A DNA stretch of 64,000 bases from an uncultured Candidatus Cloacimonadota bacterium. Lineage in GTDB: Bacteria > Cloacimonadota > Cloacimonadia > Cloacimonadales > JAJBBL01. How positions within the stretch are numbered: position 1 is the first letter of the stretch; each line of letters opens with the position of its first letter. The position numbers and the translations under genes were made by a program. The notes beneath the pieces were generated by a model. That model searched no databases and was not told the origin of the DNA. It worked only from the letters and a program-made list of their open reading frames with translations. Of the stretch, positions 1-64,000 are shown one piece after another. The stretch spans positions 145,437-209,436 of the forward strand of contig CAZBDV010000001.1 in NCBI GenBank assembly GCA_964490765.1. Direction: 5' to 3'.

Positions 1-12
1 CCTTTATCTTTT

Positions 13-3000
13 TTAGTAATTAATGTGTTCTATCGGATAATGGCCAAGATATATGTTGCCACTATTACCGTCTATGGCAATCTTATCACCAGCCTTAAGT
101 TTCAAATCACCAAGCGTGCAATATGATTGAGCCTCATTGACGATTAAATCACGACAATTGACTATACCAATAATGCCGAGATGTGAAGCAGTAACTGCTG
201 CATGAGAGGTTACTCCCCCTCTGGAAGTGAGTAATCCCTGGCATTCAAATAAGAGATCCATATCGTCAGGAACTGTATCGGGACGGACCAATATCAAAGG
301 GGTAAGATTCTCTTGTTTCAGTTTTTCTATATCTTCATGAGAGAAAGCAATATGTCCATTGATTGCTCCCTTGTTGATACCGATACCGTTACCGATCATC
401 CTGTATTCCTTATCATTCAGATTGAATACGGTATATTCTTCTTTTTTGCGTATGATCTGATCACGGGTCTGTAAGAGAAACAATTGATCTTCCGTCGGTC
501 CTTCAAAAGTAAACTCGATCTCTTGATGGGGATAGCCATGTTCTTCGATTAGTTTATGCGCATAACGTAGCAGACGGTTGTAGATCTGTGGGAATAGTTT
601 TTCCAGAGATTCTGTAGATTGTTTTGACTGGGAACTCATAGTTTTTCTTTGTTCTTCAGATATGGGTAATGTATAGACAAGTCCGGCAACTACATCTTCA
701 CCCTGGCTGCAGATTGTGAAGTCCCCATTAAGGTTAATACCGGGATTTTTACTCCGTTCTGAGTAAGTGAACAGTACGCCTGAACCAGATTCTAGACTAA
801 TATTGCCGAAAACCATCTTCTGAATGATTATAGCAGTTCCCCAATCATCGGCAATATTCAATTTTTGTCTGTATAATTTAGCTCTGTCAGAATTCCAGGA
901 GTCCAGTACATTAACTATGGCTGATTTAAGTTGCTGAAATGGAGCCTCTTCGAACTTTACTTTGTACTGCTCCAGAATCTTTTTGTAATCAAATACCAAT
1001 TCTCTCATCTGAACGGGACTGAACTCGGTTTTTTGAGCTATGTTGAACCTTTTTTTGTATTTTAACATCAAATTATCAAAATCATCACGAGGTATTCCAT
1101 AGGACATCCCCCAGCTCTGAATAAGACGTCGATAACAATCCCAGGCAGTCCAGCCGAAATTCTTCTGCTTGCTTAGATTCTCTGTGATCTCATCATTCAT
1201 ACCGACATTCAAGAAAGTATTCATTGCTCCCGGTAAGGACATAGGAGCACCTGATCTTACTGATAATAACAGTGGTTTTTTATAGTCTCCATACTTAAGG
1301 CCAGTTAATCCCTCCAATCTCTTTACGTTCTGCTGAATCATTTCTTCATATTCTATGTGAATTTGAGGATGTGTTCGGATTACTGAGCGATGTCTATATA
1401 GTTCAGTAGTAACAACGATACCAGGAGGGGTTGGGAGATTATAATTGTGCATTCTTCTCAGGAAATAAGCTTTAGAACCAAGTAGTATCTGATTATCCCA
1501 TCTGAGATTTTTTTCTGTGAGAGAGACGACAAGCATATCAGGATCATAAGACATTACTTTATCGATCTGTTCGCGGGTGAACATATCAACCATTGACTTG
1601 AGCGATGTCAGTATCTGGGAAACAAAACCATCCATCTCCTGGACCAGAAATGAAGAGGACAGTAGTTCTCTATAGAATTCTTCTGCCTTGCGTTCCTTGA
1701 AATGAGATACCTGTTTCTCAGTATTCGTATTCTTTGATGTGCTAGCTGCAGCTTTTACAGGAAGAGAATTATGGATATGTTTGTAGAGTGTATACTCATA
1801 AAACCTGTAGTAATATTCGTTAATAATCTCATTGATACTGTCTTTCAGCCGGTTGAATATGTCTATGTATTGACCAATGGAGAGATTGGTGATCCTGTAA
1901 CCGAATTTTAGCATATGGAGCGTGGAGTGTAATCCTTCATTATTGATGTTTTCAAGTTGTAATCCTCTGTAGAAGATGTCCAGAACTCTAATAATTCTTT
2001 TCAGGGTCTTAGCTGTAATATAAGATAGATTTATCTGTTTTATATATCTCTCTATCAGTCTTCCTATGACCGATTCCATTCTGAATATAAGACCAATAGC
2101 TTCGAATTTTGGCTCTCTGTACTGGCCGTAAACAGAAGGAATACCTGCAGCTATATGTCTTTTATGATATATATTTTCCCAGCCTGAGCTCGGCTTGGGA
2201 TCCAATATCACTTCGTTCAATTTACTAATATAATCAAACAGTAAAGAGATGCCACTCTCATAATCTTTTCGCAGTAGCGAACGGTAAAAGCGAACATAAT
2301 CTTTCTGGGCATAGAATTGAGATCGTTTTAAGATCTGGATAACATCGAAACTATCAAAATGATATTTCTCCAGCAGCAGATAATAGAGTTTGCACAGCAA
2401 GTATATTCTCCTCAGGTTGACGTTCTCTTCAATATTTTCCTGTTTGAATAACTTGACGAATTCCTGTTTGGGTAGCTGAAGCAAACTATCTATCTTTAGA
2501 TTCTTGCGTTTAAGAAAATCATTGAACTCTTCATGCGTATCGGTTTGTAGTTCATCTCGTTGTTTTACATACTCGAGAACATCCTTAGGAATCAAACTTT
2601 TCAGGTGCTTGGCATCAAGATCATACCAGTAATGAATGATCTTTTCGGTCAGCAAAACATGCGTGTTATTACTCTCTATGTGGACCTGTTTGCGCAGATA
2701 GTGCATCAATCGATCATTCCGGTTAGTCATTTCGTCAATATTTGTTGTCAGTTCCCTGATTTCACCCTCTGCCCCGATTTCATTGAAGAAAACCGGGAAG
2801 AGCCTTAATAGATGCTTTACTTGTATGTAACAAGATTCGATATTGGAATTAAGAAAATTGCTGACATCTTTTTGAAACAAATCGGTATCAAAAACAAAGA
2901 CACCTTTCTGAATCAAGTCAACGGTTAAAGCTGCTAAAAGATCTTTGAAACGAAGAGGATCGATACTGATTAGTGTGAACCAGGCTCGTATATTCTTCAG

Positions 3001-4152
3001 ATGGTTCTTATTAATGCTTATTTGCCAGTTATCATCTATCTTTACTTTGCCCGGGCCAATGAAACCGATGTTAACAATATGGTCGATACTTTCCTGAAAC
3101 AGGTTATCATTTTCTGTATTAGATATTGCTTTCCCTATTGTCAGGACACAATCAAGTACTATTGATGGATGAGTTGAACGGAAATCTTGAAGCTTTTTGA
3201 ATACAGCATTGATTATTGTTCTCGCCTCTTCTGAATCCATAGTACTGATCTCACTTAAGAATTTATTCAGATCCCATAAGAGGAATTCGTATATATCGGC
3301 CATACCATCCAGACTTAAGAGATAAAAGATATACTGAATTTTATCGGACAGGGTAAGAAACAGGTCAATTGCCTGTCTATAATGGCTGACAATATCCTGA
3401 TATGATAGAATCTTTGATAAATCATCCAGGCTTTTTGCTCTCTCTAATTTAGACCGTTGATTGTCATAAAAAGTCTTACCCAGAACTGGGTCTAGTTTTT
3501 CATATTGATTTTGAGCTATGTTATGAGAGATAAGCCATTCGATAGTGTTGCTGTTCTCCTCCCAGTATTCGAGACTGTTACGATAGAGAACTTTGACAAA
3601 ACCAAACATCAACTTTGATATCCTTTCATTAGTTTGCAAGGCTAAAGCTGTCTTACGGCATTTCGCACCACTATAAGCGAAGAGAAAATGCTCTCTCTTA
3701 CTCCAGTCCAGCAGATACTTGATAGCTTCATCAATTAATTCATCTCGTTTGTTCTGAGCAAGTGACTCAACAAAATCTAAGTAACTTGTTAACAGACGCT
3801 TTTTATGTGCAGTTTCCAGTTTTAGTTTGTTAATCGCAATAAACAATCTCAGGATCTCTTGTAACGCTCTTGTACTCTCTCCTAGCTGAAAATAAAACCA
3901 CAGATCATTAAGGATTGTTTGTTGAAACAGATCAATTACATATTGGACATTCAAATATGGATGATACAGTTCTTTGAAAAAGTTTTTCGTTCTTTGATGA
4001 ATCCCGTAATATTCTTCTGATTGTTTGAGGAGCCATTCATGATTATCGGGCAGATCATATACATCATGTTTTGTTAAAACCAAGTTAGCTTCCAGAGCTT
4101 TAGAATCTATTGATTTCACCGTAACCTCGCTCATAATGCCGTATTCGGACAA
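13..4152 (-). CDS. Giant PEP-utilising (pyruvate phosphate dikinase-like) protein. An ~850-aa uncharacterised N-terminal region is fused to a PPDK-type nucleotide-binding (ATP-grasp) domain and a phosphohistidine swivel domain. There is no PEP/pyruvate TIM-barrel domain.
   Basis: 1379-aa ORF. The C-terminal third carries PPDK N-terminal signatures (LLLSVRSGAPMSLPGAMNTFLNVGMND, QGEDVVAG, LLQTRD) and the swivel-His motif LTSRGGVTSHAAVTA. The protein ends about 60 aa after that motif. Confidence 0.75.
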   Translation of the reverse strand: MSEYGIMSEVTVKSIDSKALEANLVLTKHDVYDLPDNHEWLLKQSEEYYGIHQRTKNFFKELYHPYLNVQYVIDLFQQTILNDLWFYFQLGESTRALQEILRLFIAINKLKLETAHKKRLLTSYLDFVESLAQNKRDELIDEAIKYLLDWSKREHFLFAYSGAKCRKTALALQTNERISKLMFGFVKVLYRNSLEYWEENSNTIEWLISHNIAQNQYEKLDPVLGKTFYDNQRSKLERAKSLDDLSKILSYQDIVSHYRQAIDLFLTLSDKIQYIFYLLSLDGMADIYEFLLWDLNKFLSEISTMDSEEARTIINAVFKKLQDFRSTHPSIVLDCVLTIGKAISNTENDNLFQESIDHIVNIGFIGPGKVKIDDNWQISINKNHLKNIRAWFTLISIDPLRFKDLLAALTVDLIQKGVFVFDTDLFQKDVSNFLNSNIESCYIQVKHLLRLFPVFFNEIGAEGEIRELTTNIDEMTNRNDRLMHYLRKQVHIESNNTHVLLTEKIIHYWYDLDAKHLKSLIPKDVLEYVKQRDELQTDTHEEFNDFLKRKNLKIDSLLQLPKQEFVKLFKQENIEENVNLRRIYLLCKLYYLLLEKYHFDSFDVIQILKRSQFYAQKDYVRFYRSLLRKDYESGISLLFDYISKLNEVILDPKPSSGWENIYHKRHIAAGIPSVYGQYREPKFEAIGLIFRMESVIGRLIERYIKQINLSYITAKTLKRIIRVLDIFYRGLQLENINNEGLHSTLHMLKFGYRITNLSIGQYIDIFNRLKDSINEIINEYYYRFYEYTLYKHIHNSLPVKAAASTSKNTNTEKQVSHFKERKAEEFYRELLSSSFLVQEMDGFVSQILTSLKSMVDMFTREQIDKVMSYDPDMLVVSLTEKNLRWDNQILLGSKAYFLRRMHNYNLPTPPGIVVTTELYRHRSVIRTHPQIHIEYEEMIQQNVKRLEGLTGLKYGDYKKPLLLSVRSGAPMSLPGAMNTFLNVGMNDEITENLSKQKNFGWTAWDCYRRLIQSWGMSYGIPRDDFDNLMLKYKKRFNIAQKTEFSPVQMRELVFDYKKILEQYKVKFEEAPFQQLKSAIVNVLDSWNSDRAKLYRQKLNIADDWGTAIIIQKMVFGNISLESGSGVLFTYSERSKNPGINLNGDFTICSQGEDVVAGLVYTLPISEEQRKTMSSQSKQSTESLEKLFPQIYNRLLRYAHKLIEEHGYPHQEIEFTFEGPTEDQLFLLQTRDQIIRKKEEYTVFNLNDKEYRMIGNGIGINKGAINGHIAFSHEDIEKLKQENLTPLILVRPDTVPDDMDLLFECQGLLTSRGGVTSHAAVTASHLGIIGIVNCRDLIVNEAQSYCTLGDLKLKAGDKIAIDGNSGNIYLGHYPIEHINY

Positions 4153-4263
4153 AATTAACTAAATGCAGTTTAATTTCTGGTCGCTTTCTGTCAAGCCGTA
4201 TAACTGAGAGTAAAAAGCTTGAGGTGAAGTCCTCTAAGAGTTGTGTAAAAATAAAATGATCAG

Positions 4264-4308
4264 TACAAATAAAAAGCCCGCCGGACAATTGAGTTTTGCA
4301 CGGCGGGC
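4264..4308 (-). terminator. Rho-independent terminator downstream of the peroxiredoxin gene
   Basis: 8-bp GC stem GCCCGCCG (4276-4283) / CGGCGGGC (4301-4308). On the minus strand it is followed by TTTTTATTTGT. Confidence 0.7.
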
Positions 4309-4342
4309 ATTATTCTAGGATTAGATATATATTAATCGAATG

Positions 4343-5008
4343 CTATATTTTCTTGTGGCAGAACCACCAGTCATAGCATTTGAACTCACCAGCTTCTGCT
4401 TTTTGCTTTCTTTCTTTAACAGCCTGAATGCTGTTAGCTGGAGGTACAATAACTCTATCTTCCAGGAATCCGTTTTTCGGCCAGTCAGCTGGCAAGGCAA
4501 CACGATTCTTATCAGCAAATTGCATCCCCTTGACTGCTCGGAGAATCTCTTCCATATTACGACCCAATTCTTGTGGGTAATAGAATATTATTCTGATAAG
4601 ACCTTTGTTATCTACGATGAATACCGCTCGGACTGTATTAGTTCCTTTACCTGGATGAATCAATCCTAATTTTTCTGCAACAGCTCCTGTATCGGCAATA
4701 ATTGGAAATTCAATCTCAACATCGAGATTATCTTTGATCCATTCTTCCCATTTGATGTGAGCATAAACCTGATCAATACTCAGACCAACTAATTCACAAT
4801 TCAATTCTCTGAATTTGGGATAGAGTTTTTGAAAAGAAACAAATTCTGTAGTACAGACGGGAGTAAAATCTCCCGGGTGGCTGAAAAGTACAAACCACTT
4901 ACCTGAAAAATCATCCGGTATGGTCATTGGTCCACGTGTTGTCACTACTTTCATCGAAGGCATTGGATCACCTAATAAAGGCATTCCTTGTCTTTCTTCT
5001 TTTTCCAT
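4343..5008 (-). CDS. Peroxiredoxin, Prx6-like subfamily, with an archaeal-type C-terminal Cys pair
   Basis: Peroxidatic motif [15 protein letters not shown]-terminal KCYDWWFC motif. 221 aa. Confidence 0.85.
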
Positions 5009-5140
5009 TGTTCACTCCTTATCTTAGTTATCAATACTGAAAATATAAGCTATAAAATGATTACAGCAAAGATTATTTGTCTTTAAGTGTCTAAATACTG
5101 TTTTCTCGAAATATTTACCAGGGATAGTCAGCTTCTCACT

Positions 5141-5178
5141 GCATAAGAAAAGGAGGCTCATTGTTTATCGAGCCTCCT
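5141..5178 (-). terminator. Rho-independent terminator downstream of the GLUG/T9SS gene
   Basis: 9-bp stem AGGAGGCTC (5151-5159) / GAGCCTCCT (5170-5178). On the minus strand it is followed by TTTCTTAT. Confidence 0.6.
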
Positions 5179-5212
5179 GCTTTTATCTTTTGTGTTGTCT
5201 GTTATTGAATTC

Positions 5213-7120
5213 TTACTTAACTATCATCATCTTGCTTGTATGTTGATAGTTGTCGGTCTGCATACGGAGGAAATAGATGCCTGAAGACAAAGGTCTCCCC
5301 TGGCTGTCTCTGCCATCCCATGTAATCTGGAATTCACCTTCGGGCTGAACACCATCGACGAATTTCTTAACCAACTGACCACGTATATTATACACTGCCA
5401 ATTCCATTCGTCCGGTTTCTCTCATACTAAACTGAATAGTAGCAGCAGGGTTGAAAGGATTCATTGGATTTGGATAAGGATTACTCAATGACGTAACATA
5501 TACAGGATTAGGTATCTCAGGTTCCTGTTCTATTATGACAGTGACGGGACCATGGAATTGATAGGTTAAATCAAGATCCACAGACTGTAACCAGTAGTAA
5601 TATGTCTGATCAATAGCGAGATTATCATCAACAAAGCTATAACTATGTGTACTTGAAGTATTCGTTGCCGGAATTATTGAATTGGTGATTCTTGTAGCTT
5701 CATTAGTAGAATTTGTAGTCCCTCGATAGATATGATAACCAATCATATTGGTCTCTGTTTGAGAAACCCATAACAAGCTGACAGAATCTACATTCAGGAT
5801 TGTGGCAGTAAAAGATGCCAGTTCAACAGGTAATCCCGGGCAATACTCATATTCAAAGTTTACATTACGGAGTGTTGGATATCCTCTGTTTGTTCCCGGT
5901 CCATTTGATTCCCAGATCTCATCAAAATCCCATTCTACATAGGTATTGTCAGCATAAGGATAATGAGACATCTCTTCAGTAGTTCTGGCATAGCCAGTTA
6001 CTTCAGGATTATAGGGCCAGTACCACGGGAATTGACCGGGAGATATATCTGCATCCCAGTAGCTGTTGATCACCTGACCATAGCTATTACCACCAGGAGG
6101 ACCTCCAGGTCCACCGTATCCAACCAATCCACCGGGATGTTCTGCATCACCTGTACCAACTACAATTCCATTACTATAGCAGTTCTCAATTATTCCATTG
6201 TTAAGATTCAAGCCTACTAGGGCACCTACATAATCTCCATAAATTGGGGTATCACATACCTTGAAACTGTTAAGTACATGACCATAATTTACTCCAATAA
6301 GACCACCGACTTGATCATTCCCATCGACTAATCCAGTACTGTAGGATTCTTCAATCAAGCTACCGTAAGCATTCATTCCGATCAAACCACCTACTTTGTC
6401 GTTATCGACAACATCACCAGCATTATAGGAACGATATATCCAGCTATATCCAGTTGTTCCTGGCCAGGGTGCTGTACTGCCTACCAATCCTCCAACACGA
6501 TCATTACCATAAATATTCACTTCATTATAGCTGTTTTTTATCGCCGAGATAAATTGATCATTGACTTTGTGAGTTCCCTGGAGTAGACCAACTAGACCAC
6601 CTACACTAGAATCCTGAGCAATAATCCAGAAATTCGAACGTTCTGATTCGATATCACCAGAAACACTATAGCAGTTTTCTATTATGGTATTGATAGCGTG
6701 TCCAACCAGACCACCAACTTCGCTCGCCGGGGTATTAATATAAATATCAACCAATCCGACATCTGTGATATGAGCGTTACTCGTAACACCAAATAATCCC
6801 TGTGGTCCTAGTACTTCATTGTGAATGAACATTCCGGTAATTTCATTCCCATCGCCATTATATGAACCTGTGAAGGGATTAGCACTGGTTCCGATTGGTA
6901 CCCAATTGCTTACTTCACTAATATCGATATTGGCTATTTGAACAAAATGATCGTCAGGATAGTCTCTGACATTTTCGAGATGTTGTCTGGTTTCGACCTG
7001 ATAGGGATCAGATAACGTTCCAGCTCCTCCCCTGAATTGAGCATGTAGGCTGAAGACCAGAAACATTGCCAAAAGGGTATGGATAGAAATCAAGATTAAC
7101 TTACTTTTACCACAATGCAT
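5213..7120 (-). CDS. Secreted GLUG-motif repeat protein with an Fn3-like module and a T9SS C-terminal sorting domain (paralogue 1)
   Basis: N-terminal signal peptide. Many VGGLVG/VGGLIG repeats. C-terminal YPNPMNPFNP...GIYFLRMQ...KMMIVK tail typical of Por_Secre_tail/T9SS type A CTD. Same length (635 aa) as ORF 45144..47051 and collinear with it. Confidence 0.8.
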   Translation of the reverse strand: MHCGKSKLILISIHTLLAMFLVFSLHAQFRGGAGTLSDPYQVETRQHLENVRDYPDDHFVQIANIDISEVSNWVPIGTSANPFTGSYNGDGNEITGMFIHNEVLGPQGLFGVTSNAHITDVGLVDIYINTPASEVGGLVGHAINTIIENCYSVSGDIESERSNFWIIAQDSSVGGLVGLLQGTHKVNDQFISAIKNSYNEVNIYGNDRVGGLVGSTAPWPGTTGYSWIYRSYNAGDVVDNDKVGGLIGMNAYGSLIEESYSTGLVDGNDQVGGLIGVNYGHVLNSFKVCDTPIYGDYVGALVGLNLNNGIIENCYSNGIVVGTGDAEHPGGLVGYGGPGGPPGGNSYGQVINSYWDADISPGQFPWYWPYNPEVTGYARTTEEMSHYPYADNTYVEWDFDEIWESNGPGTNRGYPTLRNVNFEYEYCPGLPVELASFTATILNVDSVSLLWVSQTETNMIGYHIYRGTTNSTNEATRITNSIIPATNTSSTHSYSFVDDNLAIDQTYYYWLQSVDLDLTYQFHGPVTVIIEQEPEIPNPVYVTSLSNPYPNPMNPFNPAATIQFSMRETGRMELAVYNIRGQLVKKFVDGVQPEGEFQITWDGRDSQGRPLSSGIYFLRMQTDNYQHTSKMMIVK

Positions 7121-7129
7121 ATATACCTC

Positions 7130-7210
7130 CTAAAATTTAAAAAAGCTTGTTACTAAGAGAGCTCCAGCTCTCACGGTTAACGTAAATGAAAAAAAATCTC
7201 TAGAAACCAT
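7130..7210 (-). promoter_or_regulatory. Candidate upstream ORF (26 codons) in the leader of the GLUG gene. Its stop codon overlaps the main gene's SD.
   Basis: Minus strand reads GGAGGAGAA-ATG GTT TCT AGA GAT TTT TTT TCA ... AAA TTT TAG-GAGGTATAT-ATG. The TAG is part of TAGGAGG, 9 nt before the main ATG at 7120. Contains a T8 run and a GAGAGCT/AGCTCTC hairpin. Confidence 0.35.
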
Positions 7211-7288
7211 TTCTCCTCCAGTTTCTAAACTCATTAAAAATCACTTCTATCTCTTGCTCGCAAATACAAGTATCTCTCTTCTCGTAGC

Positions 7289-7317
7289 AATTAGAAACAG
7301 CCTTGTATTATTGTCAA
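7289..7317 (-). promoter_or_regulatory. Sigma70-like promoter for the GLUG gene (TTGACA-N17-CTAATT)
   Basis: Minus strand reads TTGACA ATAATACAAGGCTGTTT CTAATT. The promoter-like site upstream of paralogue 45144..47051 has the same -35, spacer length and -10 hexamer. Confidence 0.4.
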
Positions 7318-7792
7318 GCTTTTTCGATAAATTACGAAACTTTTTTTCAAACATAGAAGTCGTCTACTGAAATAACGGGCATTTGAAGACATCTATAATA
7401 CAGTAATATATTTCTGAGTAAACAAAAAATATGCTTGAGTTACCATGTACATTTAATCGTTCATTATATTATTTTGCAATATGAGAAAGTATTTAAAGTA
7501 TGAGCATAAATTATTGTACAGAGATGAGCTTATGTTATCACGAATCTCGTTAGGTGTCTCACTGCTTTGGCTAAGATTTTAGGAAATTTTTGACTGATAA
7601 TCAGAGCTTCAGTCAACCAGGAGACAGCCATCGTAACTTGTTGGTTATTCTGCTGTTACAAAACTCTCGAATCTGATGACTGTCTGGAATTAGCTCTATT
7701 AAGGAAAAAAAAGTAACAGAGATCGATTTTTTGATTGACAAAGTTATCACTATCTTGAAGTTAGAAATGTACTCAAAAAATGAGGAGGTATT

Positions 7793-8065
7793 ATGAAACG
7801 AGAAGAATTGTTAGCTAAGATGGCAGCAGATGCTGGTATCACCAAGAAAGCTGCAGGGGCAGCATTAAATTCCTTCATGGAAGGAGTAATGACTTCATTG
7901 AAGAAAGGTCAGAAAGTAGCCTTTGTCGGTTTTGGAACATTTGATGTCAGCAAGCGCAAAGCTCGTAATGGGATCAATCCTCAAACACGCAAAAAGATTA
8001 AGATTCCGGCAAGAAAGGTCCCCGTTTTCAGAGCAGGAAAAAAACTGAAGGACATAGTTAAGTAG
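7793..8065 (+). CDS. hup: HU family DNA-binding protein
   Basis: 90 aa. GFGTFDVSKRKARNGINPQTRKKIKIPARKVPVFRAGKKLK is the classic HU arm. SD GAGGAGG lies upstream. Confidence 0.9.
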   Translation: MKREELLAKMAADAGITKKAAGAALNSFMEGVMTSLKKGQKVAFVGFGTFDVSKRKARNGINPQTRKKIKIPARKVPVFRAGKKLKDIVK

Positions 8066-8081
8066 TTTCTATCACGGAGAA

Positions 8082-8118
8082 GAAAAGCAAGGGTGTCTAA
8101 CTCTTGCTTTTCTTTTAT
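8082..8118 (+). terminator. Rho-independent terminator after hup
   Basis: Stem GAAAAGCAAG / CTTGCTTTTC followed by a T-rich tail. Confidence 0.6.
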
Positions 8119-8157
8119 CTTAATTAACGACAAAATTATAAAAAGAGGATAAATATC

Positions 8158-9291
8158 ATGCGTTTTACGATAGAAAGAACTCAATTGCTTTCCAATATCC
8201 AGCATTTACAGGGTATTGTACCTACCAAGAATATTACTCCGATATTGACGAATTTTTTGATTGAAGCTGACGCAGAGAAGAATCAACTTCGTATTACAAC
8301 TACAGATTTGGAGATTACGGTTGTAGTAAAGATAGCAGCCCAGGTAGCGGAAAGTGGTAAAGTTGCAGTGATGGCCAGGAATTTAACTGATATAGTAAAC
8401 TCCCTGGAAGATAAACCGATTAACTTTTATCAGGAGAACGAATATTTAAAAATACGCTGCAGTCATTCCAGTTTTTCTTTACTTTGTGCTGATTACATGC
8501 AGTTCCCTCAAGTGCCTGAGATCGATCTGGAAAAGGCGTTTACCGTTTCAGCACCCTTGCTGGCCAAGATGGTCAATATTAGCAGTATAGCTGTATTGCA
8601 GGAGGTAACACGTCCGATTTTTACCGGTATTTATTGGCGAATCACTCCCGACTCTCAGACTATGGTTGCCACAGATGGTAAAAAGATAGTTGAGGTGAAG
8701 AAGGAGCACAGTATCGTTCTAGCCGAGAACTTGGAACATGTCATACCGACTAAAGGACTATTTTTCCTTGAAAAGGTTATAGACGAGAAGAATCCTGATT
8801 TGAAGGTACTCTTTGAAGCTAATCGCATTATCTTCGGATACGGCAATTATATTCTAATCTCTCAGATCATACCTGGAAGATTTCCCGACTATGAGAAGGT
8901 ACTAAAAGTAGATAACAAAAATGTACTGACAATGGACAAGGCAACACTAAGACAGGCGGTAAAAAGAGTTTCACTCCTTGCTTCGGAAGAGTTTTTCCGT
9001 ATAAAATTCGATATTTCTGCTGAGAAAATAACCCTTTATTCAGTAAATTCTGAGATGGGTGATGCAACAGAAGTAATCGAAGATCATCAATATTCCGGTC
9101 CTGCTTTTTCCATAGCTTTCAATTATAAATATATATTGTCAGTACTGAATGTTCTAGAATCGGAGAAGGTAAGGATTACTTTCGGAGAACCGGAAGGTGG
9201 CTTTATCAACAATCAGGTGATTCTATACAATGAGCCAGAGCCCAAAGACTATCATCCGGTATTTCTCTTGATGCCGTTGAGATTAAAATAA
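8158..9291 (+). CDS. dnaN: DNA polymerase III beta sliding clamp
   Basis: 377 aa. The N-terminus MRFTIERTQLLSNIQHLQGIVPTKNITPILTNFLIEA is typical of DnaN. Followed by recF. Confidence 0.9.
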   Translation: MRFTIERTQLLSNIQHLQGIVPTKNITPILTNFLIEADAEKNQLRITTTDLEITVVVKIAAQVAESGKVAVMARNLTDIVNSLEDKPINFYQENEYLKIRCSHSSFSLLCADYMQFPQVPEIDLEKAFTVSAPLLAKMVNISSIAVLQEVTRPIFTGIYWRITPDSQTMVATDGKKIVEVKKEHSIVLAENLEHVIPTKGLFFLEKVIDEKNPDLKVLFEANRIIFGYGNYILISQIIPGRFPDYEKVLKVDNKNVLTMDKATLRQAVKRVSLLASEEFFRIKFDISAEKITLYSVNSEMGDATEVIEDHQYSGPAFSIAFNYKYILSVLNVLESEKVRITFGEPEGGFINNQVILYNEPEPKDYHPVFLLMPLRLK

Positions 9292-9292
9292 G

Positions 9293-10369
9293 TTGGTTAT
9301 AAAATCGATAAAATTAACCGATTTTCGCAATTTTTCCCACCTAAATCTAGATTTTGATGATAAAGGGAGTGTTTTTTACGGCAAGAACGGAATAGGGAAA
9401 ACCAATCTTCTGGAAGCTATCTCTTATTGTGCATACGGTAAGTCGCTTAGATCGTTAACCGATATTGATCTTATCAGGGTAAATCAGCCATTTTTTCAGA
9501 TCAGAGCAGTATTCATATACAAGGGGAAGAAGTTTCTATTAGAAGCTGCTCTGGACAGAAAAGGCCGTAAGCTGATAAAGGTTAATAATTCACGTTTAGC
9601 AAGGGTAAGCGAGCTCTACAAATATTTGAAGATTGTCTATTTTTCTCAGGATGATATAAATCTCATTGAAGGACCACCGAAAGCCAGGCGACAATTTTTC
9701 GACATGGCAATATCTCAGACTGAATATGCCTACATCGATCTCTTAAAGCGCTATTATCAGTTATTGAAGCAACGCAATGCCCTGTTAAAGACAGAATATT
9801 CGTCAACTGAGAAGCAGGCTTGGGACACTAGGTTAACGGATGTCGCAGTGAAAATTATCGATATGCGAATCTCATATCTTACGAGTTTAAACAGAGGCTT
9901 ACAGAAACATTACGAGAGTATCGGTTATACCTCTGAAGAAGTAGAGATAAGAAGCAACTTCTCTTTTCCCTATAGCTCTGATAAAGATCTCCTCGTGGTG
10001 TTCCGGTCAGAGATGCAAAGATTAGAAGAGGACGAAAGACGTTATCAGAGAACACTTCTTGGCCCCCATCTCGATGATTATCAATTTATCCTCAACAAAA
10101 GTAGTATTAATCGTTTTGGTTCTCATGGCCAGAAACGATGTCTTGCAATAGCAGTGAAACTATCTCTCGCTTCATTGATCAGTTCATCGGATCCAACGAT
10201 ACTGATCTTTGATGATGTCCTTGCAGATCTTGATGAACAGAGGGCAAAATCAATAATCGAATCACTGGGGAGTAACAATCAGATTTTCATTGCTACTCCT
10301 ACCCCATCTCTTTATAAAAGCATGGATTTACCCTTTATCGATATCGCGCAAATCGGTGACAGAACATGA
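9293..10369 (+). CDS. recF: DNA replication/repair protein RecF
   Basis: TTG start 2 nt after the dnaN stop. Walker A GKNGIGKTNLLEAI. ABC/SMC-type signature and D-loop region (LIFDDVLADLD). Confidence 0.9.
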   Translation: MVIKSIKLTDFRNFSHLNLDFDDKGSVFYGKNGIGKTNLLEAISYCAYGKSLRSLTDIDLIRVNQPFFQIRAVFIYKGKKFLLEAALDRKGRKLIKVNNSRLARVSELYKYLKIVYFSQDDINLIEGPPKARRQFFDMAISQTEYAYIDLLKRYYQLLKQRNALLKTEYSSTEKQAWDTRLTDVAVKIIDMRISYLTSLNRGLQKHYESIGYTSEEVEIRSNFSFPYSSDKDLLVVFRSEMQRLEEDERRYQRTLLGPHLDDYQFILNKSSINRFGSHGQKRCLAIAVKLSLASLISSSDPTILIFDDVLADLDEQRAKSIIESLGSNNQIFIATPTPSLYKSMDLPFIDIAQIGDRT

Positions 10370-11598
10370 GTTTAAACAAGAGTGTTTTTGGCTGGGTGAT
10401 GTATGATTTCGCCAATTCATCATTCACCACAATTATCGTCAGTGTGATATACAGTGTATATTTCCGGAATGTTGTAGTAGGCTCAGAAGAGTTAGGTACA
10501 GCTCTCTGGGGTAGAGCAGTCAGTATCTCAATGCTCATGGTCGGTATATCTGCTCCGGTTTTTGGTGCTATTGCCGACTATTCAAGATCGAAGAAAAAAT
10601 TTCTTTTTATCAATACCTATATCTGTGTACTTTTCACTAGCCTGCTTTATTTTGTATCCGAAGGTGATATCTTTAAAGGGATGTTCTTTTTTATCATTGC
10701 CAACTTCGGTTACAACAGTGCAAATGTCTTCTATAACTCATTTTTACCTGAAATTACTGAACGTTCCAATATGGGCAAAGTCTCAGGATGGGGCTGGGGA
10801 GTAGGATATGTAGGGGGATTACTATCTCTCTTTCTCGCACTATATTTGGTAGAAATTGATATCAGGTTGGTATATCCAGCAATTGGGTTATTTTTCGGAA
10901 TATTTGCTCTCTTTACCTTCTTCTGGTTGAGAGAATTCCAGAGACCATCGAAACGGACTAATTATTTGAAGGTTGCTTATAACCGTATAAGTTATACTTG
11001 GAAGAATATCAGCCGTTTTAAACAACTGAGCCGCTTTATTGTGAGTTACTTCATCTATAACGATGGTATTATTGTAGTAATCAGTTTTGCTGCTATCTAC
11101 GGAGCAACCAGGTTCGGGATGTCACCACAACAGATGATTATTTACTTTATCATCGCTCAATTGACTTCTATACTAGGGGCCTTTTCTTTCGGATATATTC
11201 TGGATCGCATTGGGTGTAAAAAGACAATTACGATTACACTCCTTATCTGGATAGTTGTAGTTTTAGGTGCTTTCTTCTCTCGCGACGTCACGGATTACTA
11301 TTTTGTGGGAGTCCTGGCCGGTATAGCTATTGGTTCCAGTCAATCAAGCAGTAGAACCATGCTTGCACTCTTGACCCCGTCGCTCAAGATGACAGAATTC
11401 TTTGGATTCTATGCATTGACAGGAAAACTCGCTTCGATTTTTGGACCTCTTGTTTATGGAGAGATAGCGAGGATAACAGGCTCTCAACGCTGGTCATTGA
11501 TAGCTATAATGTTCTTTTTTATAACAGGCGGAATAATCTTACAGACGGTAAACGAAACTGCTGGAAGGAGAGTTGCTGAAGATTGGAAAGAAGATTGA
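10366..11598 (+). CDS. MFS transporter, UMF1/Atg22-like family
   Basis: 410 aa and multi-TM. The N-terminal WVMYDFANSSFTTII motif is characteristic of this family. 4-nt overlap with recF. Confidence 0.7.
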   Translation: MSLNKSVFGWVMYDFANSSFTTIIVSVIYSVYFRNVVVGSEELGTALWGRAVSISMLMVGISAPVFGAIADYSRSKKKFLFINTYICVLFTSLLYFVSEGDIFKGMFFFIIANFGYNSANVFYNSFLPEITERSNMGKVSGWGWGVGYVGGLLSLFLALYLVEIDIRLVYPAIGLFFGIFALFTFFWLREFQRPSKRTNYLKVAYNRISYTWKNISRFKQLSRFIVSYFIYNDGIIVVISFAAIYGATRFGMSPQQMIIYFIIAQLTSILGAFSFGYILDRIGCKKTITITLLIWIVVVLGAFFSRDVTDYYFVGVLAGIAIGSSQSSSRTMLALLTPSLKMTEFFGFYALTGKLASIFGPLVYGEIARITGSQRWSLIAIMFFFITGGIILQTVNETAGRRVAEDWKED

Positions 11599-11618
11599 AC
11601 ATTATCTTCGTATGATTT

Positions 11619-12455
11619 TTATATCTTCTCTAACCACAAATTAACTGCTTCAGAGAATCCATCTGATTCATTAGCTGCTACTGTTTGATATCGTTTTTTC
11701 AATTCTTCAGGAGCATTTTCAACGACAAAGCTACTAGCAGACAGGTCCAGCATATCTACATCGTTAAAATCGTTACCGATCACCATACAGTCCTGTTGTT
11801 TGCAGTTTAATATCGCAGCCAGATAATCTGTTGCATGGCCTTTTGAAACCTCAGGTGCATAAATCTCCAGCCAGAGTGAACTATTCAGCAAGGGTGAGGT
11901 TGTTTTGATTATTGAGAGCATAAGATCTTTACTTCTCACAAATTCATTGATCACAGTAAATTTACTGGAAGGGAGAATCGATAGAAACTGAGTTGAAGGT
12001 AGATGTACATGTGCTGAGTAATTGAATGGCTGAGCAAACGGATTATATAGTTCCAACCGTTGTTGAAAATCGGGTGGTGTACCATTCCCTTCGTAATAGT
12101 AGAAAAAATGACTCTCCGGTATCTCCCGGTGGAGCATGAAATTGATCTTATTCTCGATCAGGATCTCAGCATACTCCCTTACAGTTTTTTTGGGGATATT
12201 ACGTGCCAGCAGCAATTCCTTCTTTTCCCAGTTCATAATTCCTGCACCGGTAGAGAATATCAGGTAATCGATTGGGAAATCATCACCCAGGACTTTTCTT
12301 GCAGAGTATAGAGAACGACCTGTGACTACAACTCTGACAACTCTTCTATTCCCCAGATACACTAGTGTATCGTAATTCTTCCTGCTCAGTTTCCACTCAT
12401 TGTCGAGTAGAGTTCCATCAAGGTCAGTAAAAACTATACTTCCCATATTTATCAC
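11619..12455 (-). CDS. HAD-IIB (Cof-type) phosphatase/hydrolase
   Basis: Motif I FTDLDGTLL. Motif IV GNDFNDVDML. 278 aa. Confidence 0.8.
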   Translation of the reverse strand: MINMGSIVFTDLDGTLLDNEWKLSRKNYDTLVYLGNRRVVRVVVTGRSLYSARKVLGDDFPIDYLIFSTGAGIMNWEKKELLLARNIPKKTVREYAEILIENKINFMLHREIPESHFFYYYEGNGTPPDFQQRLELYNPFAQPFNYSAHVHLPSTQFLSILPSSKFTVINEFVRSKDLMLSIIKTTSPLLNSSLWLEIYAPEVSKGHATDYLAAILNCKQQDCMVIGNDFNDVDMLDLSASSFVVENAPEELKKRYQTVAANESDGFSEAVNLWLEKI

Positions 12456-12591
12456 CCGAATTTTTTATACTCTGCAAACAACCTGTCAACTGTTAGTCCT
12501 GTCAAGCACCATTTTATCTAATCCTGCAGAGAAATGTTAACCGCCAGTAAGTATCTATAATCAATATAATTATTCAGTCCCGGGAAACTTA

Positions 12592-12620
12592 TTGACATAG
12601 AAAATACAGCATAGGATAAT
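12592..12620 (+). promoter_or_regulatory. Sigma70-like promoter (TTGACA-N17-GATAAT)
   Basis: TTGACA at 12592-12597, a 17-nt spacer, GATAAT at 12615-12620. Lies about 75 nt upstream of small ORF 12695. Confidence 0.5.
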
Positions 12621-12694
12621 ATGTTGAATATCATATAGAAATAAATGATGACTTCAAGTTCGAGCGCAGAAAACTGCAATCTACAGGAGGTAAA

Positions 12695-12892
12695 ATGATG
12701 AGCAAAAATCTAAAGACACGTGTGAAAGAAGGTCTTTATCAACTCATCCTCTCTATCTGTCTTCTAATTTTGATCGCAATCATCAGATCTTACGAATCTG
12801 ACGATATTCTAACATTGATACGCTGGGTATTAATTATTATTTTCTTAATTCTGGCTTATAATTTATACCGCTGGTTGACAAAAGATGAATAG
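12695..12892 (+). CDS. Small two-TM membrane protein, uncharacterised
   Basis: 65 aa. Strong SD (CAGGAGGTAAA-ATG). Two hydrophobic helices. Has its own promoter-like site. Confidence 0.5.
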   Translation: MMSKNLKTRVKEGLYQLILSICLLILIAIIRSYESDDILTLIRWVLIIIFLILAYNLYRWLTKDE

Positions 12893-13020
12893 TCAGGTCA
12901 TTCACTCAAATCATAGCTTACTTACTGATTGAAGTCCATCTGGTATGAAGGTTAAAGTCAAAAGATGATTGACAAAATCGTCTCTGATATATTGATGAAC
13001 AAAAATCTTAAGGACTGTCT

Positions 13021-13842
13021 ATGTACTATCGTAATGAATTACAGAGAATATTGAAAGATGAGAAGAATATAGTCAACCGGATGTACATGAATGAGATTTC
13101 TCTTCAGCTCCGCAAACTGGAGAAGTCTCTGGCGAAGTCACCGGAAGAAGAGGATTATTTTCCGGTTGTTGCTGCAACAACGACCAACTTTACCAAGCAT
13201 CTGGAGAACCCCAAATATCAATATAATCGGAACACAAAAAATGGCTTTCGCAAAAACTCTGTGATTCTCTCTGCTCTCTATCTGGATGATCTTATAAATT
13301 CCTTGTTTGCCAATCAGAAGATATTGAGCAACAAGGGGGTAGTTTGGGGTCGGCAATCTTTCAGTATGAATCTGACCTTCAATCCTTATAATCTCAGTAT
13401 CATGGAGAAAGATCTCTGCTTTGACTATAAACAATCCCCCACTCTACTACAATTGACCCAGAAGATCGATTTTCAGTTTCGCGTCAGTGGTAGGAAGACT
13501 TATCAGAAATTTGAGATAACCTTTCCTCTTCTTATCTTCCATACCTGTAAGAACCTTTATGATGAAGACCTAATTAAGATCGAGCACTATGCAAATAAGG
13601 CACATGGAAGTTTGAACAAATCTCGAACCTTCGTCATCTGTGAATCTATTGATCCCAATGTTCTCCCGGAGGTCAAGTGTTCTTATATCGACACACTCTT
13701 CATTTTAAGGAAACAAAAAGTTGGTGGTAACAACGAAATTTCAGCTGAGGTTTTAAGAGCGATATACGACAAGATCAATGAGTATTTATATTTAGGTGAG
13801 AGCGAGATCGAACTATTTGAGAGAACCGGTTACATAACATAA
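13021..13842 (+). CDS. Hypothetical protein (no recognisable family)
   Basis: 273-aa ORF. A TTGACA box at 12969-12974 lies upstream. It ends 21 nt before hutU. I could not assign any convincing motif. Confidence 0.55.
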   Translation: MYYRNELQRILKDEKNIVNRMYMNEISLQLRKLEKSLAKSPEEEDYFPVVAATTTNFTKHLENPKYQYNRNTKNGFRKNSVILSALYLDDLINSLFANQKILSNKGVVWGRQSFSMNLTFNPYNLSIMEKDLCFDYKQSPTLLQLTQKIDFQFRVSGRKTYQKFEITFPLLIFHTCKNLYDEDLIKIEHYANKAHGSLNKSRTFVICESIDPNVLPEVKCSYIDTLFILRKQKVGGNNEISAEVLRAIYDKINEYLYLGESEIELFERTGYIT

Positions 13843-13863
13843 ACAAATACGAGGAGTAATGAA

Positions 13864-15861
13864 GTGATAGAATTCAGCATCGATAGAACAATCCCTGAAA
13901 CGAAGAAATTTAAGCCTGGTATAAGACGAGCCCCCCATAGAGGTTTTAAATTATCGGAAAAAGATACAAAGACAGCTCTCAAGAACGCATTACGCTACAT
14001 ACCGGTCGAACACCATGAGTCGATAGCTCCGGAGTTTTTGGAAGAGTTGATGACCACCGGACGTATTTACGGGTATAGATACCGTCCTGATGGAAATATC
14101 AAAGGTAAACCGATCGATGAGTATAAAGGCATTCTTGAAGGGCGTGCCCTGCAGGTTATGATAGATAATAACCTTGATTTCGACGTTGCTCTTTATCCCT
14201 ATGAACTGGTTACATATGGAGAAACCGGGCAGGTTTTTCAAAACTGGATGCAGTATCAGCTGACCAAAAAGTATCTGCAGGCAATGACGAATGAACAGAC
14301 ACTGGTAATGAGTTCGGGCCATCCTCTCGGCCTCTTCCCCTCTTCGATCAACGCACCACGAGTAATATCGACTAATGGTTTGATTATCGGTCAATGGGAT
14401 AACCCTGACAATTTCCATCGTCTCGCCGCTTTAGGGGTATCGAATTATGGTCAGATGACAGCAGGTGGCTGGATGTATATCGGACCTCAAGGTATTGTTC
14501 ACGGGACCTACATAACCCTTTTAAATGCAGGACGCAAATATCTCGGAATAGCCCCGGACGAGGATCTCAAAGGTATTGTGTTTGTCTCTTCTGGCCTGGG
14601 TGGAATGTCAGGAGCACAGGCCAAAGCAATTGAGATCTCCGGTGGAATAGGAATCATAGCTGAAGTAGATAGAAGTAGAATCGAAACTCGTCATTCTCAG
14701 GGTTGGGTAAGCAAAGTCTCGAGTAATCTTGATGAAATTGCCAGATTGATCGAAGAATACAGGGAATCTAAGAAGGCAGTCTCAATTGCCTACCACGGCA
14801 ATATAGTCGATCTTCTGGAATATCTTGACCGGAAGGAGATAAACATAGAGTTGATCTCCGACCAGACATCCTGCCATGCTGTATATGAAGGGGGTTATAC
14901 CCCTGTAGGCCTCACCTATGAAGATGGCAGAATTTTGATGCAAAACGATTATCCGGCCTTTAAACAGAGAGTAAATGTATCTTTACAGCGACATTATAGC
15001 GTTATTAAGAATCTGACCGATAAAGGATCATTCTTCTGGGATTATGGCAACAGTTTTATGGCTTCCGTATTTGAAGCAGGAGTAAAAGAAATAGCGAAAA
15101 ACAGAAATGATACCAATGACGGTTTTATCTGGCCATCCTATGTTGAAGACATAATGGGTCCGATCTGTTTTGATCAGGGTTATGGACCGTTTCGCTGGGT
15201 CTGTTTGAGCGGCAAATCTGAAGATTTACGTATTACTGATCAGGCAGCTCTGGATTGCATAGACCCGAAACGTAATGCTAATGATCGGGATAATCATCAT
15301 TGGATTGCAACGGCAGATGAGAACAGACTGGTTGTTGGTACACAGGCAAGGATACTCTATGCAGATGAGTTGGGACGAGTCAGGATTGCCCTTAAATTCA
15401 ATGATCTGGTGAGGAAACATATCATCGGTCCTGTTATGCTCGGCAGAGATCATCATGATGTTTCCGGAACCGATTCACCATTCAGGGAAACAGCTAATAT
15501 ATATGATGGTAGTAACATTACAGCCGATATGTCAACCCACTGTTTTGGCGGTAATATTGCCAGAGGAATGACACTTGTTGTCCTCTCCAATGGTGGTGGT
15601 GTTGGTATTGGCCGTGCCAGCAATGGTGGTAATGGTATCGTACTCGATGGAAGCTCCAGGATAGATGATGTAATAAAGAAGGGACTCTCCTGGGATGTTA
15701 TGGGTGGAGTAGCCCGTCGAGCCTGGGCAAGGAATCAGAATGCTCTAGACACAATAACTGAATGGAATTCTGTTAATACTGGCACCGGGCATATCACTGA
15801 GCCTTTTTTACCAGACGAAGATTTTATCGAAAATATTGTTAAACAGCACTATCCCCAATAA
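13864..15861 (+). CDS. hutU: Urocanate hydratase (long form)
   Basis: GTG start with SD GAGGAG. Motifs GGWMYIGPQGIVHGTY, GLGGMSGAQ and RDHHDVSGTDSPFRET are typical of urocanase. Confidence 0.9.
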   Translation: MIEFSIDRTIPETKKFKPGIRRAPHRGFKLSEKDTKTALKNALRYIPVEHHESIAPEFLEELMTTGRIYGYRYRPDGNIKGKPIDEYKGILEGRALQVMIDNNLDFDVALYPYELVTYGETGQVFQNWMQYQLTKKYLQAMTNEQTLVMSSGHPLGLFPSSINAPRVISTNGLIIGQWDNPDNFHRLAALGVSNYGQMTAGGWMYIGPQGIVHGTYITLLNAGRKYLGIAPDEDLKGIVFVSSGLGGMSGAQAKAIEISGGIGIIAEVDRSRIETRHSQGWVSKVSSNLDEIARLIEEYRESKKAVSIAYHGNIVDLLEYLDRKEINIELISDQTSCHAVYEGGYTPVGLTYEDGRILMQNDYPAFKQRVNVSLQRHYSVIKNLTDKGSFFWDYGNSFMASVFEAGVKEIAKNRNDTNDGFIWPSYVEDIMGPICFDQGYGPFRWVCLSGKSEDLRITDQAALDCIDPKRNANDRDNHHWIATADENRLVVGTQARILYADELGRVRIALKFNDLVRKHIIGPVMLGRDHHDVSGTDSPFRETANIYDGSNITADMSTHCFGGNIARGMTLVVLSNGGGVGIGRASNGGNGIVLDGSSRIDDVIKKGLSWDVMGGVARRAWARNQNALDTITEWNSVNTGTGHITEPFLPDEDFIENIVKQHYPQ

Positions 15862-15875
15862 TAGAGTCAGAGACC

Positions 15876-16775
15876 ATGAGTGTAAAGAAGATACTTGTCC
15901 CTCTAATTGTTCTGATCGTCGTTTTTGTGATCTGGTTCAATCAGAACCTCTTTCGAGAACATCGCTCTGAGGTTCCTGTAGAGATAAGAATCCTTGATCT
16001 ACCGGAAGATATGGTGGTAACAGAAATTTATCCAGAAGAGATCGAGTTAATAGTCGAAGGACGAGGTATTGATATTTACCGGTTTAACAAATCTCTTTAT
16101 TATCTTAGTATTAGTTATAACGAACTGAGTCTCGGCAATAATGAACTGACGCTAACAGAACAGTATCTCTATCTTGATGAACCACAGAATAATACGGGTT
16201 TAAGATTTCACCTGAACCGTAGAGTAACGGTTGTCATCGATCATAGTATTATCCGGCAGGTTTCTGTTGAATTGAGATATATGACCGAAGATGACGAATT
16301 CTATTTCCAGCAGCGAAATGTCGGAGTTCAACCCCAGGAAGTCGAAATTGTCGGGCCGAATAATCTCGTCTCAGAGATAACGTCAATTACAACCGTCCCC
16401 TTAAGTAGAGACATGATTGAACAATCGGCCGGATTGACTGTTGACCTGGAGATACCTGAAGGCATACTTGGTATTAAGCCGGATGTAGTTTCAATCACCC
16501 TGGAAAGCCTGTCAATTATTACCAGGACAATTCCCCTGATCAATATTGACTATCCGCAAGAGAAGCTTTCTATGATCATTCCCCAGGCAGTGACGGTTAA
16601 AATCGAAGGACCGGCCGATAGAATTCAACGCATCAGACCGCAGATGATCTCTGCTTATATCAGTATCCCGGAAGACTACGAATACGACTTTGCGAATATT
16701 CAGTTCAGATTACCTGACGATATCAAATTAGTAGAATTTACCCCGGAGAGGGTGCAGATATTTCATCATGAGTGA
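15876..16775 (+). CDS. YbbR-like domain membrane-anchored protein
   Basis: N-terminal TM helix followed by repeated approximately 80-aa segments of the type VPVEIRILDLPEDMVVTEIYPEEIELIVEG. Confidence 0.55.
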   Translation: MSVKKILVPLIVLIVVFVIWFNQNLFREHRSEVPVEIRILDLPEDMVVTEIYPEEIELIVEGRGIDIYRFNKSLYYLSISYNELSLGNNELTLTEQYLYLDEPQNNTGLRFHLNRRVTVVIDHSIIRQVSVELRYMTEDDEFYFQQRNVGVQPQEVEIVGPNNLVSEITSITTVPLSRDMIEQSAGLTVDLEIPEGILGIKPDVVSITLESLSIITRTIPLINIDYPQEKLSMIIPQAVTVKIEGPADRIQRIRPQMISAYISIPEDYEYDFANIQFRLPDDIKLVEFTPERVQIFHHE

Positions 16776-17784
16776 TTTCAATATTCTGGCTATCGAAACT
16801 TCCTGTGACGATACATCGGTTGCTGTAGTTGATTCCGAGTATAGAGTTCTGGCAAATCTGACTTCGACACAGGATATCCATCAGCAATATGGCGGTGTAG
16901 TCCCTGAATTGGCTTCCCGGCTTCATATAAAATATCTGATGCCCCTGGTTGCTGACTGTCTTAAAAAAGCCGGTATTACTATCAAAGATATAGATGCTGT
17001 AGCAGTTGCAATCAATCCAGGTCTTATCGGCAGCTTGCTTGTCGGCACCTCATTTGCCAAAAGCTTGGCTTATAGCCTGTCTAAGCCACTCATAGCCGTT
17101 AATCATATGCTGGGTCATGTGTATGCCAATAAGCTTACACATCCCCACCTGGTACCACCCTATCTTGCTCTGGTGGTTTCCGGTGGTCATACAGAACTGG
17201 TATTCTTCTCCAATCAGAGAGAGTTCAAGATAGTTGGTCGAACTCAGGATGACGCAGCAGGTGAGGCTTTTGATAAAATTGCCAAGTTGCTTGGCCTGGG
17301 CTTTCCCGGTGGCCCTATTATTGATAAACTGGCCAGTGAGGGAAATCCGCAATTCGTTAAGTTTCCCAGAGGAATGAATAAAAAAGATAATTACAATTTC
17401 AGTTTCAGTGGCCTGAAAACTGCAGTACTCAACTATCTCGAAGATAAAGATCCCGAGTACATAAAAGAGCATCTGGCAGATATTGCTGCCTCAGCACAGA
17501 TGGCTATTGTTGAACCTCTCGTTACTAAGACTCTACGCTTTGCCCGTAATAACAACATCATGTATGTCGTTCTGGCTGGTGGTGTATCAGCAAATTCTCT
17601 CCTCCGCAGATTAATGCAGGAGGAGACAGCTAACATCTCAGCGAATCTATATTATCCCGATCTCCAGTACTGTATGGATAATGCTGCTATGATCGGAGCA
17701 GCTGCAGTTGATAAATATAAGAACGGAGACTTTGCTTCGCTTGATCTTAATCCTTTCCCCACAAAAGGACTGCGAGTCGTATAG
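16768..17784 (+). CDS. tsaD: tRNA N6-adenosine threonylcarbamoyltransferase
   Basis: ILAIETSCDDTSVAVV N-terminus. HMLGHVYA and SGGHTE motifs. 338 aa. Confidence 0.9.
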   Translation: MSDFNILAIETSCDDTSVAVVDSEYRVLANLTSTQDIHQQYGGVVPELASRLHIKYLMPLVADCLKKAGITIKDIDAVAVAINPGLIGSLLVGTSFAKSLAYSLSKPLIAVNHMLGHVYANKLTHPHLVPPYLALVVSGGHTELVFFSNQREFKIVGRTQDDAAGEAFDKIAKLLGLGFPGGPIIDKLASEGNPQFVKFPRGMNKKDNYNFSFSGLKTAVLNYLEDKDPEYIKEHLADIAASAQMAIVEPLVTKTLRFARNNNIMYVVLAGGVSANSLLRRLMQEETANISANLYYPDLQYCMDNAAMIGAAAVDKYKNGDFASLDLNPFPTKGLRVV

Positions 17785-17922
17785 ATATTTTTTCGACCCT
17801 CCAACTGCCGAATTCTGTCAGTTTCTTCTCAGATAATTATTTCTGATGGAATAAAATTGAAAATGAGCACGGCAATAATGGACTGAGTATTATATCCCTG
17901 TTCTACTTATAGGCAGATCTAC

Positions 17923-17941
17923 AGTCGGAACCCTGCCGACT
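17923..17941. repeat. Palindromic element AGTCGGAACCCTGCCGACT (copy 1 of 2)
   Basis: A 6-bp stem AGTCGG/CCGACT in the tsaD-panD intergenic region. Nearly identical to the core of the hairpin at 42843-42880. Confidence 0.5.
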
Positions 17942-18132
17942 ATAGGGCTGCTTAATGTATGGCTAATGATACCTGGCTGATAAAACTTTGATAGATCAAC
18001 CAGAAATCCGAGTTTAATCTATCAGGGGAAGTGGTAGAGTAAATGTAATTAGCATTGACAGAGATAAAAATTGGTTTACAAGTATTTAGAGTTGAAATGT
18101 TTGGAAGAAAAATAGAGATAAATGGAGGTTAT

Positions 18133-18489
18133 ATGCTCAGAACTGCTTTAATCGCGAAAATACATCGAGCTACAGTAACAGAAACCAAACTCGATTATTC
18201 AGGAAGTCTTACTATAGATATGGACCTGCTCGATAAGGCAGGGATCAAGCCCTTTGAAAAGATTGAGGTCTATAATATGAGCAACGGAGCGAGGTTTTCC
18301 ACTTACGCCATTAAGGGTGAAAGGGACAGCGGGATTATTGGTGTTAATGGTGCTGCAGCAAGATTAGCATATCCTGGTGATCAGATCATTATTGCTGTTT
18401 ATGGAATGATGAATGAGGAAGAACTCGACAGGAATAAACCGAAGATACTGATTATGAACAGAGAAAATAAAGTAGAAAAGATAATCTGA
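18133..18489 (+). CDS. panD: Aspartate 1-decarboxylase
   Basis: MLRTALIAKIHRATVTE...YSGSLTID (self-processing G-S site). SD GGAGG lies 6 nt upstream of the ATG at 18133. The longer track ORF (18055) begins at a TTG that is part of a TTGACA box. Confidence 0.9.
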   Translation: MLRTALIAKIHRATVTETKLDYSGSLTIDMDLLDKAGIKPFEKIEVYNMSNGARFSTYAIKGERDSGIIGVNGAAARLAYPGDQIIIAVYGMMNEEELDRNKPKILIMNRENKVEKII

Positions 18490-18498
18490 GACCAGCCG

Positions 18499-19338
18499 AT
18501 GTTAATCATAAAAACTAAACAAGAGATGCAAGATAAAGCATATCAGTTACGCAAAGCGGGGAAAACTATAGGTTTTGTTCCAACGATGGGCTATTTGCAT
18601 GCAGGCCATCTCCAGCTGGTAGAGGAGGCGAGAAAAAAAACGGATATCGTTATCGTCAGTATATATGTGAACCCCACTCAATTCAGCCAGAACGAAGATT
18701 TTTCCCGTTATCCACGAGATCATGGGCGTGACCTGAAATCACTTGCTGCAGAGCAAACTGATATTGTCTTTCTACCCGAGGAGAAATCAATATATAATCG
18801 GGATCATTTAACCTGGGTCGAGGTGGATAGAATGAGTAACCTCCTCTGTGGTAAAAGCCGGAAAGGACATTTCAGGGGCGTTACTACTGTAGTTTTAAAA
18901 CTCATCAACTTAGTAAGTCCCGATTATATGTTTATGGGTGAGAAAGATTATCAACAGTTAGTTATCCTGGAAAAGATGGTAGAAGACCTAGATCTGCCGG
19001 TAAAGATCGTTCGCTGCCCGACTGTCAGAGAAGAAGATGGTTTGGCTATGAGTTCCCGTAACAGTTATCTCTCTGCTGAAAATAGAAAAAATGCGGCTTC
19101 TCTATATCATGCACTGACCCAGGCCAGAGACTCATACCGTAAAGGGGTTGTGGATTCAAAGAGGATAATTTCAGAGATCAGCCTGTATATAGAAAACAGA
19201 AGCGGCAAGATAGATTATGTCGATGTTGTTGATAGCAGAACACTGACCTCTCTCCCGCAGTTAGAAAAGGGCTGTCGCATTACTTTAGCGGTTTTTTTTG
19301 ACGAGACAAGGTTGATTGATAACATAGAAGTCTCTTGA
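18499..19338 (+). CDS. panC: Pantoate--beta-alanine ligase
   Basis: GFVPTMGYLHAGHLQLV (HIGH-like motif). 279 aa. Adjacent to panD. Confidence 0.9.
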   Translation: MLIIKTKQEMQDKAYQLRKAGKTIGFVPTMGYLHAGHLQLVEEARKKTDIVIVSIYVNPTQFSQNEDFSRYPRDHGRDLKSLAAEQTDIVFLPEEKSIYNRDHLTWVEVDRMSNLLCGKSRKGHFRGVTTVVLKLINLVSPDYMFMGEKDYQQLVILEKMVEDLDLPVKIVRCPTVREEDGLAMSSRNSYLSAENRKNAASLYHALTQARDSYRKGVVDSKRIISEISLYIENRSGKIDYVDVVDSRTLTSLPQLEKGCRITLAVFFDETRLIDNIEVS

Positions 19339-19480
19339 TTAGTTAGGGTATAAGGCATAATTGTTTGCATATTACTTTAAATTACATAGCATAACTACTT
19401 CATTATGAGTTATATATAAAATAGTTAACCCCCGGTGTTAGGGCATGGTTTGTAAGAGATTATTGTAAAATAGAGTAGAG

Positions 19481-21043
19481 ATGATGGCTAACAGGATACT
19501 GGCTAAGAATATCGGTTCTATGTCTCTGGCAGTTTTGATCAGCCGGTTTTTTGGTCTGGCTCGTGATATAATATTTGCCGGATTCTTTGGAGCGTCATAT
19601 GTTGCTGATGCCTTCCAGGTTGGCTATCAGATTCCCAATCTACTACGAAAGCTCTTTGGGGAGGGAGCTCTCTCAGCAGCATTTATTCCAATCTATAACG
19701 AATTGGAGCAAAAAAAGGGACGCAGTGAACAGATCAAATTTGCTCTGAATATTCTATCATTATTGACTCTTTTTCTTACGTTTTTAACGCTTCTCGGGAT
19801 CATTCTCGCTCCTCTTATTGCCAGGATCCTCGCTCCCGGATTTGACGAACAGAGCTATTCTCTAACTGTTAAGTTAACCAGGATTATGTTCCCTTATCTT
19901 TTCCTCATTGGTCTTTCCTCGACTCTGATCTCTATACTCAATTCTCATAATTACTTCTTCATACCTGGCCTTTCCTCTGCCCTGCTCAACATCGGTATGA
20001 TTCTCTTTCTTGGCACCTTTTATTTTCTCTTTCAGGGTAATCAGGAAGAGCAGGTAACCGTTCTTGCCTTCGGAGTTCTCTTTGGTGGAATTCTGCAAAC
20101 GATAGTTAATCTCCCATTATTGAAGAAGATCGGCTATCAGATCCATTTAAATTTTAATATGAAAGGACAGGGGCTACAGGATCTCTGGCGAAGGTTTATA
20201 CCCGGAGTAGTGGGACTGGCGATCAGAGAGGTGAATCTGGCAGTAGACATCATTCTCGCTTCTTTTTTGATCACCGGTAGTATAGCAGCCTTGCAATACG
20301 GCAACAGGTTAATGCAGTTACCACTCGGGATAATCGGCATCTCGGCAAGTTCTGCAGTTCTGCCGATGTTCTCACGCTATACTGCAGCCAGAGACTGGAA
20401 AAACCTGTCAGAGTCGCTCCGTTTCAGTACGGTTACTCTTGTATATTTAATGCTACCTGTCACTGTATTATTCGTAGTCCTGGGCAAGGATATTATCCGA
20501 CTGATCTTTATGCGTGGTGCGTTCGATATTTTTGCTCTCGATATGACTTATCGGGCTCTTCTCTTCTATTCACTAGGGCTTGTCTTCTACAGTCTGACGA
20601 GAACTGTAATTCCAATCTATTATGCCAATAAAGACACCAAAACTCCGGTTAAGATATCAGCAGGGATTGTTCTGCTCAACATTATACTTAATATAGTATT
20701 GATGCAATATTTACAGCATGCAGGCTTGGCTCTCGCCTCTTCCCTGTCCTCGCTGGTTCACTATGTAGTTCTAATGAATGTCTTGAAGAAAAAACTACCG
20801 GAAGTTAAGTTAAAAAGGCTTGGTCATAATGTGCTAAAAATAATCCTGATGAGCCTTATCCTCTTTCTTATTGTTTATTTCACTTCAAACCTGTTCAAGG
20901 TCGAGAACATACTTGATCTGATAATCAAGATCTCGGTATATCTTATTGGATGCTCGGTTATTTACTATCTGGGCACATATCTACTGAAAGTAGAATACAT
21001 ACATGGGATTAAGGAACTCTTATGGAGAAGATTTCGTCGTTGA
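19481..21043 (+). CDS. murJ: Lipid II flippase MurJ/MviN
   Basis: SRFFGLARDIIFAGFFGAS...AFQVGYQIPNLLRKLFGEGALSAAFIPIY. 520 aa, multi-TM. Confidence 0.85.
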   Translation: MMANRILAKNIGSMSLAVLISRFFGLARDIIFAGFFGASYVADAFQVGYQIPNLLRKLFGEGALSAAFIPIYNELEQKKGRSEQIKFALNILSLLTLFLTFLTLLGIILAPLIARILAPGFDEQSYSLTVKLTRIMFPYLFLIGLSSTLISILNSHNYFFIPGLSSALLNIGMILFLGTFYFLFQGNQEEQVTVLAFGVLFGGILQTIVNLPLLKKIGYQIHLNFNMKGQGLQDLWRRFIPGVVGLAIREVNLAVDIILASFLITGSIAALQYGNRLMQLPLGIIGISASSAVLPMFSRYTAARDWKNLSESLRFSTVTLVYLMLPVTVLFVVLGKDIIRLIFMRGAFDIFALDMTYRALLFYSLGLVFYSLTRTVIPIYYANKDTKTPVKISAGIVLLNIILNIVLMQYLQHAGLALASSLSSLVHYVVLMNVLKKKLPEVKLKRLGHNVLKIILMSLILFLIVYFTSNLFKVENILDLIIKISVYLIGCSVIYYLGTYLLKVEYIHGIKELLWRRFRR

Positions 21044-22872
21044 TAAGCAAAAAGATTAATTTGCTTCCTGATGCACCGGGAGTGTATCTAATGAAGAATC
21101 GGAAGGGTGAGGTGATCTATGTGGGGAAGGCTCTAGTCCTGAAGAACAGGGTACGATCCTACTTCATTGATAACCATAAAGAGGATGATCCCTATCAAGC
21201 GAAAACCGTCCAGATGATAAGCCAGATAGCCGATATCGACTATATCATTACCGATTCTGAGTCGGAAGCATTTCTTCTTGAAGCCAATCTGATCAAACAA
21301 TACAGGCCACGTTACAATGTTAATTTGAAGGATGATAAACAGTACCCCTTTATAAAGGTCACAATCCAGGAACCATTTCCGAGAATACTGGTCGACAGAG
21401 ATCTGGCAAAGGACGGTTCCAGGTATTTTGGTCCATACACCGAAGCGGCATCTATTCGAAAGATTTTACGCACAATAGAATGGCTGTTACCAGTCAGAAC
21501 CTGCAAAAGAAATATTCCTGCCGGGAAGCCGGCATATAAAAAACCGTGCCTTAACTATCAGCTTGGTAAATGTTCGGCACCCTGTATCGGGAAGATCAGT
21601 CAGGTAGATTACAGAAAACTCATAGATCATGTAATATCATTCCTCAACGGTAGAAGCAGGGATATTATCAACTCGATGCGCACAGAGATGCAGGAGAAAA
21701 GTAAGAAGCTGGAATTCGAAAAAGCAGCCTCTCTTCGGGACCAGATAGAGGCTTTTGAAAGAATACAGAAGACACAGACGATGTATTTCCTCGACGAAAA
21801 GAATCGTGATATCATAGCCCCCTATCAAGAAGAGAATCTCGCTGTTGTTACAGTGCTGAAGATACTTGGAGGAAGATTACTGAATACAGAGAACTACCGA
21901 TTGAACAATGTAGAGAAAGCTACAATCGGTGAAATATTAAGTGCTTTTGTTAATCAGTACTATGCCGAGAAACTGGATAATCTGCCAGGAATGATTCTTC
22001 TTTCAGTTGAACCGGAAGACTTCGATAGCCTGAATCGCTGGTTGGGAAACAGATTGCATATTCCCCGGAGAGGAGAGAACAGACATCTGATCTCCCTTGC
22101 CAGGAAGAATGCCTTTAATTTTCTGGAAACCATCAGGCTCAGTCATCTCAGAAAAGCCAGCAGAACCATCTTCCCTGTACAGGAATTGAAAGAGAAACTC
22201 GCTCTCCCGAAACTGCCGAGAAAGATTATCTGTGTTGATATATCGACCATTCAGGGGACTGATACTGTATCATCTCTGGTATATTTTGAGAACGGCAAAC
22301 CACTTAAGAGAGAATATCGGCACTTTCGAATTACCAGCGTTACAGGCCAGGACGATTATGCCGCAATGCGGGAGACCCTGACTCGTTACATGAAAAAAGT
22401 GAATGATGATAACAGGCCGGATCTAATAATCGTAGATGGTGGTAAGGGACAGATGAATGCTGCTCTCTCTATAATGAAAGCTTATCCGGAAATAGCTTTG
22501 ATTTCTCTGGCAAAAAGAATGGAAGAGGTTTATATTCCTGATGCGACAGAACCTCTTTTCCTGCCTCGTTCTTCTTCGGCTCTTAGATTATTGGTGAAGA
22601 TTCGTGATGAAGCACACCGGTTTGCGATCAGTTATCATCGGAAAAGAAGGACTTCCAGAACTATAAAGAGTGATCTGGATAGTATCACCGGAATAGGGAA
22701 AGAAAAGAGATTTCTTCTCCTGAAGCATTTCGGCTCGGTAGAAAATTTGAGAAAATCTTCGAGCGAAGAGTTGACTCAGGTTAAAGGCATTGGCCGAAAG
22801 ACGGCAGAATTGATTCTAAAAGAATTGAATTATATGAGTTCTTCCGAAAAAACTAACCGGAAGTCTGACTGA
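21022..22872 (+). CDS. uvrC: Excinuclease ABC subunit C
   Basis: GIY-YIG N-terminus (PGVYLMKNRKGEVIYVGKA...NRVRSYF). UVR domain. C-terminal HhH. Confidence 0.9.
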   Translation: MEKISSLISKKINLLPDAPGVYLMKNRKGEVIYVGKALVLKNRVRSYFIDNHKEDDPYQAKTVQMISQIADIDYIITDSESEAFLLEANLIKQYRPRYNVNLKDDKQYPFIKVTIQEPFPRILVDRDLAKDGSRYFGPYTEAASIRKILRTIEWLLPVRTCKRNIPAGKPAYKKPCLNYQLGKCSAPCIGKISQVDYRKLIDHVISFLNGRSRDIINSMRTEMQEKSKKLEFEKAASLRDQIEAFERIQKTQTMYFLDEKNRDIIAPYQEENLAVVTVLKILGGRLLNTENYRLNNVEKATIGEILSAFVNQYYAEKLDNLPGMILLSVEPEDFDSLNRWLGNRLHIPRRGENRHLISLARKNAFNFLETIRLSHLRKASRTIFPVQELKEKLALPKLPRKIICVDISTIQGTDTVSSLVYFENGKPLKREYRHFRITSVTGQDDYAAMRETLTRYMKKVNDDNRPDLIIVDGGKGQMNAALSIMKAYPEIALISLAKRMEEVYIPDATEPLFLPRSSSALRLLVKIRDEAHRFAISYHRKRRTSRTIKSDLDSITGIGKEKRFLLLKHFGSVENLRKSSSEELTQVKGIGRKTAELILKELNYMSSSEKTNRKSD

Positions 22873-22884
22873 TGAGCTCTGTTA

Positions 22885-23967
22885 TCAATCGTCATTCTGC
22901 GGGCTTGAGCTTAATCTGCTATCTGGTCGTTTTATGCGTTGTTTGTAGTGAGGAGAGTCACCCCATTCTCCATAGCCAATCTCTTCACCAATTGCTTTGA
23001 TTTTCTCTTCCAGTTTATCTCTTACCTGCTCAGCATTTTCATCAAGACTCGGTTTACCATTATACAACTGGTAACTGGAACGATACTTTACATCGGTTAT
23101 TACGGGCATGATGATATTGGCACCGGCTTTTAACCCCAGCTCGCGTCCAGAGGCATCTATTGCCTGTAATGCTGTAGTTGAGGCAATATTGACATCTCTC
23201 AGATATATGCGTGTAACAGCAATCATTTTAAGTGCTAATTCCAGATTCTTATGATGATCTATTGCCCCGGTGTAACGATTAAACGGTGTATCTTTGTGTA
23301 TGACATAAGGCCCCATTCCTATCATATCAACATCTAATTCATCCAGAAAGATGATATCATCTGCAAGGCTTTCTATTGTCTGCCCGGGTAAACCAATTAA
23401 AACACCCGTTCCTACCTGGTAACCAATATCCCTGAGCATCTTCAGACAGGCAAGTCTCTCCTCAAATGAATGATCTGCAGGATGACATTTACGGAACAGG
23501 CTTCCATCAGTTGTCTCAATTCTGAGAAGATAGCGATGAGCACCTGCTTTGAACCATTCAGAATATACTTCTCTACTCTGCTCCCCCAGTGAAAGAGTAA
23601 TACCCAGCTTCCCTGAGGTTTTAACCTTTATGGTTCTCAGGATTGTCGAGATCTTTTCAATAAAGTTGTGGTCTCTTCTCTCTCCGCACTGGATAACGAC
23701 AGACCCGTATCGCTGTCGATAAGCCCACAACGCAGAATCTACAGCTTCCTCGATACTCATCTCATATCGCTTTATATGATTATTATCACGCCTGATGCCA
23801 CAATAATAACAATTCCTGGAACAATAATTACTCAGTTCTATAATTCCTCGGAAAAAGACTCTATTCCCTACATAACGGAGTTTAGTGTCATATGCCCTGG
23901 TAAAAAGTTTCTTAAGGTCTTCTTCTCTCGCAGTATTCAATAGGGCTATCAACTCGTTTTTGGTCAA
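22885..23967 (-). CDS. hydE: [FeFe]-hydrogenase H-cluster radical SAM maturase HydE
   Basis: ELSNYCSRNCYYCGIRRDN (CX3CX2C). Collinear with HydE through ...GANIIMPVITDVKYRSSYQLYNGK. Confidence 0.75.
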   Translation of the reverse strand: MTKNELIALLNTAREEDLKKLFTRAYDTKLRYVGNRVFFRGIIELSNYCSRNCYYCGIRRDNNHIKRYEMSIEEAVDSALWAYRQRYGSVVIQCGERRDHNFIEKISTILRTIKVKTSGKLGITLSLGEQSREVYSEWFKAGAHRYLLRIETTDGSLFRKCHPADHSFEERLACLKMLRDIGYQVGTGVLIGLPGQTIESLADDIIFLDELDVDMIGMGPYVIHKDTPFNRYTGAIDHHKNLELALKMIAVTRIYLRDVNIASTTALQAIDASGRELGLKAGANIIMPVITDVKYRSSYQLYNGKPSLDENAEQVRDKLEEKIKAIGEEIGYGEWGDSPHYKQRIKRPDSRLSSSPQNDD

Positions 23968-24050
23968 TGTTACTACCTCAGAAATTATTGTTTCAATTCA
24001 TTAAACCAGAATATCACTGGATAGATAGGCACTTTCAGAATGCATTATCA

Positions 24051-25157
24051 CTAATTATAAGAAGAGGTGTTGAGATTTTCAATTACACCACCACCAAGAA
24101 CAATATCTCCATCATAAAAAGCTACTATCTGACCCGGGGTAATTGATAATTGTGGTTCGGCGAAGCTGACTTTATAATGATGATTCTCAAGATGAGTGAT
24201 TGAACATCTGGCAGCTCTATGCTGTAATCTGATCTGTGCCTGCAGTTTAAAGGTTCCTTCTCTCGCTTTTCCATCAGCCCAAATTACATCAGATGCAATC
24301 AATTCACGGCTGTATAAGCCACTCTTCTCACCTGCAATGATCCTGTTATTTTTTGTATCTATTTCCAGAACATAATACGGTTCGGACAATCCAGAGAGAT
24401 TCAGGCCCCTACGTTGTCCAACTGTGTAATAAATAATGCCCTGATGCTGGCCGATTTTTCTCCCCTTTTTATCGACAATATCACCCGGTTCTACACCTCT
24501 CCTGCCAAAGATAAAACCATAATCATCAGTCTCAATAAAATCCTGGCTTTCCCTGCGGTATACCAGATAATCAAAACCTGAATCCCGGGCTAATTTTCTG
24601 ATCTCTTCTTTTTGGTATCCTCCTAGTGGTAAAAGCGTTTCAGACAATTGCTGCTCGCTTAACCGGCAAAGAAAGTAAGATTGATCTTTATTCTTATCAA
24701 CCCCTCTTGCGATGTTAAATCCACTATCTTTCTTCTCTATTCGGGCATAATGACCGGTAGCGAAGTAGTCAAAATCGTATCCCAGTTCTCTTGCTTTCAT
24801 TGGAAGTAAGCCGAACTTGATCTCCCGGTTACAAATAACACAGGGATTCGGGGTTCGGCCAGATAGATAAACTTTACGGAAGTATTCGAGAACAGTATTA
24901 TGAAACTCACATTTTAAATCGATCACAATGTGCGGAATCTCTAACCTACGACATATCTCAGCAGCAGACGATATGTCTTCTACTTCTCCCGGTCCAAAAC
25001 AACCGCTCCTTATTGCTTCCTGAGAAGAGTAATTCTCATCCCAGGTAGACATCGTGACACCGGTTAATCGATAACCTGCCATTTTAAGTAGATAGGCAGT
25101 CATGGCAGAATCTATTCCGCCACTCAAGCCCACAATTACACGATCTCTTGTACTCAT
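24051..25157 (-). CDS. mnmA: tRNA 2-thiouridine(34) synthase
   Basis: PP-loop VIVGLSGGIDSAM. Conserved catalytic Cys region NPCVICN. 368 aa. Confidence 0.9.
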   Translation of the reverse strand: MSTRDRVIVGLSGGIDSAMTAYLLKMAGYRLTGVTMSTWDENYSSQEAIRSGCFGPGEVEDISSAAEICRRLEIPHIVIDLKCEFHNTVLEYFRKVYLSGRTPNPCVICNREIKFGLLPMKARELGYDFDYFATGHYARIEKKDSGFNIARGVDKNKDQSYFLCRLSEQQLSETLLPLGGYQKEEIRKLARDSGFDYLVYRRESQDFIETDDYGFIFGRRGVEPGDIVDKKGRKIGQHQGIIYYTVGQRRGLNLSGLSEPYYVLEIDTKNNRIIAGEKSGLYSRELIASDVIWADGKAREGTFKLQAQIRLQHRAARCSITHLENHHYKVSFAEPQLSITPGQIVAFYDGDIVLGGGVIENLNTSSYN

Positions 25158-25206
25158 GATCTAATACAATTTATCATCTCGGGGAAGAAAGAGGTGTCAT
25201 TGATAT

Positions 25207-26166
25207 TTATCCCCTGTAAAAGAGATATATCAGATAAACGAGATATACTAAGAGAAACAATATACCATTCTTCCGATCTATGGCATTCCTGACACCGGTT
25301 GCCATCGAAAGGATGATCAGAGTACTGGAGAAAATTATAATCATAATATCAATATTATTGATAGCGCAGAATGGGAGTGGTTTTATCAAAGAACTGACAG
25401 CTAACACCCAGAGTAGGTTAAAGATATTCGAGCCAATAACATTTCCTATGGCGATATCGATATTCTTCTTTCTCGCAGCAATAACGGATGTCACAAGTTC
25501 CGGCATAGAAGTACCAATAGCTACTATTGTCAATCCAACAAACCCTTCGCTGAGATTGAGAATCAGTGAGATGTAAACCGCACCATCTACGATCCATTTT
25601 CCTCCTAAAAAGAGCCCGATTATTCCAAATACTATCAGTATAACTGATCTTTTGATACTCATCACTCTGGTCTCTTTCTCATAGATCTCTTCCTGAAATT
25701 CTTTAGATGTTTTAACAATATAAACCAGATAGAGAGCGAAGAAGAAGATCAGTATCAAACCATCCCAGCGACTAAGCAGGAGCGAAGATTCGTTCATAAA
25801 CAGGGCTGCATTGGCCAGAAAGCCAACCAGAAGGGCTGCAATAAGGGTGAATGGTAATTCAGAGACTATCGTTTTCTTTTTTAGTGGTAAAGGACAAATA
25901 ACGGCTGTAACACCAAGGATTAGTAAAATATTGGCTATATTGCTTCCGAAGACATTACCGATAGCAAGATCTGCAACTCCTCTAAGACTGGCCGAGAGAT
26001 TGACCACCAGCTCAGGCAGCGAGGTACCAAAAGCCACTACAGTCAACCCTATTGCCATGTTTGATATCCGCAGATGCCTGGCAATAAAAAAGGAACCGTC
26101 AACAAGCCAATCAGCCCCTTTAACCAGAAACAAGAAACCGACTATAAATAAGATAATCTCTAACAT
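25207..26166 (-). CDS. Ca2+/Na+ antiporter, CaCA (YrbG-like) family
   Basis: Two alpha-repeats, GTSLPELVVN and GTSMPELVTS. 319 aa, multi-TM. Confidence 0.85.
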   Translation of the reverse strand: MLEIILFIVGFLFLVKGADWLVDGSFFIARHLRISNMAIGLTVVAFGTSLPELVVNLSASLRGVADLAIGNVFGSNIANILLILGVTAVICPLPLKKKTIVSELPFTLIAALLVGFLANAALFMNESSLLLSRWDGLILIFFFALYLVYIVKTSKEFQEEIYEKETRVMSIKRSVILIVFGIIGLFLGGKWIVDGAVYISLILNLSEGFVGLTIVAIGTSMPELVTSVIAARKKNIDIAIGNVIGSNIFNLLWVLAVSSLIKPLPFCAINNIDIMIIIFSSTLIILSMATGVRNAIDRKNGILFLLVYLVYLIYLFYRG

Positions 26167-26430
26167 ATCTATCCTGCTTTTTTATATCTTACTTTATTAA
26201 CGATATCGAGGGGGATTTCTGTCAAATGAAATGTGTTCTGTACGCTCCAGAGTAATTTATTCTGCCTGATAATGAAAGCAATTATCATAAGCCGGTTTTC
26301 AACAAGTTGCAGAACTACAAACTGAAATGAGTATGGTGAAAAAATGAGACTTTGATTACCAATCCAAAAAATCATTGACGTCATGCATTCACTTTTTAGT
26401 TTGCCTATATTGAAGTATAGGAGGTTGTGG

Positions 26431-27729
26431 ATGCGATATAGCATATATTTTGTCCTACTTCTAACATTGCTATTATACGGATGTGGTCCCCGTGAAAGGG
26501 CTGCTCAACTGGAATTCTGGCATGCTCTTGGAGGTCCATTAGGTGATGCCCTGAATGAATTGATAGCAGAATTCAACCAACAGCATCCTGATATTTATAT
26601 ACACGCAATTTCCATGGGCAATTATACCGCTTTATCACAGAAACTGATGGCATCAATTCAAGCAGGTACTCAACCCGATCTGGCGCAGGTATTTGAATCC
26701 TGGACTGCCGGTCTGGTAGCAGGAGGCGTTCTGGTTCCCTTTGATGATTTGATAGCTCAGGATGAAAACTTCGGAGAGGAAGATTTTGCAGATATATACC
26801 CGGTTTTTATCGATAGCAGTATTATAGACGGCAAGATATGGTCTTTCCCCTTCAATAAGAGTGTCCGGATACTATATTACAACAAAGATATATTCTTTCG
26901 TTTAGGACTCGATCCCGACAGTCCACCAAAAACCTGGAAAGAGTTCCGGGAAATCTGTCGTCTCGCTACAATTGATATGACTGGTAACGGCGTTCCGGAC
27001 CAATATGGAACGACCTTTGCCACCAGCGTATGGATGTTTGAGAACCTCCTGCTCCAGGCGGGTGGAGAGATGATGACTCCTGATTATAGCAGAGCACGCT
27101 TCAATGAAGAACCTGGTGTTATAGCGCTTGAGCATCTTAATACACTTCTGAATGAAGATCAAACAGCCTATTTGTCAGCAGGTTTCGAATGGCAAAATGA
27201 TCTGCTGGCAAGTAAAGTGGCTATGGTAGAAGGTTCCAGTGTTTCAGCGGTCTATATGCAACAGGCAGGAATCGACTTCTTTTTAGGGATGGCCGCTCTT
27301 CCTGTTAGAGATACAAAAAGAAATGTGATCAGTGGAACGAATATCTGTATATTCGATACAGAAGATGAAGTAAGACACCGTGCTGCCTGGGAATTCGTCA
27401 AGTGGTTTACCGATACAAAACAGACAGCGCGTTGGTCATATCTGACCTCTTATATGCCTGTACGTAGGAGTGCTTTTGAAGAACCCCAACTTAGCAACAG
27501 GCTGAGACTCAATCCGGAAATGGCTGACGTATACGATCAGCTCAGTCATGCCACCTTTGAGCCACCAATACAGGAGTGGTTTGAAATACGACGTTATCTG
27601 GAAGAACAGGTTCTGGAAAGGGTATTGAGACAGAGAATAGGGGCTCAAGAAGCACTTGATAATGCTGCGCGGCGATTGAATCAGATGCTGGACACAGAAG
27701 ACCTCGACACCCCTTTTCAGATTGATTAG
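26431..27729 (+). CDS. ABC transporter extracellular solute-binding lipoprotein (family 1, sugar-type)
   Basis: Start chosen at the ATG 6 nt after AGGAGG. Lipobox LLLYGC. Family-1 SBP-like sequence throughout. No permease or ATPase genes adjacent. Confidence 0.7.
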   Translation: MRYSIYFVLLLTLLLYGCGPRERAAQLEFWHALGGPLGDALNELIAEFNQQHPDIYIHAISMGNYTALSQKLMASIQAGTQPDLAQVFESWTAGLVAGGVLVPFDDLIAQDENFGEEDFADIYPVFIDSSIIDGKIWSFPFNKSVRILYYNKDIFFRLGLDPDSPPKTWKEFREICRLATIDMTGNGVPDQYGTTFATSVWMFENLLLQAGGEMMTPDYSRARFNEEPGVIALEHLNTLLNEDQTAYLSAGFEWQNDLLASKVAMVEGSSVSAVYMQQAGIDFFLGMAALPVRDTKRNVISGTNICIFDTEDEVRHRAAWEFVKWFTDTKQTARWSYLTSYMPVRRSAFEEPQLSNRLRLNPEMADVYDQLSHATFEPPIQEWFEIRRYLEEQVLERVLRQRIGAQEALDNAARRLNQMLDTEDLDTPFQID

Positions 27730-27734
27730 ACGTA

Positions 27735-27764
27735 TTGACCAGCTGATGAGATTGATTATATAAT
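27735..27764 (+). promoter_or_regulatory. Sigma70-like promoter for thrS (TTGACC-N18-TATAAT)
   Basis: TTGACC at 27735-27740. TATAAT at 27759-27764. Confidence 0.5.
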
Positions 27765-27815
27765 GGGATGAATTGACTGATAAACAAAATTGATAAGAGA
27801 CAAGAGGATATGTTC

Positions 27816-29726
27816 ATGAAGATTAAGATAACTTTCCCTAATGGGATGACAAAAGAATATCCCAGCGGGACTACCCCCGAAGAATTAGCAAAGGAATTCG
27901 ATAAGGATATCGCTATCAGGCTTTTGGCTGCTGAATTCAATGAGAAAATGATCGATTCTAATAAAGGTATCGAAGAGAGTGGTGAGATCGCCTTCCACAC
28001 CTTTGACACACCACAGGGCAAGAATATCTACTGGCATAGTACTGCTCACGTTATGGCCCATGCAGTGAAGGATCTTTTCCCCGATGTTAAGGTCACCATT
28101 GGTCCGGCTATCGAAGAAGGTTTCTACTACGATTTTGACAAAGGAAGCCCCTTCACTGATGAAGATCTCAGCAGAATAGAAGAGAGAATAGAAGAATTGA
28201 TCAAAAAGAGGCTCCCATTCAAACGTGAAGTAGTGACCAAAAGACAGGCTTCGAGCAGATTCAGAAAGATGGAAGAGTCTTACAAGGTAGAGATTCTCAA
28301 AGAGTTACCTCCTAATGAAGATATCTCACTTTATACACTGGGAGACTTTGTTGATCTCTGCCGTGGTCCGCATCTACCCCATACCGGGAAGATAAAGGCA
28401 GTTAAACTGCTGAAGACTTCAGGAGCTTACTGGCGTGGTGATGAGAGAAACAAGATGCTGGCGCGTATCTACGGTATTAGCTTCCCTTCAAAAAAGGAGT
28501 TAAAAGAATACCTCCATGATCTGGAAGAGAGAAAAAAGAGAGACCATCGTAAACTGGGAAAAGAACTCGATCTCTTCTCTATCAGTGACGAGATCGGACC
28601 AGGGCTAGTTCTCTGGCATCCAAATGGTGCCATGATACGTTCTCTGATCGAGGATTACTGGAAGCAGCAACATTTCGAAGCAGGTTACCAGATTGTTAAT
28701 TCGCCTCATATCGGTAAGGCTGAGTTGTGGGAAACAAGTGGACATCTTGGTTTCTATAATGAGAGTATGTTCGCCCCCATAGAGGTTGAGGGGCATCAAT
28801 ATTATCTTAAACCGATGAATTGCCCGTTTCATATCACAATATATAAGACAGATAAACGCAGTTACAGAGAACTACCTATTCGCTATGCTGAAATGGGCAC
28901 TGTATATCGTTATGAACGTTCAGGGGTACTGCACGGATTGATGAGAGTCAGAGGATTTACTCAGGACGATGCACATATAATCTGTACACCTGAACAGCTT
29001 GATGATGAGATCGATAAGTTAATCACTTTCTCACTGAATATGCTTCGTAAGTTCGGGTTTCAGGATTTTGAGATCTTTCTCGCTACAAAACCAGAGAAGT
29101 TTGTCGGAAATGAGAAGAAATGGATACAAGCTGCTGAATCATTAAAGAAAGGTCTGGAAAACCAGAATCTCACTTACGAAATAGATGAGGGAGGCGGTGC
29201 TTTTTACGGACCGAAGATTGATATCAAGATAAGAGATGCTCTGAACCGTTCCTGGCAATGTACTACGATTCAATTCGATTTTAACCTGCCAGAGAGATTC
29301 AATATGGAATATGTTGGTGCAGATAATAAGCCACACCGTCCATATATGGTCCACAGGGCTCTTTTAGGCTCTATGGAAAGATTTTTTGGTACTCTTATAG
29401 AATATCATGCTGGAAATTTCCCATTCTGGCTGGCACCGGTACAGATTTCCATTGTTCCGGTCTCCGAGGTTTATGAAAGATATGCTACCCGGATCGGTGA
29501 AAAATTTATAAGACAGGGATTCAGAGCTAAAGTCGATGCCAGAAATGAAAAGGTCGGTTATAAGATAAGAGAAGCAGAAGTAAAGAAGATCCCCTTCATG
29601 GTCATTATCGGCCAGAGAGAAGAGGATAACAACACTCTTTCACTTCGTAAACACCGACAGGGAGATATAGGCAGCTACACCTTTGATGAAGCAGTTACCG
29701 AACTCCGTAATGAATTGACCATATAG
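27816..29726 (+). CDS. thrS: Threonine--tRNA ligase
   Basis: TGS N-terminus MKIKITFPNG. Class II motifs. The ATG at 27816 has better SD spacing than 27810. Confidence 0.9.
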   Translation: MKIKITFPNGMTKEYPSGTTPEELAKEFDKDIAIRLLAAEFNEKMIDSNKGIEESGEIAFHTFDTPQGKNIYWHSTAHVMAHAVKDLFPDVKVTIGPAIEEGFYYDFDKGSPFTDEDLSRIEERIEELIKKRLPFKREVVTKRQASSRFRKMEESYKVEILKELPPNEDISLYTLGDFVDLCRGPHLPHTGKIKAVKLLKTSGAYWRGDERNKMLARIYGISFPSKKELKEYLHDLEERKKRDHRKLGKELDLFSISDEIGPGLVLWHPNGAMIRSLIEDYWKQQHFEAGYQIVNSPHIGKAELWETSGHLGFYNESMFAPIEVEGHQYYLKPMNCPFHITIYKTDKRSYRELPIRYAEMGTVYRYERSGVLHGLMRVRGFTQDDAHIICTPEQLDDEIDKLITFSLNMLRKFGFQDFEIFLATKPEKFVGNEKKWIQAAESLKKGLENQNLTYEIDEGGGAFYGPKIDIKIRDALNRSWQCTTIQFDFNLPERFNMEYVGADNKPHRPYMVHRALLGSMERFFGTLIEYHAGNFPFWLAPVQISIVPVSEVYERYATRIGEKFIRQGFRAKVDARNEKVGYKIREAEVKKIPFMVIIGQREEDNNTLSLRKHRQGDIGSYTFDEAVTELRNELTI

Positions 29727-29845
29727 TAATGATATAATGATGAGACGGTTGAAGATAGAGTATAAGAAAGCTTATTTCGAAGTTACTTTAGCATTGGAGT
29801 TCTTAAACGGTTAATGTTAGCTAAGATATGTAAAGGTATTAACTA

Positions 29846-30814
29846 ATGGGGTATTTGCAGGAAGAAGTTAAGAGAGAGATGCGGCTCGCAGCTGAAGCAA
29901 TCATAAAAGCTGCAGAACGGATCGACGAAAATATTGAACAAGCGATAGAATTGATCTATAACTGTCGTGGTAAGATCGTAGTAACGGGGATGGGTAAAAC
30001 TGGAATAGTAGGTAGAAAAATTTCGGCAACTTTTGCAAGTACCGGTACGACTTCTATCTTCCTTCATGCTGCGGAAGGTATTCATGGAGACCTTGGCATA
30101 CTGAATAAAGAGGATGTAGTTCTGGCTGTATCATATAGTGGCAATACACAAGAACTGATCTCTCTCATACCGTACTTCAAATTTCTAAAGCTTCCTATCA
30201 TTGCTATCACAGGTAATAAGGAATCACAACTCGCCAGGAATGCAGATGTAGTACTGAATTCAGAAGTTCCCCAAGGTTATGAACCATTTGATCTTATACC
30301 AACTGTTAGCACTACCGTCTCACTCGCCATCGGGGATGCGTTGGCAGTAGCTCTGATTAAAAAGAGGAATTTTCAGATCCGGGATTTTGCCAGATTTCAT
30401 CCAGGAGGTACTATTGGCAAAAAATTACTCCTTACTGTAGGTGATCTGATGCATGGTGGAAAGGAGAATCCAATAGTTCACTGCCAGGCAATAATGAAGA
30501 CGGTTATTCCTTATATGACAGAAATGGGATTGGGCTGCACAAGCGTTGTAGATGATGAAGGTATTCTAATTGGTATCATTACCGATGGTGATCTGAGAAG
30601 ATTGATGTCCAGAGAGGGTGAGATACTCAATCTCTCGGCAGAAGAGGCTATGACGGCCAAACCGAAGTTCTCACAGCGCGAGGCTCTCGCAGTTGAAGCA
30701 CTCAATATGATGGAGGATTTCAAAATCACTATGCTGCCTGTAATTGATTCCATGCTCAAACCAGTTGGTATGCTACATATGCACGATTTGATTCGAGCTG
30801 GTGTTGTTGGATAG
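29846..30814 (+). CDS. kpsF: Arabinose-5-phosphate isomerase (KpsF/GutQ; SIS plus tandem CBS)
   Basis: KIVVTGMGKTGIVGRKISATFASTGT SIS motif. Two CBS domains at the C-terminus. Confidence 0.85.
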   Translation: MGYLQEEVKREMRLAAEAIIKAAERIDENIEQAIELIYNCRGKIVVTGMGKTGIVGRKISATFASTGTTSIFLHAAEGIHGDLGILNKEDVVLAVSYSGNTQELISLIPYFKFLKLPIIAITGNKESQLARNADVVLNSEVPQGYEPFDLIPTVSTTVSLAIGDALAVALIKKRNFQIRDFARFHPGGTIGKKLLLTVGDLMHGGKENPIVHCQAIMKTVIPYMTEMGLGCTSVVDDEGILIGIITDGDLRRLMSREGEILNLSAEEAMTAKPKFSQREALAVEALNMMEDFKITMLPVIDSMLKPVGMLHMHDLIRAGVVG

Positions 30815-30864
30815 TGCAGTTTCTGAGACAAGGAAAAATAAGAAACAAGAACGGGGAGTTATCA

Positions 30865-32751
30865 ATGAAATCGATTTCCATTCTTATACTCTTATTGCTT
30901 ACATTCCCGTTAGCAGCAGAATTGGAGATAACACGCAACAATTCTTACGATCTGATTCCCAACATCGATCATGACCATTACCGTCTCTTTGCCTATGAAT
31001 ATACTGTCTATCAGATTTCTTTACAATTAGCTCCACAGGTGAAGGAGATCATAAAAAAAGAGCCGAGAAAGATTCGCCGTATCATAGATACCGATGAGAT
31101 TGAACTGGTCTATCTTATACCTGAATTGCTGAACTTCTCTGTAACAACTGAGACAATAACAGATAAAAATCTAAATCTTACGATCAAAACTTCGCTTGAT
31201 GAGGAGATGATAGTCAATAAACTATTGATCACTTCTCCCGATAAGAAAGAGAAAGCAATCAACTACCGGGAAAAACAGGCTTCTGAGATGCGTCTTATCA
31301 ACCTGGTAATAAGGGACCTGAGCAGAGAAGAGATATTAATTACTGATGCTGTTGTAACTGAGCTCTACAACCAGATAAGAAGGCTCAATATCAATCACTG
31401 GATACATAAAGGAGATATATCACTTTTAGCAGAAGATTATGAACAGGCCATTCAATACTACAATAAAGCACTGACCATAGATCCTTCCAGAGTGGAAATA
31501 TTTAACAAAAAATATCAGACATATTCTCAGCAGGGTGACAAAGAGAGTGCTATTGAATCGCTGGAAAATCTTCTTAATCTTCAACCTTATAATGTTGATG
31601 CCTTAATGCTTCTGGGAAATATCTGGCAAGAAGAGGGAGAAGTAGAGAAGGCTGTTGTATACTATGAGAGGTTACTCGACCTGGGATTTGAATTCCCGGA
31701 GCTGGCATATTACCTCGCTCAGTATTACAACAATATTGAAGAACACTCAATGGCAAGTGACTATGCACTCAAAGCAGCAACCTGGCTTTCGGATCCTTCA
31801 GATATGGACAGTCAACTTGCAGCACTGATGATAGAATACGGTATGATGAAAGAAGTGCAACCACTTCTCCAGCGTTTGCTCATTGTTGAACCTCGTAATG
31901 CTGCTCTATATCAACTACTCGGTGATATAGCCTATGATGATGATAATTACGCTCAAGCTCGTATATTCTACGAGCAATCGATTAAACTGTGGCCGAGAGA
32001 CTATAAAACGTTGCTCCATCTCGGCAATTGCAACATCAATCTTGAAGACTATCATGCAGCCAGTGAGTACTATACCAGAGCTGTAGCTATTGATGACAGT
32101 GACAGCATAAGTCTTTATAATCTCGGTAATGCACTCTTTTATCTCGAAAGATACAGTGAAGCTGCCGATTGCTATCATAGAGCGATTATGTTAGGTCTCC
32201 TGACTCCTGAAATCTTTTTCAATATCGGAAACGCTCATTTCATGGAAGGTCAGTACGAGCAGAGTATAGATTTTTTCAAAACAGCCATTGAGGAGAAACC
32301 CGACTATGTAGCAGCTATGTTTAATCTCGGAAACGCTTATGAAAAGGTGGAAGAGAGGGAGAAGGCATTATCAGAGTATCACAAGATCATTGAAATAGAG
32401 CCGGACTTCTATCAGGCATATTACAATATTGCTAATTATTATAAGCTCGAAGGAAAGCTTGATACTGCCATAGATTTTTATTTGCAATCTATAGAGATCA
32501 ATGATGAAGATGACTATTCTTACTCCAATATGGGTGATTGCTATCGTATGCTCGGGTTCTATGAAGAGGCTGAAGCAGCTTATCTGAGGGCTATTAAACT
32601 CGATCCTGAAAATCCCATACCCTATAATAACCTATCTCTAACCTATTATCTGCAGGAGAACTATATTGAAAGCCTGCAATATCTCCGTATAGCTGCCAGA
32701 TTGGGTCATTATAACGCGAAAAACATCCTGAAAGAGTTTAAGAACGACTAA
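30865..32751 (+). CDS. Secreted tetratricopeptide-repeat protein
   Basis: Signal peptide MKSISILILLLLTFPLAAE after SD GGGGAG. Many 34-aa TPR units (..A..Y.KAL.IDP..). Confidence 0.7.
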   Translation: MKSISILILLLLTFPLAAELEITRNNSYDLIPNIDHDHYRLFAYEYTVYQISLQLAPQVKEIIKKEPRKIRRIIDTDEIELVYLIPELLNFSVTTETITDKNLNLTIKTSLDEEMIVNKLLITSPDKKEKAINYREKQASEMRLINLVIRDLSREEILITDAVVTELYNQIRRLNINHWIHKGDISLLAEDYEQAIQYYNKALTIDPSRVEIFNKKYQTYSQQGDKESAIESLENLLNLQPYNVDALMLLGNIWQEEGEVEKAVVYYERLLDLGFEFPELAYYLAQYYNNIEEHSMASDYALKAATWLSDPSDMDSQLAALMIEYGMMKEVQPLLQRLLIVEPRNAALYQLLGDIAYDDDNYAQARIFYEQSIKLWPRDYKTLLHLGNCNINLEDYHAASEYYTRAVAIDDSDSISLYNLGNALFYLERYSEAADCYHRAIMLGLLTPEIFFNIGNAHFMEGQYEQSIDFFKTAIEEKPDYVAAMFNLGNAYEKVEEREKALSEYHKIIEIEPDFYQAYYNIANYYKLEGKLDTAIDFYLQSIEINDEDDYSYSNMGDCYRMLGFYEEAEAAYLRAIKLDPENPIPYNNLSLTYYLQENYIESLQYLRIAARLGHYNAKNILKEFKND

Positions 32752-32766
32752 TCCCGGTTATAAAAT

Positions 32767-33558
32767 TCAATCCCTCAATCTAAACATCTCCCAGTTCCCT
32801 GCAACTCTTCTGGCCAGATAAGAGAAACCGCAGGAGATAAGTTGTTCAACGCCCCTGTCATAATCTAAGTCAAAATGGTCTATCTTGTGTGAATCCGAAC
32901 CAATTACTATCAATTCCCCACCCATTTCACGGTATAGCCTCAGGTATACATCTGAAGGAATAAGCGTGCTAAGATAGTTTCTTAAACCAGACAGATTGAT
33001 TTCCAGGGCAATGCCTTTATCTATGATAGTTCTGAATATATCTTGTATTATCCCTGTTACTTTACTTTCATCAGGTTCTTCTTGAAAATAGCGCTTATAG
33101 ATGCCGAGGTGACCTAGGATATCGAATCCACCCTTTCTGGTTAAAGCAAGGTTTTCCAGATAGTAATCCTCAATAGCGGATTCTGTCATCTTCCCTATTG
33201 ATGTTTCGGAAACATTGCTACCGTCAGGAAGAACGTGTATTGAAGCAATTCGAATGTCGGGTGGAGTGGAGTGTTTCAGAACCTCTTCCACGAAGTCCGA
33301 ACACCGGTGATACTCTCCAAGTTCTACCCCTTTTAATATACTCAGTTCCGGAAATTCCTCTCTTATTTTTTCAATAGTACGGGAGTATTTTACATAAGAT
33401 GGAGTTCCATAGAATGCCAGCTCCGAAGGAAGGAAATCAAAATGGTCTGTAAAGGCAATCTCTTTGTATCCTTTTGTTACTGCTTTACAGATAAGAGTTC
33501 GCATATCAAGTCTGCTGTCAGCACTAAATTCACTATGTATATGGTAATCTATCTTCAT
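32767..33558 (-). CDS. PHP-domain phosphoesterase (HisJ-family histidinol-phosphatase-like)
   Basis: MKIDYHIHSEFSADS metal-binding N-terminus. Later H/D motifs (FTDH, GSDSH). Confidence 0.7.
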   Translation of the reverse strand: MKIDYHIHSEFSADSRLDMRTLICKAVTKGYKEIAFTDHFDFLPSELAFYGTPSYVKYSRTIEKIREEFPELSILKGVELGEYHRCSDFVEEVLKHSTPPDIRIASIHVLPDGSNVSETSIGKMTESAIEDYYLENLALTRKGGFDILGHLGIYKRYFQEEPDESKVTGIIQDIFRTIIDKGIALEINLSGLRNYLSTLIPSDVYLRLYREMGGELIVIGSDSHKIDHFDLDYDRGVEQLISCGFSYLARRVAGNWEMFRLRD

Positions 33559-36035
33559 GTTTTTTCGAGTGTCCTGAGTGTCTGTTCGAGTAGTTGCCTG
33601 ATCTCTATTATCTGATAGAGCAAAGCCGTATCATCCTTTATCGATTGTTTCATCCTTTCACTGTAGTTATCTAGAGTGAACTGCTCTGTTCTGCTCGCCT
33701 CAGGATAATAATCCTGCAGGTAATGAAAAGCAAAGATATCCAATTCCAGCTCCATCAGAATCTCCAGCAAATTCCTTATGACCTCGAATCTCTTTGAGAA
33801 GTCGGGATAATCGTGATATAGAATCAACAGCGTCCTGATCGATTCGGTATATTGATCAAGAGAATAGTAAGCTAGATTGGAGAGAAAGAGAGCATCTTCA
33901 TGATATTTACTGTTACCAGTGGCCAGAATCAGTTCGATATAGGATAAGGCTTCTTCATACTGCTTCTGATATATGCTGTTGACTGCGAGCTGGTAATAAA
34001 GCTTATCTTTTTCTGATCTTTGATCAAGCTCCAATAACATATGATAGATCTCATTTGCCTGATTATAGAGGAATGCCCGCTCGTAGACTATTGCCAGTAC
34101 GCTCAAATAGTCGAAACCAATCTCTTCATCATCAGTAACATCGATCAGGTCAACCAGAAAATCGATCGACTTTCTTGGTTCCTGGTTGACCAGAATACTC
34201 TCAATCTGTTGCAGGGCATTCCGTTTAATGCTGGCATTATCGCTATTCTGATGTAGACTAAGAAAGATATTCAAAGCCCTTTCTGAATTTCGTAATTCCT
34301 TATATGCCATAGCAGAGTAGTAATGCAACGAATCACGGTTATCTTCTGGAGAGAGGCTATCCAGAAAACTATCTATAAAATTTATCGTTCTATAATACTG
34401 GTTCTGATTGAGATAGAATTTCGCCAGGTCGTGTGCCAGTTGTTTATTATATCTATTATCCGGATACTTTTCTAAGTATGAGAGAACAAACTCTTCAGAA
34501 TCACGATATTCACCCAGTGCGAATCGAAGTTTCTCAAGTTTAAGGATAGTATTATGGTCTTTCTTATATTCCAGCGCTTCTTCAAAATATTGGATTGCTT
34601 TTTCCTTTTCATCCTCTTCAAGATGATACTCACCAAGTAGGTTTAGCATAGCAAACCTCTCCTGAGAAGAAAATTCATTTCCGTATTTCTCATAAAACGC
34701 TTCATAAGCAGGAAAATCCTCCGTATTCTCCAGTGTTGTGAAATAACTGCGGATAAACTGATGATCATTCTGAGGAATTGAATATCTCTGGAGGTAGTAA
34801 TCAAAATAATACCTGGCAGAATGATAGTTTTCAGTATGTGTATAAAGCTTGGAGAGGTTAATTGCAGCTAATGAATCATATAGACTTTTTGCGGGTTCCA
34901 GGTTCTTTATCCAGTAATACGCTGTACTGTTATAACGGTAATAGCCCATGAAACAATAGCCTATTGCATGATTGGCGTATTCTTCATCGATTTCTTCAAA
35001 GGATAGATACTTACGGAATTTCGTTTCTGCTTCCCTGAACTGATTTGAGTAATAGAGGATTTCTCCGGAAACCAGGTTTAAAAGAGGGTAACGGGCAAAT
35101 TCTTCATCTGTCAGGGAAGTCATAATCGTTTGGGCTGTTTTATAATGACCAGATTCCCAGGCAATGAAGAGATCAATGTAAGTTCTGATCTCCTCATCTT
35201 CAAATAGCAAAGCCAATCTGCTTGCTTCATCGATCATGTTCTGTTCTAAAAGAGTGATTATGAAATTGCTCTTTGCTGTATCTGTAAGACTTTGAGTACT
35301 GTCAGGTATCATTTCCGGAGCTTGTAAGATGTATGATATGAGAGATAGATATTCATAAGCAACTTCCTGGTAAAGCTGGGTTCCGGAAGCAAGAACATTT
35401 TCCATAAAGGATCCTGCTATGCTGTATCGTTCGAGATTGAAGTATGCTACACCGAGTATGAAATTTTTCTCTCCTTCATTATAGATTTCATTGGGGAAGA
35501 CATCTGTGAGATCAACAACCTGCTGATAGTTTTCACTACGTAATAACGCATATAACGTTTTCTTATAGATGTCGTGAATCGAATCAGGGTAAAATCTCCT
35601 CTGAAGCTCTATGAAGTCAGTAATCTTATCATAACGGTCTTCATTGATGGCGGATATAATATAATACTCGATCAGTTCATCAAACAGCTTAATAGCCATT
35701 CTGCCCGGCAGGTTGTCAATATATGTAAACACTTCAGAATAAAAACCGGATAAGAATAATAATTCTGTATGCAGAAGGAGATACTCTTCCTGGCTGTAAG
35801 GATTGTTGATCCTGTTTAGAAGCTTGAGAGCCTCTTCAAACTCATTTTCATCTCTGAGCAGGAGTGCCTCTCGATATATATCCCGGTCTATGTCGGACAG
35901 ACGGGTATCATATGAGTACCTTATCACAAGATCTTCAGATAAACTGGAGCACACAGAGATTAAATATATCGGTGACAGTATAATCACTCCGGTTATAACA
36001 ACCGCAAGAAACGATCTGCCAATATTTGTTCTCAT
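33555..36035 (-). CDS. Large membrane-anchored TPR-like repeat protein, uncharacterised
   Basis: 826 aa. N-terminal TM helix. Helical-repeat composition rich in Y, E and L. 4-nt overlap with the downstream PHP gene. Confidence 0.6.
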   Translation of the reverse strand: MRTNIGRSFLAVVITGVIILSPIYLISVCSSLSEDLVIRYSYDTRLSDIDRDIYREALLLRDENEFEEALKLLNRINNPYSQEEYLLLHTELLFLSGFYSEVFTYIDNLPGRMAIKLFDELIEYYIISAINEDRYDKITDFIELQRRFYPDSIHDIYKKTLYALLRSENYQQVVDLTDVFPNEIYNEGEKNFILGVAYFNLERYSIAGSFMENVLASGTQLYQEVAYEYLSLISYILQAPEMIPDSTQSLTDTAKSNFIITLLEQNMIDEASRLALLFEDEEIRTYIDLFIAWESGHYKTAQTIMTSLTDEEFARYPLLNLVSGEILYYSNQFREAETKFRKYLSFEEIDEEYANHAIGYCFMGYYRYNSTAYYWIKNLEPAKSLYDSLAAINLSKLYTHTENYHSARYYFDYYLQRYSIPQNDHQFIRSYFTTLENTEDFPAYEAFYEKYGNEFSSQERFAMLNLLGEYHLEEDEKEKAIQYFEEALEYKKDHNTILKLEKLRFALGEYRDSEEFVLSYLEKYPDNRYNKQLAHDLAKFYLNQNQYYRTINFIDSFLDSLSPEDNRDSLHYYSAMAYKELRNSERALNIFLSLHQNSDNASIKRNALQQIESILVNQEPRKSIDFLVDLIDVTDDEEIGFDYLSVLAIVYERAFLYNQANEIYHMLLELDQRSEKDKLYYQLAVNSIYQKQYEEALSYIELILATGNSKYHEDALFLSNLAYYSLDQYTESIRTLLILYHDYPDFSKRFEVIRNLLEILMELELDIFAFHYLQDYYPEASRTEQFTLDNYSERMKQSIKDDTALLYQIIEIRQLLEQTLRTLEKT

Positions 36036-36188
36036 CTGACTATCCGGTATATTTTTTAAAATCCTCTTCTGACCGGGATACTGGTTCTATTAAATTCTCG
36101 CTGTACTTATCTTTCTACTGCTAAACAGATGACACCAGAATTACCGGCATAGAGCATTCAACTTTATTATTTTTGATAAATCGCTAAG

Positions 36189-36986
36189 TCAAGAAATTCT
36201 TCTTTGACCAGAGGGATTAGGGATCTTATCTGCAGCAAAGAGTGCTGCCCCCAGGGCTCCTGTATAGAGCGGATCTGCAGGAATGATAATATCCAGTTGC
36301 AACTCATCTGCCAGCGCCTGACGTATTGCAGGATTTAGTGCCACTCCTCCAGTCAGAGCAACAGGAGGTTTCCAACTAATCATAGAGAGTAGATTCCTGA
36401 TCCTCTGGGCTATTGAACGGTGAACACCCATAATGATATCTTCTCTGCTGACTTTCTTATTAATCAGGGAAATAATCTCTGATTCAGCAAAAACGACACA
36501 GGTACTCGTTATCTCGACTCTCTTTTCTGAAAGCAACCCGAGTTCACCAAGAGAATCAATCTTTAACTGAAAGAGTTCAGCTATCTTTTCCAGAAAACAT
36601 CCTGTTCCGGCAGCACATTTATCATTCATGGCAAACTCCAAAGCGCTTCCTGTATCATTGAGTGAGATCACTTTGGAGTCCTGCCCACCAATATCAATCA
36701 AAGTTGCAGCTTGAGGCAAGAAAGTCTTTACACCCCTGGCGTGACAGCTGATCTCAGATATGTAGTTGACATTCAACAATTTTCTCCCATAACCCGTAGC
36801 ACATATTGTCACCCTATCTTTTGTGAGATTATGTGAGTCAAGAGTAATATCAAGCAGCTTTTCTCCATTTTCTTGGGGAGTAGTTCCACTATCAAGCTGA
36901 ATCTTATAGACGATTCTACTCTCTTCCCGATTCCAGAGAATAAGTTTGCAGTTTCTTGACCCGATATCGATTCCGACAGAAAACAT
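36189..36986 (-). CDS. BadF/BadG/BcrA/BcrD-type ATPase (2-hydroxyacyl-CoA dehydratase activase-like, HgdC family)
   Basis: GIDIGSRNCK, DIGGQDSKVI, CAAGTGCFLE and LTGGVA motifs. Start placed at the ATG giving MFSVGIDIGS. Confidence 0.75.
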   Translation of the reverse strand: MFSVGIDIGSRNCKLILWNREESRIVYKIQLDSGTTPQENGEKLLDITLDSHNLTKDRVTICATGYGRKLLNVNYISEISCHARGVKTFLPQAATLIDIGGQDSKVISLNDTGSALEFAMNDKCAAGTGCFLEKIAELFQLKIDSLGELGLLSEKRVEITSTCVVFAESEIISLINKKVSREDIIMGVHRSIAQRIRNLLSMISWKPPVALTGGVALNPAIRQALADELQLDIIIPADPLYTGALGAALFAADKIPNPSGQRRIS

Positions 36987-37034
36987 ATATTTGACTCTAC
37001 CAGTATCTACAAAGTAATCGGCGCATAGTATCAC

Positions 37035-39608
37035 CTACTCCAGCACATGGACATAGAGAGAATCAGCCCTAAAATACTCATTTGCTATGTCCTGCAGATC
37101 GTTGACTCTGACCTTCTGCAGTCTCTTCTCCCTGTTAACATAAAAGTCGTACCCGTAACCGAGAACATCTAGCATTGCTATAGCTGACGACTGTCCCAGG
37201 ACACTCTCTTCTGCTCTCAATCTCTGCCCTCTGATCGTATTCTTGGCTATTTCCAGCTCTGATTCAGTGACACCTCTCTTCTTTATATCTTCCAATATAC
37301 CGGTAATCAGTTTCTGGGTCGCGTTACTATATCTTTTATCAACCATAGCACTTGCAACAAAAACCCCACTCTCTTTCAGCGAGATAAAATCAAATCCAAC
37401 ACTGTAAGCCCAGCCCCGCTTCTCTCGTAATTCTTCACAGAGACGTGAACTCATATCACCACCAATAACGTAGGCTAAAAGATGAAAAGCAGTATTCTTC
37501 TCAATCTCTTTCGAGGAGCAGCCGAAACCACCGACATGGATAATTGCTTGCTGATTATGAGCCAATCTGTTTTTTCTCATCAAGTTGCCCGGATTGATTA
37601 TCATCTTCTGCGGCTGTTTTTCTGTAATCGTTTGCCCGTTGTTGAATATCCTTTCGCAATTGAAGAGTGTATCCTCGAAATCAAAATCACCAACGATAGA
37701 GAGAGACATGTCGGTAAGATTATAATATTCTTTAAACCAGTTAACTACCTGCTTGCGAGAAATTTTGCGCAGAGTAGTCTTCGTTCCCTCTTTTTCCAAT
37801 AGATTGCTGTCTCGGCCAAATATCTGTCGTTTCCAGAGATGAGCAGCATAGTATCCGGGGAAATCTTTTGCCCTGTCCAGATTACTGAGTAGCGTTTTCT
37901 GGATGTTATAAAAATGTTCTGCTGGAAAGAGCGGAAATCTGATCACATCGCCAAGAAGTTCCAGACTGGTAGCAAACATCTCTGAAAAACACTTGATCTT
38001 GACCAGGGTAACCTCTTCCTGAGCTGATACGTCGAGTTGTATCCCATGTCTGGAGCAGTATTCCAGCAGTTGATCGTAGCTGTTCTTCTCATTACCATAG
38101 AGCAGTAAGATAGAGGTGAGGAGATTTATACCCCTCTGACCGGTCTTTTCATTGAGTTGAGAAACGGGGAAAGCTGCAGTAATCCCGATAGTGGGCCTTC
38201 CGATAACCCTTTTCATCATAACCCTGGTACCACTCATCAGGTTAGACTCGTAAAACTCACCTCTGGTCGCCCCGTTTGCGATCTTCTTTATCTGAAGTTT
38301 TCTGACCTTATCCCTGATTCTTTTCTTGCAGTCAAAACTCTTACCCAGATGAAATATCCCGAGTTGTTCAAAACTGTAAAATCGCTTCAGAGTACTCAGC
38401 AACGATTTTTCTGAGATTCTACGTATAATCTTCGGATAGTCGATAAATAGCTTATAGTTACCTAACAACTCTTCTGTTCCGAGACTCATTCCGAGATACT
38501 GCATATATTCAAAAGAGTAACGATGTGAGTGAAGCAGTTCAGTTCGGGCCTGGTCTATTTCATCAATACTGAATCCGAAATGCCTAATTTTGTTGTATTC
38601 TTCAAGAAAGATATCGACTATTCTCTCGACGTATGAATTATCTTTCGGAATTATCAATATTATCGAAATACCGTCGTAGATACCGGTAAAAGACTCAACC
38701 CTTATCTGATCAACTAGCTTTTCTTTCACAAAGAGCCTTCTGTATAACCTCGATTTCTTTCCCACAGCAAATATCCTGGTTATCAACCCGAGAGTATGTG
38801 ACTCTGGTTTTGTATCAGAAAGTTCGGGAATCGTGAATCCGAGTAAGGATTTACCAATATTCTTCTGCATGGCATCTATGGTGAATTTTTGGGGATATAG
38901 AGTCTTCGATGGTTTGAAACTATCAAGATTGGACCTTAGAGCTTTCCTGTCACTCGTCTTCCAATCAGCAAAATAGTGGCTTATCTCTTCGATGAATTCA
39001 CCCTTATCAAAATCTCCATTTACGATTAGGAAGCAATTTTCTGGCCTGTAGTATTTTCTGTAAAAGCTCCTTAATTTGTCAGCTGTTGCCTCTGACAGAG
39101 ATTTTTTGCTGCCGATAATCGGCTTCTTATACGGGCTCTCCTCAAAGTAGAGATTGGGTATCTTCTCCAGAAAAAAGTCTTCTGGGTCGTTCTCATACTG
39201 ATTCAACTCCTCCAGAACTACTCCCTTCTCATAAGCAAAATCGAGATCCGAAAAATTGGCATTCCTGGCCATTTCACTCAGAATTTCCAGCCCTTCTTTG
39301 CCAAATCTGGAAGAGAGAGTAAGATAATAACAGGTGGAGTCGAATTCCGTATAAGCATTAATATTGCTTCCTAGATAGGAAGCCCGGAGAGTAAGCTGAT
39401 TGGCGGGAAATCTCTCCGTCGATTTGAAGACAAGATGCTCCATCAGATGTGAATATCCTGCCTCATCTTCTGCTTCCCAGCAGGAACCAATCCTGACAAA
39501 CAGTTGTAGAGATATCACCTTATGTGCGTGATGCGGTGTCAGAATCACCTTGAATCCGTTATCGAGTATAACGGAATCTATCTTTTTTACAATCTTCTCT
39601 TCCTGCAT
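37035..39608 (-). CDS. M16 (pitrilysin/insulinase) family zinc peptidase, fused double-length form
   Basis: Inverted zinc motif HLMEH in GYSHLMEHLVFKST. 857 aa with a second M16-like half. Confidence 0.8.
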   Translation of the reverse strand: MQEEKIVKKIDSVILDNGFKVILTPHHAHKVISLQLFVRIGSCWEAEDEAGYSHLMEHLVFKSTERFPANQLTLRASYLGSNINAYTEFDSTCYYLTLSSRFGKEGLEILSEMARNANFSDLDFAYEKGVVLEELNQYENDPEDFFLEKIPNLYFEESPYKKPIIGSKKSLSEATADKLRSFYRKYYRPENCFLIVNGDFDKGEFIEEISHYFADWKTSDRKALRSNLDSFKPSKTLYPQKFTIDAMQKNIGKSLLGFTIPELSDTKPESHTLGLITRIFAVGKKSRLYRRLFVKEKLVDQIRVESFTGIYDGISIILIIPKDNSYVERIVDIFLEEYNKIRHFGFSIDEIDQARTELLHSHRYSFEYMQYLGMSLGTEELLGNYKLFIDYPKIIRRISEKSLLSTLKRFYSFEQLGIFHLGKSFDCKKRIRDKVRKLQIKKIANGATRGEFYESNLMSGTRVMMKRVIGRPTIGITAAFPVSQLNEKTGQRGINLLTSILLLYGNEKNSYDQLLEYCSRHGIQLDVSAQEEVTLVKIKCFSEMFATSLELLGDVIRFPLFPAEHFYNIQKTLLSNLDRAKDFPGYYAAHLWKRQIFGRDSNLLEKEGTKTTLRKISRKQVVNWFKEYYNLTDMSLSIVGDFDFEDTLFNCERIFNNGQTITEKQPQKMIINPGNLMRKNRLAHNQQAIIHVGGFGCSSKEIEKNTAFHLLAYVIGGDMSSRLCEELREKRGWAYSVGFDFISLKESGVFVASAMVDKRYSNATQKLITGILEDIKKRGVTESELEIAKNTIRGQRLRAEESVLGQSSAIAMLDVLGYGYDFYVNREKRLQKVRVNDLQDIANEYFRADSLYVHVLE

Positions 39609-39679
39609 ATAATTAACTTCTACCTTCTTCTTCTGTAATCTTTTCTTTCAAGATAAAAAAATTTGTAAATCTCTCTCCC

Positions 39680-40462
39680 CTATTCACTACCCTTTTGCCA
39701 TTCCAGATAGGCATAGGCATTATGGTTGTGAATGGATTCGTAGTTTTCCGAAGATATCTGGAACCCGGTTACTCTCTGATCTTTCTTCAAAAGGATCGCC
39801 AGGTCACGAACTATATCCTCGACAAATTGGGGTTTCTCGTAACCCTGCTCTGTAACGAATTTCTCATCTTCACGCTTGAGCAAGGAGTAAACCTCGGAAC
39901 TGGCAACCGACTCAACATACTCAATGATCTCTTCGAGCCAGATAAAATCATTGTAACCGAGCAATACGGTTACAATAGAACGCTGGTTATGTGCTCCATA
40001 CTTACTGATCTCTTTCGAACAGGGACAGACTGTGGTAATTGGAACCTCAACCCCTATATTGAGTTCATAGTCTTCACAAAGAGAAGCGATGCAGACGCAA
40101 TCGTAACTCAACATAGAGGGAATGCCGGAAACCGGTGCTTTCTTTTCCATAAAGTAAGGAAACTTCAGTTTGATATAAGCTCTGTCTGCTTCTAATCTAT
40201 CTTTTATACTTTCCAACATCCTGGGTAGATTCTCTATCAGATCCTCCTGATGATAACTGTTAAGTACCTCAATGAACCTGCTCATATGTGTTCCTCTGTA
40301 ATAATGAGGTAACTCCACGAAAAAATCTATTTCTGCTATCGTCTTCTGCAATCCCTGAGTTCTGTCCTGCACAACAATCGGATATTTGAGATTCTTTACT
40401 CCGACCTTATCTATTGTCTCCTGCCGCGTATCTTTAGATCCCTGTATGTCTTTTCCGAGCAT
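39680..40462 (-). CDS. folE2: GTP cyclohydrolase I type 2 (FolE2/MptA family)
   Basis: VGVKNLKYPIVV, GTHMSRFIE, CPCSKEIS..GAHNQRS. Confidence 0.85.
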   Translation of the reverse strand: MLGKDIQGSKDTRQETIDKVGVKNLKYPIVVQDRTQGLQKTIAEIDFFVELPHYYRGTHMSRFIEVLNSYHQEDLIENLPRMLESIKDRLEADRAYIKLKFPYFMEKKAPVSGIPSMLSYDCVCIASLCEDYELNIGVEVPITTVCPCSKEISKYGAHNQRSIVTVLLGYNDFIWLEEIIEYVESVASSEVYSLLKREDEKFVTEQGYEKPQFVEDIVRDLAILLKKDQRVTGFQISSENYESIHNHNAYAYLEWQKGSE

Positions 40463-40497
40463 TTTACTGTTCCTCTAATTCTGATAAATTTGCCTGC

Positions 40498-41547
40498 TTA
40501 ACCTTCAACCATATATTTCCTGATACCCTCGGTCCTTAAAGAAACTATCTCTTCTTCATCCTGATAGTAGATTATACACTCTGCTCCCTTGTATCTCTTT
40601 ACCAGTTCGATACCATCTTCTGGTGGGAGAAGAAAGACAGCCGTTGACAACATATCGGCCAGAGTAGCATCGGGAGCAATAACGGTTACCGAGAAGATAT
40701 TTTCTACAGGATAACCGGTCAGAGGATTAATGATGTGATGATAACGTCGTCCCTCGTATTCGAAATATCTCTCATAATCTCCTGAAGTCACTACTGCAGT
40801 ATCACTCAATTCCAGAACAGCAATGATATCATTCTTATCACGAGGATGCTGGATCCCTATTCTCTGGTTACCACCTCTATCGCCAAACAGAAGTATATCT
40901 CCACCAGCATTGATATGCCCTGATTCGATACCCCTGGATTGAGCAAATGCTACTGCTTTATCGATTATGTACCCTTTAGCTAGGCTACCAAAATTTAGTT
41001 TCAGTCCAGGTGGACGAACCAGATAGCCATATCTTTCATCACTTATCTCATCTAGAGGCTCATCTGTCTGAGTGTCAATCGAATAATAACCGTAACGGAT
41101 TTTATCGAAACCGACATTCGCCTGAGCAAGTCTCACTGAATCAGCAGGGGGTGGCATGGTCCTATCAATATCCCAGATCTCTGAGAGGCTCCCTATTGTG
41201 ACATCATATAAACCTTCGGTCTCCTCGTAAAATATCTCTGCCAGATTGAGTATTTCGAAAAATTCTCTGTCTATCGTTAAACTATCATCTTCACTATGGT
41301 TGATACCCCAGAGATAGCTATCAGGATCGTAATATGAGTACTTCTTCTCGTAAGTGGAGATGAGAGTAATGGTGCTGTCCAGTAGGGCTGGAACATTCTG
41401 CTGCCTGGCACTGAAGGATATCTCTACCAGTGTATCCATCAAAAAACGTGACCTGGTTTCAGTAAATGTCTGAACCCTGTAGCGATATACCGCTATCAGG
41501 ACTACTACCAATAAAATCGCAATGTTAATTATATCTCTTCTTTTCAT
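40498..41547 (-). CDS. apbE: FAD:protein FMN transferase (ApbE family)
   Basis: N-terminal anchor. LAKGYIIDKAV. TSGDYERYF. 349 aa. Confidence 0.8.
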   Translation of the reverse strand: MKRRDIINIAILLVVVLIAVYRYRVQTFTETRSRFLMDTLVEISFSARQQNVPALLDSTITLISTYEKKYSYYDPDSYLWGINHSEDDSLTIDREFFEILNLAEIFYEETEGLYDVTIGSLSEIWDIDRTMPPPADSVRLAQANVGFDKIRYGYYSIDTQTDEPLDEISDERYGYLVRPPGLKLNFGSLAKGYIIDKAVAFAQSRGIESGHINAGGDILLFGDRGGNQRIGIQHPRDKNDIIAVLELSDTAVVTSGDYERYFEYEGRRYHHIINPLTGYPVENIFSVTVIAPDATLADMLSTAVFLLPPEDGIELVKRYKGAECIIYYQDEEEIVSLRTEGIRKYMVEG

Positions 41548-41793
41548 TATTCTTCCTGTCTCGACCGCATTCGAGTGTTATCTGCATAATATTTCAAATA
41601 ATTAAACCACTTCAATATTGTCAACCCAAAGGATATAGGTGATTTAAATCTGGAGAGCAATGGGCAATATCAAATGAGGTTAGTAATTGGCCACAATTAA
41701 AAAATTCTTGACTTTTAGTGAAAGGGACGTTTTTTTAAAAAACGGTTGAAATTAAAAATTCAGCCTGATAATTCGAAAATGGAGGTTAACCTT

Positions 41794-42648
41794 ATGAAAT
41801 CGGTTATGAAAACATTGATTCCCTGTCTATTTATCATCTATCTGCTAACGCTTACTGTCTGCCTGTGTTCTGCAGAAAGGGATGTATCGGTTGAACAGAT
41901 CATTGATAACTATCGTCAGCACTATGAGGATTCTATCGCAAATATCGATGATTATACCGCCAAAACGGATCAGATGACTACCTACTATAAAAAGTATTAC
42001 GATAATGGCAGGCCTTTCTTCAAAACAAAGACAGTATATGCCTCGGATGATATGCCAAATGTAACTGAAGCAGCTTCTATAGAAAGTGATCTCTTTTCTC
42101 CGGAACTATATGATTCGCTGAGGGAAAATGCTGTCTACGAAGGAACAGCTGACGTTGATGGTTATACCACCCACGTAATCTATACAGAAGACATGGATGA
42201 TCACGTTATAGTGCATAAAGAAGATGAAGATTCTATTAATTATGCTCGTATTTATATCGATGCCGAAAAATGGATTATCCGCAAGCTGGAATTCGAAGTT
42301 GAAACCAGAGATCAAGACCAGCTCCTCACATTGCATCCCTCTATCACAATGGAAGATTATCATGATATCGAAGGTTTATTGATTCCTTACAGGACTGTCG
42401 TGGTTATTGAAGGGCTTGGACAGAATCTCTCTGAAGAAGAACGACAGGAAGCTCTTACAGGACTTGCTGAAATGGAGAGGATGTTAGCCCAGATGTCCGG
42501 AGAAGAGAAAGAAAGGATGGAGAAGATGATGGGCTCCTCTTTTGAAGCTTACAAAAATATGCTGGAGAGTGAGACACTGGAGATATCGCTTATCATCAAC
42601 GAGGTCGAGGTAAATACCGGCCTGACTGATGAATTCTTTGAAGAATAA
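41794..42648 (+). CDS. Secreted hypothetical protein
   Basis: Start at the ATG after SD GGAGG gives signal peptide MKSVMKTLIPCLFIIYLLTLTVCLCSA. No family recognised. Confidence 0.6.
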   Translation: MKSVMKTLIPCLFIIYLLTLTVCLCSAERDVSVEQIIDNYRQHYEDSIANIDDYTAKTDQMTTYYKKYYDNGRPFFKTKTVYASDDMPNVTEAASIESDLFSPELYDSLRENAVYEGTADVDGYTTHVIYTEDMDDHVIVHKEDEDSINYARIYIDAEKWIIRKLEFEVETRDQDQLLTLHPSITMEDYHDIEGLLIPYRTVVVIEGLGQNLSEEERQEALTGLAEMERMLAQMSGEEKERMEKMMGSSFEAYKNMLESETLEISLIINEVEVNTGLTDEFFEE

Positions 42649-42842
42649 ACCGGAAAATGTCGGTCCGCATCAGTGATTTTCTATAACCTTGAGCTTTATA
42701 TACAAGTTAGATAGAGATAAGAGTACAAATAAGTAAGTAGTTATAGTTTATTATAACCTGATAGACTTCTGATTAATCTACATTCAAACAGGTGATTTCA
42801 GGCTAGCGATTCAAGTCTATAAAATCTATCAGGAACCTTTAG

Positions 42843-42880
42843 GGAGTATGGGAGTCGGAACGTGCCGACTCCCATGCTCC
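42843..42880. repeat. Strong 16-bp hairpin containing palindromic element AGTCGGAACGTGCCGACT (copy 2 of 2)
   Basis: GGAGTATGGGAGTCGG-aacgtg-CCGACTCCCATGCTCC with one T:G pair. No T-tract on either strand. Lies about 200 nt after the stop of 41794..42648. Confidence 0.6.
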
Positions 42881-43024
42881 TAATTGAGTTAAGAGAAGCT
42901 TTCAGATATATCTTACAGTCGAACAGAAGAAATTTAAACCTGAAAAAAATGCCTTAGTCATACTCTTACACCAATATCCTGTAAGAGAGTTTTGAGTCTT
43001 GATATCTAAAAGAGAATATAATGT

Positions 43025-43053
43025 TTGACAAAATTTCGTTTCTTGCTTATATG
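43025..43053 (+). promoter_or_regulatory. Sigma70-like promoter (TTGACA-N17-TATATG) for the leader of T9SS gene 43336
   Basis: TTGACA at 43025-43030 in the context TTGACAAA, which recurs upstream of many genes in this window. Confidence 0.4.
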
Positions 43054-43128
43054 GTTTTGTTGATTACGTTATGGAATTTGTTGACCCAAGATGATACACT
43101 GATTTTATCTATAAGGAGGATAAGAGAG

Positions 43129-43224
43129 ATGATTTCTTATCAGAGATTTCTATTTATCTGGATTCAGAAAAAATTCTCGCCGAATTACTTTTTGAATTAT
43201 ACTCATGAACAGGTTAATATCTAA
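43129..43224 (+). promoter_or_regulatory. Candidate leader peptide ORF (31 codons, MISYQRFLFIW...) with a strong SD
   Basis: AGGAGGATAAGAGAG-ATG. The first 11 codons are conserved with the uORF at 44931. The stem GATAAGA/TCTTATC brackets the ATG. Confidence 0.45.
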
Positions 43225-43335
43225 AGACTCTTTATATATATATAGGAAAGGAGCAATAATCCTACTGTCTGTCAACAATGATTAGTTTTAAGAACCCGTT
43301 TTAGCAATTATTTTGATTTATTTTGAGGTATTGAT

Positions 43336-44190
43336 ATGAAAAAGAGTTTATTTTTAATGGTCTTTGTAGTAGTGATTTTAATGTTGTCGATAAATTTTAT
43401 TGCAGCAACTACTAATATCCCTGAAATTTATACGACTATGTCGTCAGATAATGAGCCTGAATCAACCAATCATAATGATCAATGTAATCTCCTTAGCGAT
43501 TACGAAATCTACTGTCCTCTGTCTCTCGATAAAGACATGATTCTATTTGATAATTCATCACCCTCTGTTGAACTTTCGCTATTTAATATAGCCATAACGG
43601 GTAATCTTCATGTTCAGTTACAATGGACTGCCGAGACGGAGACTCATATGCTTGGTTATAATGTATTCCGTAGCCAGGTTGAGGAAATTGCTGAGTCTCA
43701 AAAGATCAATAACAAACTTATAGGTGCTTACAATAGTTCCACTCCAACTGATTATTCCTACGTAGATGTTGAAGTTAATTCAGGTGAAACCTATTATTAT
43801 TGGTTAGAATTCTACGATACCAACATGACAAGCCAGTTTTACGGACCGATTTCTGTCCTGGTTAATGAGAAAGAAGAAGATCCTGTTTCTCCGGAGGCTC
43901 TATTAAAGACCAAGCTTATCGGTTCCTATCCGAACCCCTTCAATCCAGGAACTTATATAGCTTTCTCACTGGATGAGACAGCGAGGGTTACGATCTCGAT
44001 CTATAATAATCTAGGTCAGTTAATCAGGACTCTGACAGCGAATCGGGAATTTGAGGCTGGCAGGCAGCATTCCGTTTACTTCGACGGTAAAAACCATCAA
44101 GGGAAAGACATTACATCTGGTATCTATTTCTATATCTTGAAAACAGATACTGGTTACAGAGAAGCGAGGAAGATGCTTCTACTAAAATAG
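43336..44190 (+). CDS. Secreted protein with an Fn3-like module and a T9SS C-terminal sorting domain (short relative of the GLUG paralogues)
   Basis: Signal peptide. LQWTAETETHMLGYNVFRS...YYYWLEFYD module. The CTD YPNPFNPGTYIAFSL...GIYFYILK...KMLLLK is very similar to that of 45144..47051. Confidence 0.8.
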   Translation: MKKSLFLMVFVVVILMLSINFIAATTNIPEIYTTMSSDNEPESTNHNDQCNLLSDYEIYCPLSLDKDMILFDNSSPSVELSLFNIAITGNLHVQLQWTAETETHMLGYNVFRSQVEEIAESQKINNKLIGAYNSSTPTDYSYVDVEVNSGETYYYWLEFYDTNMTSQFYGPISVLVNEKEEDPVSPEALLKTKLIGSYPNPFNPGTYIAFSLDETARVTISIYNNLGQLIRTLTANREFEAGRQHSVYFDGKNHQGKDITSGIYFYILKTDTGYREARKMLLLK

Positions 44191-44546
44191 ATTAACTGGT
44201 TAGCAGGTTTTACAGATGAAAAAACTGCCGAAGCCTGGCAGGAAGCAAAGCAGCAGGCAGGAGAATTAGATAATTGAGTTTCGTGGAGACAGGATTTGCT
44301 ACCCGTCTTCACGATGGATATGATTTACTATAAAGACAGGATGACAGGAGATGAGAGATAATGTGGAGAAAGGGAGCGCACAAAAAAGAGATTGAGTTCC
44401 GGATTTGTATGTTTTAATCTCAAATCTGAGAGCAATTGTCAAAGGCTCTTAACTCTCCAACTCTCTTCTCTCTGTTATCTGTTGTCAGAGATAAATGGTT
44501 CTGCATTGAAGCAGAAAAAAAAGAGAACAAGCCCATAAGCAAACTA

Positions 44547-44573
44547 GGCGGAGAAGACTCCGCCTTTTTTTTT
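44547..44573 (+). terminator. Rho-independent terminator with no upstream CDS (orphan)
   Basis: GGCGGAG-aaga-CTCCGCC followed by T9. Lies about 355 nt after the nearest upstream stop codon (44190). Confidence 0.7.
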
Positions 44574-44825
44574 AATCAAGCTCAATCTCAGCTGTCAAAA
44601 TTTCTTTTCGTCTTTCCGGTTGCAGAAAAAATCGCTCTTCCTATTCCATTTTTTTATACTGCTATCCCACGTCTCACAAGTAGGCCAGATACCAAGAATA
44701 CGGATTAAACGTTCTTCTATGTGCTTATAATCAGTAATTTACGCAACGCGATAATTACAACTAATCGTCTAATGCTCATTTGTGTCGTAACATACTAAGA
44801 TTTTTTCCTATTACTGAAATATAGA

Positions 44826-44854
44826 TTGACAAATTATCTCACTTATATCTAATT
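44826..44854 (+). promoter_or_regulatory. Sigma70-like promoter (TTGACA-N17-CTAATT) for the leader of GLUG paralogue 2
   Basis: TTGACA at 44826-44831. CTAATT at 44849-44854. Same architecture as the minus-strand promoter at 7289-7317. Confidence 0.4.
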
Positions 44855-44930
44855 GTTACATAGAAATTGGTACCGCTATTTTCTGGTATGCAGTAGATGA
44901 TGTTTTTTAATTTATCAGGAGGATAAGACG

Positions 44931-44969
44931 ATGCGTACTTATCAGAGATTTTTGTTTATCTGGCCTTGA
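44931..44969 (+). promoter_or_regulatory. Candidate leader peptide ORF (12 codons, MRTYQRFLFIWP-TGA) with a strong SD
   Basis: AGGAGGATAAGACG-ATG. 9 of the first 11 residues match the uORF at 43129, including a Leu codon that differs at two positions (CTA vs TTG). Confidence 0.45.
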
Positions 44970-45143
44970 GCAGACCTTGCGTGGATTGGTGATGGTAATT
45001 ATGTTATTATTTTGAGAAGCACGCTTAATTTTTATCTTTGATCTGAAAGTTGAGTAACAACTATTATCCCCTCCTTTAGACCACGCAAGGTTATCTCATA
45101 TTGTAGTGAAAAAATCTGCAATTTCATATTCGAAGGAGGAAAA

Positions 45144-47051
45144 ATGAAACGCATTTTATTTATCTTTGTTGTCCTGACTTTCCTCGGGACAGTTAATATC
45201 TTCGCTCAGACTGAAATCTGGACAGCAGGAGAACTAGATAACATCCGGAGTAGTAACATTACCCTCAGTAGTGATTATATCCAGATGACCGATATTACTC
45301 TCGCAGGAGATTGGGATCCTATTGGTACAGAGAGTGTTCCATTCACAGGTACTTATAATGGTAACGGATATGAAATCATTGGTCTCAACAGCACTATAGG
45401 TGGATTGTTTGGAGTAACCGAGGACGCATTCATAATGAATGTCGCTCTAAACAACATATCGATTGCAACAATGAGTGGAACTGTTGGTGGACTTGTCGGA
45501 CACGCTAAAAATACCAGAATCGAGAACTGTTATACAGGTCCTTTCGGTAAGATCGAGCAACTCGATATTTCGGGAGGCGGAGGTGATGTTGGTGGCTTAG
45601 TAGGTATCCTGGAAGGTACCGCTCTTGGTGATAACGATGAGTTTATCTCATATATCAAAAACAGCTACAATCAAGTTACGGTTTCAGGAGATAACAGAGT
45701 AGGTGGATTAGTCGGAAGCACATTAATCTGGCCGAATGGATTAGAACGTTATAGCTGGATCTATCGCTGTTACAATATTGGACCTGTGGTTGATAGTGAT
45801 AAGGTGGGTGGCCTGATTGGTATGAATGCTGAAGGAAGCAAAATTGAAGAGTGCTGGAGTGCCAATACGGTTCAAGCAGAACAGCAGGTCGGTGGTTTAG
45901 TAGGTATTAATTACGGACATATCCTCAATTGTTACTCTATCTGTGGACGGCCAGTTATAGGTGATTATGTTGGTGGTCTGGTTGGTGTAAATTACGCAAG
46001 TGGAGTAGTAGAAAACTGTTATAGCAGCAGAGTAGTACAACTTGCAGGAGAAATGCAGCATCCCGGTGGTCTTATTGGTTGGGGTGCCCCTGGCCAGACT
46101 CCACCACCACCTACTGAGCCATCAGGTTATGGTGAAGTAATCAATAGTTATTGGTGTGTTGAACGTTCCGGAGTCGATTCTCTGGGTTATAGTACAAATT
46201 ATGATATTCTGTATCTTTCCGGAAAGTTAGGTGCGGCAAGGACTCAGGACGAGATGGCTGTACAAATTTATGCTACTAACACATACGTTACCTGGCAAGC
46301 TGACTGGTACGATGATAATCCCTATATATGGGAAGCTACTTTATCTGACGGACCAAGCCTGGGATATCCAGTATTAGCAGATGTGCCTTTTGTCTGGAAT
46401 TGTCATTTTGATGTACCGCTACCCGTAGAACTATCATCCTTCACAGCAATAGTCATATCAACCGGCGCAGTCAATCTGGAATGGCGGGCAGAGACAGAAA
46501 CCAATGTCCTCGGTTATAATGTTTATCGATCCGAATATAATGATCTTGGTGATGCTGTAAAGATCAACGGTCCTGTTATCATTGCCAATAACAGTTCTAC
46601 TCCGTCTAACTATTCATTTCTCGATGAAGAGATCATACACGGGTCAACCTATTATTACTGGCTGGAGTCGGTAGATCTTGACCTTTCCAACGCCTTCCAC
46701 GGCCCTGTTTCGGTCCTGATAGCCTATGATGATGATGATGATGATAATGATATTCCCGAGATTCCCTTAGTAACGGAATTGATAGGTGCTTATCCAAATC
46801 CGTTTAATCCAGGAACACACATCAAATTCTCACTCGAAGAGACTTCCAGTGTCACAATTGTCATCTATAATGTACGTGGACAGTATGTTAAAACACTGGC
46901 ATCAAACAGAGAATTCGAAAAAGGGAGAAATCATACACTATTTTTCGACGGTAAGAATCATCTTGGTAAGGAAGTAAAATCTGGAGTTTATTTCTATATA
47001 ATGACAACCGAAGATTATCGCGAAGTGAAGAAGATGCTCCTGTTAAAATAA
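45144..47051 (+). CDS. Secreted GLUG-motif repeat protein with an Fn3-like module and a T9SS C-terminal sorting domain (paralogue 2)
   Basis: Signal peptide. VGGLVG repeats collinear with 5213..7120. Poly-Asp linker. CTD YPNPFNPGTHIKFSL...GVYFYIM...KMLLLK. Confidence 0.8.
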   Translation: MKRILFIFVVLTFLGTVNIFAQTEIWTAGELDNIRSSNITLSSDYIQMTDITLAGDWDPIGTESVPFTGTYNGNGYEIIGLNSTIGGLFGVTEDAFIMNVALNNISIATMSGTVGGLVGHAKNTRIENCYTGPFGKIEQLDISGGGGDVGGLVGILEGTALGDNDEFISYIKNSYNQVTVSGDNRVGGLVGSTLIWPNGLERYSWIYRCYNIGPVVDSDKVGGLIGMNAEGSKIEECWSANTVQAEQQVGGLVGINYGHILNCYSICGRPVIGDYVGGLVGVNYASGVVENCYSSRVVQLAGEMQHPGGLIGWGAPGQTPPPPTEPSGYGEVINSYWCVERSGVDSLGYSTNYDILYLSGKLGAARTQDEMAVQIYATNTYVTWQADWYDDNPYIWEATLSDGPSLGYPVLADVPFVWNCHFDVPLPVELSSFTAIVISTGAVNLEWRAETETNVLGYNVYRSEYNDLGDAVKINGPVIIANNSSTPSNYSFLDEEIIHGSTYYYWLESVDLDLSNAFHGPVSVLIAYDDDDDDNDIPEIPLVTELIGAYPNPFNPGTHIKFSLEETSSVTIVIYNVRGQYVKTLASNREFEKGRNHTLFFDGKNHLGKEVKSGVYFYIMTTEDYREVKKMLLLK

Positions 47052-47222
47052 GTTGTTTTAACTCACTTGTTGGTATTAAATGAGGAATGCCTATCTGAGA
47101 ATGAAGTTAAAAAGAATAAGGGAGAATGAGTTGTCATCCTGAAGAGAGTCAGATCTCTGAATTGAGGTTGACAGGTTAATTTCCGGGAACAATGAACAGC
47201 ACTGATAAAAGAGTTGTGTTCT

Positions 47223-47275
47223 CCATCTGTGGATAGTCCAATCCACAGATGGTATAGCTCTTTTCTGCTTTTTAA
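47223..47275. terminator. Strong hairpin between convergent genes (likely a bidirectional terminator and the end of the long minus-strand operon)
   Basis: Perfect 12-bp stem CCATCTGTGGAT / ATCCACAGATGG with a 6-nt loop. A T-rich tail follows on the plus strand. The T-tract on the minus strand is weaker. Confidence 0.55.
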
Positions 47276-47313
47276 ACTATCTCATTCACTGGATTCTCCG
47301 GAGAAAGTATAGA

Positions 47314-50028
47314 TCACTCAGGTTGGAAGAGCCTGTAACCCTGCAGTTCACCCTCGCCCAGGCCAAAATGGAGAAACTGGTCGTTCTGGGATGTAGTGCC
47401 TCTACCACCGAAGAGTTCTCTGATCAGGGTTCTTCTACTGCCGTCGGGAAGTAGGATCTCGACCTCGACCTTGCTCCCGAAGGCTGGTGAATTGGGCATA
47501 GACTCCTGCCACTCCTCTCTCGTGGAAATTTTCACCTCCTCACCATCCCAGTAGGGTTTGATGAAGAGAGACCGAAAATCGTTTTCCGTATCGTTACGGA
47601 ATATTTTTACTCCGTTACCACTACCCACGATCAGGTCAAGCTTACCGTTACAATTCAGGTCAGCAACTGCATTACCCCAGCCATTATAGGTTCGTGTTCC
47701 CGACAGCCAGGTGATATCGGTGAAGGTGCCGTCACGGTTGTTAAGATAAAGATAGCTCCGGTCGTTTTCATAGACCGAGGTGATATAAATGTCTAAAAAG
47801 CCGTCATTATCAGCATCGAACCAGTTGGGGTCGGAATGGAGTTCATCGAAGGTAATACCTGCTTCCTCTGTTACATCGGTGAATTTATGATAGACAATGG
47901 TTGTATCTCCGATAGTTCGTTCGGACAGTCCATCATTACGAAGGAGCATGCTGATATCAGAGAATTCAATAAAACGTGGATGGGCCAGATTGGCGATGAA
48001 AAGATCCAGCCTGCCATTGTTATTGAAATCACCCCAGGCAGCACCTATTGTATGGCCGTAATAATCGTAATCTCCACCAGATCTATATCTGTTTCCAGCT
48101 AATCTATTTAATGCTGCCCGATCATGAAACATTCCCTCTTCGTATTCCCAGAAAAAGTTACGGTTTAAGCGATAATTACTTACAAATATTGATTGTCTGC
48201 CGTCATTGTTATGATCAGCAGGAGAGACACCCCTTCCTGCCATCCCTGGCTCTCTTGTATATGCTGGTGAGAGAAAACCGAGCTCTGTAATTTTATCATA
48301 AAAAACACCTCTGTTATTGTACCAGAAATGGTCCTGAAAACCGTGCTGTACCTGCCAGAGTTCATAACTGGCAGTATAGAGTGATGGGTAGCCAGTATTC
48401 TCGAAATCTATCCAGGCTGCACCTTCTGTCGGGGCAAAATCGTTAATATCTGCTCCTTCACTATCGAGGGGAAGGAATCTTCCATCGTCAAGATTTCTGA
48501 ACAGTGTATTACCAGGTCCTTCGATCGAGGATGAGAGAGCTGCAAAATCGAGCAGGCCATCTTTATCGAAATCTGCCCATAAGCCACCTGTAAATGAGTA
48601 GTTGACTATACCTGTATCTTCGGTCAGTTCTGTGAAAGACATAGCTCCCTCATTACGATAGAGCCTGTGACCGTTAAAGAGTAGATCAGGTAGTGTATCA
48701 TTGGTATAATCGCCAATGGCAATTCGACGAAACCGTAAACCATCGAAACCGGCTTCTTCAGTAATATCGGTGAAGACCGGTCCCTTGTAGTTCTTGATCC
48801 TACGGCTCCAGTCCATGATATTATCATCTGTTCTCACTTCCTGATGCAGTAATTCGAGATAACTCAAAGCTGAAGCATCAAACCTTTTCCGCGGTGCTCC
48901 GGCTATCAGGCAATCGATGAAATACTCAGCAGTCTTCAAAGGATCGGTATCATTATCGAGTAGTATGGCGAATCTACCCAGCCAGTAATTCTGTCCGGCA
49001 ATTTCTCCGAAATCGTTATTGGTAACATCTCTGGATTTCAATAGCGCAAAACCTCTGTAAAAGTATTCATCAGGCTGCTCGATAATTCTGGCTATTCTGT
49101 CCTCATCACCCCAGAACCCTTTAGCGGAGATTGTAAGATAGTAATATACTTTTGCCAGTTGCAGATCTCTCTTCTGTTCCCAGTACTTTCGGTCCCATTT
49201 CTGATAAAGTATGGATACGAAATCCTTATCATCAGGAAAATATGATTCTGTAACTAACTCTGCTGCTCTGAACAACAAGTTACTACTTTCTTGATCATCA
49301 AACGAACTGCGGAAACCTGGATCTGTGAGAAGACCGGCCAGAAGAACAGCCAGTGGTGCAGATATCTCGGGAAACGAGTCGATTTCATCTACTATGCGTT
49401 CATATTCCTCAAGATTGAGATACGAGATAAGTCTGTAATATATATTCGTATCCTGCCAGCTGGAATTGGGAAACTTTAGTAGAAAATCTTCGCTCAAAGA
49501 AACTCTCAGGCTATCGTTATGCTCAACTGCAATTTCATCTATAAAACGCTGAATATAATTATCGAATAGAACTGGGTAGTGAGAGAAATCCCGCATCTCA
49601 GAAAAGAGAGTCTCTTCGTCTATCTCGCCTAGTGCATGCTCCAGAATCAGTCTCTCTGACGGTAATTTGAAAAAAGTTCTGATTTGTTCTATCTGGTCTT
49701 TCTTAGATTCTATTGAAAGCTCATCTGTTTCATTTTCGCTATATATAGTGAAGAGTCGGAATGCATCCTCAAGTTCTTTCAAGTTCAGTACTTTTAACTC
49801 GAGGTTTTCTACTATTACAGTACTATCCTGTCTGGCCAGGGCTATATCCTCCATCATATCATATAGTATAATTTCTTGTGGAGATTGTTCTATTTGCTCC
49901 CTGATAACAGATTCTGGAATCTCCCATAGCTCACGCTCATAACAGAATCTCAGTTCTTCGATAGTTAGAGCCGCTACAGAGATGGTGGAATATATGAGCA
50001 GAAGGAAGAATAATACAAGAGTTCTCAA
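47314..50028 (-). CDS. Secreted CRTAC1-like protein: helical N-terminal region, FG-GAP/VCBS repeats and a C-terminal ASPIC/UnbV domain
   Basis: Signal peptide. Repeated Ca-binding-type loops (DFDKDGLLDF, GDFNNNGRLDLFIAN, DADNDGFLDIYITS, ADLNCNGKLDLIVGS). UnbV-like tail (GSKVEVEILLPDGSRR...GRGTTSQNDQFLHFGLG). Confidence 0.75.
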   Translation of the reverse strand: MRTLVLFFLLLIYSTISVAALTIEELRFCYERELWEIPESVIREQIEQSPQEIILYDMMEDIALARQDSTVIVENLELKVLNLKELEDAFRLFTIYSENETDELSIESKKDQIEQIRTFFKLPSERLILEHALGEIDEETLFSEMRDFSHYPVLFDNYIQRFIDEIAVEHNDSLRVSLSEDFLLKFPNSSWQDTNIYYRLISYLNLEEYERIVDEIDSFPEISAPLAVLLAGLLTDPGFRSSFDDQESSNLLFRAAELVTESYFPDDKDFVSILYQKWDRKYWEQKRDLQLAKVYYYLTISAKGFWGDEDRIARIIEQPDEYFYRGFALLKSRDVTNNDFGEIAGQNYWLGRFAILLDNDTDPLKTAEYFIDCLIAGAPRKRFDASALSYLELLHQEVRTDDNIMDWSRRIKNYKGPVFTDITEEAGFDGLRFRRIAIGDYTNDTLPDLLFNGHRLYRNEGAMSFTELTEDTGIVNYSFTGGLWADFDKDGLLDFAALSSSIEGPGNTLFRNLDDGRFLPLDSEGADINDFAPTEGAAWIDFENTGYPSLYTASYELWQVQHGFQDHFWYNNRGVFYDKITELGFLSPAYTREPGMAGRGVSPADHNNDGRQSIFVSNYRLNRNFFWEYEEGMFHDRAALNRLAGNRYRSGGDYDYYGHTIGAAWGDFNNNGRLDLFIANLAHPRFIEFSDISMLLRNDGLSERTIGDTTIVYHKFTDVTEEAGITFDELHSDPNWFDADNDGFLDIYITSVYENDRSYLYLNNRDGTFTDITWLSGTRTYNGWGNAVADLNCNGKLDLIVGSGNGVKIFRNDTENDFRSLFIKPYWDGEEVKISTREEWQESMPNSPAFGSKVEVEILLPDGSRRTLIRELFGGRGTTSQNDQFLHFGLGEGELQGYRLFQPE

Positions 50029-50056
50029 TCTCTACTTACCCAGATTAATTTCCATC

Positions 50057-51058
50057 TTATCTTTCCTTATCGATATGCTCAATAATCTTTTCAACGACCG
50101 TCTTAGCTTTCATCCCCTCCGCTTCAGCAGCGAAAGAGATAATAACTCTGTGTTGTAAAACAATAGCCGCTACCCTTCTGACGTCTGCTTCCGAGGGGGT
50201 CGCTCTACCTTCCAGAGCTGCCCTTGTCTTCGCTGCCAGTACTAGATACTGAGAAGCTCGTGGTCCGGCACCCCAGCTAACCCATCTCTTGACGAAATCT
50301 GCAGCTTCTGGATATTCAGGACGAGATGCTCTCGCCAGTTTTACAGCATAATCCAGAACATGTTCACTTACCGGTAGGCTAAGAATCATCTTCTGCATTT
50401 CTATTATTTCAGGGGCTGAGAGAACAGGCTCAATCTCTTCAGGTATGCCACCTGTAGTTCTGATCACTATCTCTCTCTCCTCGTCATAAGAGGGGTAATA
50501 GATGTTGATATTGAACATGAATCTATCCAACTGTGCTTCCGGTAGAGGATATGTCCCCTCCTGCTCGATTGGATTTTGAGTAGCCAGCACAAGAAAAGGC
50601 TGGTCGAGATGATAGGTTGTATTTCCTGCTGTCACCTGATACTCCTGCATTGACTGTAAAAGGGCAGCCTGAGTCTTGGGTGGTGTACGATTAATCTCGT
50701 CGGCCAGAATGACATTGGAAAAGATCGGGCCTTTAATGTATTCGAAATATCTTTTACCGTCCGCCTTACTCTCAGCCAATATATCGGTTCCTGTGATATC
50801 AGAAGGCATCAGGTCGGGTGTAAATTGTATTCTGCTAAACTTAAGATTCAGAGCCTTTGATAGGCTTGAGATCAGAAGTGTTTTTGCCAGACCGGGTACA
50901 CCCTCAACCAGACAGTGCCCATGAGCAAAAAGGGCAATCAGTATTTCTTCAATCACCCTGTCCTGACCTATTATAACCTTTCTTATCTCTTTTAGAACTC
51001 TTTCTCTATCTGTCTTTAACTTCTCAAGCATCGCAATTCTGTTCTTCTCATCACTCAT
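50057..51058 (-). CDS. MoxR-family AAA+ ATPase
   Basis: IIGQDRVIEEILIAL..GHCLVEGVPGLAKT, RIQFTPDLMPSDITG. Start at MSDEK (SD AAGGAG 9 nt upstream) overlaps the upstream stop by 8 nt. Confidence 0.85.
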   Translation of the reverse strand: MSDEKNRIAMLEKLKTDRERVLKEIRKVIIGQDRVIEEILIALFAHGHCLVEGVPGLAKTLLISSLSKALNLKFSRIQFTPDLMPSDITGTDILAESKADGKRYFEYIKGPIFSNVILADEINRTPPKTQAALLQSMQEYQVTAGNTTYHLDQPFLVLATQNPIEQEGTYPLPEAQLDRFMFNINIYYPSYDEEREIVIRTTGGIPEEIEPVLSAPEIIEMQKMILSLPVSEHVLDYAVKLARASRPEYPEAADFVKRWVSWGAGPRASQYLVLAAKTRAALEGRATPSEADVRRVAAIVLQHRVIISFAAEAEGMKAKTVVEKIIEHIDKER

Positions 51059-52055
51059 AAAAATCATCTCCTTTCTTCATTATCGTCATAAGCCTGACTC
51101 CAGCATAACTATAAGCAAAGATACCAATAGTTACGATGATCAAACCTGTCAAGATATGTGAAAATAGCATGATAGCCCCTGACAATTCAGCCTGCATTCC
51201 AAAACCAGCAGCAAATATCAGGGTCATTATCAGTTCATTACTCCCCAGCTGAGCTGGTGGATGTGGTATTATATATGATAGATAAATAAGGGTATAACCA
51301 AGTAGAACATAGAAGTAATTGACTTCGGTAGAGAAAGCCTGAAACAGGGAAAAAAAGAAAAAGCTGTCGAATAGAATTGCTCCAATAGAGAAGATTATTA
51401 CAGGAAATATCAGATGTTTCTGATTCTTGAATACTGCAAGGCCATCTACAAATAGAGACAGCGTTTCATCCAACTTATCTTCATATCTGACCGGCACGAA
51501 GAAGCAGATTTTTTTCAGAATACCAACCACCTTTTCTCCAGCATAGATTGCAGTAAAGAGAATAAAGAGACCGATAAGGAGAATTAACAGAATGATGAAT
51601 ATCAAAATCGTCAACAGGGGGGGGAGAGATACTGAAAGTATGGGGACGAGCAGGAGAACAAAGAGTATGCCTATTGTATCGAAAAGTTTATCGATAAATA
51701 CGGAAGGTAATGTACTCGTCATTCTCGTTCCATATAGCTTCTTAACAAAATAACATTTCATCAATTCTCCCGCTCTCAGGGGGATGATATAATTGGTGAA
51801 ATTTCCAGCCATAAGTATCAGGAAGGATTTCGATCGGGAAATCGGTTGTACACGGTGTAAAAGAAGTCTCCATCGAAGCGATCTGAAATAGTAAGCTGAG
51901 ACATAAAAAGCCGCAGCAATAAGCACATAAAGTAGCTTAAGATTCTGCAAATAGTATCTTATGGTCGCGATGTCAACAAAGCGGAACCAGATCAGGAGAA
52001 AAATTACTCCGATTCCTGTCCCAACCAAGATCGTTCGTAACTTACTTTTCATCAA
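51051..52055 (-). CDS. UPF0104 / lysylphosphatidylglycerol-synthase-TM-region-like integral membrane protein
   Basis: 334 aa and multi-TM. Family-like signature FRSLRWRLLL...GNFTNYIIPLRAGELMKCYF. Confidence 0.6.
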   Translation of the reverse strand: MMKSKLRTILVGTGIGVIFLLIWFRFVDIATIRYYLQNLKLLYVLIAAAFYVSAYYFRSLRWRLLLHRVQPISRSKSFLILMAGNFTNYIIPLRAGELMKCYFVKKLYGTRMTSTLPSVFIDKLFDTIGILFVLLLVPILSVSLPPLLTILIFIILLILLIGLFILFTAIYAGEKVVGILKKICFFVPVRYEDKLDETLSLFVDGLAVFKNQKHLIFPVIIFSIGAILFDSFFFFSLFQAFSTEVNYFYVLLGYTLIYLSYIIPHPPAQLGSNELIMTLIFAAGFGMQAELSGAIMLFSHILTGLIIVTIGIFAYSYAGVRLMTIMKKGDDFYE

Positions 52056-52117
52056 ATCTCTTTATCTATCCTTTCTCCATAAAACAATTGAAACAGCAGT
52101 TCAATAACAAAACAACA

Positions 52118-52966
52118 CTAACTGCTCTCGGTTTTTCTAATGTAAAGATAATAATGGTGATGAGCCCAGAACCGTTTCAATATTTCTGGTAGTTTCCTTT
52201 CCAGGCCATTATACTTTAACATTCGTTGCGTAAAATTTTCATCCCTTCCACGATAAAAACTCATAATCGATGTTCCCTTTGTCTCATCAGCATCTTTGTC
52301 GAGAAGAAAACCGAGATAGAGTTTCTTCAGAAAGTGCTCTTTCTTCATACCAATATCGGGCCAGGGTGGACAATCTATCAGCCTCTCCTCTGCCAATTTC
52401 CAACCAAGATTACTCATTATTCTGGAGAAACAGGAGTATTTTATCGAATCAGTATCTACTACTTCTTTATAGGTCTTCTTGCTCATTATCTTCTGCATTA
52501 AAAACCCGGGACCAGTCCTATTCGGTACGATGATAAGTATTATCTTCTTTGAAACTCTGTCCAATTCAGCGAGGAAACTCTCAATATCTTTAACAAACCA
52601 AAGTGCAGAGAAATTCCAGCTCATATCGAACTCATAATCGTTAACCGGTAGAGAGGTAAAGTTTTCCGAATACTTAAGATTCACCGGCAGTTTGCACTCT
52701 TTCCATAACTTTTCTATCATTACCAATCGTTCACTATTGTCATCGGTCAGAGTTATCTCTTTTCCCTCCTGGGCCATATTCATGCTGTTAATCCCCGAAA
52801 TACCTGTAAAACCAAAGATTGGTGCTTCCAGAACAGTTTTTACATCGTGTTCCTGGCAAATCCTTGTCAGGTGTTGATTAAGGATTACCCTTTCATAAGA
52901 TGAACCGAGCCCTTCATTCTCGTTTTGAAAATAATTTTTCCAATCATCAATAATTGGTATAGCCAT
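52118..52966 (-). CDS. Hypothetical protein, possibly a Rossmann-fold methyltransferase-like protein
   Basis: 282 aa. Topology resembles class I MTases (VLEAPIFGFTGISG ... ITLTDD ... FDMSWNFSAL ... ILIIVPN) but the glycine motif is atypical. Confidence 0.45.
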   Translation of the reverse strand: MAIPIIDDWKNYFQNENEGLGSSYERVILNQHLTRICQEHDVKTVLEAPIFGFTGISGINSMNMAQEGKEITLTDDNSERLVMIEKLWKECKLPVNLKYSENFTSLPVNDYEFDMSWNFSALWFVKDIESFLAELDRVSKKIILIIVPNRTGPGFLMQKIMSKKTYKEVVDTDSIKYSCFSRIMSNLGWKLAEERLIDCPPWPDIGMKKEHFLKKLYLGFLLDKDADETKGTSIMSFYRGRDENFTQRMLKYNGLERKLPEILKRFWAHHHYYLYIRKTESS

Positions 52967-53001
52967 TTCTCTCCCCTACCTGCTGACAATGTTCTGCTGT
53001 T

Positions 53002-53986
53002 TTACTTTATGCTATGAGTCTTTTTATACCAGTCCACAACTACCTTGAAATCCGGTATCGTCTTAGCATGCCGTAAAAATAGATCCTTAAAAGCATCAGA
53101 ACAGTCATAGAACCAGCTGTTACTGATCAACTTGATTCGATTATGAAAATTATGCAACCCGTGTTTTTCTGCAAAACGAGCTAATCTGCGGAATATTTTA
53201 ACAGAGATATACCTGTTACCTGGATAATCTCTCTTATACAAACGATTGCTGATGAAATCTACCAGTTCGTCTAATTGAACGGGATACCGATCAGGCAATA
53301 TTGTAAATTTTGTTACCTCTGAACTCATCTTCTGCAAGCTTATAGAAAGCGTCTGCTACGATATCAATATTGGCCAGGTGGATTATCTTCGTTATGTCGG
53401 GTAGAAAAATTAGCTTCCTGTGCACCAGTTTCACAAGTGTATAGGGAAATCCATAATCATCTTCACCATAAGTAATGGCAGGTCGGATAATAACTGCTTT
53501 CAGACCAGCCAGTGCATGCTTCTGTATAATAGACTCTGCCTTGATCTTGGTATCATGATATACATTGTCACCCTGATATTGAGTCTTGACTGTTGCAGGT
53601 AACTCCTGTGGTATAGCACCGTAAACCCCTACAGAAGAGCAAAAGAGCAATTTGCTCTCATTCTTTAATGATACCTCCGCGATCTGTTCAGTAGCCTTGA
53701 CATTGGTATCATAATAGATTCTTTTCGGATATTTTTTCCCACCTCTGAGAGCTCCGATATGGATAATAGTATCGAATTTTTCATGATTAAGAAAACTTCT
53801 CAATTTCTGTGTATCTGCCAGGTCAATTTTAATCAACTCAACGTTATTTGCGAGGAATTTGAGCCGCCTAGTTGACGTTCCTGGCCTTACAATAGCCGTA
53901 AAATTCGTCTTCTTGGCTATGAGTAACCGTGCAACATTGCTCCCGATAAATCCAGTCGCACCAGTTAATAGAATTCTGTTAGCCAT
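53002..53986 (-). pseudogene. NAD-dependent epimerase/dehydratase (extended SDR) split by a single-base frameshift
   Basis: ORF 53291..53986 has LLTGATGFIGSNV and ends ...GNKIYNIA-TGA. ORF 53002..53337, in another frame, continues with DRYPVQLDELVDFISNRL...VDWYKK, the expected SDR C-terminus. The combined length is about 328 aa. Confidence 0.65.
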
Positions 53987-54779
53987 TGTTGATTATTCTC
54001 AAGAGTCGATGAAATAAACTCTCAGTATCTCGATCTTTTCTGATAGGTTGAATTTCTGGATTCAAGAACTCAACAGGTTCATTTCTTAAAATCCGGGCAG
54101 GATTATCGCACATCAGCTTTTTCACCGGAACATCGGTATAGTTCTCCCTTAATAGATTCTCAAGAGTAGCGAGAGAATAGCTATCTGTCCTGCAATGATG
54201 ATCTGATGCAATAAAATGGATATAACCGTGGTGAAACATTTCCCATACTGTACTGGTGACAAGACTGCCGTATTCACCGAGAAAGCTGCCGGCATTGGCC
54301 TGCAGATAGACATTACGATGAATGAGTTCTTCAGCAATATTGATGTTTTTCATAATATCTATATATCTTTCGGGATGGGCCAGTATTGGTCTGAGGCCAT
54401 CTTTGACCATCTGATAGAGCATATCAAAAAGGTTGATGGGGAAACCGTGCATAGCGGTCTCTACAAGGACATAATCGCTGTCTGCCATCCTGAATTTATC
54501 GAAATCGATCATCTTGCCTCTCATTTGCGTAAGATATACTTCGATCCCGCTGATTAGATTAATACCTATACTCTCTTCGAGCGCAGCTTCTCTGAGGAGC
54601 TTTATTTCTCCACGGATAAGCGTTTTGGTATTATCATATTCACCCGGCATATAGTGAGGAGTGAGGAATATGTCAGTCACACCGCTATCCTGAGCCAATT
54701 TTAGTGCTTTTAGAGCATCTTCGATGTCCTCTGCTCCATCATCGATATAGGGTAAAATGTGGGTGTGAATATCAATCAT
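53979..54779 (-). CDS. CpsB/YwqE-type PHP-family metal-dependent phosphatase
   Basis: MIDIHTHILPYIDDGAEDIEDAL N-terminus, TPHY, HPERY and SDHH motifs. 4-nt overlap with the upstream GGGPS-like gene and 8-nt overlap with the downstream SDR gene. Confidence 0.75.
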   Translation of the reverse strand: MIDIHTHILPYIDDGAEDIEDALKALKLAQDSGVTDIFLTPHYMPGEYDNTKTLIRGEIKLLREAALEESIGINLISGIEVYLTQMRGKMIDFDKFRMADSDYVLVETAMHGFPINLFDMLYQMVKDGLRPILAHPERYIDIMKNINIAEELIHRNVYLQANAGSFLGEYGSLVTSTVWEMFHHGYIHFIASDHHCRTDSYSLATLENLLRENYTDVPVKKLMCDNPARILRNEPVEFLNPEIQPIRKDRDTESLFHRLLRIINNG

Positions 54780-55519
54780 TTTCTCAGGCTGTGTATTGCT
54801 TGAACGAATTCCGATAACAATCTCTGATCGTTGTTCTTTTCCAGAACTGTACCGGTTACTATGATGTCTGCTCCCGCCTCAGCTATGACAGTTGCTTTCT
54901 CGGGAGTTCGTATCCCTCCTCCTACAATGATGGGAAGGTCGGTTGTTGACCTGGCCTGCTTGATCATGTCCACCGGAACCGGCCTTTCTGCACCGCTACC
55001 AGCTTCTAGATAAATCATCTTCATCCCGATATATTCAGCAGCCATTATATGAGCTGCGAGGATATCAGGCTTATCTCGCGGAATTGGAAGACTATTACTA
55101 ATATACTGCACTGATGTAAGTTTCCCTGATTCTATGAGAATATAAGCTGTACTGATTGCTTCCAGGCCATTTTTTCTTATTAGTGGTGCGGCTCTTACCT
55201 GTTCACCTATCAATAATTGTGCATTCCGGCTGCTTATCATATTTAGGAATAGTATCGCATCTGCATGTGGTGAAAAGGTGTTTAAAATCCCGGGAAAGAT
55301 CAGGAGGGGTATTTTGATCTGTTCCTTCAATTTCTTGATACAGTCACTTACTTCTCTGTGCATCAGTATACTGCTCCCGATTAATATCCCGTCGACGCCA
55401 AGCTTTTCAGCTTTCTGAGCAAGGTGAAAAGCCTCATCAGGACCACTCTTATCAGGATCTATCAGAATGAAATATGCCGGTTTAGGCATGTTGATCAGTT
55501 TTTTATAGATGTGATTCAT
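54776..55519 (-). CDS. Geranylgeranylglyceryl-phosphate synthase-like protein (PcrB/GGGPS family)
   Basis: 247 aa TIM-barrel-type protein. FILIDPDK, GVDGILIGSS, IYLEAGSGA, IIVGGGIRTPEKA. Confidence 0.75.
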   Translation of the reverse strand: MNHIYKKLINMPKPAYFILIDPDKSGPDEAFHLAQKAEKLGVDGILIGSSILMHREVSDCIKKLKEQIKIPLLIFPGILNTFSPHADAILFLNMISSRNAQLLIGEQVRAAPLIRKNGLEAISTAYILIESGKLTSVQYISNSLPIPRDKPDILAAHIMAAEYIGMKMIYLEAGSGAERPVPVDMIKQARSTTDLPIIVGGGIRTPEKATVIAEAGADIIVTGTVLEKNNDQRLLSEFVQAIHSLRK

Positions 55520-55565
55520 AATTTATACCTTTTATTTGACTCGCTTGTTTCCTTCTTTAGCTCAA

Positions 55566-56405
55566 TTATCCTATAAATATCAATACAAACAACAGTACCA
55601 ACATATGTAGCTTTATGAGTGTGGACGATTCGTTTAGTTTACTGGAAGTTATATTACGAAACAGATTGACGTATATAAGTAGAAGTGGGATAGTATATAG
55701 TAAAAATACTACCCAAAAACTTGTCTGTGTACTAATAACGCTGGAGAGTCGCATCCCGTAACCTATCACCAGTAAACCGGCAAGTATAACTGCCGGAATT
55801 AAAGATATTAGAACAGCTTTCTGTTCTCCATAGATAGTTGCCAGTGTTTTGACCTGTAATCTCTCGTCTCCTCTTTTATCTTCTGCATCTTTAACTATTT
55901 CTCTTACTAAAGTATACAAGAGCGTATAGGCAAAGATCGGAAGAATATTTGTAACATTGTTTCCGACAACAGCTCCGAAAAGAAAAGTACTAGCTGTGGT
56001 ATAAGAGACTACAATATTGCCCACTAGCACTGATCTTTTCAGCTTTTTCGCATAGAAATAGAGAAGTAACGAATTGATAATAGCTATAATTATAGCCCAG
56101 ATATTGGCTGTGAAGAAGCTGAGCGAAAAGCCCAATACAAAGAGAAACAATGAATAGAGGTAGGCACGTTCCGGGGCAATTTTTCCTCTCGGCATAATAC
56201 GCTGTGGTTTATTGACTATATCTATATGGAGATCATAGAAATCGTTAATAACATAACCACCGGCTGCAATAAAAATAGCCGAAAGAATAGCAAAGATCAT
56301 TGCTGTAAAATCAACCATATAATTGTTTAAAAGCCCTCCGGCCAATACTGCCAAACCTATGAAGAGACAGTTAAAAGGCCTGATAATCATTAGATAATAT
56401 TTCAC
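55566..56405 (-). CDS. UbiA-family prenyltransferase, digeranylgeranylglyceryl-phosphate synthase-like
   Basis: 279 aa, about 8 TM. First Asp-rich motif NDFYDLHIDIVNKPQRIMPRGKI. Second motif DAEDKRGD. 4-nt overlap with the upstream polyprenyl synthase. Confidence 0.65.
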   Translation of the reverse strand: MKYYLMIIRPFNCLFIGLAVLAGGLLNNYMVDFTAMIFAILSAIFIAAGGYVINDFYDLHIDIVNKPQRIMPRGKIAPERAYLYSLFLFVLGFSLSFFTANIWAIIIAIINSLLLYFYAKKLKRSVLVGNIVVSYTTASTFLFGAVVGNNVTNILPIFAYTLLYTLVREIVKDAEDKRGDERLQVKTLATIYGEQKAVLISLIPAVILAGLLVIGYGMRLSSVISTQTSFWVVFLLYTIPLLLIYVNLFRNITSSKLNESSTLIKLHMLVLLFVLIFIG

Positions 56406-57292
56406 AGTGGTATTCGTTCCCTTATCATATATATGTATTCAACCAATATCTCGTTAGAGGGCATATTCTTGATCAATTTATAAGAGTCATCGAGCAGCTT
56501 TTCTGCTGTTCTTCTCGCTTTATCCAGGCCAAGAATGGCTGCATAGGTGGCTTTGTTATTCCGAGCATCTTCTCCCGGTTCTTTGCCCAAAATCTCACTG
56601 GTTCCAATCTCATCGAGGATATCATCGATAATCTGATAGGCTAATCCGACATTGAGGGCAAAGTTCTCCAGTGCTAAAATAACATTTTCTTCCGCTTCAC
56701 CCATAACACAGGCCAGATCTATCGCTGCCTTTAATAATGATCCTGTCTTCTTCAAATGTATGTATTTGAGAACATTTATTCGTGCTTTAGCACTGGTAAC
56801 CATTACATCTACAGTCTGTCCCCCTATCATACCTCTGGTCGAAATCTCTCTTGCAAGGACATTGATACAGGTAATAGCTTTTTTTGAATTATTTATATTG
56901 GTCAAGACTTCGAATGCCTTGGTTAAGAGAGCATCACCTGCAAGGATAGCAGTTGCTTCTCCAAATTTCTTATGACAGCTGAGTTCACTTCTTCTCAGAT
57001 CAGAATTATCGATACTGGGAAGATCATCATGTATCAGAGATGCGGTATGAACCATCTCCAGAGCACAGGCAGCCGGAACAATTGGTTGCAGCATCGAAGC
57101 GTTACGTTTCTCCTTCAGCATCTCATAAGTAGCGAAGAAGATTATCGGTCTGAGTCTCTTGCCACCAGAAAAGATCGAATAATGCATCGCTTCATACAGC
57201 GGTTCTGGATATTCATTTACCGGTGTCAAATACTCTTTCAACGCTTTTTCTACAATCGATTTTCTTGAGTCGAAATATTTCTCTAATACCAA
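56402..57292 (-). CDS. Polyprenyl diphosphate synthase (probably geranylgeranyl-PP synthase)
   Basis: TTG start. FARM LIHDDLPSIDNSDLRR with small residues (A,S) at positions -5/-4. SARM QIIDDILD. Confidence 0.8.
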   Translation of the reverse strand: MVLEKYFDSRKSIVEKALKEYLTPVNEYPEPLYEAMHYSIFSGGKRLRPIIFFATYEMLKEKRNASMLQPIVPAACALEMVHTASLIHDDLPSIDNSDLRRSELSCHKKFGEATAILAGDALLTKAFEVLTNINNSKKAITCINVLAREISTRGMIGGQTVDVMVTSAKARINVLKYIHLKKTGSLLKAAIDLACVMGEAEENVILALENFALNVGLAYQIIDDILDEIGTSEILGKEPGEDARNNKATYAAILGLDKARRTAEKLLDDSYKLIKNMPSNEILVEYIYMIRERIPL

Positions 57293-57337
57293 AATCTACC
57301 TCTCTTCTTGTTTGTCAAAACTCCTCTCGTTATTAAT

Positions 57338-58372
57338 CTATACAGACAGCGGGAGATCGACCTTCTTCCCGGTGCGTGACGATTGATAAAAGGCTAAAAT
57401 AATTTCCAGTGACTTTCTGCCGTCTCTTCCGTTTGTATGAGGACTGTTTTTCCCATTCATAGCCTCTACGATATTTAGATAATAGGGTAAATGCCCAGAA
57501 CCGTAGACTGTCAATGGCTGATAATTAACCTCTTCTAACAATCTGTCATCGTCATCATAATCCTCGAATTCCCACTTATCGACTTTATTTAGTGCTATAC
57601 CACCAATCTTTACAGAACCCTTTTCTCCCAGAATGGTAATTGAGCCTTCATAATTCTTGGGAAAGGTCAACATAGTAACATTGATAGTACCTATAGCACC
57701 ATTAACAAATCTAAGAATAGCTGTTCCTGTGTCTTCAGTCTCTATGTTACGTGCCATTGTAGCAGTCTCTGCCATCACTGACTTGACATCTCCTATCAAC
57801 CAGTATAGGCCATCAACATAATGACTTGCCTGATTAAGAAAAGCTCCCCCGTCGTATTTCCATGTCCCTCGCCAGGAAGCCATATCATAATAGGACTGTG
57901 GTCTTTGCCAGAAAACATTAGATTGCACAAGATATATTCTGCCGAACCTGTTTTTCTCTATCGCCCTTTTCAGTAACTGCATTGTTGGATTGAGCCTATT
58001 TTGTTTCACAACAAAGAGATGTACTTTATTGTCATCACAGCTCTGGATCAATTTATCAGCAGACTCGAGATCTGTTCCCATAGGTTTTTCAGTAAGAACA
58101 TTGATCCCTCTCCTAGCAGCTTCAATGCCAATCTCAGGATGCAGGCTGCTCGGTGTGCAAATTACTACAAGATCAATTTTCTCCTTGTCCAGCATCTCTT
58201 TGTAATCAGCATAATAGGTCTTGAGTTCAAAATTCTCAGCAGCAGCAGCAGCTCTTTCGGGGATGATATCTGCGCAGGTAACAAAACAGGCTTCATTCAG
58301 ATTCTCAACTGCTTCAAAATGCTTGCCGGATATCCTTCCGCAACCTATTAATCCCATTCTGATAACCTTCAT
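57338..58372 (-). CDS. Gfo/Idh/MocA-family NAD(P)-dependent oxidoreductase
   Basis: N-terminal Rossmann MKVIRMGLIGCGRISGKH. EKPM motif (LTEKPMG). 344 aa. First gene of the operon. Confidence 0.8.
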   Translation of the reverse strand: MKVIRMGLIGCGRISGKHFEAVENLNEACFVTCADIIPERAAAAAENFELKTYYADYKEMLDKEKIDLVVICTPSSLHPEIGIEAARRGINVLTEKPMGTDLESADKLIQSCDDNKVHLFVVKQNRLNPTMQLLKRAIEKNRFGRIYLVQSNVFWQRPQSYYDMASWRGTWKYDGGAFLNQASHYVDGLYWLIGDVKSVMAETATMARNIETEDTGTAILRFVNGAIGTINVTMLTFPKNYEGSITILGEKGSVKIGGIALNKVDKWEFEDYDDDDRLLEEVNYQPLTVYGSGHLPYYLNIVEAMNGKNSPHTNGRDGRKSLEIILAFYQSSRTGKKVDLPLSV

Positions 58373-58479
58373 TCCAACTCCTTTTTGTTCAAATCAAGTA
58401 ACTACATGTCCCGACGAAAAAAACTAATCCAGCAGACAAACTATTTGAACCTGATGAAAAGTTCTTTCCAAGTTAGTTC

Positions 58480-58508
58480 TATTAAGGGTTTACTGTTAAA
58501 ATTGTCAA
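58480..58508 (-). promoter_or_regulatory. Sigma70-like promoter (TTGACA-N17-TTAATA) for the long minus-strand operon
   Basis: Minus strand reads TTGACA ATTTTAACAGTAAACCC TTAATA, about 105 nt upstream of the ATG at 58372. Confidence 0.45.
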
Positions 58509-58785
58509 CTAATAAATATGTTATGAACTTTGCAATACAGTGAAGGGCTTTAATTTATTTAAATCACTCTTTTGCTGCTATGTATAGAAAAGTGGATCAT
58601 TTTATCTTCTCTCTACAGTCTTTCTACCTCCATATGGTTAAGTATGGCTTCTTAAACTTTCTCAGAGCATCTGATAAATCGTATGATAATCGTGCGGTAT
58701 TCTATAAATGATGTTCAGTCTGTTTAAGCGAAGAAACTCTTTGACAAAAGTTTCGTTTAAAATATGTTGTTGAATGGAGGATGAA

Positions 58786-59226
58786 ATGAAACGAGTATTG
58801 CTTACAGGCTTGTTCATACTGCTGGTATCAGCTATCCATATCTATGCTGAGCCACTGGGAAGTAATTTAGAAGCTCCCTATATAAACCTTAATGGAATCC
58901 TTAATCCCTCCAATATAAAAATGAATCATACAATGTCATTTATGACAGGTATGTCGTCCGGTGGAGAAGGATATTATCAGTCAGTTTACACCAATCATCT
59001 TCTCTTTGATTTGCATCCCAAAATCGATCTACAACTCGACCTGAACTTTGTCAATTACGGCACAGCAAATTGGGATAGCAATTTTTCGGTTAAAGCTAAT
59101 GACGATAATCAGAGTCAGATTTTACCGGAATTTTCGCTTCAATACAGACCTACTGAGAGAACGAGTATCCGAGTAGAATTCCGTTCCATGAAACCCTATC
59201 AGAGGAACGATAACTGGTGGTGGTAA
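58786..59226 (+). CDS. Small secreted hypothetical protein (beta-rich, ends in WWW)
   Basis: Start at the ATG 5 nt after GGAGG gives signal peptide MKRVLLTGLFILLVSAIHIYA. No family recognised. Confidence 0.55.
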   Translation: MKRVLLTGLFILLVSAIHIYAEPLGSNLEAPYINLNGILNPSNIKMNHTMSFMTGMSSGGEGYYQSVYTNHLLFDLHPKIDLQLDLNFVNYGTANWDSNFSVKANDDNQSQILPEFSLQYRPTERTSIRVEFRSMKPYQRNDNWWW

Positions 59227-59229
59227 TAG

Positions 59230-60003
59230 TTGCTCGTTTACCTTGAGATACTATTCATAATAATACTCGGCTCTTCTCTGGGAAGTTTCTTTAATGTTTG
59301 CATATATCGTCTGCCCAGGAAAGAGTCTATAGTCTTTCCTGCATCTTATTGTCCAGCCTGTTCCAACCCGATCCCGAAATGGCTTAATATACCCCTGATC
59401 GGTTATTTTCTGACCCTTGGCAAATGCAGAAACTGTGGTACTAAAATCCACTGGCATTATCCTTTAGTAGAGTTCCTGACAGCTTTACTTTTTTTGTTAC
59501 TCTTCCTTCGTCTCGATGCTCAATTCTCCTTTCTCTTCTTCAAGTATGCTATCCTGATAGGGTTTTTCATCATTATCTTCTTTATAGACAGTTTTCATAA
59601 GATCATACCAGATATACTTTCTCTACCATTGATACCCCTGGGTATTCTTTCTGCTCTACATCCGTTCAACGATGTAAGCCTGTTTTCTTCTATTGTTGGT
59701 GGTGCAGCAGCTTTCTTACTCTTCTATATCATTTCACTCGCTTACTGGAAACTTACTGGTAAGATCGGTCTCGGTGGAGGTGATATAAAACTAATCGCTG
59801 GTATCGGCACATTTATCGGGATTGCAGGAATCCTCTTCTCGATACTGGTTTCCTCGATAATTGCTGTTGTTGTTATGCTGCTTATCAGATATGATTTGAG
59901 GAAGGAGTTTCCTTTTGGCCCCTTTTTGATTTCAGGAACTCTACTCTATATATTCCTGGGCTATGTTATTATTGATTGGTATCTGAATCTATTTTTGCTC
60001 TGA
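59230..60003 (+). CDS. Type IV prepilin peptidase (A24 family)
   Basis: TTG start. Zinc-ribbon region CPACSNPIPKW...CRNCGTKI. Catalytic GGGDIKL motif. Multi-TM. Confidence 0.8.
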   Translation: MLVYLEILFIIILGSSLGSFFNVCIYRLPRKESIVFPASYCPACSNPIPKWLNIPLIGYFLTLGKCRNCGTKIHWHYPLVEFLTALLFLLLFLRLDAQFSFLFFKYAILIGFFIIIFFIDSFHKIIPDILSLPLIPLGILSALHPFNDVSLFSSIVGGAAAFLLFYIISLAYWKLTGKIGLGGGDIKLIAGIGTFIGIAGILFSILVSSIIAVVVMLLIRYDLRKEFPFGPFLISGTLLYIFLGYVIIDWYLNLFLL

Positions 60004-60016
60004 ATAAACTTTTAAA

Positions 60017-61297
60017 CTATCGATATTCTCTTTTTTCGATCTGATTCCAGAGTTCATTAATTATCAAGACATTACGATTGAATCTGGTCTTAAACTCATC
60101 CTGGTGTATTCCGTCGAGAGTATAACCATCAGTATTAAACATATTGCTGCTGAAGGCTATCGTATCGGGTAAGTTCTCCATTACTGACAATTGATCTTTG
60201 ATATCCCGGTAAGTCAGAAGTCCGGTCACCGTGACTTTATGGCCAAAGAAGTCGTTTTGGATCCCCAATACTTCTATCTTGATCGTACCTAAGGAACGGT
60301 TTATTTCTCTGGCAATGATACTGATATGCTTTTCGGCAAGTTTTCCTGTGATGAAAAGAATCTTCCCTTTCGGTAGTTCTCTGAGGAATGTCTCTTTTTT
60401 CATTACCCAGTTATCAAATGTAGCTCTGATCATACCGATACCATTCTCTAACTGACAAAAATCATCGTAATAATCTTTCACAGGAATATCCTCTTCAGCC
60501 AGGATAAAGAGCTCGTCAGCACAATAAATCTGTTTAAAACCTGTCTCTTTTGTCAGTTCTCTGGAATTTTTGATGATTTCTTGAGCAAGTTCAGGAGTTA
60601 TGGATTCCAGAGGGTAGAGGTGTTTTCTATACTTTGTCAGTCCGACAGGAACTAGTCCTATAGAGAGGGTATTCAATCCCGGTTCCACAAGATCGTATAT
60701 CGTATCTTTCAACTCTTCAGCATCGTTCAGGCCGGGTAAAACAACAATCTGAGTATGGAAAGCAATTCTTTTAGCCGAAAGGTATTGTAGTTTCTTAACA
60801 ATATCTATCTCTCTTCTGTATCTCATGATCTGCTTGCGGAGAGCAGGATTTGTTGTATGCACAGATATATAGAGCGGACTGATACGTTCTTCGCTAATTC
60901 TCTGGAAATCTACTTCTCCAAGATTATTCAAAGAGATAAAATTGCCGTATACAAAAGAAAAGAGATAGTCATCATCCTTAACATAGAGACTTTTTCTAAG
61001 GTTTTTGGGCATCTGGTCAATAAAACAGAAGATACAATGATTGGCGCAATGTCTGATCTTATAGGGTTCTGGAACTATACCGAGTTTTTCCTGCCAGTCC
61101 TGCTCCAGTCTCAACTTCTTATGCTTACCGCTTCTACTTATGATGACAAATTCCAGAAGAGGCTCTGAAGAATGGAATTGCAGACCAATAAAATCATCAA
61201 TTTCATGGCCATTTATACTGATAATCTCATCACCAGAACAGAGACCAGCCTCTTCTGCAATACTACCTTTGACAACCTCGGTTACTTTTAAGGACAT
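60017..61297 (-). CDS. PDZ-domain plus radical-SAM-like DUF512 protein
   Basis: N-terminal PDZ (GSIAEEAGLCSGDEIISING). CX3CX2C (CANHCIFC). 426 aa. Confidence 0.65.
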   Translation of the reverse strand: MSLKVTEVVKGSIAEEAGLCSGDEIISINGHEIDDFIGLQFHSSEPLLEFVIISRSGKHKKLRLEQDWQEKLGIVPEPYKIRHCANHCIFCFIDQMPKNLRKSLYVKDDDYLFSFVYGNFISLNNLGEVDFQRISEERISPLYISVHTTNPALRKQIMRYRREIDIVKKLQYLSAKRIAFHTQIVVLPGLNDAEELKDTIYDLVEPGLNTLSIGLVPVGLTKYRKHLYPLESITPELAQEIIKNSRELTKETGFKQIYCADELFILAEEDIPVKDYYDDFCQLENGIGMIRATFDNWVMKKETFLRELPKGKILFITGKLAEKHISIIAREINRSLGTIKIEVLGIQNDFFGHKVTVTGLLTYRDIKDQLSVMENLPDTIAFSSNMFNTDGYTLDGIHQDEFKTRFNRNVLIINELWNQIEKREYR

Positions 61298-61335
61298 CTT
61301 TTACTCAGCTGTATCTTAACGACTACTACTTCGTC

Positions 61336-62394
61336 TTACTCGTCACTTATGACTGCCGAGACGATATTTGTTTCATCGATCTCTTTCATAATGATATTTA
61401 TGGAAGATGTAATGGGAACAGCTAAAATCATACCTACAGGCCCCCATACCCAACCCCAGAAAATCAGAGAGATCAATACTACTATCGGTGACAGATTGAG
61501 TTTTTCACCCATCAGATTGGGTTCGATTATGTTACCGAAAGTTAATTGTGTTACAGTCAAACAGGCAGTGATACCTATCAATCGCCATCCAAAACCGTAC
61601 TGCAAAAAACAGATGAGAACAGGGAATGCAGAAGCGACAAAGGAACCGAAGTTGGGTATATAGTTCAGAACAAAGATCAGTATACCTGACATCAGTACGA
61701 AGTCAACTTTGAAGATCAGGACAAAGAACATCCCAACCAGTGATGTACCAAAACTTATCAAAGTCTTATTGAGGAAATACTTTCCCATCTGTTGCTGAAT
61801 GTTATTCATCAGTTTCAGTGTCTGTTTGTTACGCCCTTCTGTAAGCACTCTTCTCAATCTCTTCCCGAGTTTGTCAATCCCTGCGACGATAAAGATAAGA
61901 AAAATCAATGTCAGAACAAGCTTGATAGCAAAATCGAAAAAAGTCCCCATTGTACTTGTAACAAAGCGAGTAACAGAAAAAGAACCGGGTGAGATGATTC
62001 TCGATTGATCAAACCATTCCGGTAGTCTGGAAAAGACCACTTCCAGTTTTAGTGTCCACTCCTGTAAAGTGAAATAGGCATCATTGATAACCTCTGCCAT
62101 CATCTCCTGATATTTGGGAAACTCTACAATCAGCGAATAGATAGCCGAGTAGAATATGAACATAACCAGAGCAAAGAAAATGAGTATTATGGTCATCATG
62201 ATAATGATCGAGAAAAACTTAGCAATCCTCTTTTTCTGAAGTGCAATATTTAAGGGTGCGAAAATAAAAGCCAGGAATATAGCAAAAGTTAACGGGATAA
62301 ATATAGACCTCAATTCCCTCAATACGATGACAACAATCGTCATCGCAATAATACCAACAAAGATCTTTATCCATTTCAGATCATGATTTTCCAT
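61336..62394 (-). CDS. AI-2E family transporter (PerM/UPF0118)
   Basis: 352 aa and multi-TM. Family-typical layout with the conserved C-terminal region GMILAVPITS. Confidence 0.7.
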   Translation of the reverse strand: MENHDLKWIKIFVGIIAMTIVVIVLRELRSIFIPLTFAIFLAFIFAPLNIALQKKRIAKFFSIIIMMTIILIFFALVMFIFYSAIYSLIVEFPKYQEMMAEVINDAYFTLQEWTLKLEVVFSRLPEWFDQSRIISPGSFSVTRFVTSTMGTFFDFAIKLVLTLIFLIFIVAGIDKLGKRLRRVLTEGRNKQTLKLMNNIQQQMGKYFLNKTLISFGTSLVGMFFVLIFKVDFVLMSGILIFVLNYIPNFGSFVASAFPVLICFLQYGFGWRLIGITACLTVTQLTFGNIIEPNLMGEKLNLSPIVVLISLIFWGWVWGPVGMILAVPITSSINIIMKEIDETNIVSAVISDE

Positions 62395-62717
62395 TTTTCC
62401 CTGCCTTTGTTATGTTCTGCTTCTCTTACTGTACTCAACAATTATAATAATTTATCTACTCCTTATCCCTTTTGTCAAGAACAAACTACTCGGTGAAAGT
62501 AAATGCGGTGATTACTCTATATCTCAAGAGATACCGTTACTATCTTTATTATCAATTAAGTGTTCGTTATGCTTCTTTGATTTCCATAAATTATCTCCCT
62601 AATAAAGCAACGAGCTTTATGATTTCACCCGATAAGTCATAATAGAGCCGGGATTTTAATATTGACAAAATTATGCGTAGCAGGGTTTAATTAACAACTT
62701 AAGAAAAAGAGGTTTAA

Positions 62718-64000
62718 ATGTCTTATATCGTTCTGGCAAGGAAATATCGACCCCAAACATTTGATGAGGTTTATGCTCAGGAGCATATTACCACTATCCT
62801 CAGGAATGCGATTACATTCAATAGAATAGCCCATGCTTTTCTATTTACCGGTTCTCGTGGTGTAGGCAAGACATCAATGGCCCGTATTCTGGCTAAAAGC
62901 CTCAATTGTATGGAGGGTCTGTCACCGACACCCTGCAACAAATGTGAAAACTGCCTTGAAATAACATCAGGGACCTCTACTGACGTAGTCGAGATCGATG
63001 GAGCTTCTAATACCGGTGTAGAAGATATCAGAGACTTGCAGAAAGAGTTGATGTACTCTACTTCTAAATCACGATATAAGATCTTTATCATTGATGAAGT
63101 CCATATGCTCTCCAAGAACGCTTTTAACGCTCTATTGAAGACGTTAGAAGAACCACCAGAACAGGTGATTTTTATCTTTGCCACGACCGAGCCGCATAAA
63201 GTACTCCCAACGATCATCTCCCGATGTCAACGTTATGACTTCAAGAGAATTCCAATAGAATCTATAGTTGAACGCTTGAAGTCAATCTGTTCCTCAGAAA
63301 ACATAAAAGTTGAAGATGAAGCACTCTATCTTGTAGCCAAAAAGGCTGAGGGTAGTCTTCGAGATGCACTTTCTCTGATGGACCAGTTGATTGCACTTGG
63401 TAAGCAAGATATCAAGAATAACGATGTTCTCTCGATTTTCGGTATAGTATCGACCGATATATATCACAAAATAACACAATACATAGCCCAGAAAGAACCA
63501 GCTGCCATAATTTCACTGATCCATAATATCCTGGAGAAGGGAAACGACTTGCAGGAGTTTATTAATGGATATCTAGATTATGTAAGAACCCTGCTTCTGA
63601 TCAAGACTAATGTTCCCCTGCCAGAATTACCCGCCTCTGTTCGGGAAGAGATGGAGAAGATCAATGAAGATTTTACCGAAGATACGCTTCTTTATATCCT
63701 CTCTATACTGATCAAAACAAAGACAGAAATCAGATTCTCCGGTAATCCTGTTCTTATTGCAGAAATGACTTTCATAAAACTCTCCAAAACTGATATGATG
63801 ACCTCTGTAGCCGAATTAATCAAGAGCCTGAAAACTCATGATTTTACACCAGCTCAACCAGCACAGAAACCCCCTGTTCAAAAATCTCGGAGTGAAGCTA
63901 TACAGGATAATCTTAAAGAGAAGATGGTAAAGGAGATTGATGAAGAACTTCCCAAATATAGTGAAATCACTCCTGAGATATTCAATAAGACCAGAGAGAA
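62718..64000 (+). CDS. dnaX: DNA polymerase III gamma/tau subunit (3' end outside the window)
   Basis: Not in the ORF track because no stop is reached. Own translation: MSYIVLARKYRPQTFDEVYAQEHI...FLFTGSRGVGKTSMARILAKSLNC, FIIDEVHMLS. A TTGACA box at 62662 lies upstream. Confidence 0.9.
   Translation, partial: MSYIVLARKYRPQTFDEVYAQEHITTILRNAITFNRIAHAFLFTGSRGVGKTSMARILAKSLNCMEGLSPTPCNKCENCLEITSGTSTDVVEIDGASNTGVEDIRDLQKELMYSTSKSRYKIFIIDEVHMLSKNAFNALLKTLEEPPEQVIFIFATTEPHKVLPTIISRCQRYDFKRIPIESIVERLKSICSSENIKVEDEALYLVAKKAEGSLRDALSLMDQLIALGKQDIKNNDVLSIFGIVSTDIYHKITQYIAQKEPAAIISLIHNILEKGNDLQEFINGYLDYVRTLLLIKTNVPLPELPASVREEMEKINEDFTEDTLLYILSILIKTKTEIRFSGNPVLIAEMTFIKLSKTDMMTSVAELIKSLKTHDFTPAQPAQKPPVQKSRSEAIQDNLKEKMVKEIDEELPKYSEITPEIFNKTRE

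Follow-up and report, generated by a model that had tools for sequence, protein, structure and literature searches.

The window analyzed here, the whole stretch of 64,000 nucleotides under study, comes from the genome of an uncultured Cloacimonadota bacterium (2.56 Mb, 42.5% G+C, with strong Shine-Dalgarno (SD) sequences at its main genes). It contains two genes for cargo proteins of the type IX secretion system (T9SS), hereafter main genes A and B, and in the leader of each lies a short upstream open reading frame (uORF) that begins within a conserved block. The features of the two leaders and their genes are as follows:

43025–43030, + strand: putative -35 TTGACA box of leader A, with the uORF ATG 104 nt downstream
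43103–43161, + strand: conserved block A, comprising a U-rich lead-in, SD, start hairpin, ATG and codons 1–11
43114–43119, + strand: SD of copy A, AGGAGG, with a 9-nt gap to the ATG
43119–43141, + strand: start hairpin of copy A, a GATAAG/CTTATC stem with the AUG in its loop
43129–43224, + strand: uORF A, MISYQRFLFIWIQKKFSPNYFLNYTHEQVNI, 31 codons plus a TAA ending at 43224
43233–43244, + strand: (TA)6 tract in the leader A spacer, no role assigned
43336–44190, + strand: main gene A, 284-aa secreted protein (Por_Secre_tail, 28.6 bits; CHU_C, 31.5 bits; FlgD_ig)
44826–44831, + strand: TTGACA box of leader B, with the uORF ATG 105 nt downstream
44905–44963, + strand: conserved block B, comprising SD, start hairpin, ATG (44931) and codons 1–11
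44917–44922, + strand: SD of copy B, AGGAGG, with an 8-nt gap to the ATG
44922–44944, + strand: start hairpin of copy B, a GATAAG/CTTATC stem with the AUG in its loop
44931–44969, + strand: uORF B, MRTYQRFLFIWP, 12 codons plus a TGA (44967–44969)
45144–47051, + strand: main gene B, encoding a 635-aa protein with GLUG repeats and a T9SS sorting domain

An earlier reading, made from the letters of the window without database searches (hereafter the sequence-only reading), had proposed that both blocks carry an SD, an ATG bracketed by a GATAAG/CTTATC stem and related short peptides, and that they precede T9SS cargo genes. All of these elements are present at the positions given above, and sorting domains were found in both main proteins. 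The same reading had put the main ATG 207 nt (A) and 213 nt (B) beyond the uORF start codon, itself about 100 nt after a TTGACA box, distances that our measurements reproduce (104 and 105 nt for the latter), and it had drawn attention to the (TA)6 tract following copy A, which is indeed found at 43233–43244 and is absent from the leader of the sister species described below. The peptide of uORF A opens with MISYQRFLFIW. Copies A and B are separated by a single indel, located in the spacer between SD and ATG, codons 1–11 being free of indels in every copy; within the YQRFLFIW codons the sole difference is CTA in one against TTG in the other, as had been pointed out, and it is synonymous. A degenerate pattern for the peptide matches twice in the window, against 0.01 matches expected from shuffled sequences. 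The sister species conserves the TTGACA box of leader A together with its flank (AATGTTTGACAAAA), and the box presumably represents a promoter element; no canonical -10 element was scored near it.

A six-frame search of the whole genome revealed a third copy, C, on another contig (G000:C12:36171-36251). Copy C encodes MIYYRRFLFIWFTDNLPGLISMIFYM, uses GGGGGA as its SD, has a TTGACA box 65 nt upstream and sits 306 nt before its main ATG. Searching both strands of the genome with nhmmer returned exactly these three copies and no others, and among the 217 SD-led small intergenic ORFs of the genome the three copies score 44–48 on the motif, the next best scoring 18. One further candidate (MMIYVGRFRSAYLW, contig C7) was rejected as a fourth copy, since it lies upstream of a promoter, at a gene end. 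A single metagenome scan with the back-translated peptide, which also recovered the same organism, identified a sister species known only from metagenomes. Its syntenic, 115-kb contig (L051) carries two orthologous copies, A2 and B2, with the uORFs MISYQRFLFIWLTE and MRTYRRFLFIWP, respectively, each followed by a stop codon; relative to B, B2 shows a synonymous CCT to CCA change. The uORF is identical in all five samples that hold B2 and in both of those that hold A2, and no orthologue of copy C was found in the sister species.

The five distinct copies define a consensus uORF start of M-x-x-Y-(Q/R)-R-F-L-F-I-W, in which M1, Y4, R6, F7, L8, F9, I10 and W11 are invariant. All five share the same architecture, with AGGAGG or GGGGGA 8–9 nt before the ATG on the same strand, a TTGACA box 65–105 nt upstream of the uORF and the main ATG 207–306 nt downstream of its start. 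The distance from uORF ATG to main ATG varies among copies (207, 269, 213, 209 and 306 nt), and the spacing of about 210 nt that the sequence-only reading had emphasized is therefore a property of A and B and not a fixed feature of the family. Beyond Trp11 the copies diverge in sequence, length and stop codon: the next codon specifies Ile (A), Leu (A2) or Phe (C), and the five frames comprise 12, 12, 14, 26 and 31 codons. The uORF shares the frame of the main ORF in A, B and C and lies in a different frame in A2 and B2, and a fusion of the two by read-through or frameshifting was rejected on this basis.

The element appears to be restricted to a narrow lineage, because it was not found in other genera, in other Cloacimonadota or among GTDB representatives. 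In two other genera of the family, gene B orthologues follow long leaders with TTGACA promoters, but the mini-uORFs there are unrelated and the block is missing. In the sister species the block does precede the orthologous genes, and the refuting condition named in the sequence-only reading, no conservation upstream of orthologues in relatives, was not borne out for that species. A search of 231 other Cloacimonadota genomes with the RFLFIW pattern and a peptide profile yielded chance-level matches only, those inspected being located within genes or lacking both ATG and SD. The strict peptide pattern produced two chance matches in GTDB species representatives, one in Staphylococcus and one in Dokdonia, each located within a gene or antisense to one, and the metagenome matches MSLYSSFLFIW, MGFYKSFFFIW and MFIYSSFFFIW were likewise set aside for lying antisense to or within genes. 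No Rfam 15 family matched the window at gathering scores, and none matched the leaders at E values up to 5.

The genes behind all five copies carry a T9SS C-terminal sorting domain, with Por_Secre_tail, CHU_C or FlgD_ig detected at the C-terminus of every downstream protein scanned. Copy A2 precedes a 446-aa NosD/beta-helix protein with a sorting domain, B2 a 638-aa orthologue of B, and C a 137-aa protein that consists of a signal peptide and a T9SS sorting domain and nothing more. An SprA-like T9SS translocon is itself encoded in the genome (SprA_N match of 94 bits in a 2143-aa frame). About 126 of the approximately 1906 ORF-genes in the genome carry the sorting domain, and at this base rate the occurrence of three out of three copies before such genes is unlikely by chance, with the qualification that the copies are paralogous and not independent.

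The sorting-domain ORFs, of the FlgD-Ig/Por_Secre_tail type, make up roughly 6–7% of the ORF-genes, and many of them share with gene B a C-terminal module of about 210 aa at 40–57% identity. One conserved leader is also followed by different passengers: the 284-aa protein (43336–44190) and its 446-aa counterpart in the sister species (L051:1721-3061, NosD/Pel9A-like beta-helix) lie behind the same conserved leader and align over their C-terminal 230 aa or so only, at 64% identity. The 137-aa protein behind copy C (G000:C12:36478-36891; L007:3478-3891) ends 14 nt before a 1167-aa protein (G000:C12:36905-40408; L007:3906-7409) with PEGA and chitobiase C-terminal domains and no sorting domain on record, and the two could form a split cargo or carrier pair. 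Within the window, a strong terminator-like hairpin followed by T9 is located at 44546–44573, about 355 nt past the stop codon of the 284-aa gene; no ORF ends nearby, and weak, sub-threshold Rfam sRNA matches overlap it.

Comparison between the two species allows the constraint on the block to be evaluated. As a neutral yardstick we used the fourfold-degenerate sites of the B orthologue pair, which are 55% identical (the main proteins of B and B2 being 78.5% identical). Outside the promoter and the block the leaders of A and A2 cannot be aligned, with identities per 20 columns of 18, 20 and 17 in the block versus 0–14 elsewhere. Over a 62-nt block (43100–43161) the two are identical at 59 of 62 positions; identity reaches 100% over the 25 nt leading up to the ATG, and the three differences that fall in the eleven codons (AGA/AGG, CTA/TTA and TTT/TTC) are all synonymous. 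Mapping codons 4–11 of all copies onto the tree ((A,A2),(B,B2),C) yields eight substitutions, six of them synonymous and the remaining two being Gln to Arg changes at one site; the changes at synonymous positions respect codon degeneracy (AGR, YUA, UUR, UUY). The probability of at least six synonymous changes among eight is 0.0004 under a uniform null, 0.004 if 25% of changes are taken to be synonymous and about 0.02 if transitions only are considered, a null under which the excess is modest; these values derive from five sequences in two species.

An internal control for the A/A2 and B/B2 pairs is provided by a degenerate homologous uORF elsewhere in the window:

7130–7210, - strand: uORF in the leader of GLUG paralogue 1, MVSRDFFSFTLTVRAGALLVTSFFKF followed by a TAG stop that overlaps the main SD

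The peptide of this uORF begins MVSRDFFSF in the present genome and MVSRIFLYL in the sister species, and over its first eleven codons the two species differ by one synonymous and eight non-synonymous nucleotide changes. Taken together, A/A2 and B/B2 show a ratio of synonymous to non-synonymous changes of 6/1, versus 1/8 for paralogue 1 (Fisher p=0.009). Both the reading frame and the peptide of the block are thus conserved beyond neutral expectation. The paralogue-1 uORF (26 codons, SD-led, upstream of the GLUG paralogue at 5213–7120, with its TAG contained in TAGGAGG) also holds a perfect palindrome, GAGAGCTGGAGCTCTC, and it keeps its frame and position in the sister species while its peptide is not kept; its appearance suggests a relative of the YQRFLFIW uORF that has decayed and is arranged for translational coupling.

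Synonymous sites within the conserved codons are themselves nearly fixed (TAT in 5/5, ATC in 5/5 and TTT in 9/10 instances, in a genome where TTC accounts for 51% of Phe codons), and Leu in the core uses only the three rarest Leu codons. These sites are too uniform for free drift, which implies that RNA-level constraint, favoring U-rich, weakly structured RNA, or gene conversion also acts. The proposal of selection on the peptide, advanced in the sequence-only reading from copies A and B, is therefore borne out insofar as five copies keep eight residues and six of eight substitutions are synonymous, and has to be amended to include a contribution from RNA-level constraint or gene conversion.

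Folding of the leaders predicts a start hairpin of -9.0 kcal/mol in A and A2, -7.0 kcal/mol in B and -5.9 kcal/mol in B2, and the proportion of shuffled sequences that fold as well is 0.2% for A and 2% for B. The hairpin is absent from copy C (dG -1.7), and the stem that had been described around the start codon hence characterizes four of the five copies. In all five, a helix is predicted to begin 0–12 nt after the Trp codon. The elements of this helix in leader B are as follows:

44967–45098, + strand: predicted long-range helix of leader B, with compensatory changes
44967–44970 with 45095–45098, + strand: outer pairs, UGAG (which includes the uORF stop) with CUCA
44974–44984 with 45081–45091, + strand: inner pairs, ACCUUGCGUGG with CCACGCAAGGU
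45070–45076, + strand: anti-SD CCUCCUU in the helix loop, complementary to the main SD AAGGAGG (45133–45139)

The outer stem is formed by UGAG/CUCA in B versus AUGAAA/UUUCAU in B2, with one compensatory change from G-C to A-U. The homologous helix of copy C (CCUGCCUGG with CCGGGCAGG) falls inside the uORF and, relative to B, displays two compensatory pairs (G-C to C-G and U-A to C-G) and one G.U pair. The anti-SD of leader B is kept in the sister species. With W11 occupied by a ribosome, the main SD of B is predicted to be unpaired with a probability of 0.21 instead of 0.65; predicted access to the main SD stays the same in A, A2 and C. Predicted folds and main-SD accessibility are inconsistent among copies, and a common RNA switch was rejected on these grounds. 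No conserved pairing partner, the main ribosome-binding site included, was found for the 3′ half of the block, and no intrinsic terminators were detected in any of the leaders; Rho is present in the genome. The entire leader of gene B (44826–45143, 320 nt) is 80% identical between species, compared to 55% at fourfold-degenerate sites, and may itself function as a structured regulatory RNA.

Because the changes it has accumulated are mostly silent, the uORF is probably translated into a regulatory leader peptide, one that belongs to a known general kind. In the specific form that we favor, albeit tentatively and at somewhat under an even chance, the block would constitute the ribosome-binding site and first eleven codons of a short, lineage-restricted cis-regulatory uORF, possibly one on which ribosomes pause. 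The analysis establishes the anatomy of the element, its set of copies, their pattern of conservation and the covariation of the helix in B and C, from which we go on to infer translation of the uORF and pausing of the ribosome on it; any direction of regulation and any sensed signal would likewise be inferences. Under this model, the uORF would be translated, with residues 1–11 of its peptide under purifying selection, and the leader peptide would act in cis by slowing or arresting the ribosome around codons 11–12. Conservation ends at Trp11 while the tail drifts, so the functional event would most likely take place on the ribosome once residues 1–11 have been made; given that this limit coincides with a codon boundary and that the peptide is not long enough to emerge from the tunnel, a pause or arrest dependent on the nascent chain would be the likeliest such event. 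A ribosome held at this point, or terminating two codons later in B, would cover the 5′ arm of the adjacent helix and keep that helix open, leading the 110–225-nt spacer to re-fold, and the re-folded spacer could in turn alter access to the main ribosome-binding site or the access of Rho to the untranslated spacer.

One rival explanation is that only the act of translation matters, through leader unwinding, coupling or ribosome loading, with no role for the peptide itself, the uniformity of the copies being due to gene conversion between paralogous leaders and to nucleotide-level constraints from the SD, the start hairpin and the U-rich, unstructured codons. Nearly invariant synonymous sites and Leu codons drawn exclusively from the U/A-rich rare ones speak for such a scenario; A and B agree at synonymous sites more than codon usage predicts (about 0.006, an estimate), and the leader of paralogue 1, which keeps its uORF while the peptide drifts, indicates that a uORF without a fixed peptide is tolerated. 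Yet the changes that do occur are synonymous and respect codon degeneracy, conservation ends exactly at the codon boundary past Trp11, the TTT to TTC and CAG to CGA changes break the small RNA pairings that can be drawn in that stretch, and the 3′ half of the block is devoid of a conserved pairing partner. We consider this explanation unlikely. The lack of stable conserved structure in the 3′ half of the block, which varies only synonymously, also argues against a non-translated RNA or DNA element (an operator, an RNA hairpin or a decoy resembling a ribosome-binding site) in which the ORF would be incidental. Such an element could be embodied in the hairpin GATAAGA-N9-TCTTATC, together with a third TTATC upstream, and it would account for the significance of the palindromic GATAAG/CTTATC hairpin in A, A2 and B, for the identity of A and A2 over the 25 nt upstream of the ATG and for the 80% identity of the B leader between species against the neutral 55%. 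Copy C, however, has no hairpin (dG -1.7) and retains codons 4–11 intact, all five copies present a perfect SD at correct spacing and an ATG, and Rfam matches are lacking, making an element of this type quite unlikely.

Two further explanations assign the peptide either no function or a function away from the ribosome that makes it. The block might be a functionless relic of a duplicated gene start (SD, ATG, signal-peptide n-region and first h-region residues) carried along in the duplication of cargo genes, and the uORF peptide does resemble the start of a signal peptide: main gene B opens with MKRILFIF, to be compared with ..QRFLFIW, and modules are shuffled in the cargo family, the same leader preceding different passenger domains in the two species. 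A relic should nonetheless decay like the leader around it, whereas the block is 95% identical amid random flanks and occupies the same position and orientation in five leaders; moreover, no gene in the genome opens with a similar peptide, and we regard this origin as improbable. Conservation of an aromatic and hydrophobic core would also fit a small hydrophobic peptide acting in trans, for instance as a membrane-active or signaling molecule, and there is precedent in peTrpL, a leader peptide with a reported trans function (PMC7298713). Products of 12, 12, 14, 26 and 31 residues with unrelated tails, of which only the N-terminal 11 residues are kept, are difficult to reconcile with such a role, and 12 residues are too few to span a membrane; a trans-acting product is accordingly the most improbable of the explanations weighed here.

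The cis-acting leader peptide that we favor can also be cast in a bolder form, in which MxxY(Q/R)RFLFIW defines a new family of nascent-chain arrest peptides gating the production of T9SS surface proteins through leader re-folding. Peptides of this family would act wholly within the exit tunnel, at codons 11–12, either intrinsically or on a small-molecule cue. This extension appears doubtful at present, but if correct it would be the first time that control by a leader peptide is described for T9SS cargo, and likewise for Cloacimonadota, and, should the peptide stall ribosomes, the known short arrest sequences would gain a new one from an uncultured phylum that branches deeply. In the literature searched no publication mentions both T9SS and uORFs and, among the matches listed, no leader peptide or uORF is tied to type IX secretion; the element would bear on the control of T9SS-secreted surface proteins, of which Cloacimonadota have very large sets. 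A selected 11-residue leader peptide offers a small, directly testable handle on peptide versus RNA effects, the reach of which is limited by its narrow distribution in two species.

Short hydrophobic leader peptides that arrest ribosomes are well established, examples being the 14-residue PepNL (PMC11890864), ErmCL (PMC5499644), MsrDL (PMC10314930) and TnaC (PMC8450073), and a selected stalling sequence, FxxYxIWPPP (Tanner et al.), is cited in PMC7897499. When compared by eye with known arrest motifs as quoted in PMC7897499 and PMC11890864 (RAPP/RxPP, GIRAGP, W-x3-D-x7-P-stop, IFVI and FxxYxIWPP), the five peptides show no match beyond the I-W-P of B and B2. Since no known motif is matched and the Pro-stop ending is not a family trait, we assign the element to the general leader-peptide kind only. 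The TnaC-like Pro-stop ending that the sequence-only reading had recognized in copy B is shared by B2 and absent from A, A2 and C.

Each of these systems resembles the element in some respects and departs from it in others. The tna leader likewise combines a short ORF containing a critical Trp with a spacer of about 200 nt lacking an intrinsic terminator, and has the Pro-UGA ending seen in B and B2, and Rho is encoded in the genome; unlike TnaC, the peptides described here lack the conserved spacing of W12, D16 and P24 and have no family-wide Pro-stop, no rut or boxA site was identified in their leaders, and the downstream genes are not catabolic enzymes. With FxxYxIWPP(P), B and B2 share a terminal I-W-P preceded by aromatic residues, but the aromatic spacing differs, the second and third Pro are absent, and A, A2 and C contain no Pro at all. 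The trpL, pheL and leuL attenuators are also short SD-led ORFs rich in F, L, I and W that are followed by RNA helices; in contrast to them, the element has no tandem regulatory codons (a single Trp and two non-adjacent Phe) and no terminator/antiterminator pair, and the genes it precedes are not biosynthetic. PepNL, the leader of E. coli pepN, differs in showing no sequence similarity, in arresting at termination, whereas three of the five copies read past Trp11, and in the nature of the genes controlled, which here would be those for T9SS cargo. Like it, however, PepNL is a very short, largely hydrophobic, SD-led uORF before a single gene, the whole of its peptide fits in the exit tunnel, and it arrests at UGA, the codon in which B and B2 end. 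Finally, ErmCL and MsrDL serve resistance genes, unlike the uORFs considered here, which also lack the IFVI and +x+ motifs and have no known inducer. In both systems a stall within the first ten or so codons of a hydrophobic leader re-folds a helix controlling the main SD, and leader B is predicted to possess such a helix, complete with an anti-SD.

Follow-up and report, generated by a model that had tools for sequence, protein, structure and literature searches.

An eight-gene block around the ether-lipid synthases of Cloacimonadota and its possible role in lipid processing

Closest described systems

Villanueva et al. (2021, ISME J, PMC7852524) described co-localized Cloacimonetes genes for GGGPS, DGGGPS, and a polyprenyl synthase, their transcription in Black Sea water, and the activity of their products in E. 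coli. According to the same study, Cloacimonetes GGGPS and DGGGPS yield PG-archaeol in E. coli, and the triad was proposed to feed CDP-dependent phospholipid synthesis; the absence of a G1P dehydrogenase (EgsA/AraM) was stated as an open problem. The locus analyzed here belongs to the same phylum and carries the same three co-localized genes. However, the published work treats the triad alone and does not mention the neighboring genes for a PHP phosphoesterase, an SDR, a methyltransferase, a flippase-like protein, and MoxR. An earlier note on this DNA had taken the whole gene combination for an undescribed pathway, which does not hold for the triad; for the five partners, we found no description in the 2021 paper, its supplement, or the later Cloacimonadota papers searched.

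The closest processing pathway is that of Bacillus, in which the PcrB product heptaprenylglyceryl phosphate is dephosphorylated and then acetylated by YvoF (PMC9179154). The resulting Ac-HepG is proposed to flip and then to be used by LhaT as an extracellular acetyl donor (PMC12345273). Dephosphorylation, tailoring, and proposed flipping of a PcrB-family product to the outer leaflet match the phosphatase, tailoring, and flippase-like genes of the Cloacimonadota block. In contrast, the genes of the Bacillus pathway are scattered, and its product carries a C35 chain, lacks a second ether bond, and is tailored by acetylation, whereas the Cloacimonadota block includes DGGGPS, probably makes a C20 chain, and has genes for an SDR and a methyltransferase as tailoring enzymes. 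No homologue of YvoF or LhaT was found within the block.

Array layout, promoter, and terminal hairpin

The window is the whole 64,000-nucleotide stretch of DNA that we analyzed, from an uncultured Candidatus Cloacimonadota bacterium. According to the ORF coordinates, ten co-directional genes occupy its minus strand from 58508 to 47223 (Table 1), separated by gaps of at most 62 nt or joined by four short overlaps. The junctions comprise gaps of 45, 46, 35, 62, and 28 nt and overlaps of 4, 4, and 8 nt; the fourth overlap, between the flippase-like and MoxR genes, is 8 nt if MoxR is read from Met4 (public gene call P0121) and 17 nt if it is read from the first ATG. The earlier note had listed the same ten minus-strand ORFs, with gene labels that Pfam and NCBIfam bear out, and our recomputed junctions agree with its figures, the fourth overlap being 8 nt only from Met4. 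The close junctions also support the operon-like packing that it described, and its failure to see a convincing internal terminator was borne out by our terminator scan, in which no intergenic site was found in the array and the three minus-strand candidates were all weak and within genes. In total, 13 terminator-like sites were found, compared to a shuffled expectation of 7.7 +/- 3.0, an excess that is not significant. The array is probably co-transcribed.

Table 1. Features of the minus-strand array in the window.
Feature	Coordinates	Strand	Basis
Putative sigma-70-type promoter	58480..58508	-	TTGACA 58508-58503, 17-nt spacer, TTAATA 58485-58480
Gfo/Idh/MocA NAD(P) oxidoreductase, sugar/inositol-dehydrogenase-like	57338..58372	-	Pfam GFO_IDH_MocA N- and C-terminal domains
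Short-chain trans-prenyl diphosphate synthase (GGPPS), first gene of conserved block	56402..57292	-	Pfam polyprenyl_synt 5.6e-57
UbiA-family prenyltransferase, DGGGPS-like, second ether bond	55566..56405	-	Pfam UbiA 1.2e-34
GGGPS (PcrB family), first ether bond, GGPP + glycerol phosphate	54776..55519	-	Pfam PcrB 1.6e-44
PHP-family metal-dependent phosphoesterase (CpsB/YwqE-like)	53979..54779	-	Pfam CpsB_CapC 2.4e-53
Extended SDR (NAD(P)-dependent epimerase/3-beta-HSD-like), split	53002..53986 (53291-53986 + 53002-53337)	-	Pfam Epimerase 1.7e-30
Class-I SAM-dependent methyltransferase	52118..52966	-	Pfam Methyltransf_11 3.4e-7
Polytopic membrane protein, LPG_synthase_TM/UPF0104 "flippase-like"	51051..52055	-	Pfam LPG_synthase_TM 4.6e-39, residues 10-311
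MoxR-type AAA+ ATPase, last gene of conserved block	50057..51067	-	Pfam AAA_3 3.7e-62 and AAA_lid_2
Secreted FG-GAP/UnbV (ASPIC) repeat protein, 904 aa	47314..50028	-	Pfam FG-GAP_3, FG-GAP, UnbV_ASPIC
Hairpin, candidate terminator between convergent genes	47223..47252	-	Perfect 12-bp stem, 6-nt loop

The promoter proposed in the earlier note can be read in the sequence, some 136 nt 5' of the first codon of Gfo/Idh/MocA, and gains support from comparison with related loci. Its -10 element is poor, matching TATAAT at two of six positions, and the site is absent from the list of the automated scan. Nine related loci keep the TTGACA box 5' of the first block gene, in the form TTGACA(AT) followed 16 to 17 nt on by an A/T-rich hexamer, at a distance of 62 to 138 nt in eight of them (L001, L002, L004, L005, L007, L008, L080, and L085) and 195 to 221 nt in L003; the background frequency of TTGACA is 0.43 per kb per strand. 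The leader matches no Rfam family. At the other end of the array, the perfect 12-bp hairpin was confirmed. It lies 62 nt past the FG-GAP stop codon, occurs once in the window, and lies in a region with a fold of -30.8 kcal/mol (z = -3.6); because no U-tract directly follows it, it is only a candidate intrinsic terminator.

Conservation of eight of the ten genes

We carried out the synteny survey that the earlier note had suggested and found strong conservation of the neighborhood for eight of the ten genes, so the proposed ten-gene unit shrinks to eight: GGPPS, DGGGPS (UbiA), GGGPS (PcrB), PHP, SDR, methyltransferase, flippase-like LPG_synthase_TM, and MoxR. Their order and strand are kept in 11 Cloacimonadota lineages, usually behind the TTGACA box (full type: the window, L001, L002, L003, L004, L005, L007, L008, L018, L080, and L085). 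The GGGPS proteins of these loci are only 51 to 70% identical, which indicates that the loci are well diverged, and in all of them the genes overlap or lie a few tens of nucleotides apart. Both flanks vary between lineages, which places the block boundaries at GGPPS and MoxR. That the ten genes are adjacent by chance in one genome is scarcely credible: conserved adjacency is indeed absent for the two end genes, but the eight between them have a promoter box in common and keep their synteny across 11 diverged lineages. On the strength of this synteny, we rejected chance adjacency for those eight.

The two end genes are lineage-specific and lie outside the conserved system. The best NCBIfam match of the Gfo/Idh/MocA protein is inositol 2-dehydrogenase (141 bits, far under the 355-bit cut-off), and just 3 full-type lineages out of 11 (the window, L001, and L080) have an adjacent orthologue; in L080, it lies 5' of the block's own promoter, arrayed with genes for ThrRS, KpsF, and a TylF-like methyltransferase. 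The FG-GAP/UnbV protein, which has a signal-peptide-like N-terminus, follows MoxR only in the window and L003 (38% identity), its place in the other loci being taken by purA, a KdsB-like, GNAT, or T9SS protease gene, or a gene on the opposite strand. Given the 28-nt gap, the FG-GAP/UnbV gene is probably co-transcribed in the window.

Partial versions of the block also occur. Three genomes (L082, L083, and L084) have a reduced form, PcrB-PHP-SDR-MT-MoxR, and L016 has PcrB-PHP-SDR-MoxR, which indicates that the processing genes travel with GGGPS. The GGGPS-PHP pair is also found in Cytophagia, Latescibacterota, Gemmatimonadaceae, and two other MAGs, without any other block gene. The SDR-methyltransferase pair occurs without PcrB, next to GT2 glycosyltransferases and Ugd in L081 and next to flavodoxin in L088 and L089; therefore, its substrate need not be an ether lipid.

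Synthase triad and proposed pathway

The prenyl synthase is above the NCBIfam FPPsyn subfamily cut-off (302 >= 275) and reaches 267 bits with CrtE-type GGPPS. All 10 orthologues examined have Ala at -5 and Ser at -4 before DDLPxxD, residues that, by the chain-length rule, fit a C20 rather than a C15 product, and the enzyme is probably a GGPP synthase. The UbiA protein, whose gene has a 4-nt overlap with that of GGPPS, finds its best NCBIfam matches among the DGGGPS models (NF009521, 192 bits, below the cut-off of 296), and its translation shows an NDxxDxxxD motif. GGGPS exceeds its curated cut-offs (TIGR01769 GGGP, 221.6 >= 161.55; NF003198, 290 >= 247).

We read the block as an operon, specific to Cloacimonadota, for making an isoprenoid glycerol-ether lipid, in which core synthesis is followed by dephosphorylation, tailoring, and translocation, and we give this reading a probability of about one half. 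Core synthesis by the GGPP-type synthase, GGGPS, and DGGGPS is well supported, and the later steps are suggested by analogy with the Bacillus PcrB pathway. The earlier note's idea of a lipid core plus a remodeling module remains the best available reading to this extent. The presence of five conserved partners beside the triad suggests that the archaeal-type ether lipid is further processed and is not simply a membrane phospholipid.

The eight-gene unit would be transcribed from the sigma-70-like TTGACA promoter. The chain comes from the GGPP-type prenyl diphosphate synthase, GGGPS forms the first ether bond, to glycerol phosphate, and the UbiA-family DGGGPS forms the second. The PHP phosphoesterase, translationally coupled to GGGPS, would then take a phosphate off the ether lipid, acting either on GGGP or DGGGP to give a neutral prenylglycerol, as in Bacillus, or on a phosphorylated head-group intermediate. 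The extended SDR, of NADP type, and the SAM methyltransferase, its close genomic partner, would tailor the product or its head-group precursor, and transfer of the diether product across the membrane would fall to the UPF0104 flippase-like protein, whose presence tracks that of GGPPS and DGGGPS. MoxR would be co-expressed as the terminal gene. In the window genome, the transcription unit would have gained the Gfo/Idh/MocA gene at its 5' end and the gene for the secreted FG-GAP protein at its 3' end.

Five conserved partner genes

Catalytic residues of PHP, SDR, and MoxR are all intact. The PHP gene overlaps the GGGPS gene by 4 nt and lies directly 3' of it in every Cloacimonadota locus and in five loci from other FCB phyla. 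Its product resembles the CpsB/YwqE tyrosine phosphatases in full-length homology (YwqE, 3qy6, 4e-29) and in all metal-binding residues, with H5, H7, H42, E80, H135-P-E-R, D193, and H195 invariant across 10 orthologues. Unlike those phosphatases, it has no nearby BY-kinase or CpsC/D, its genomic partner is GGGPS, and it scores only 97 bits against NCBIfam Cps4B (cut-off 400). We propose that it dephosphorylates (D)GGGP or a head-group intermediate. To our knowledge, no lipid phosphatase of the PHP/CpsB family is known, and the phosphatase of the Bacillus PcrB pathway is not of the PHP family. A PHP enzyme acting on GGGP would compete with DGGGPS from the same operon, which counts against the processing pathway.

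The nearest solved and characterized PHP relatives, YwqE and CpsB, are protein-tyrosine phosphatases, which also counts against that pathway and leaves some room for a tentative alternative in which only the triad is functionally linked. DGGGP would then enter ordinary CDP-activated phospholipid synthesis, and the five downstream genes would be passengers in a conserved transcription unit, with PHP a protein-tyrosine phosphatase, the SDR and methyltransferase acting on a nucleotide sugar for an envelope glycan, and MoxR a housekeeping chaperone. Such an account would explain why the SDR fold is like that of NDP-sugar epimerases and dehydratases, why the SDR-methyltransferase pair belongs to a glycan cluster in L081 and is separated from PcrB in L088 and L089, and why MoxR is unlinked in NIOZ-UU1; it also agrees with the sufficiency of GGGPS and DGGGPS for PG-archaeol synthesis in E. 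coli (PMC7852524). However, order, strand, and overlapping junctions persist at 40 to 55% protein identity while the flanks turn over, the processing genes keep their place beside GGGPS even in loci without adjacent GGPPS and DGGGPS genes, and the GGGPS-PHP pair recurs in other phyla. In addition, no BY-kinase, CpsC/D partner, or glycosyltransferase was found in or beside the block.

The frameshift that the earlier note had seen in the SDR gene of the window is a single extra C at 53294/53295, confirmed against two independent assemblies (L086 and L087, 99.6 to 99.7% DNA identity to the window) that encode an intact 327-aa SDR. Among orthologues, the TGxxGxxG motif, Ser117/118, and Y143xxxK147 do not vary, and conservation of Arg34 is about 90%. 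The AF2 model (pLDDT 92) has Gox2253 as its best PDB fold match (3wj7, TM 0.79), followed by NDP-sugar epimerases and dehydratases; the hopanoid-associated HpnA model gives only 74 bits (cut-off 368). The methyltransferase gene always lies directly 3' of the SDR gene. Its family has 641 homologues, and those with names among the best 120 are nearly all from Cloacimonadota. A PDB sequence search gave no match for the methyltransferase, and its AF2 model (pLDDT 85.8) has fold matches at TM ~0.5 to TleD, RebM/AtmM, phosphoethanolamine methyltransferases, and FPP C6-methyltransferase. Three observations on this pair count against the processing pathway: the fold searches leave the substrates of both enzymes undecided, the pair occurs without PcrB in L081, L088, and L089, and the window copy of the SDR is frameshifted.

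These folds also bear on an unlikely alternative, a polar head-group module in which the SDR and methyltransferase would build a modified polyol or sugar precursor, PHP would act like a PGP phosphatase on the phosphorylated head-group intermediate, and the flippase-like protein would export the finished polar ether lipid. The nucleotide-sugar type of the SDR fold, the sugar O-methyltransferases (RebM and AtmM) and phosphoethanolamine N-methyltransferases among the methyltransferase fold neighbors, and the polyprenyl-phosphate-type GT2 enzymes next to the pair in L081 are consistent with such a module, as are the inositol/sugar-dehydrogenase-like Gfo gene heading the window unit and the absence of CarS in Cloacimonetes, which leaves head-group attachment there open (PMC7852524). 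However, Gfo is not conserved, none of the 11 full-type loci has a CDP-alcohol phosphatidyltransferase, glycosyltransferase, or cytidylyltransferase in the block, and the reduced type keeps PHP, SDR, and methyltransferase beside the mono-ether synthase alone.

A far more doubtful proposal is that the SDR, as an NADP-type enzyme, supplies the missing G1P by reducing DHAP to glycerol-1-phosphate. It would answer the open problem of Cloacimonetes lacking G1PDH (PMC7852524), the SDR gene is always within two genes of GGGPS, and the Arg after strand beta-2 is typical of NADP(H) users. Yet the SDR is obligatorily paired with the methyltransferase and also found in loci without PcrB, its bilobal fold, which includes a large C-terminal substrate domain, is of the nucleotide-sugar type, and the window copy is frameshifted while GGGPS is intact.

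The membrane protein proposed to carry the lipid in the preferred pathway matches TIGR00374, "flippase-like domain-containing protein" (116 >= 43 bits). Only loci with both GGPPS and DGGGPS carry its gene, which is missing from the reduced type. Like the flippase domain of MprF and standalone UPF0104 proteins, it belongs to the LPG_synthase_TM/TIGR00374 family, is polytopic, and is linked to an isoprenoid-lipid gene cluster; unlike MprF, it has no aminoacyl-PG synthase domain, and a flippase role is putative for standalone members. HpnL of hopanoid clusters is another standalone member of the family, and the window protein matches none of the NCBIfam HpnL models.

MoxR, whose translation shows Walker A (GVPGLAKT) and Walker B (ILADEINR) motifs, belongs to the same AAA_3 family as the MoxR of the MoxR/Bat (aerotolerance) operons of the FCB group. 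In contrast to those operons, the Cloacimonadota gene lies directly 3' of lipid genes, and no DUF58 or vWA partner was found next to it in the block. It adjoins the block in 15 of the 16 Cloacimonadota lineages with a located MoxR orthologue. The exception is the published NIOZ-UU1 MAG, where MoxR is apart from the lipid genes, which counts against the processing pathway. In the outgroup FCB loci, MoxR-DUF58 or BatA is located within a few kb of GGGPS.

Organization of the array and its neighborhood in the window

Minus-strand ORFs run unbroken from 58372 to 47314 in the window. Plus-strand genes flank the array, with a gene at 58774-59226 and a prepilin peptidase gene upstream and a T9SS-tailed Glug protein gene (45144-47051) downstream. 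The ORF list bears out the ten-ORF array described in the earlier note, and Pfam and NCBIfam agreed on each gene label (see table). Adjacent genes are separated by gaps of 45, 46, 35, 62, and 28 nt or share one of four overlaps, of which the MoxR overlap is 8 nt if the start is taken from the public gene call. The genes for GGPPS, DGGGPS, and GGGPS (here, the triad) adjoin, with one 4-nt overlap and one 46-nt gap.

Features of the minus-strand gene array in the window
Feature	Position	Strand	Annotation source
Gfo/Idh/MocA oxidoreductase	57338-58372	-	Pfam/NCBIfam
Polyprenyl diphosphate synthase (GGPPS)	56402-57292	-	Pfam/NCBIfam
UbiA prenyltransferase, best models DGGGPS	55566-56405	-	Pfam/NCBIfam
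PcrB/GGGPS, exceeds curated cutoffs	54776-55519	-	Pfam/NCBIfam
CpsB-type PHP phosphoesterase	53979-54779	-	Pfam/NCBIfam
Extended SDR, two ORFs	53291-53986 and 53002-53337	-	Pfam/NCBIfam
Methyltransf_11 protein	52118-52966	-	Pfam/NCBIfam
LPG_synthase_TM/UPF0104 membrane protein	51051-52055	-	Pfam/NCBIfam
MoxR AAA_3 ATPase	50057-51067	-	Pfam/NCBIfam
FG-GAP/UnbV protein, 904 aa, signal-peptide-like N terminus	47314-50028	-	Pfam/NCBIfam

The GC content of the cluster (0.39 to 0.42) equals that of the remainder of the window; therefore, it bears no compositional mark of a foreign island. Relatives of its GGGPS among one-genome-per-species contigs assign the window to Candidatus Cloacimonadota, with a best match of 70% identity. 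Flanking genes encode T9SS sorting domains, consistent with the FCB group. We also observed a second, unrelated PHP-domain protein of 263 aa (32767-33558, minus strand), which lies approximately 20 kb from the cluster beside TPR proteins.

The SDR gene is split in the window by one extra C at 53294/53295, reading ATTGCCTGATCGG where two independent JGI assemblies read ATTGCTGATCGG. Both JGI assemblies are 99.6 to 99.7% identical to the window over 5 to 6 kb and carry an intact gene for a 327-aa SDR. The gene is also intact in all orthologues, and the SDR protein deposited for the 234-kb source contig is the truncated 231-aa product. Because the near-identical assemblies and all orthologues carry an intact gene, the extra base reflects either a mutation in this strain or a mistake of assembly and is not a property of the system.

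Eight genes form the conserved unit

We surveyed synteny across 80 GGGPS-centered loci with tblastn, family HMMs, and mapping of ORFs, supplemented by context look-ups; the architecture frequencies reported here rest on approximately 20 loci. The order and strand of the genes for GGPPS, DGGGPS, GGGPS, the PHP phosphoesterase, the SDR, the methyltransferase, the LPG_synthase_TM protein, and MoxR are kept in 11 lineages, which we refer to as full-type (the window and the related loci L001, L002, L003, L004, L005, L007, L008, L018, L080, and L085). The block proteins are only about 35 to 87% identical to those of the window, and neighbors within the block overlap or stand a few tens of nucleotides apart. 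The survey of relatives that the earlier note had called for therefore yields an eight-gene block conserved in 11 diverged lineages. One interruption of the block was seen, a 336-aa Glug-like gene between GGPPS and DGGGPS (L003:1471-2481).

Both flanks of the block turn over between lineages. The gene before GGPPS is mostly on the opposite strand, and a Gfo/Idh/MocA gene (Gfo) holds this position in the window, L001, and L080 only. MoxR is followed by purA in L004, L007, and L008, by a KdsB-like gene in L018, by a GNAT gene in L005, by opposite-strand genes in L002 and L080, by a T9SS metalloprotease gene in L001, and by an FG-GAP protein gene in L003 and the window. Because of this turnover, we define the conserved unit as eight genes, with the head and tail genes gained in the window genome. 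The block of L080 has its own TTGACA promoter between Gfo and GGPPS, and its Gfo is the last member of a gene array that also encodes ThrRS, KpsF, and a TylF-like methyltransferase, which confirms that Gfo does not belong to the block itself. Of the proposed ten-gene operon, the eight syntenic genes are thus supported by 11 lineages, and the Gfo and FG-GAP ends are not conserved. The ThrRS and KpsF-like SIS+CBS isomerase genes lie at 27810-30814 in the window, approximately 27 kb from the block, and directly upstream of it at L080:3404-6363, indicating local rearrangement around the block.

Transcription signals

The array in the window is organized like an operon: all genes share a strand, neighbors overlap or are closely spaced, a single putative promoter precedes them, and no internal terminator was found. 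A consensus scan detected no intergenic terminator within the array, in agreement with the view that it holds no convincing internal terminator. The predicted promoter, TTGACA-N17-TTAATA, is present approximately 136 nt upstream of the Gfo start codon; its second hexamer is a poor -10, and a single-sequence promoter scan did not rank the site. In eight relatives (L001, L002, L004, L005, L007, L008, L080, and L085), a TTGACA(AT) box followed by an A/T-rich hexamer 16 to 17 nt on occurs 62 to 138 nt before the first block gene, which in L080 places the box in the Gfo-GGPPS gap. In L003, this distance is 195 to 221 nt. Given a background of 0.43 TTGACA per kb per strand, approximately 0.06 sites are expected per 150-nt upstream region; the recurrence of the box above this background provides comparative support for the window promoter.

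The -35-like box that precedes the block in ten Cloacimonadota loci has the canonical sequence TTGACA, in many cases lengthened to TTGACAAT. Such a pattern suggests that Cloacimonadota use a classical sigma-70-type -35 element and not a Bacteroidota-type promoter. The window contains another exact TTGACA at 57313-57318 (minus strand), within the 45-nt Gfo-GGPPS gap and only 26 nt before the TTG start codon of GGPPS; this copy may have been left over from the ancestral GGPPS-proximal promoter seen in other lineages.

The perfect 12-bp hairpin noticed earlier at the end of the array was confirmed and stands out in its folding thermodynamics (z = -3.6); no U-run directly adjoins its 3' side. It occurs as a single copy in the window, which rules out a repeated element. 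Rfam returned zero families for the whole window, and no riboswitch was found in the leader of approximately 100 nt. Published RT-PCR covers only individual triad genes in related MAGs (PMC7852524).

Reduced blocks and a mobile gene pair

Context look-ups on homologues of the methyltransferase and MoxR revealed alternative architectures. Three large genomes carry a reduced block with the order PcrB-PHP-SDR-MT-MoxR, where MT is the methyltransferase and PcrB lies at 7487 (L082), 5600 (L083), and 5580 (L084); a further form, PcrB-PHP-SDR-MoxR, occurs in L016. We did not find genes for a polyprenyl synthase, UbiA, or LPG_synthase_TM within 9 to 10 kb on either side of the reduced block in L082, L083, or L084. 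The reduced-type proteins resemble those of the window as closely as full-type orthologues do (52 to 54% identity for PcrB and 70 to 71% for MoxR). Judged by these identities, the full and reduced types are orthologous blocks that differ by the joint presence or absence of the GGPPS, DGGGPS, and flippase-like genes. The two architectures suggest a specific link between the UPF0104 flippase-like protein and the diether branch. The gene immediately before PcrB in L083 and L084 encodes an IS200-type Y1 transposase, a hint of rearrangement; because of this adjacency, the genes absent from the reduced blocks may sit elsewhere in those genomes. After the reduced block come genes for a conserved Cys-rich HATPase_c protein (approximately 375 aa) and a small membrane protein (approximately 100 aa).

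The SDR and methyltransferase genes also form a mobile two-gene unit (L081:9024-10843, L088:7027-8849, and L089:7026-8849), with PcrB adjacent in none of the three loci. Its neighbors in L081 encode Ugd, glycosyltransferases of the GT4 and GT2 families, a polytopic membrane protein of 523 aa, and a deacetylase-like protein; a Flavodoxin_4 protein accompanies the pair in L088 and L089. A MoxR orthologue was located in 16 Cloacimonadota lineages, and in 15 of these it adjoins the block. The exception is the published Cloacimonetes MAG NIOZ-UU1, whose 64% identical orthologue is not beside the lipid genes (NODE_1442 10278-11282; PMC7852524, supplementary Table S5) and is preceded by opposite-strand PIN-domain toxin genes and four hypothetical membrane proteins.

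Features of the block proteins

The GGGPS scored 221.6 bits against TIGR01769 (cutoff 161.55) and 290 bits against NF003198 (cutoff 247), which places it in the family. The best models for the UbiA protein are DGGGPS, with scores below the cutoff in both cases (NF009521, 192 bits, cutoff 296; NF009523, 182 bits, cutoff 269); DGGGPS activity has been shown for homologues only (PMC7852524). Among NCBIfam models, the prenyl synthase exceeds the FPPsyn subfamily cutoff and falls below the CrtE cutoff. All ten prenyl synthase orthologues have Ala at -5 and Ser at -4 relative to the first Asp-rich motif (FARM, DDLPxxD). Under the type II chain-length rule, this pattern would fit GGPP and not FPP, and the Ala favors a C20 product.

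We infer the biochemical roles of the five conserved partners of the triad from family membership and gene linkage only. The PHP gene is intact and translationally coupled to GGGPS; its product aligns with YwqE over the full length (4e-29), keeps every metal ligand, and scores far under the Cps4B cutoff of NCBIfam. The SDR keeps TGxxGxxG, Ser, and YxxxK, together with an Arg after strand beta-2 that suggests the use of NADP(H). For a confident AF2 model of the SDR, the nearest structure is Gox2253, followed by NDP-sugar epimerases and dehydratases; the literature on Gox2253 gave no useful lead to the SDR substrate. The methyltransferase belongs to a family of approximately 640 sequence clusters, in which the closest members with names are nearly all from Cloacimonadota, and its model resembles small-molecule methyltransferases at a TM score of about 0.5, among them enzymes that methylate prenyl chains (C-methylation), sugars (O-methylation), and phosphoethanolamine (N-methylation). 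Fold and sequence searches of the PDB returned only generic class I methyltransferase and extended-SDR neighbors; therefore, we assign no substrate to either enzyme. The flippase-like protein had zero matches to PDB sequences.

Comparison with known systems and a possible product

In Cloacimonetes, GGGPS and DGGGPS genes are co-localized with a polyprenyl synthase gene and transcripts of these genes were detected in situ; expression of the two enzymes in Escherichia coli yielded PG-archaeol, and the gaps named for this pathway are CarS and G1P dehydrogenase (PMC7852524). The triad in the window is co-localized likewise and is kept in 11 lineages. The five downstream genes are unmentioned in the main text and supplement of PMC7852524 and in the later Cloacimonadota surveys we searched. 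The view that the combination is not a described pathway thus fails for the first three genes and stands, in the searched literature, for the five-gene extension. Overall, the observation made in the earlier note is confirmed and its interpretation in part, as a unit of eight genes, not ten, in which the triad was known and the extension is undescribed in the literature searched.

Cloacimonadota serve as the main example in arguing for mixed archaeal/bacterial membranes in living bacteria, and the argument is based on three genes. Because the triad lies within a conserved eight-gene unit whose phosphatase gene is coupled directly to GGGPS, the end product may differ from the assumed phospholipid. 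We consider it possible, with a probability of roughly one in four, that GGGP and DGGGP do not mainly become archaeal-type membrane phospholipids and are instead converted to a dephosphorylated, tailored prenylglycerol ether that moves to the outer leaflet. In such a scheme, the invariant module would comprise GGGPS, the PHP phosphatase, the NADP-SDR, and the methyltransferase, plus the flippase-like protein where DGGGPS is present. The module could yield a neutral, O-methylated lipid resembling methoxy archaeol or, alternatively, a group-carrier lipid; speculatively, the phosphatase and methyltransferase would offer a plausible route to the former. To our knowledge, no enzymes for methoxy archaeol have been reported. 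Methoxy archaeol, a neutral O-methylated archaeol, is a naturally occurring lipid (PMC7291766).

Among bacteria, only the Bacillus pathway has been worked out; its PcrB product is dephosphorylated, then acetylated (PMC9179154), and a proposal for the Ac-HepG so formed is that it undergoes flipping and serves as an extracellular acetyl donor (PMC12345273). The Cloacimonadota block appears to hold matching logical parts (a synthase, a phosphatase, tailoring enzymes, and a flippase-like protein), but these come from unrelated families and a second ether bond is added. Unlike the Bacillus system, with its YvoF-type O-acetyltransferase and its acceptor enzyme LhaT, the block has no acetyltransferase gene; a GNAT gene follows MoxR in L005 only.

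Other systems share single components with the block. The PHP fold and conserved metal ligands of CpsB/YwqE tyrosine phosphatases are likewise present in the window enzyme, whereas the BY-kinase/modulator partners (CpsC/CpsD, YwqC/YwqD) and capsule locus of those systems were not found in the block or in the scanned flanks of the window and related loci. MprF has a C-terminal aminoacyl-PG synthase domain; in contrast, the window protein, at 334 aa, has the TM domain only and is a standalone "flippase-like" protein. MoxR-vWA/Bat systems have an adjacent DUF58 or vWA partner, and no DUF58 or BatA gene was found in any Cloacimonadota locus examined. Compared with the hopanoid HpnA/HpnL pair, the window SDR scored 74 bits against HpnA (cutoff 367.65), and no HpnL hit was found.

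The eight-gene unit bears on two questions, namely the purpose of bacterial GGGPS products, whose function has been called "still unknown" for Bacteroidetes (PMC7888582), and the finishing and movement of such lipids. The question of which lipid is actually made is narrowed to a short list of testable genes, the five partners, with one soluble enzyme among the candidates. If the proposed prenylglycerol ether were the product, the block would parallel, in Gram-negative bacteria, the Ac-HepG carrier system of Bacillus. In that case, the PHP enzyme would represent the first phosphatase dedicated to prenylglyceryl phosphate, and the mixed-membrane interpretation of Cloacimonadota would need revision.

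GGGPS neighborhoods outside Cloacimonadota

We examined 70 loci from other FCB lineages (within L006 to L079, with GGGPS near position 10000), in which GGGPS typically stands in a conserved housekeeping context. DGGGPS was found near GGGPS in only two of the 70 (L014 and L033), and this rarity agrees with the published restriction of GGGPS/DGGGPS co-localization to Cloacimonetes (PMC7852524). Five loci outside Cloacimonadota (L011, L037, L047, L054, and L074) have a PHP gene directly after GGGPS, which makes GGGPS-PHP the sole block pairing that recurs beyond the phylum.

MoxR-DUF58 genes lie about 5 to 6 kb upstream of GGGPS in four Marinisomatota-like loci (L022, L046, L050, and L056), and BatA (vWA) follows GGGPS-PHP(-SIS_2) at L047:10452-12518 and L074:10378-12459. 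With only 6 of 70 outgroup loci showing such proximity, we rejected an ancestral MoxR/Bat-GGGPS link as a general pattern. AlaRS is upstream of GGGPS in 23 of the 70 outgroup loci, and a gene for an SIS_2 (GmhA-like) phosphosugar isomerase of approximately 195 aa is immediately downstream in 36; in L047, the PHP gene is inserted between GGGPS and SIS_2. The tight linkage of this phosphosugar isomerase to GGGPS might be relevant to where the glycerol phosphate comes from.

Follow-up and report, generated by a model that had tools for sequence, protein, structure and literature searches.

Three consecutive minus-strand genes in the window (the whole 64,000-nt stretch analysed, from an uncultured Cloacimonadota bacterium) very probably form the biosynthetic core of an operon for archaeal-type isoprenoid glycerol diether lipids and are inherited vertically within Cloacimonadota. 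They lie exactly where an earlier sequence-only reading had placed three such ORFs, at 54776-57292, and their Pfam E-values are far beyond chance:

56402..57292, minus strand: IDS, a short-chain trans-isoprenyl diphosphate synthase, 296 aa (PF00348, 5.6e-57)
55566..56405, minus strand: UbiA-superfamily prenyltransferase, predicted DGGGP synthase, 279 aa (PF01040, 1.2e-34)
54776..55519, minus strand: group II GGGPS (PcrB family), predicted to form the first ether bond, 247 aa (PF01884, 1.6e-44)

All motifs quoted in that reading were present in the translations (LIHDDLPSIDNSDLRR, NDFYDLHIDIVNKPQRIMPRGKI, DAEDKRGD, YLEAGSGA and GGGIRTPEKA). The IDS scored 193 bits against PF00348 and passed the NCBIfam FPPsyn subfamily model (302 bits, cut-off 275); judged by this score it belongs with the short-chain FPPS/GGPPS enzymes and not with the long-chain synthases, and its matches to the heptaprenyl and octaprenyl synthase models were weak (101-120 bits). 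The FARM is DDLPSID (DDxxxxD with a 2-residue insertion) and the SARM is DDILD (DDxxD), with HTASLIHDDLPSID and IIDDILD present. The small residues said to precede the FARM were also found, namely Ala-Ser at positions -5/-4, which are non-aromatic and invariant in 11 Cloacimonadota orthologues. According to the bacterial FPP synthase mutagenesis of Ohnuma and co-workers, Tyr or Phe at -5 reportedly restricts products to C15, and the housekeeping FPPS paralogue of NIOZ-UU1, 39% identical to the cluster IDS, carries Tyr at this position. Because of the small residue at the chain-length-determining position, the enzyme is predicted to serve the cluster as its own GGPP synthase (C20 or longer). 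Since the cut-off of the CrtE GGPPS equivalog was missed (267 bits, cut-off 460), this assignment rests on motifs, best-hit separation and orthology.

The UbiA protein (120 bits against PF01040) had been described as bearing archaeal DGGGPS-like motifs, and the comparisons bear this out. Its best NCBIfam matches were five archaeal DGGGPS/prenyltransferase models (192-109 bits), headed by DGGGPS PRK12882 (NF009521) with 192.1 bits, which is under the cut-off of 296. The remaining DGGGPS equivalogs were not passed either (182, 133 and 109 bits, cut-offs 269, 353 and 278); these models were built on archaeal lineages. Other subfamily models scored lower (ChlG 72.6, UbiA 46.7, heme O synthase 35.8 and homogentisate phytyltransferase 33 bits). 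Among solved structures, the DGGGPS of M. jannaschii (6m31) gave the best match, with 140 bits over residues 1-273, chlorophyll synthase reaching 45 bits, and no UbiA- or MenA-type quinone prenyltransferase occurred among the four PDB matches at E <= 1e-3. With the motif definitions for MjDGGGPS (PMC9385802), N54, D58 and D62 align with N62, D66 and D70 (D66xxxD70), YAKKLKR aligns with the Y125-K motif, and D173, D176 and D180 align with D180, D183 and D187. The protein is thus predicted to be a DGGGP synthase forming the second ether bond; as no DGGGPS equivalog cut-off was reached, it was labelled DGGGPS-like on the grounds of best-hit separation, motifs and orthology.

The third protein had been assigned to the PcrB/GGGPS family, and it exceeded the cut-offs of PF01884 (152.5 bits, cut-off 23.9), of the GGGP-synthase equivalog TIGR01769 (221.6 bits, cut-off 161.55) and of the subfamily NF003198 (290 bits, cut-off 247), with only 33.8 bits against the heptaprenylglyceryl-P synthase model NF003197 (cut-off 260). 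Structural matches were led by the group II GGGPS of M. thermautotrophicus (4mm1, 194 bits) and that of F. johnsoniae (4jej, 178 bits), compared with about 36 bits for the HepGP synthases of Bacillus and Staphylococcus (4naf, 3vzx and 1viz) and 25 bits for the group I GGGPS of A. fulgidus (2f6u). The phosphate-binding loops YLEAGSGA and GGGIR are kept in 12 orthologues, and Tyr139 aligns with Trp141, the aromatic anchor of mtGGGPS (PMC7888582). These sequence features support the assignment as a group II GGGPS making the first ether bond. The GGGPS sequences of 13 Cloacimonadota loci formed an exclusive, monophyletic clade. Across the triad no catalytic or substrate-binding motif is disrupted, and these motifs are conserved over 11-12 orthologues. 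Cloacimonadota supply the closest named homologues as well as the nearest species genomes; GGGPS identity to the nearest GTDB species representative is only 70%.

The ether-lipid gene set of Cloacimonadota is already known, its publication and biochemical testing dating from 2021. Villanueva et al. (ISME J 2021; PMC7852524) reported that GGGPS and DGGGPS genes are co-localised in the Ca. Cloacimonetes MAGs NIOZ-UU1 to UU4, the same scaffold also carrying a polyprenyl synthase. In that study the purified Black Sea Cloacimonetes GGGPS converted GGPP to GGGP in vitro and accepted both G1P and G3P, GGGPS and DGGGPS expressed together in E. coli yielded PG-archaeol with 8 double bonds by LC-MS, and the genes for GGGPS, DGGGPS and polyprenyl synthase were transcribed in situ (PMC7852524). 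The earlier reading was therefore right that homologues had been reported in FCB lineages but understated the case, since exactly this gene set had been described in Cloacimonadota, and the heterologous expression with LC-MS that it had proposed has essentially been done for the orthologous locus (PMC7852524). The MAG locus and the present one share the phylum, the three enzyme families, the bacterial background and the lack of egsA/araM and CarS (here within the window), and the activities inferred for the window are those demonstrated there; the window represents a different species or strain.

By analogy, the cluster IDS, a paralogue of the housekeeping FPP synthase, would extend its product to C20 GGPP, possibly further. 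Group II GGGPS, a soluble enzyme, would transfer geranylgeranyl onto glycerol phosphate to give GGGP, and the membrane-bound UbiA-family enzyme, like its orthologue, would add a second geranylgeranyl group to give DGGGP (unsaturated archaetidic acid). DGGGP could then be CDP-activated by a bacterial CdsA and receive normal phospholipid head groups, as in E. coli, or it could be dephosphorylated and tailored through the downstream genes. A Pfam survey covering every non-nested window ORF of 120 aa or more found no G1P dehydrogenase (EgsA/AraM), CarS or geranylgeranyl reductase (GGR); in the published MAGs GGR is present and egsA/araM and CarS are absent (PMC7852524). As no pure culture of Cloacimonadota exists (PMC13082233), a native ether lipid has never been tied to the phylum.

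The triad forms the 5' portion of a longer, conserved operon, and this is the sole new lead of the analysis. As had been stated, the first two ORFs overlap by 4 nt (ctGTGA), given the GTG start of UbiA. An in-frame ATG lies 15 nt downstream and is used by some gene callers, as for the 274-aa orthologue in L081; with this start the overlap becomes a gap of 11 nt. The purine-rich spacer before GGGPS is indeed 46 nt long and holds no terminator-like hairpin, so that the genes of the triad are translationally coupled or at most 46 nt apart. Terminator-like matches in the region are all intragenic and show no clear enrichment (12 versus 7.0 +/- 2.5 expected). The earlier reading broke off too soon: the GGGPS stop likewise overlaps the next start by 4 nt (ATGA), and the co-directional run comprises 10 genes between 58372 and 47314, spaced by -17 to +62 nt. 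The features around the triad are as follows:

58373..58773, no strand: divergent intergenic region 5' of the first gene in the run, presumed promoter region
57338..58372, minus strand: GFO/IDH/MocA NAD(P) oxidoreductase (PF01408, PF02894, PF22725)
53979..54779, minus strand: CpsB/YwqE-family PHP metal-dependent phosphoesterase (PF19567, 181 bits)
53002..53986, minus strand: extended SDR of the NAD-dependent epimerase/dehydratase family (PF01370, 106 bits, N-terminal part)
52118..52966, minus strand: class I SAM-dependent methyltransferase (weak PF08241 match)
51051..52055, minus strand: flippase-like integral membrane protein, LPG_synthase_TM/TIGR00374 (PF03706, 135 bits)
50057..51067, minus strand: MoxR-type AAA+ ATPase (PF07726, 208 bits)

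The region 58373..58773 is the sole gap of more than 62 nt along the run, and sigma-70-like matches within it were not above chance. Most likely the triad is co-transcribed with at least four further conserved genes from this divergent region (58.4-58.8 kb). The further genes concerned encode the PHP phosphoesterase, the SDR, the methyltransferase and the flippase-like protein.

Every long Cloacimonadota locus examined had the order IDS, DGGGPS, GGGPS, PHP, SDR, methyltransferase and flippase-like gene, and gene order was identical in at least 12 separate assemblies. None of the four downstream genes is mentioned in the text of PMC7852524. The PHP gene directly followed GGGPS in 12 of 12 Cloacimonadota loci, and also in L011, L037, L047 and L074 and weakly in L054; these 4-5 loci from other phyla had no adjacent UbiA gene. 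The PHP protein matched B. subtilis YwqE (3qy6) with 105 bits and conserves the N-terminal metal-site motif DIHxHxLPxxDDG, and the Pfam survey found no BY-kinase domain among the window ORFs. The SDR gene is frameshifted by a 1-nt insertion (an extra C at about 53295, by blastn), an allele shared identically by L087, and it is a single 327-aa ORF in L001, L081, L082 and L084. The methyltransferase had no NCBIfam match and no PDB sequence match. Its family, with 641 homologues, is nearly restricted to Cloacimonadota: within the best 120 listed, every named homologue comes from this phylum apart from a single Calditrichia protein. Its AF2 model (pLDDT 86.6) gave a generic fold search, with TM about 0.5. 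The flippase-like protein passed TIGR00374 (116 bits, cut-off 43) and its gene was collinear in all full Cloacimonadota loci. The MoxR-type gene overlaps it by 17 nt and was likewise collinear in all Cloacimonadota loci (62-87% identical); BatA or MoxR genes also occur near GGGPS in other FCB loci, and the ATPase probably belongs to a Bat/MoxR module and not to lipid synthesis. The GFO/IDH/MocA gene, 45 nt upstream of IDS, was found there only in close relatives (L001, L080, L081, L084/85 and L088/89) and is a lineage-specific addition to the operon.

This conserved block bears on the fate of the product. It is possible, though clearly the less probable course, that the native product is not a bulk phospholipid but a dephosphorylated, tailored ether lipid (such as an archaeol-type lipid in neutral, methylated or glycosylated form, or a lipid anchor), with the PHP protein removing the phosphate of GGGP or DGGGP and the SDR, methyltransferase and flippase-like protein modifying and translocating the lipid. 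The PHP protein as a candidate GGGP/DGGGP phosphatase is hypothetical and has its precedent in the B. subtilis PcrB/YvoF pathway, in which HepGP loses its phosphate before acetylation; dephosphorylation of DGGGP has also been proposed in Halobacteria (PMC9179154). The overlap of the PHP gene with the GGGPS stop codon, its position after GGGPS both in all the Cloacimonadota loci and in the 4-5 loci of other phyla where UbiA is not adjacent, and the collinearity of the whole block across the phylum are consistent with such a role, as are the GT2/GT21 gene after GGGPS in L014 and L033 and the SDR-methyltransferase pair adjoining GT2 genes in one Calditrichia contig. However, the PHP protein is a typical CpsB/YwqE member, and characterised members are protein-tyrosine phosphatases; the block holds no glycosyltransferase or acyltransferase, the fold search cannot tell prenyl from sugar methyltransferases, and gene adjacency alone is no proof of function. 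Because the SDR is frameshifted in the window strain and in L087, its step would be dispensable or lost here. Moreover, neither the methyltransferase nor the flippase-like gene is present in L016, where IDS and UbiA are also missing up to 10 kb away. Tailoring of this kind touches the fate of the product and not the three core activities.

The core activities themselves would be different if the locus followed a Bacillus-type PcrB pathway, in which attachment of one C35 chain to G1P yields a monoether and the UbiA protein serves quinone, heme or chlorophyll prenylation. PcrB and GGGPS do fall into a single Pfam family (PF01884), products longer than C20 are also compatible with small residues ahead of the FARM, and the IDS has its weak matches to the heptaprenyl/octaprenyl models (101-120 bits). 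Nevertheless, this pathway is highly improbable. The earlier reading had named a Bacillus heptaprenyl-type PcrB homologue and a quinone- or chlorophyll-type UbiA protein as outcomes that would speak against it, and profile and pairwise scoring pointed the other way for both: the PcrB homologue had 33.8 bits against a HepGP cut-off of 260 and 194 versus about 36 bits in PDB comparisons, and the UbiA protein had 192 bits for DGGGPS versus 72 for ChlG and at most 47 for the UbiA/MenA-type and heme O models. The IDS falls in the short-chain FPPS/GGPPS group (302 bits), and the orthologous enzymes use GGPP (PMC7852524). Equally improbable is that the triad is an artefact (a mis-binned or chimeric archaeal fragment) or was acquired from archaea very recently by horizontal transfer, even though such an enzyme set is elsewhere characteristic of archaea. 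The triad is flanked on either side by bacterial genes in one contiguous sequence; the surroundings named earlier (HU, murJ, kpsF and T9SS cargo) were recovered in the window as HU (7793-8065), murJ, a KpsF-like SIS+CBS protein and a cargo protein with Por_Secre_tail, together with dnaN, recF, uvrC, tsaD, panD/panC, thrS and a prepilin peptidase. The GC of the cluster (0.40-0.41) equals the window average, with no compositional anomaly. With nucleotide identities of 99.6-100%, 78% and about 70%, the locus and its flanks recur in many separate assemblies. The GGGPS sequences from Cloacimonadota form one clade, and the scaffold of Villanueva et al. was re-amplified from water samples (PMC7852524).

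Compared with the archaeal archaeol-core pathway (4mm1, 6m31), the diether operon shares enzyme families, catalytic motifs, predicted chemistry up to DGGGP and, as the alignment suggests, a hexamer-type aromatic anchor in GGGPS. It differs in its host, a bacterium whose lipid pathway uses fatty acids, in the absence of G1P dehydrogenase, CarS and GGR from the window, in the tight operon arrangement that includes a PHP phosphoesterase, and in a UbiA protein that stays under the archaeal equivalog cut-offs. In the PcrB/YvoF system of B. subtilis, too, an isoprenoid glycerol ether is made by a bacterial enzyme of the GGGPS family, but PcrB is a group I enzyme with a C35 donor that forms a single ether bond and has no UbiA partner, and acetyl groups are added by YvoF. 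The Bacteroidota group IIb GGGPS (F. johnsoniae 4jej, which uses GGPP) is, like that of the window, a group II enzyme from the FCB group (178 bits). However, in Bacteroidota and most other FCB loci examined no UbiA gene was found within 10 kb of GGGPS, and the Flavobacteriales enzymes are dimers without the aromatic anchor (PMC7888582), where the window GGGPS has Tyr.

Co-localisation of bacterial GGGPS and DGGGPS was stated to be restricted to Cloacimonetes (PMC7852524). L014, from a different candidate phylum (Ca. Mcinerneyibacteriota), and L033 contradict this, each holding a co-localised cluster of UbiA, GGR, GGGPS and GT2. As in the window, a bacterial GGGPS lies with a DGGGPS-like UbiA gene and stop and start codons overlap; unlike in the window, the gene order is another one, GGR and a GT2/GT21 gene are present, and the clusters carry no IDS, PHP, SDR, methyltransferase or flippase-like gene.

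The three genes that the sequence-only reading had singled out as an archaeal-type ether-lipid triad were recovered as minus-strand ORFs at the same positions, and they are listed here with the four genes that follow them.

56402-57292, minus strand: polyprenyl synthase family, trans-isoprenyl diphosphate synthase (IDS), 296 aa, Pfam E 5.6e-57
55566-56405, minus strand: UbiA-family protein, similar to digeranylgeranylglyceryl phosphate synthase (DGGGPS), 279 aa, Pfam E 1.2e-34
54776-55519, minus strand: PcrB/geranylgeranylglyceryl phosphate synthase (GGGPS) family protein, 247 aa, Pfam E 1.6e-44
53979-54779, minus strand: CpsB/YwqE-type phosphoesterase (PHP)
53002-53986, minus strand: extended SDR
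52118-52966, minus strand: class I methyltransferase (MT)
51051-52055, minus strand: LPG_synthase_TM flippase-like protein

The junctions were also as described: the IDS stop shares bases with the GTG start of the UbiA gene (ctGTGA, a 4-nt overlap), and the 46-nt spacer between the UbiA and GGGPS genes is purine-rich and, as read from the sequence, without a hairpin. An alternative ATG start lies 15 nt downstream of the GTG and was chosen by one gene caller in a 99.7%-identical contig. Promoter and terminator scans gave counts near the shuffle expectation. Terminator-like matches near the triad (12 versus 7.0 +/- 2.5 expected) were barely above it, and these, like all minus-strand matches in 48000-60000, were intragenic; the absence of an obvious terminator is all that such scans allow. 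No RNA family reached the Rfam threshold anywhere in the window. The surroundings are bacterial, as had been remarked, with HU, dnaN, recF, murJ, uvrC, tsaD, panD/panC and thrS, and further with genes for a KpsF-like SIS+CBS protein, three T9SS cargo proteins and a prepilin peptidase.

The placement of the triad proteins was based on the separation of scores against curated models and PDB structures, together with a neighbour-joining (NJ) tree of the bacterial loci collected. The PcrB homologue scored above the cut-offs of TIGR01769, the GGGP-synthase equivalog (221.6 vs 161.55 bits), and of NF003198 (290 vs 247 bits), but below that of the model for heptaprenylglyceryl-phosphate synthase (33.8 vs 260 bits). 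Against solved structures, it scored 194 bits with the group II GGGPS of M. thermautotrophicus (4mm1) and 178 bits with that of Flavobacterium johnsoniae (4jej), compared with about 36 bits for the Bacillus/Staphylococcus HepGP synthases and 25 bits for the group I GGGPS of A. fulgidus. By these profile and structure scores the protein is therefore assigned to group II GGGPS, and a Bacillus-type heptaprenyl pathway is extremely improbable. Conservation extends to the phosphate-binding loops YLEAGSG and GGGI; in the alignment, Tyr139 occupies the place of Trp141 of mtGGGPS, the 'aromatic anchor' by which hexameric enzymes are recognised (PMC7888582).

The UbiA protein likewise fell on the archaeal side, as the sequence-only reading had supposed from its motifs. 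Its five best NCBIfam models are of the archaeal DGGGPS type (192 to 109 bits, every score below the respective equivalog cut-off), followed by ChlG (72 bits), UbiA (47 bits) and heme O synthase (36 bits). The best solved relative is the DGGGPS of M. jannaschii (140 bits over essentially the full length), compared with 45 bits for a chlorophyll synthase structure. The residues reported as catalytically important in MjDGGGPS, i.e., N62, D66, D70, the Y125-K motif, D180, D183 and D187 (PMC9385802), are all kept in the structure-match alignment, where they correspond to N54, D58, D62, YAKKLKR, D173, D176 and D180 of the window protein. It is thus hardly credible that this enzyme serves quinone or chlorophyll synthesis.

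The IDS falls among the short-chain FPPS/GGPPS enzymes (NF045485, 302 bits against a cut-off of 275), and its best PDB matches are bacterial members of this group at about 210 bits. The first Asp-rich motif (FARM) carries a two-residue insertion (DDLPSID). The small residues said to precede it are Ala-Ser at -5/-4, invariant in 11 Cloacimonadota orthologues. Mutagenesis of bacterial FPP synthases has shown that loss of the aromatic residue at -5 allows C20 or longer products. The contrast was provided by NIOZ-UU1, a published Cloacimonetes MAG, whose housekeeping polyprenyl synthase lies between xseB and dut, has an FPP-synthase-type Tyr at -5 (HTYSLIHDDLP) and shares only 39% identity with the cluster IDS. 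As the latter is missing the -5 aromatic residue, its most plausible role is that of a dedicated synthase for GGPP (or a longer product), with the chain length a prediction.

The interpretation of the triad given by the sequence-only reading was right, and the same system has been published with biochemistry from the same phylum. Villanueva et al. [quoted passage not shown] Purified Cloacimonetes GGGPS converted GGPP to GGGP with G1P and also with G3P. Heterologous expression, which had been put forward as a check, has already been done on the orthologous locus: E. coli co-expressing GGGPS and DGGGPS made an archaeol-type lipid, phosphatidylglycerol-archaeol with eight double bonds. Neither egsA/araM nor CarS was found by those authors, who proposed that bacterial CdsA and Pgs complete the phospholipid (PMC7852524). 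The triad itself is therefore already known, and the window contributes one more Cloacimonadota genome bearing this locus, but no new principle. The original report drew attention because a cell with both bacterial and archaeal-type lipid pathways matters for the 'lipid divide' and for how LUCA and eukaryogenesis are modelled. Cloacimonadota are still without a pure culture (PMC13082233, March 2026).

Very probably, then, the IDS would make GGPP, GGGPS would convert it to GGGP and the UbiA enzyme would form DGGGP, the last two steps as shown for orthologues only, from one presumably co-transcribed operon in a Cloacimonadota host that also makes ordinary bacterial lipids. All steps past DGGGP are conjectural.

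That the locus could be an assembly artefact, contamination or a recent transfer was also considered. The closest named homologues of GGGPS are from Ca. Cloacimonetes/Cloacimonadota, and a scan with one genome per species gave Cloacimonadota MAGs as top matches, at up to 70% identity. Where metagenome contigs with 99.6-100% DNA identity overlap the window, their genes are the same, and a 37-kb contig whose GGGPS is 85% identical keeps the order as well, with the AI-2E transporter and T9SS cargo genes at the two ends of the shared stretch. Moreover, the 13 Cloacimonadota sequences formed one exclusive clade in the NJ tree of GGGPS from all fetched loci, and the GC content of the cluster (0.40-0.41) equals the window average. 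Contamination and recent transfer are ruled out by these observations, and an artefactual or recently acquired triad has a negligible probability. Based on homologues, recurring gene order, clade and GC, the locus is judged native and vertically inherited in Cloacimonadota, as a stable, phylum-wide operon.

What the re-analysis gains is a conserved accessory block, an association of GGGPS with PHP and, in another candidate phylum, a co-localised cluster of a second type. The triad is part of a co-directional run with gaps of -17 to +62 nt, in the order GFO/IDH/MocA oxidoreductase, IDS, DGGGPS, GGGPS, PHP, SDR, MT, flippase-like protein, MoxR ATPase and FG-GAP protein. All ORFs of 82 loci (related loci and contigs, designated L001 and so on) were compared by tblastn and then with profiles built from orthologues. 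Wherever a Cloacimonadota locus extended far enough (the window, L001-5, L007, L008, L018, L080-82 and L084/85), the genes between IDS and the flippase-like protein, both included, were collinear, and so was MoxR. L016 (Cloacimonadota JAOZMQ010000002.1, 8760-13504) is a reduced variant with a ManC-like nucleotidyltransferase, GGGPS, PHP, SDR and MoxR; IDS and UbiA genes are absent within 10 kb upstream, and the MT and flippase-like genes are missing from the variant. The supplementary text of the 2021 paper (PMC7852524) makes no mention of a phosphatase, epimerase or flippase, and the extended block is, as far as can be told, undescribed. Its accessory genes (PHP, SDR, MT and flippase-like) were absent from the published expression constructs and could set the real head group and localisation. 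The MoxR gene (47314-51067 region, minus strand) overlaps the flippase-like gene by 17 nt and is followed by the gene for a 904-aa FG-GAP/ASPIC-UnbV protein, not by the usual DUF58/VWA (BatA/B) partners; the same arrangement is found in L084/85.

These genes raise the possibility that the downstream part of the block diverts the product to a dephosphorylated, tailored lipid. This is the main alternative; it would not exclude the pathway to DGGGP but continue it, and we regard it as rather unlikely. In its full form, to which we would give a similarly low chance, the two- or three-gene locus would be a seven-gene pathway, in which PHP is the missing ether-lipid phosphatase (GGGP/DGGGP to the free alcohol) and the SDR, MT and flippase-like proteins tailor and export the product. 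The native product would then be a specialised neutral or decorated archaeol-type lipid and not the PG-archaeol of E. coli, and the 'mixed membrane' interpretation would need revising. PHP is translationally coupled to GGGPS, the stop of which overlaps it by 4 nt (aaATGAtt), and it adjoins GGGPS in other FCB phyla as well. A phosphatase role is plausible, as a hypothesis, from precedents: the PcrB product of B. subtilis is dephosphorylated before acetylation, and dephosphorylation of DGGGP has been proposed in Halobacteria (PMC9179154). By its scores (PF19567 181 bits; YwqE 105 bits) and its intact metal-binding DIHxH...DDG motif, however, PHP is typical of the CpsB/YwqE family, of which the members characterised so far are protein-tyrosine phosphatases. 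On the other hand, no BY-kinase domain was found among the window ORFs surveyed.

Directly downstream of GGGPS, a PHP gene was also present in L011 (Cytophagia), L037 (Latescibacterota), L047 and L074, and weakly in L054. The order in L011 (7306-11509) is alaS, GGGPS, PHP; an ORF of ~875 aa is often upstream of GGGPS in loci outside Cloacimonadota and was confirmed as alanyl-tRNA synthetase in L011. BatA, MoxR, SIS or FG-GAP genes are often near in the four to five PHP-bearing loci of this kind (including L047:5152-12518). A reciprocal search from PHP listed 120 best homologues, all Cloacimonadota where named, and the association with GGGPS beyond the phylum therefore comes only from the loci compared. 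Judged by gene order, GGGPS-PHP beside a Bat/MoxR aerotolerance module looks like an older FCB arrangement, to which IDS-DGGGPS and SDR-MT-flippase would be Cloacimonadota additions. An unrelated second PHP-domain protein (PF02811; 32767-33558, minus strand), outside the lipid block, shares bases with the stop codon of the gene for an 826-aa TPR protein.

The MT family has 641 homologues and, among the named ones of the best 120 listed, is almost confined to Cloacimonadota; the sole exception is in L083:7024-11487 (Calditrichia BAAHFM010000117.1; 49% identity). There the order is SDR (of the same kind as in the block), MT, GT2, GT2, with a UDP-glucose dehydrogenase upstream and without GGGPS or UbiA genes, a glycan-type context that points toward sugar chemistry for the SDR-MT pair. 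The AF2 model of MT, although of good confidence (pLDDT 86.6), gave only generic class I Foldseek matches (TM about 0.5), mixing prenyl C-methyltransferases (TleD, BezA, FPP C6-MT) and sugar O-methyltransferases (RebM, AtmM). A single additional C near position 53295 (TTGCCTGA vs TTGCTGA) splits the SDR gene by bringing a TGA into frame. L001, L084 and the contigs L081 and L082 (99.66% identical) have the gene intact, at 327 aa, but the frameshift recurs in L087, a 99.96%-identical contig that could stem from a related sample. A true allele, and not a random assembly error, is thus the probable explanation; if so, then the SDR step would be dispensable or lost in the window strain. Naming the GFO/IDH/MocA oxidoreductase or the SDR as the missing G1P-forming dehydrogenase would be unsupported speculation, since the former is restricted to close relatives among the loci compared and the latter is frameshifted here. 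An analogy of the SDR and flippase-like pair with HpnA/HpnL of hopanoid synthesis was rejected (HpnA 74 bits vs cut-off 367; the membrane protein matches only the generic model TIGR00374).

Co-localisation of GGGPS and DGGGPS in bacteria has been stated to be restricted to Cloacimonetes (PMC7852524). L014:7773-11766 (Ca. Mcinerneyibacteriota JAFGWL010000011.1) and L033:7785-11778 contradict this restriction: in both, genes for a DGGGPS-like UbiA protein, a geranylgeranyl reductase (PF22578), GGGPS and a glycosyltransferase of the GT2/GT21 type lie together, their stop and start codons overlapping. The gene content hints at a glycosylated, saturated ether lipid. Apart from these two, no UbiA gene was found within 10 kb of GGGPS in roughly 68 loci of other phyla.

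Elsewhere in the window, within 7121-10369, HU (7793-8065), dnaN and recF lie at the cumulative GC-skew minimum after a 670-bp gap, which suggests proximity to the replication origin; dnaA is not adjacent to this region, and the number of E. coli-type DnaA boxes (20) is no higher than expected (20.2). At 13-4152 (minus strand), a 1379-aa protein has PPDK_N and PEP-utilizers matches only in its C-terminal third, the N-terminal ~900 residues being without a Pfam match. The T9SS cargo proteins at 5213-7120 (minus strand), 43336-44190 (plus strand) and 45144-47051 (plus strand) carry Por_Secre_tail/CHU_C sorting domains, and two of the three are 635-aa paralogues with GLUG motifs.
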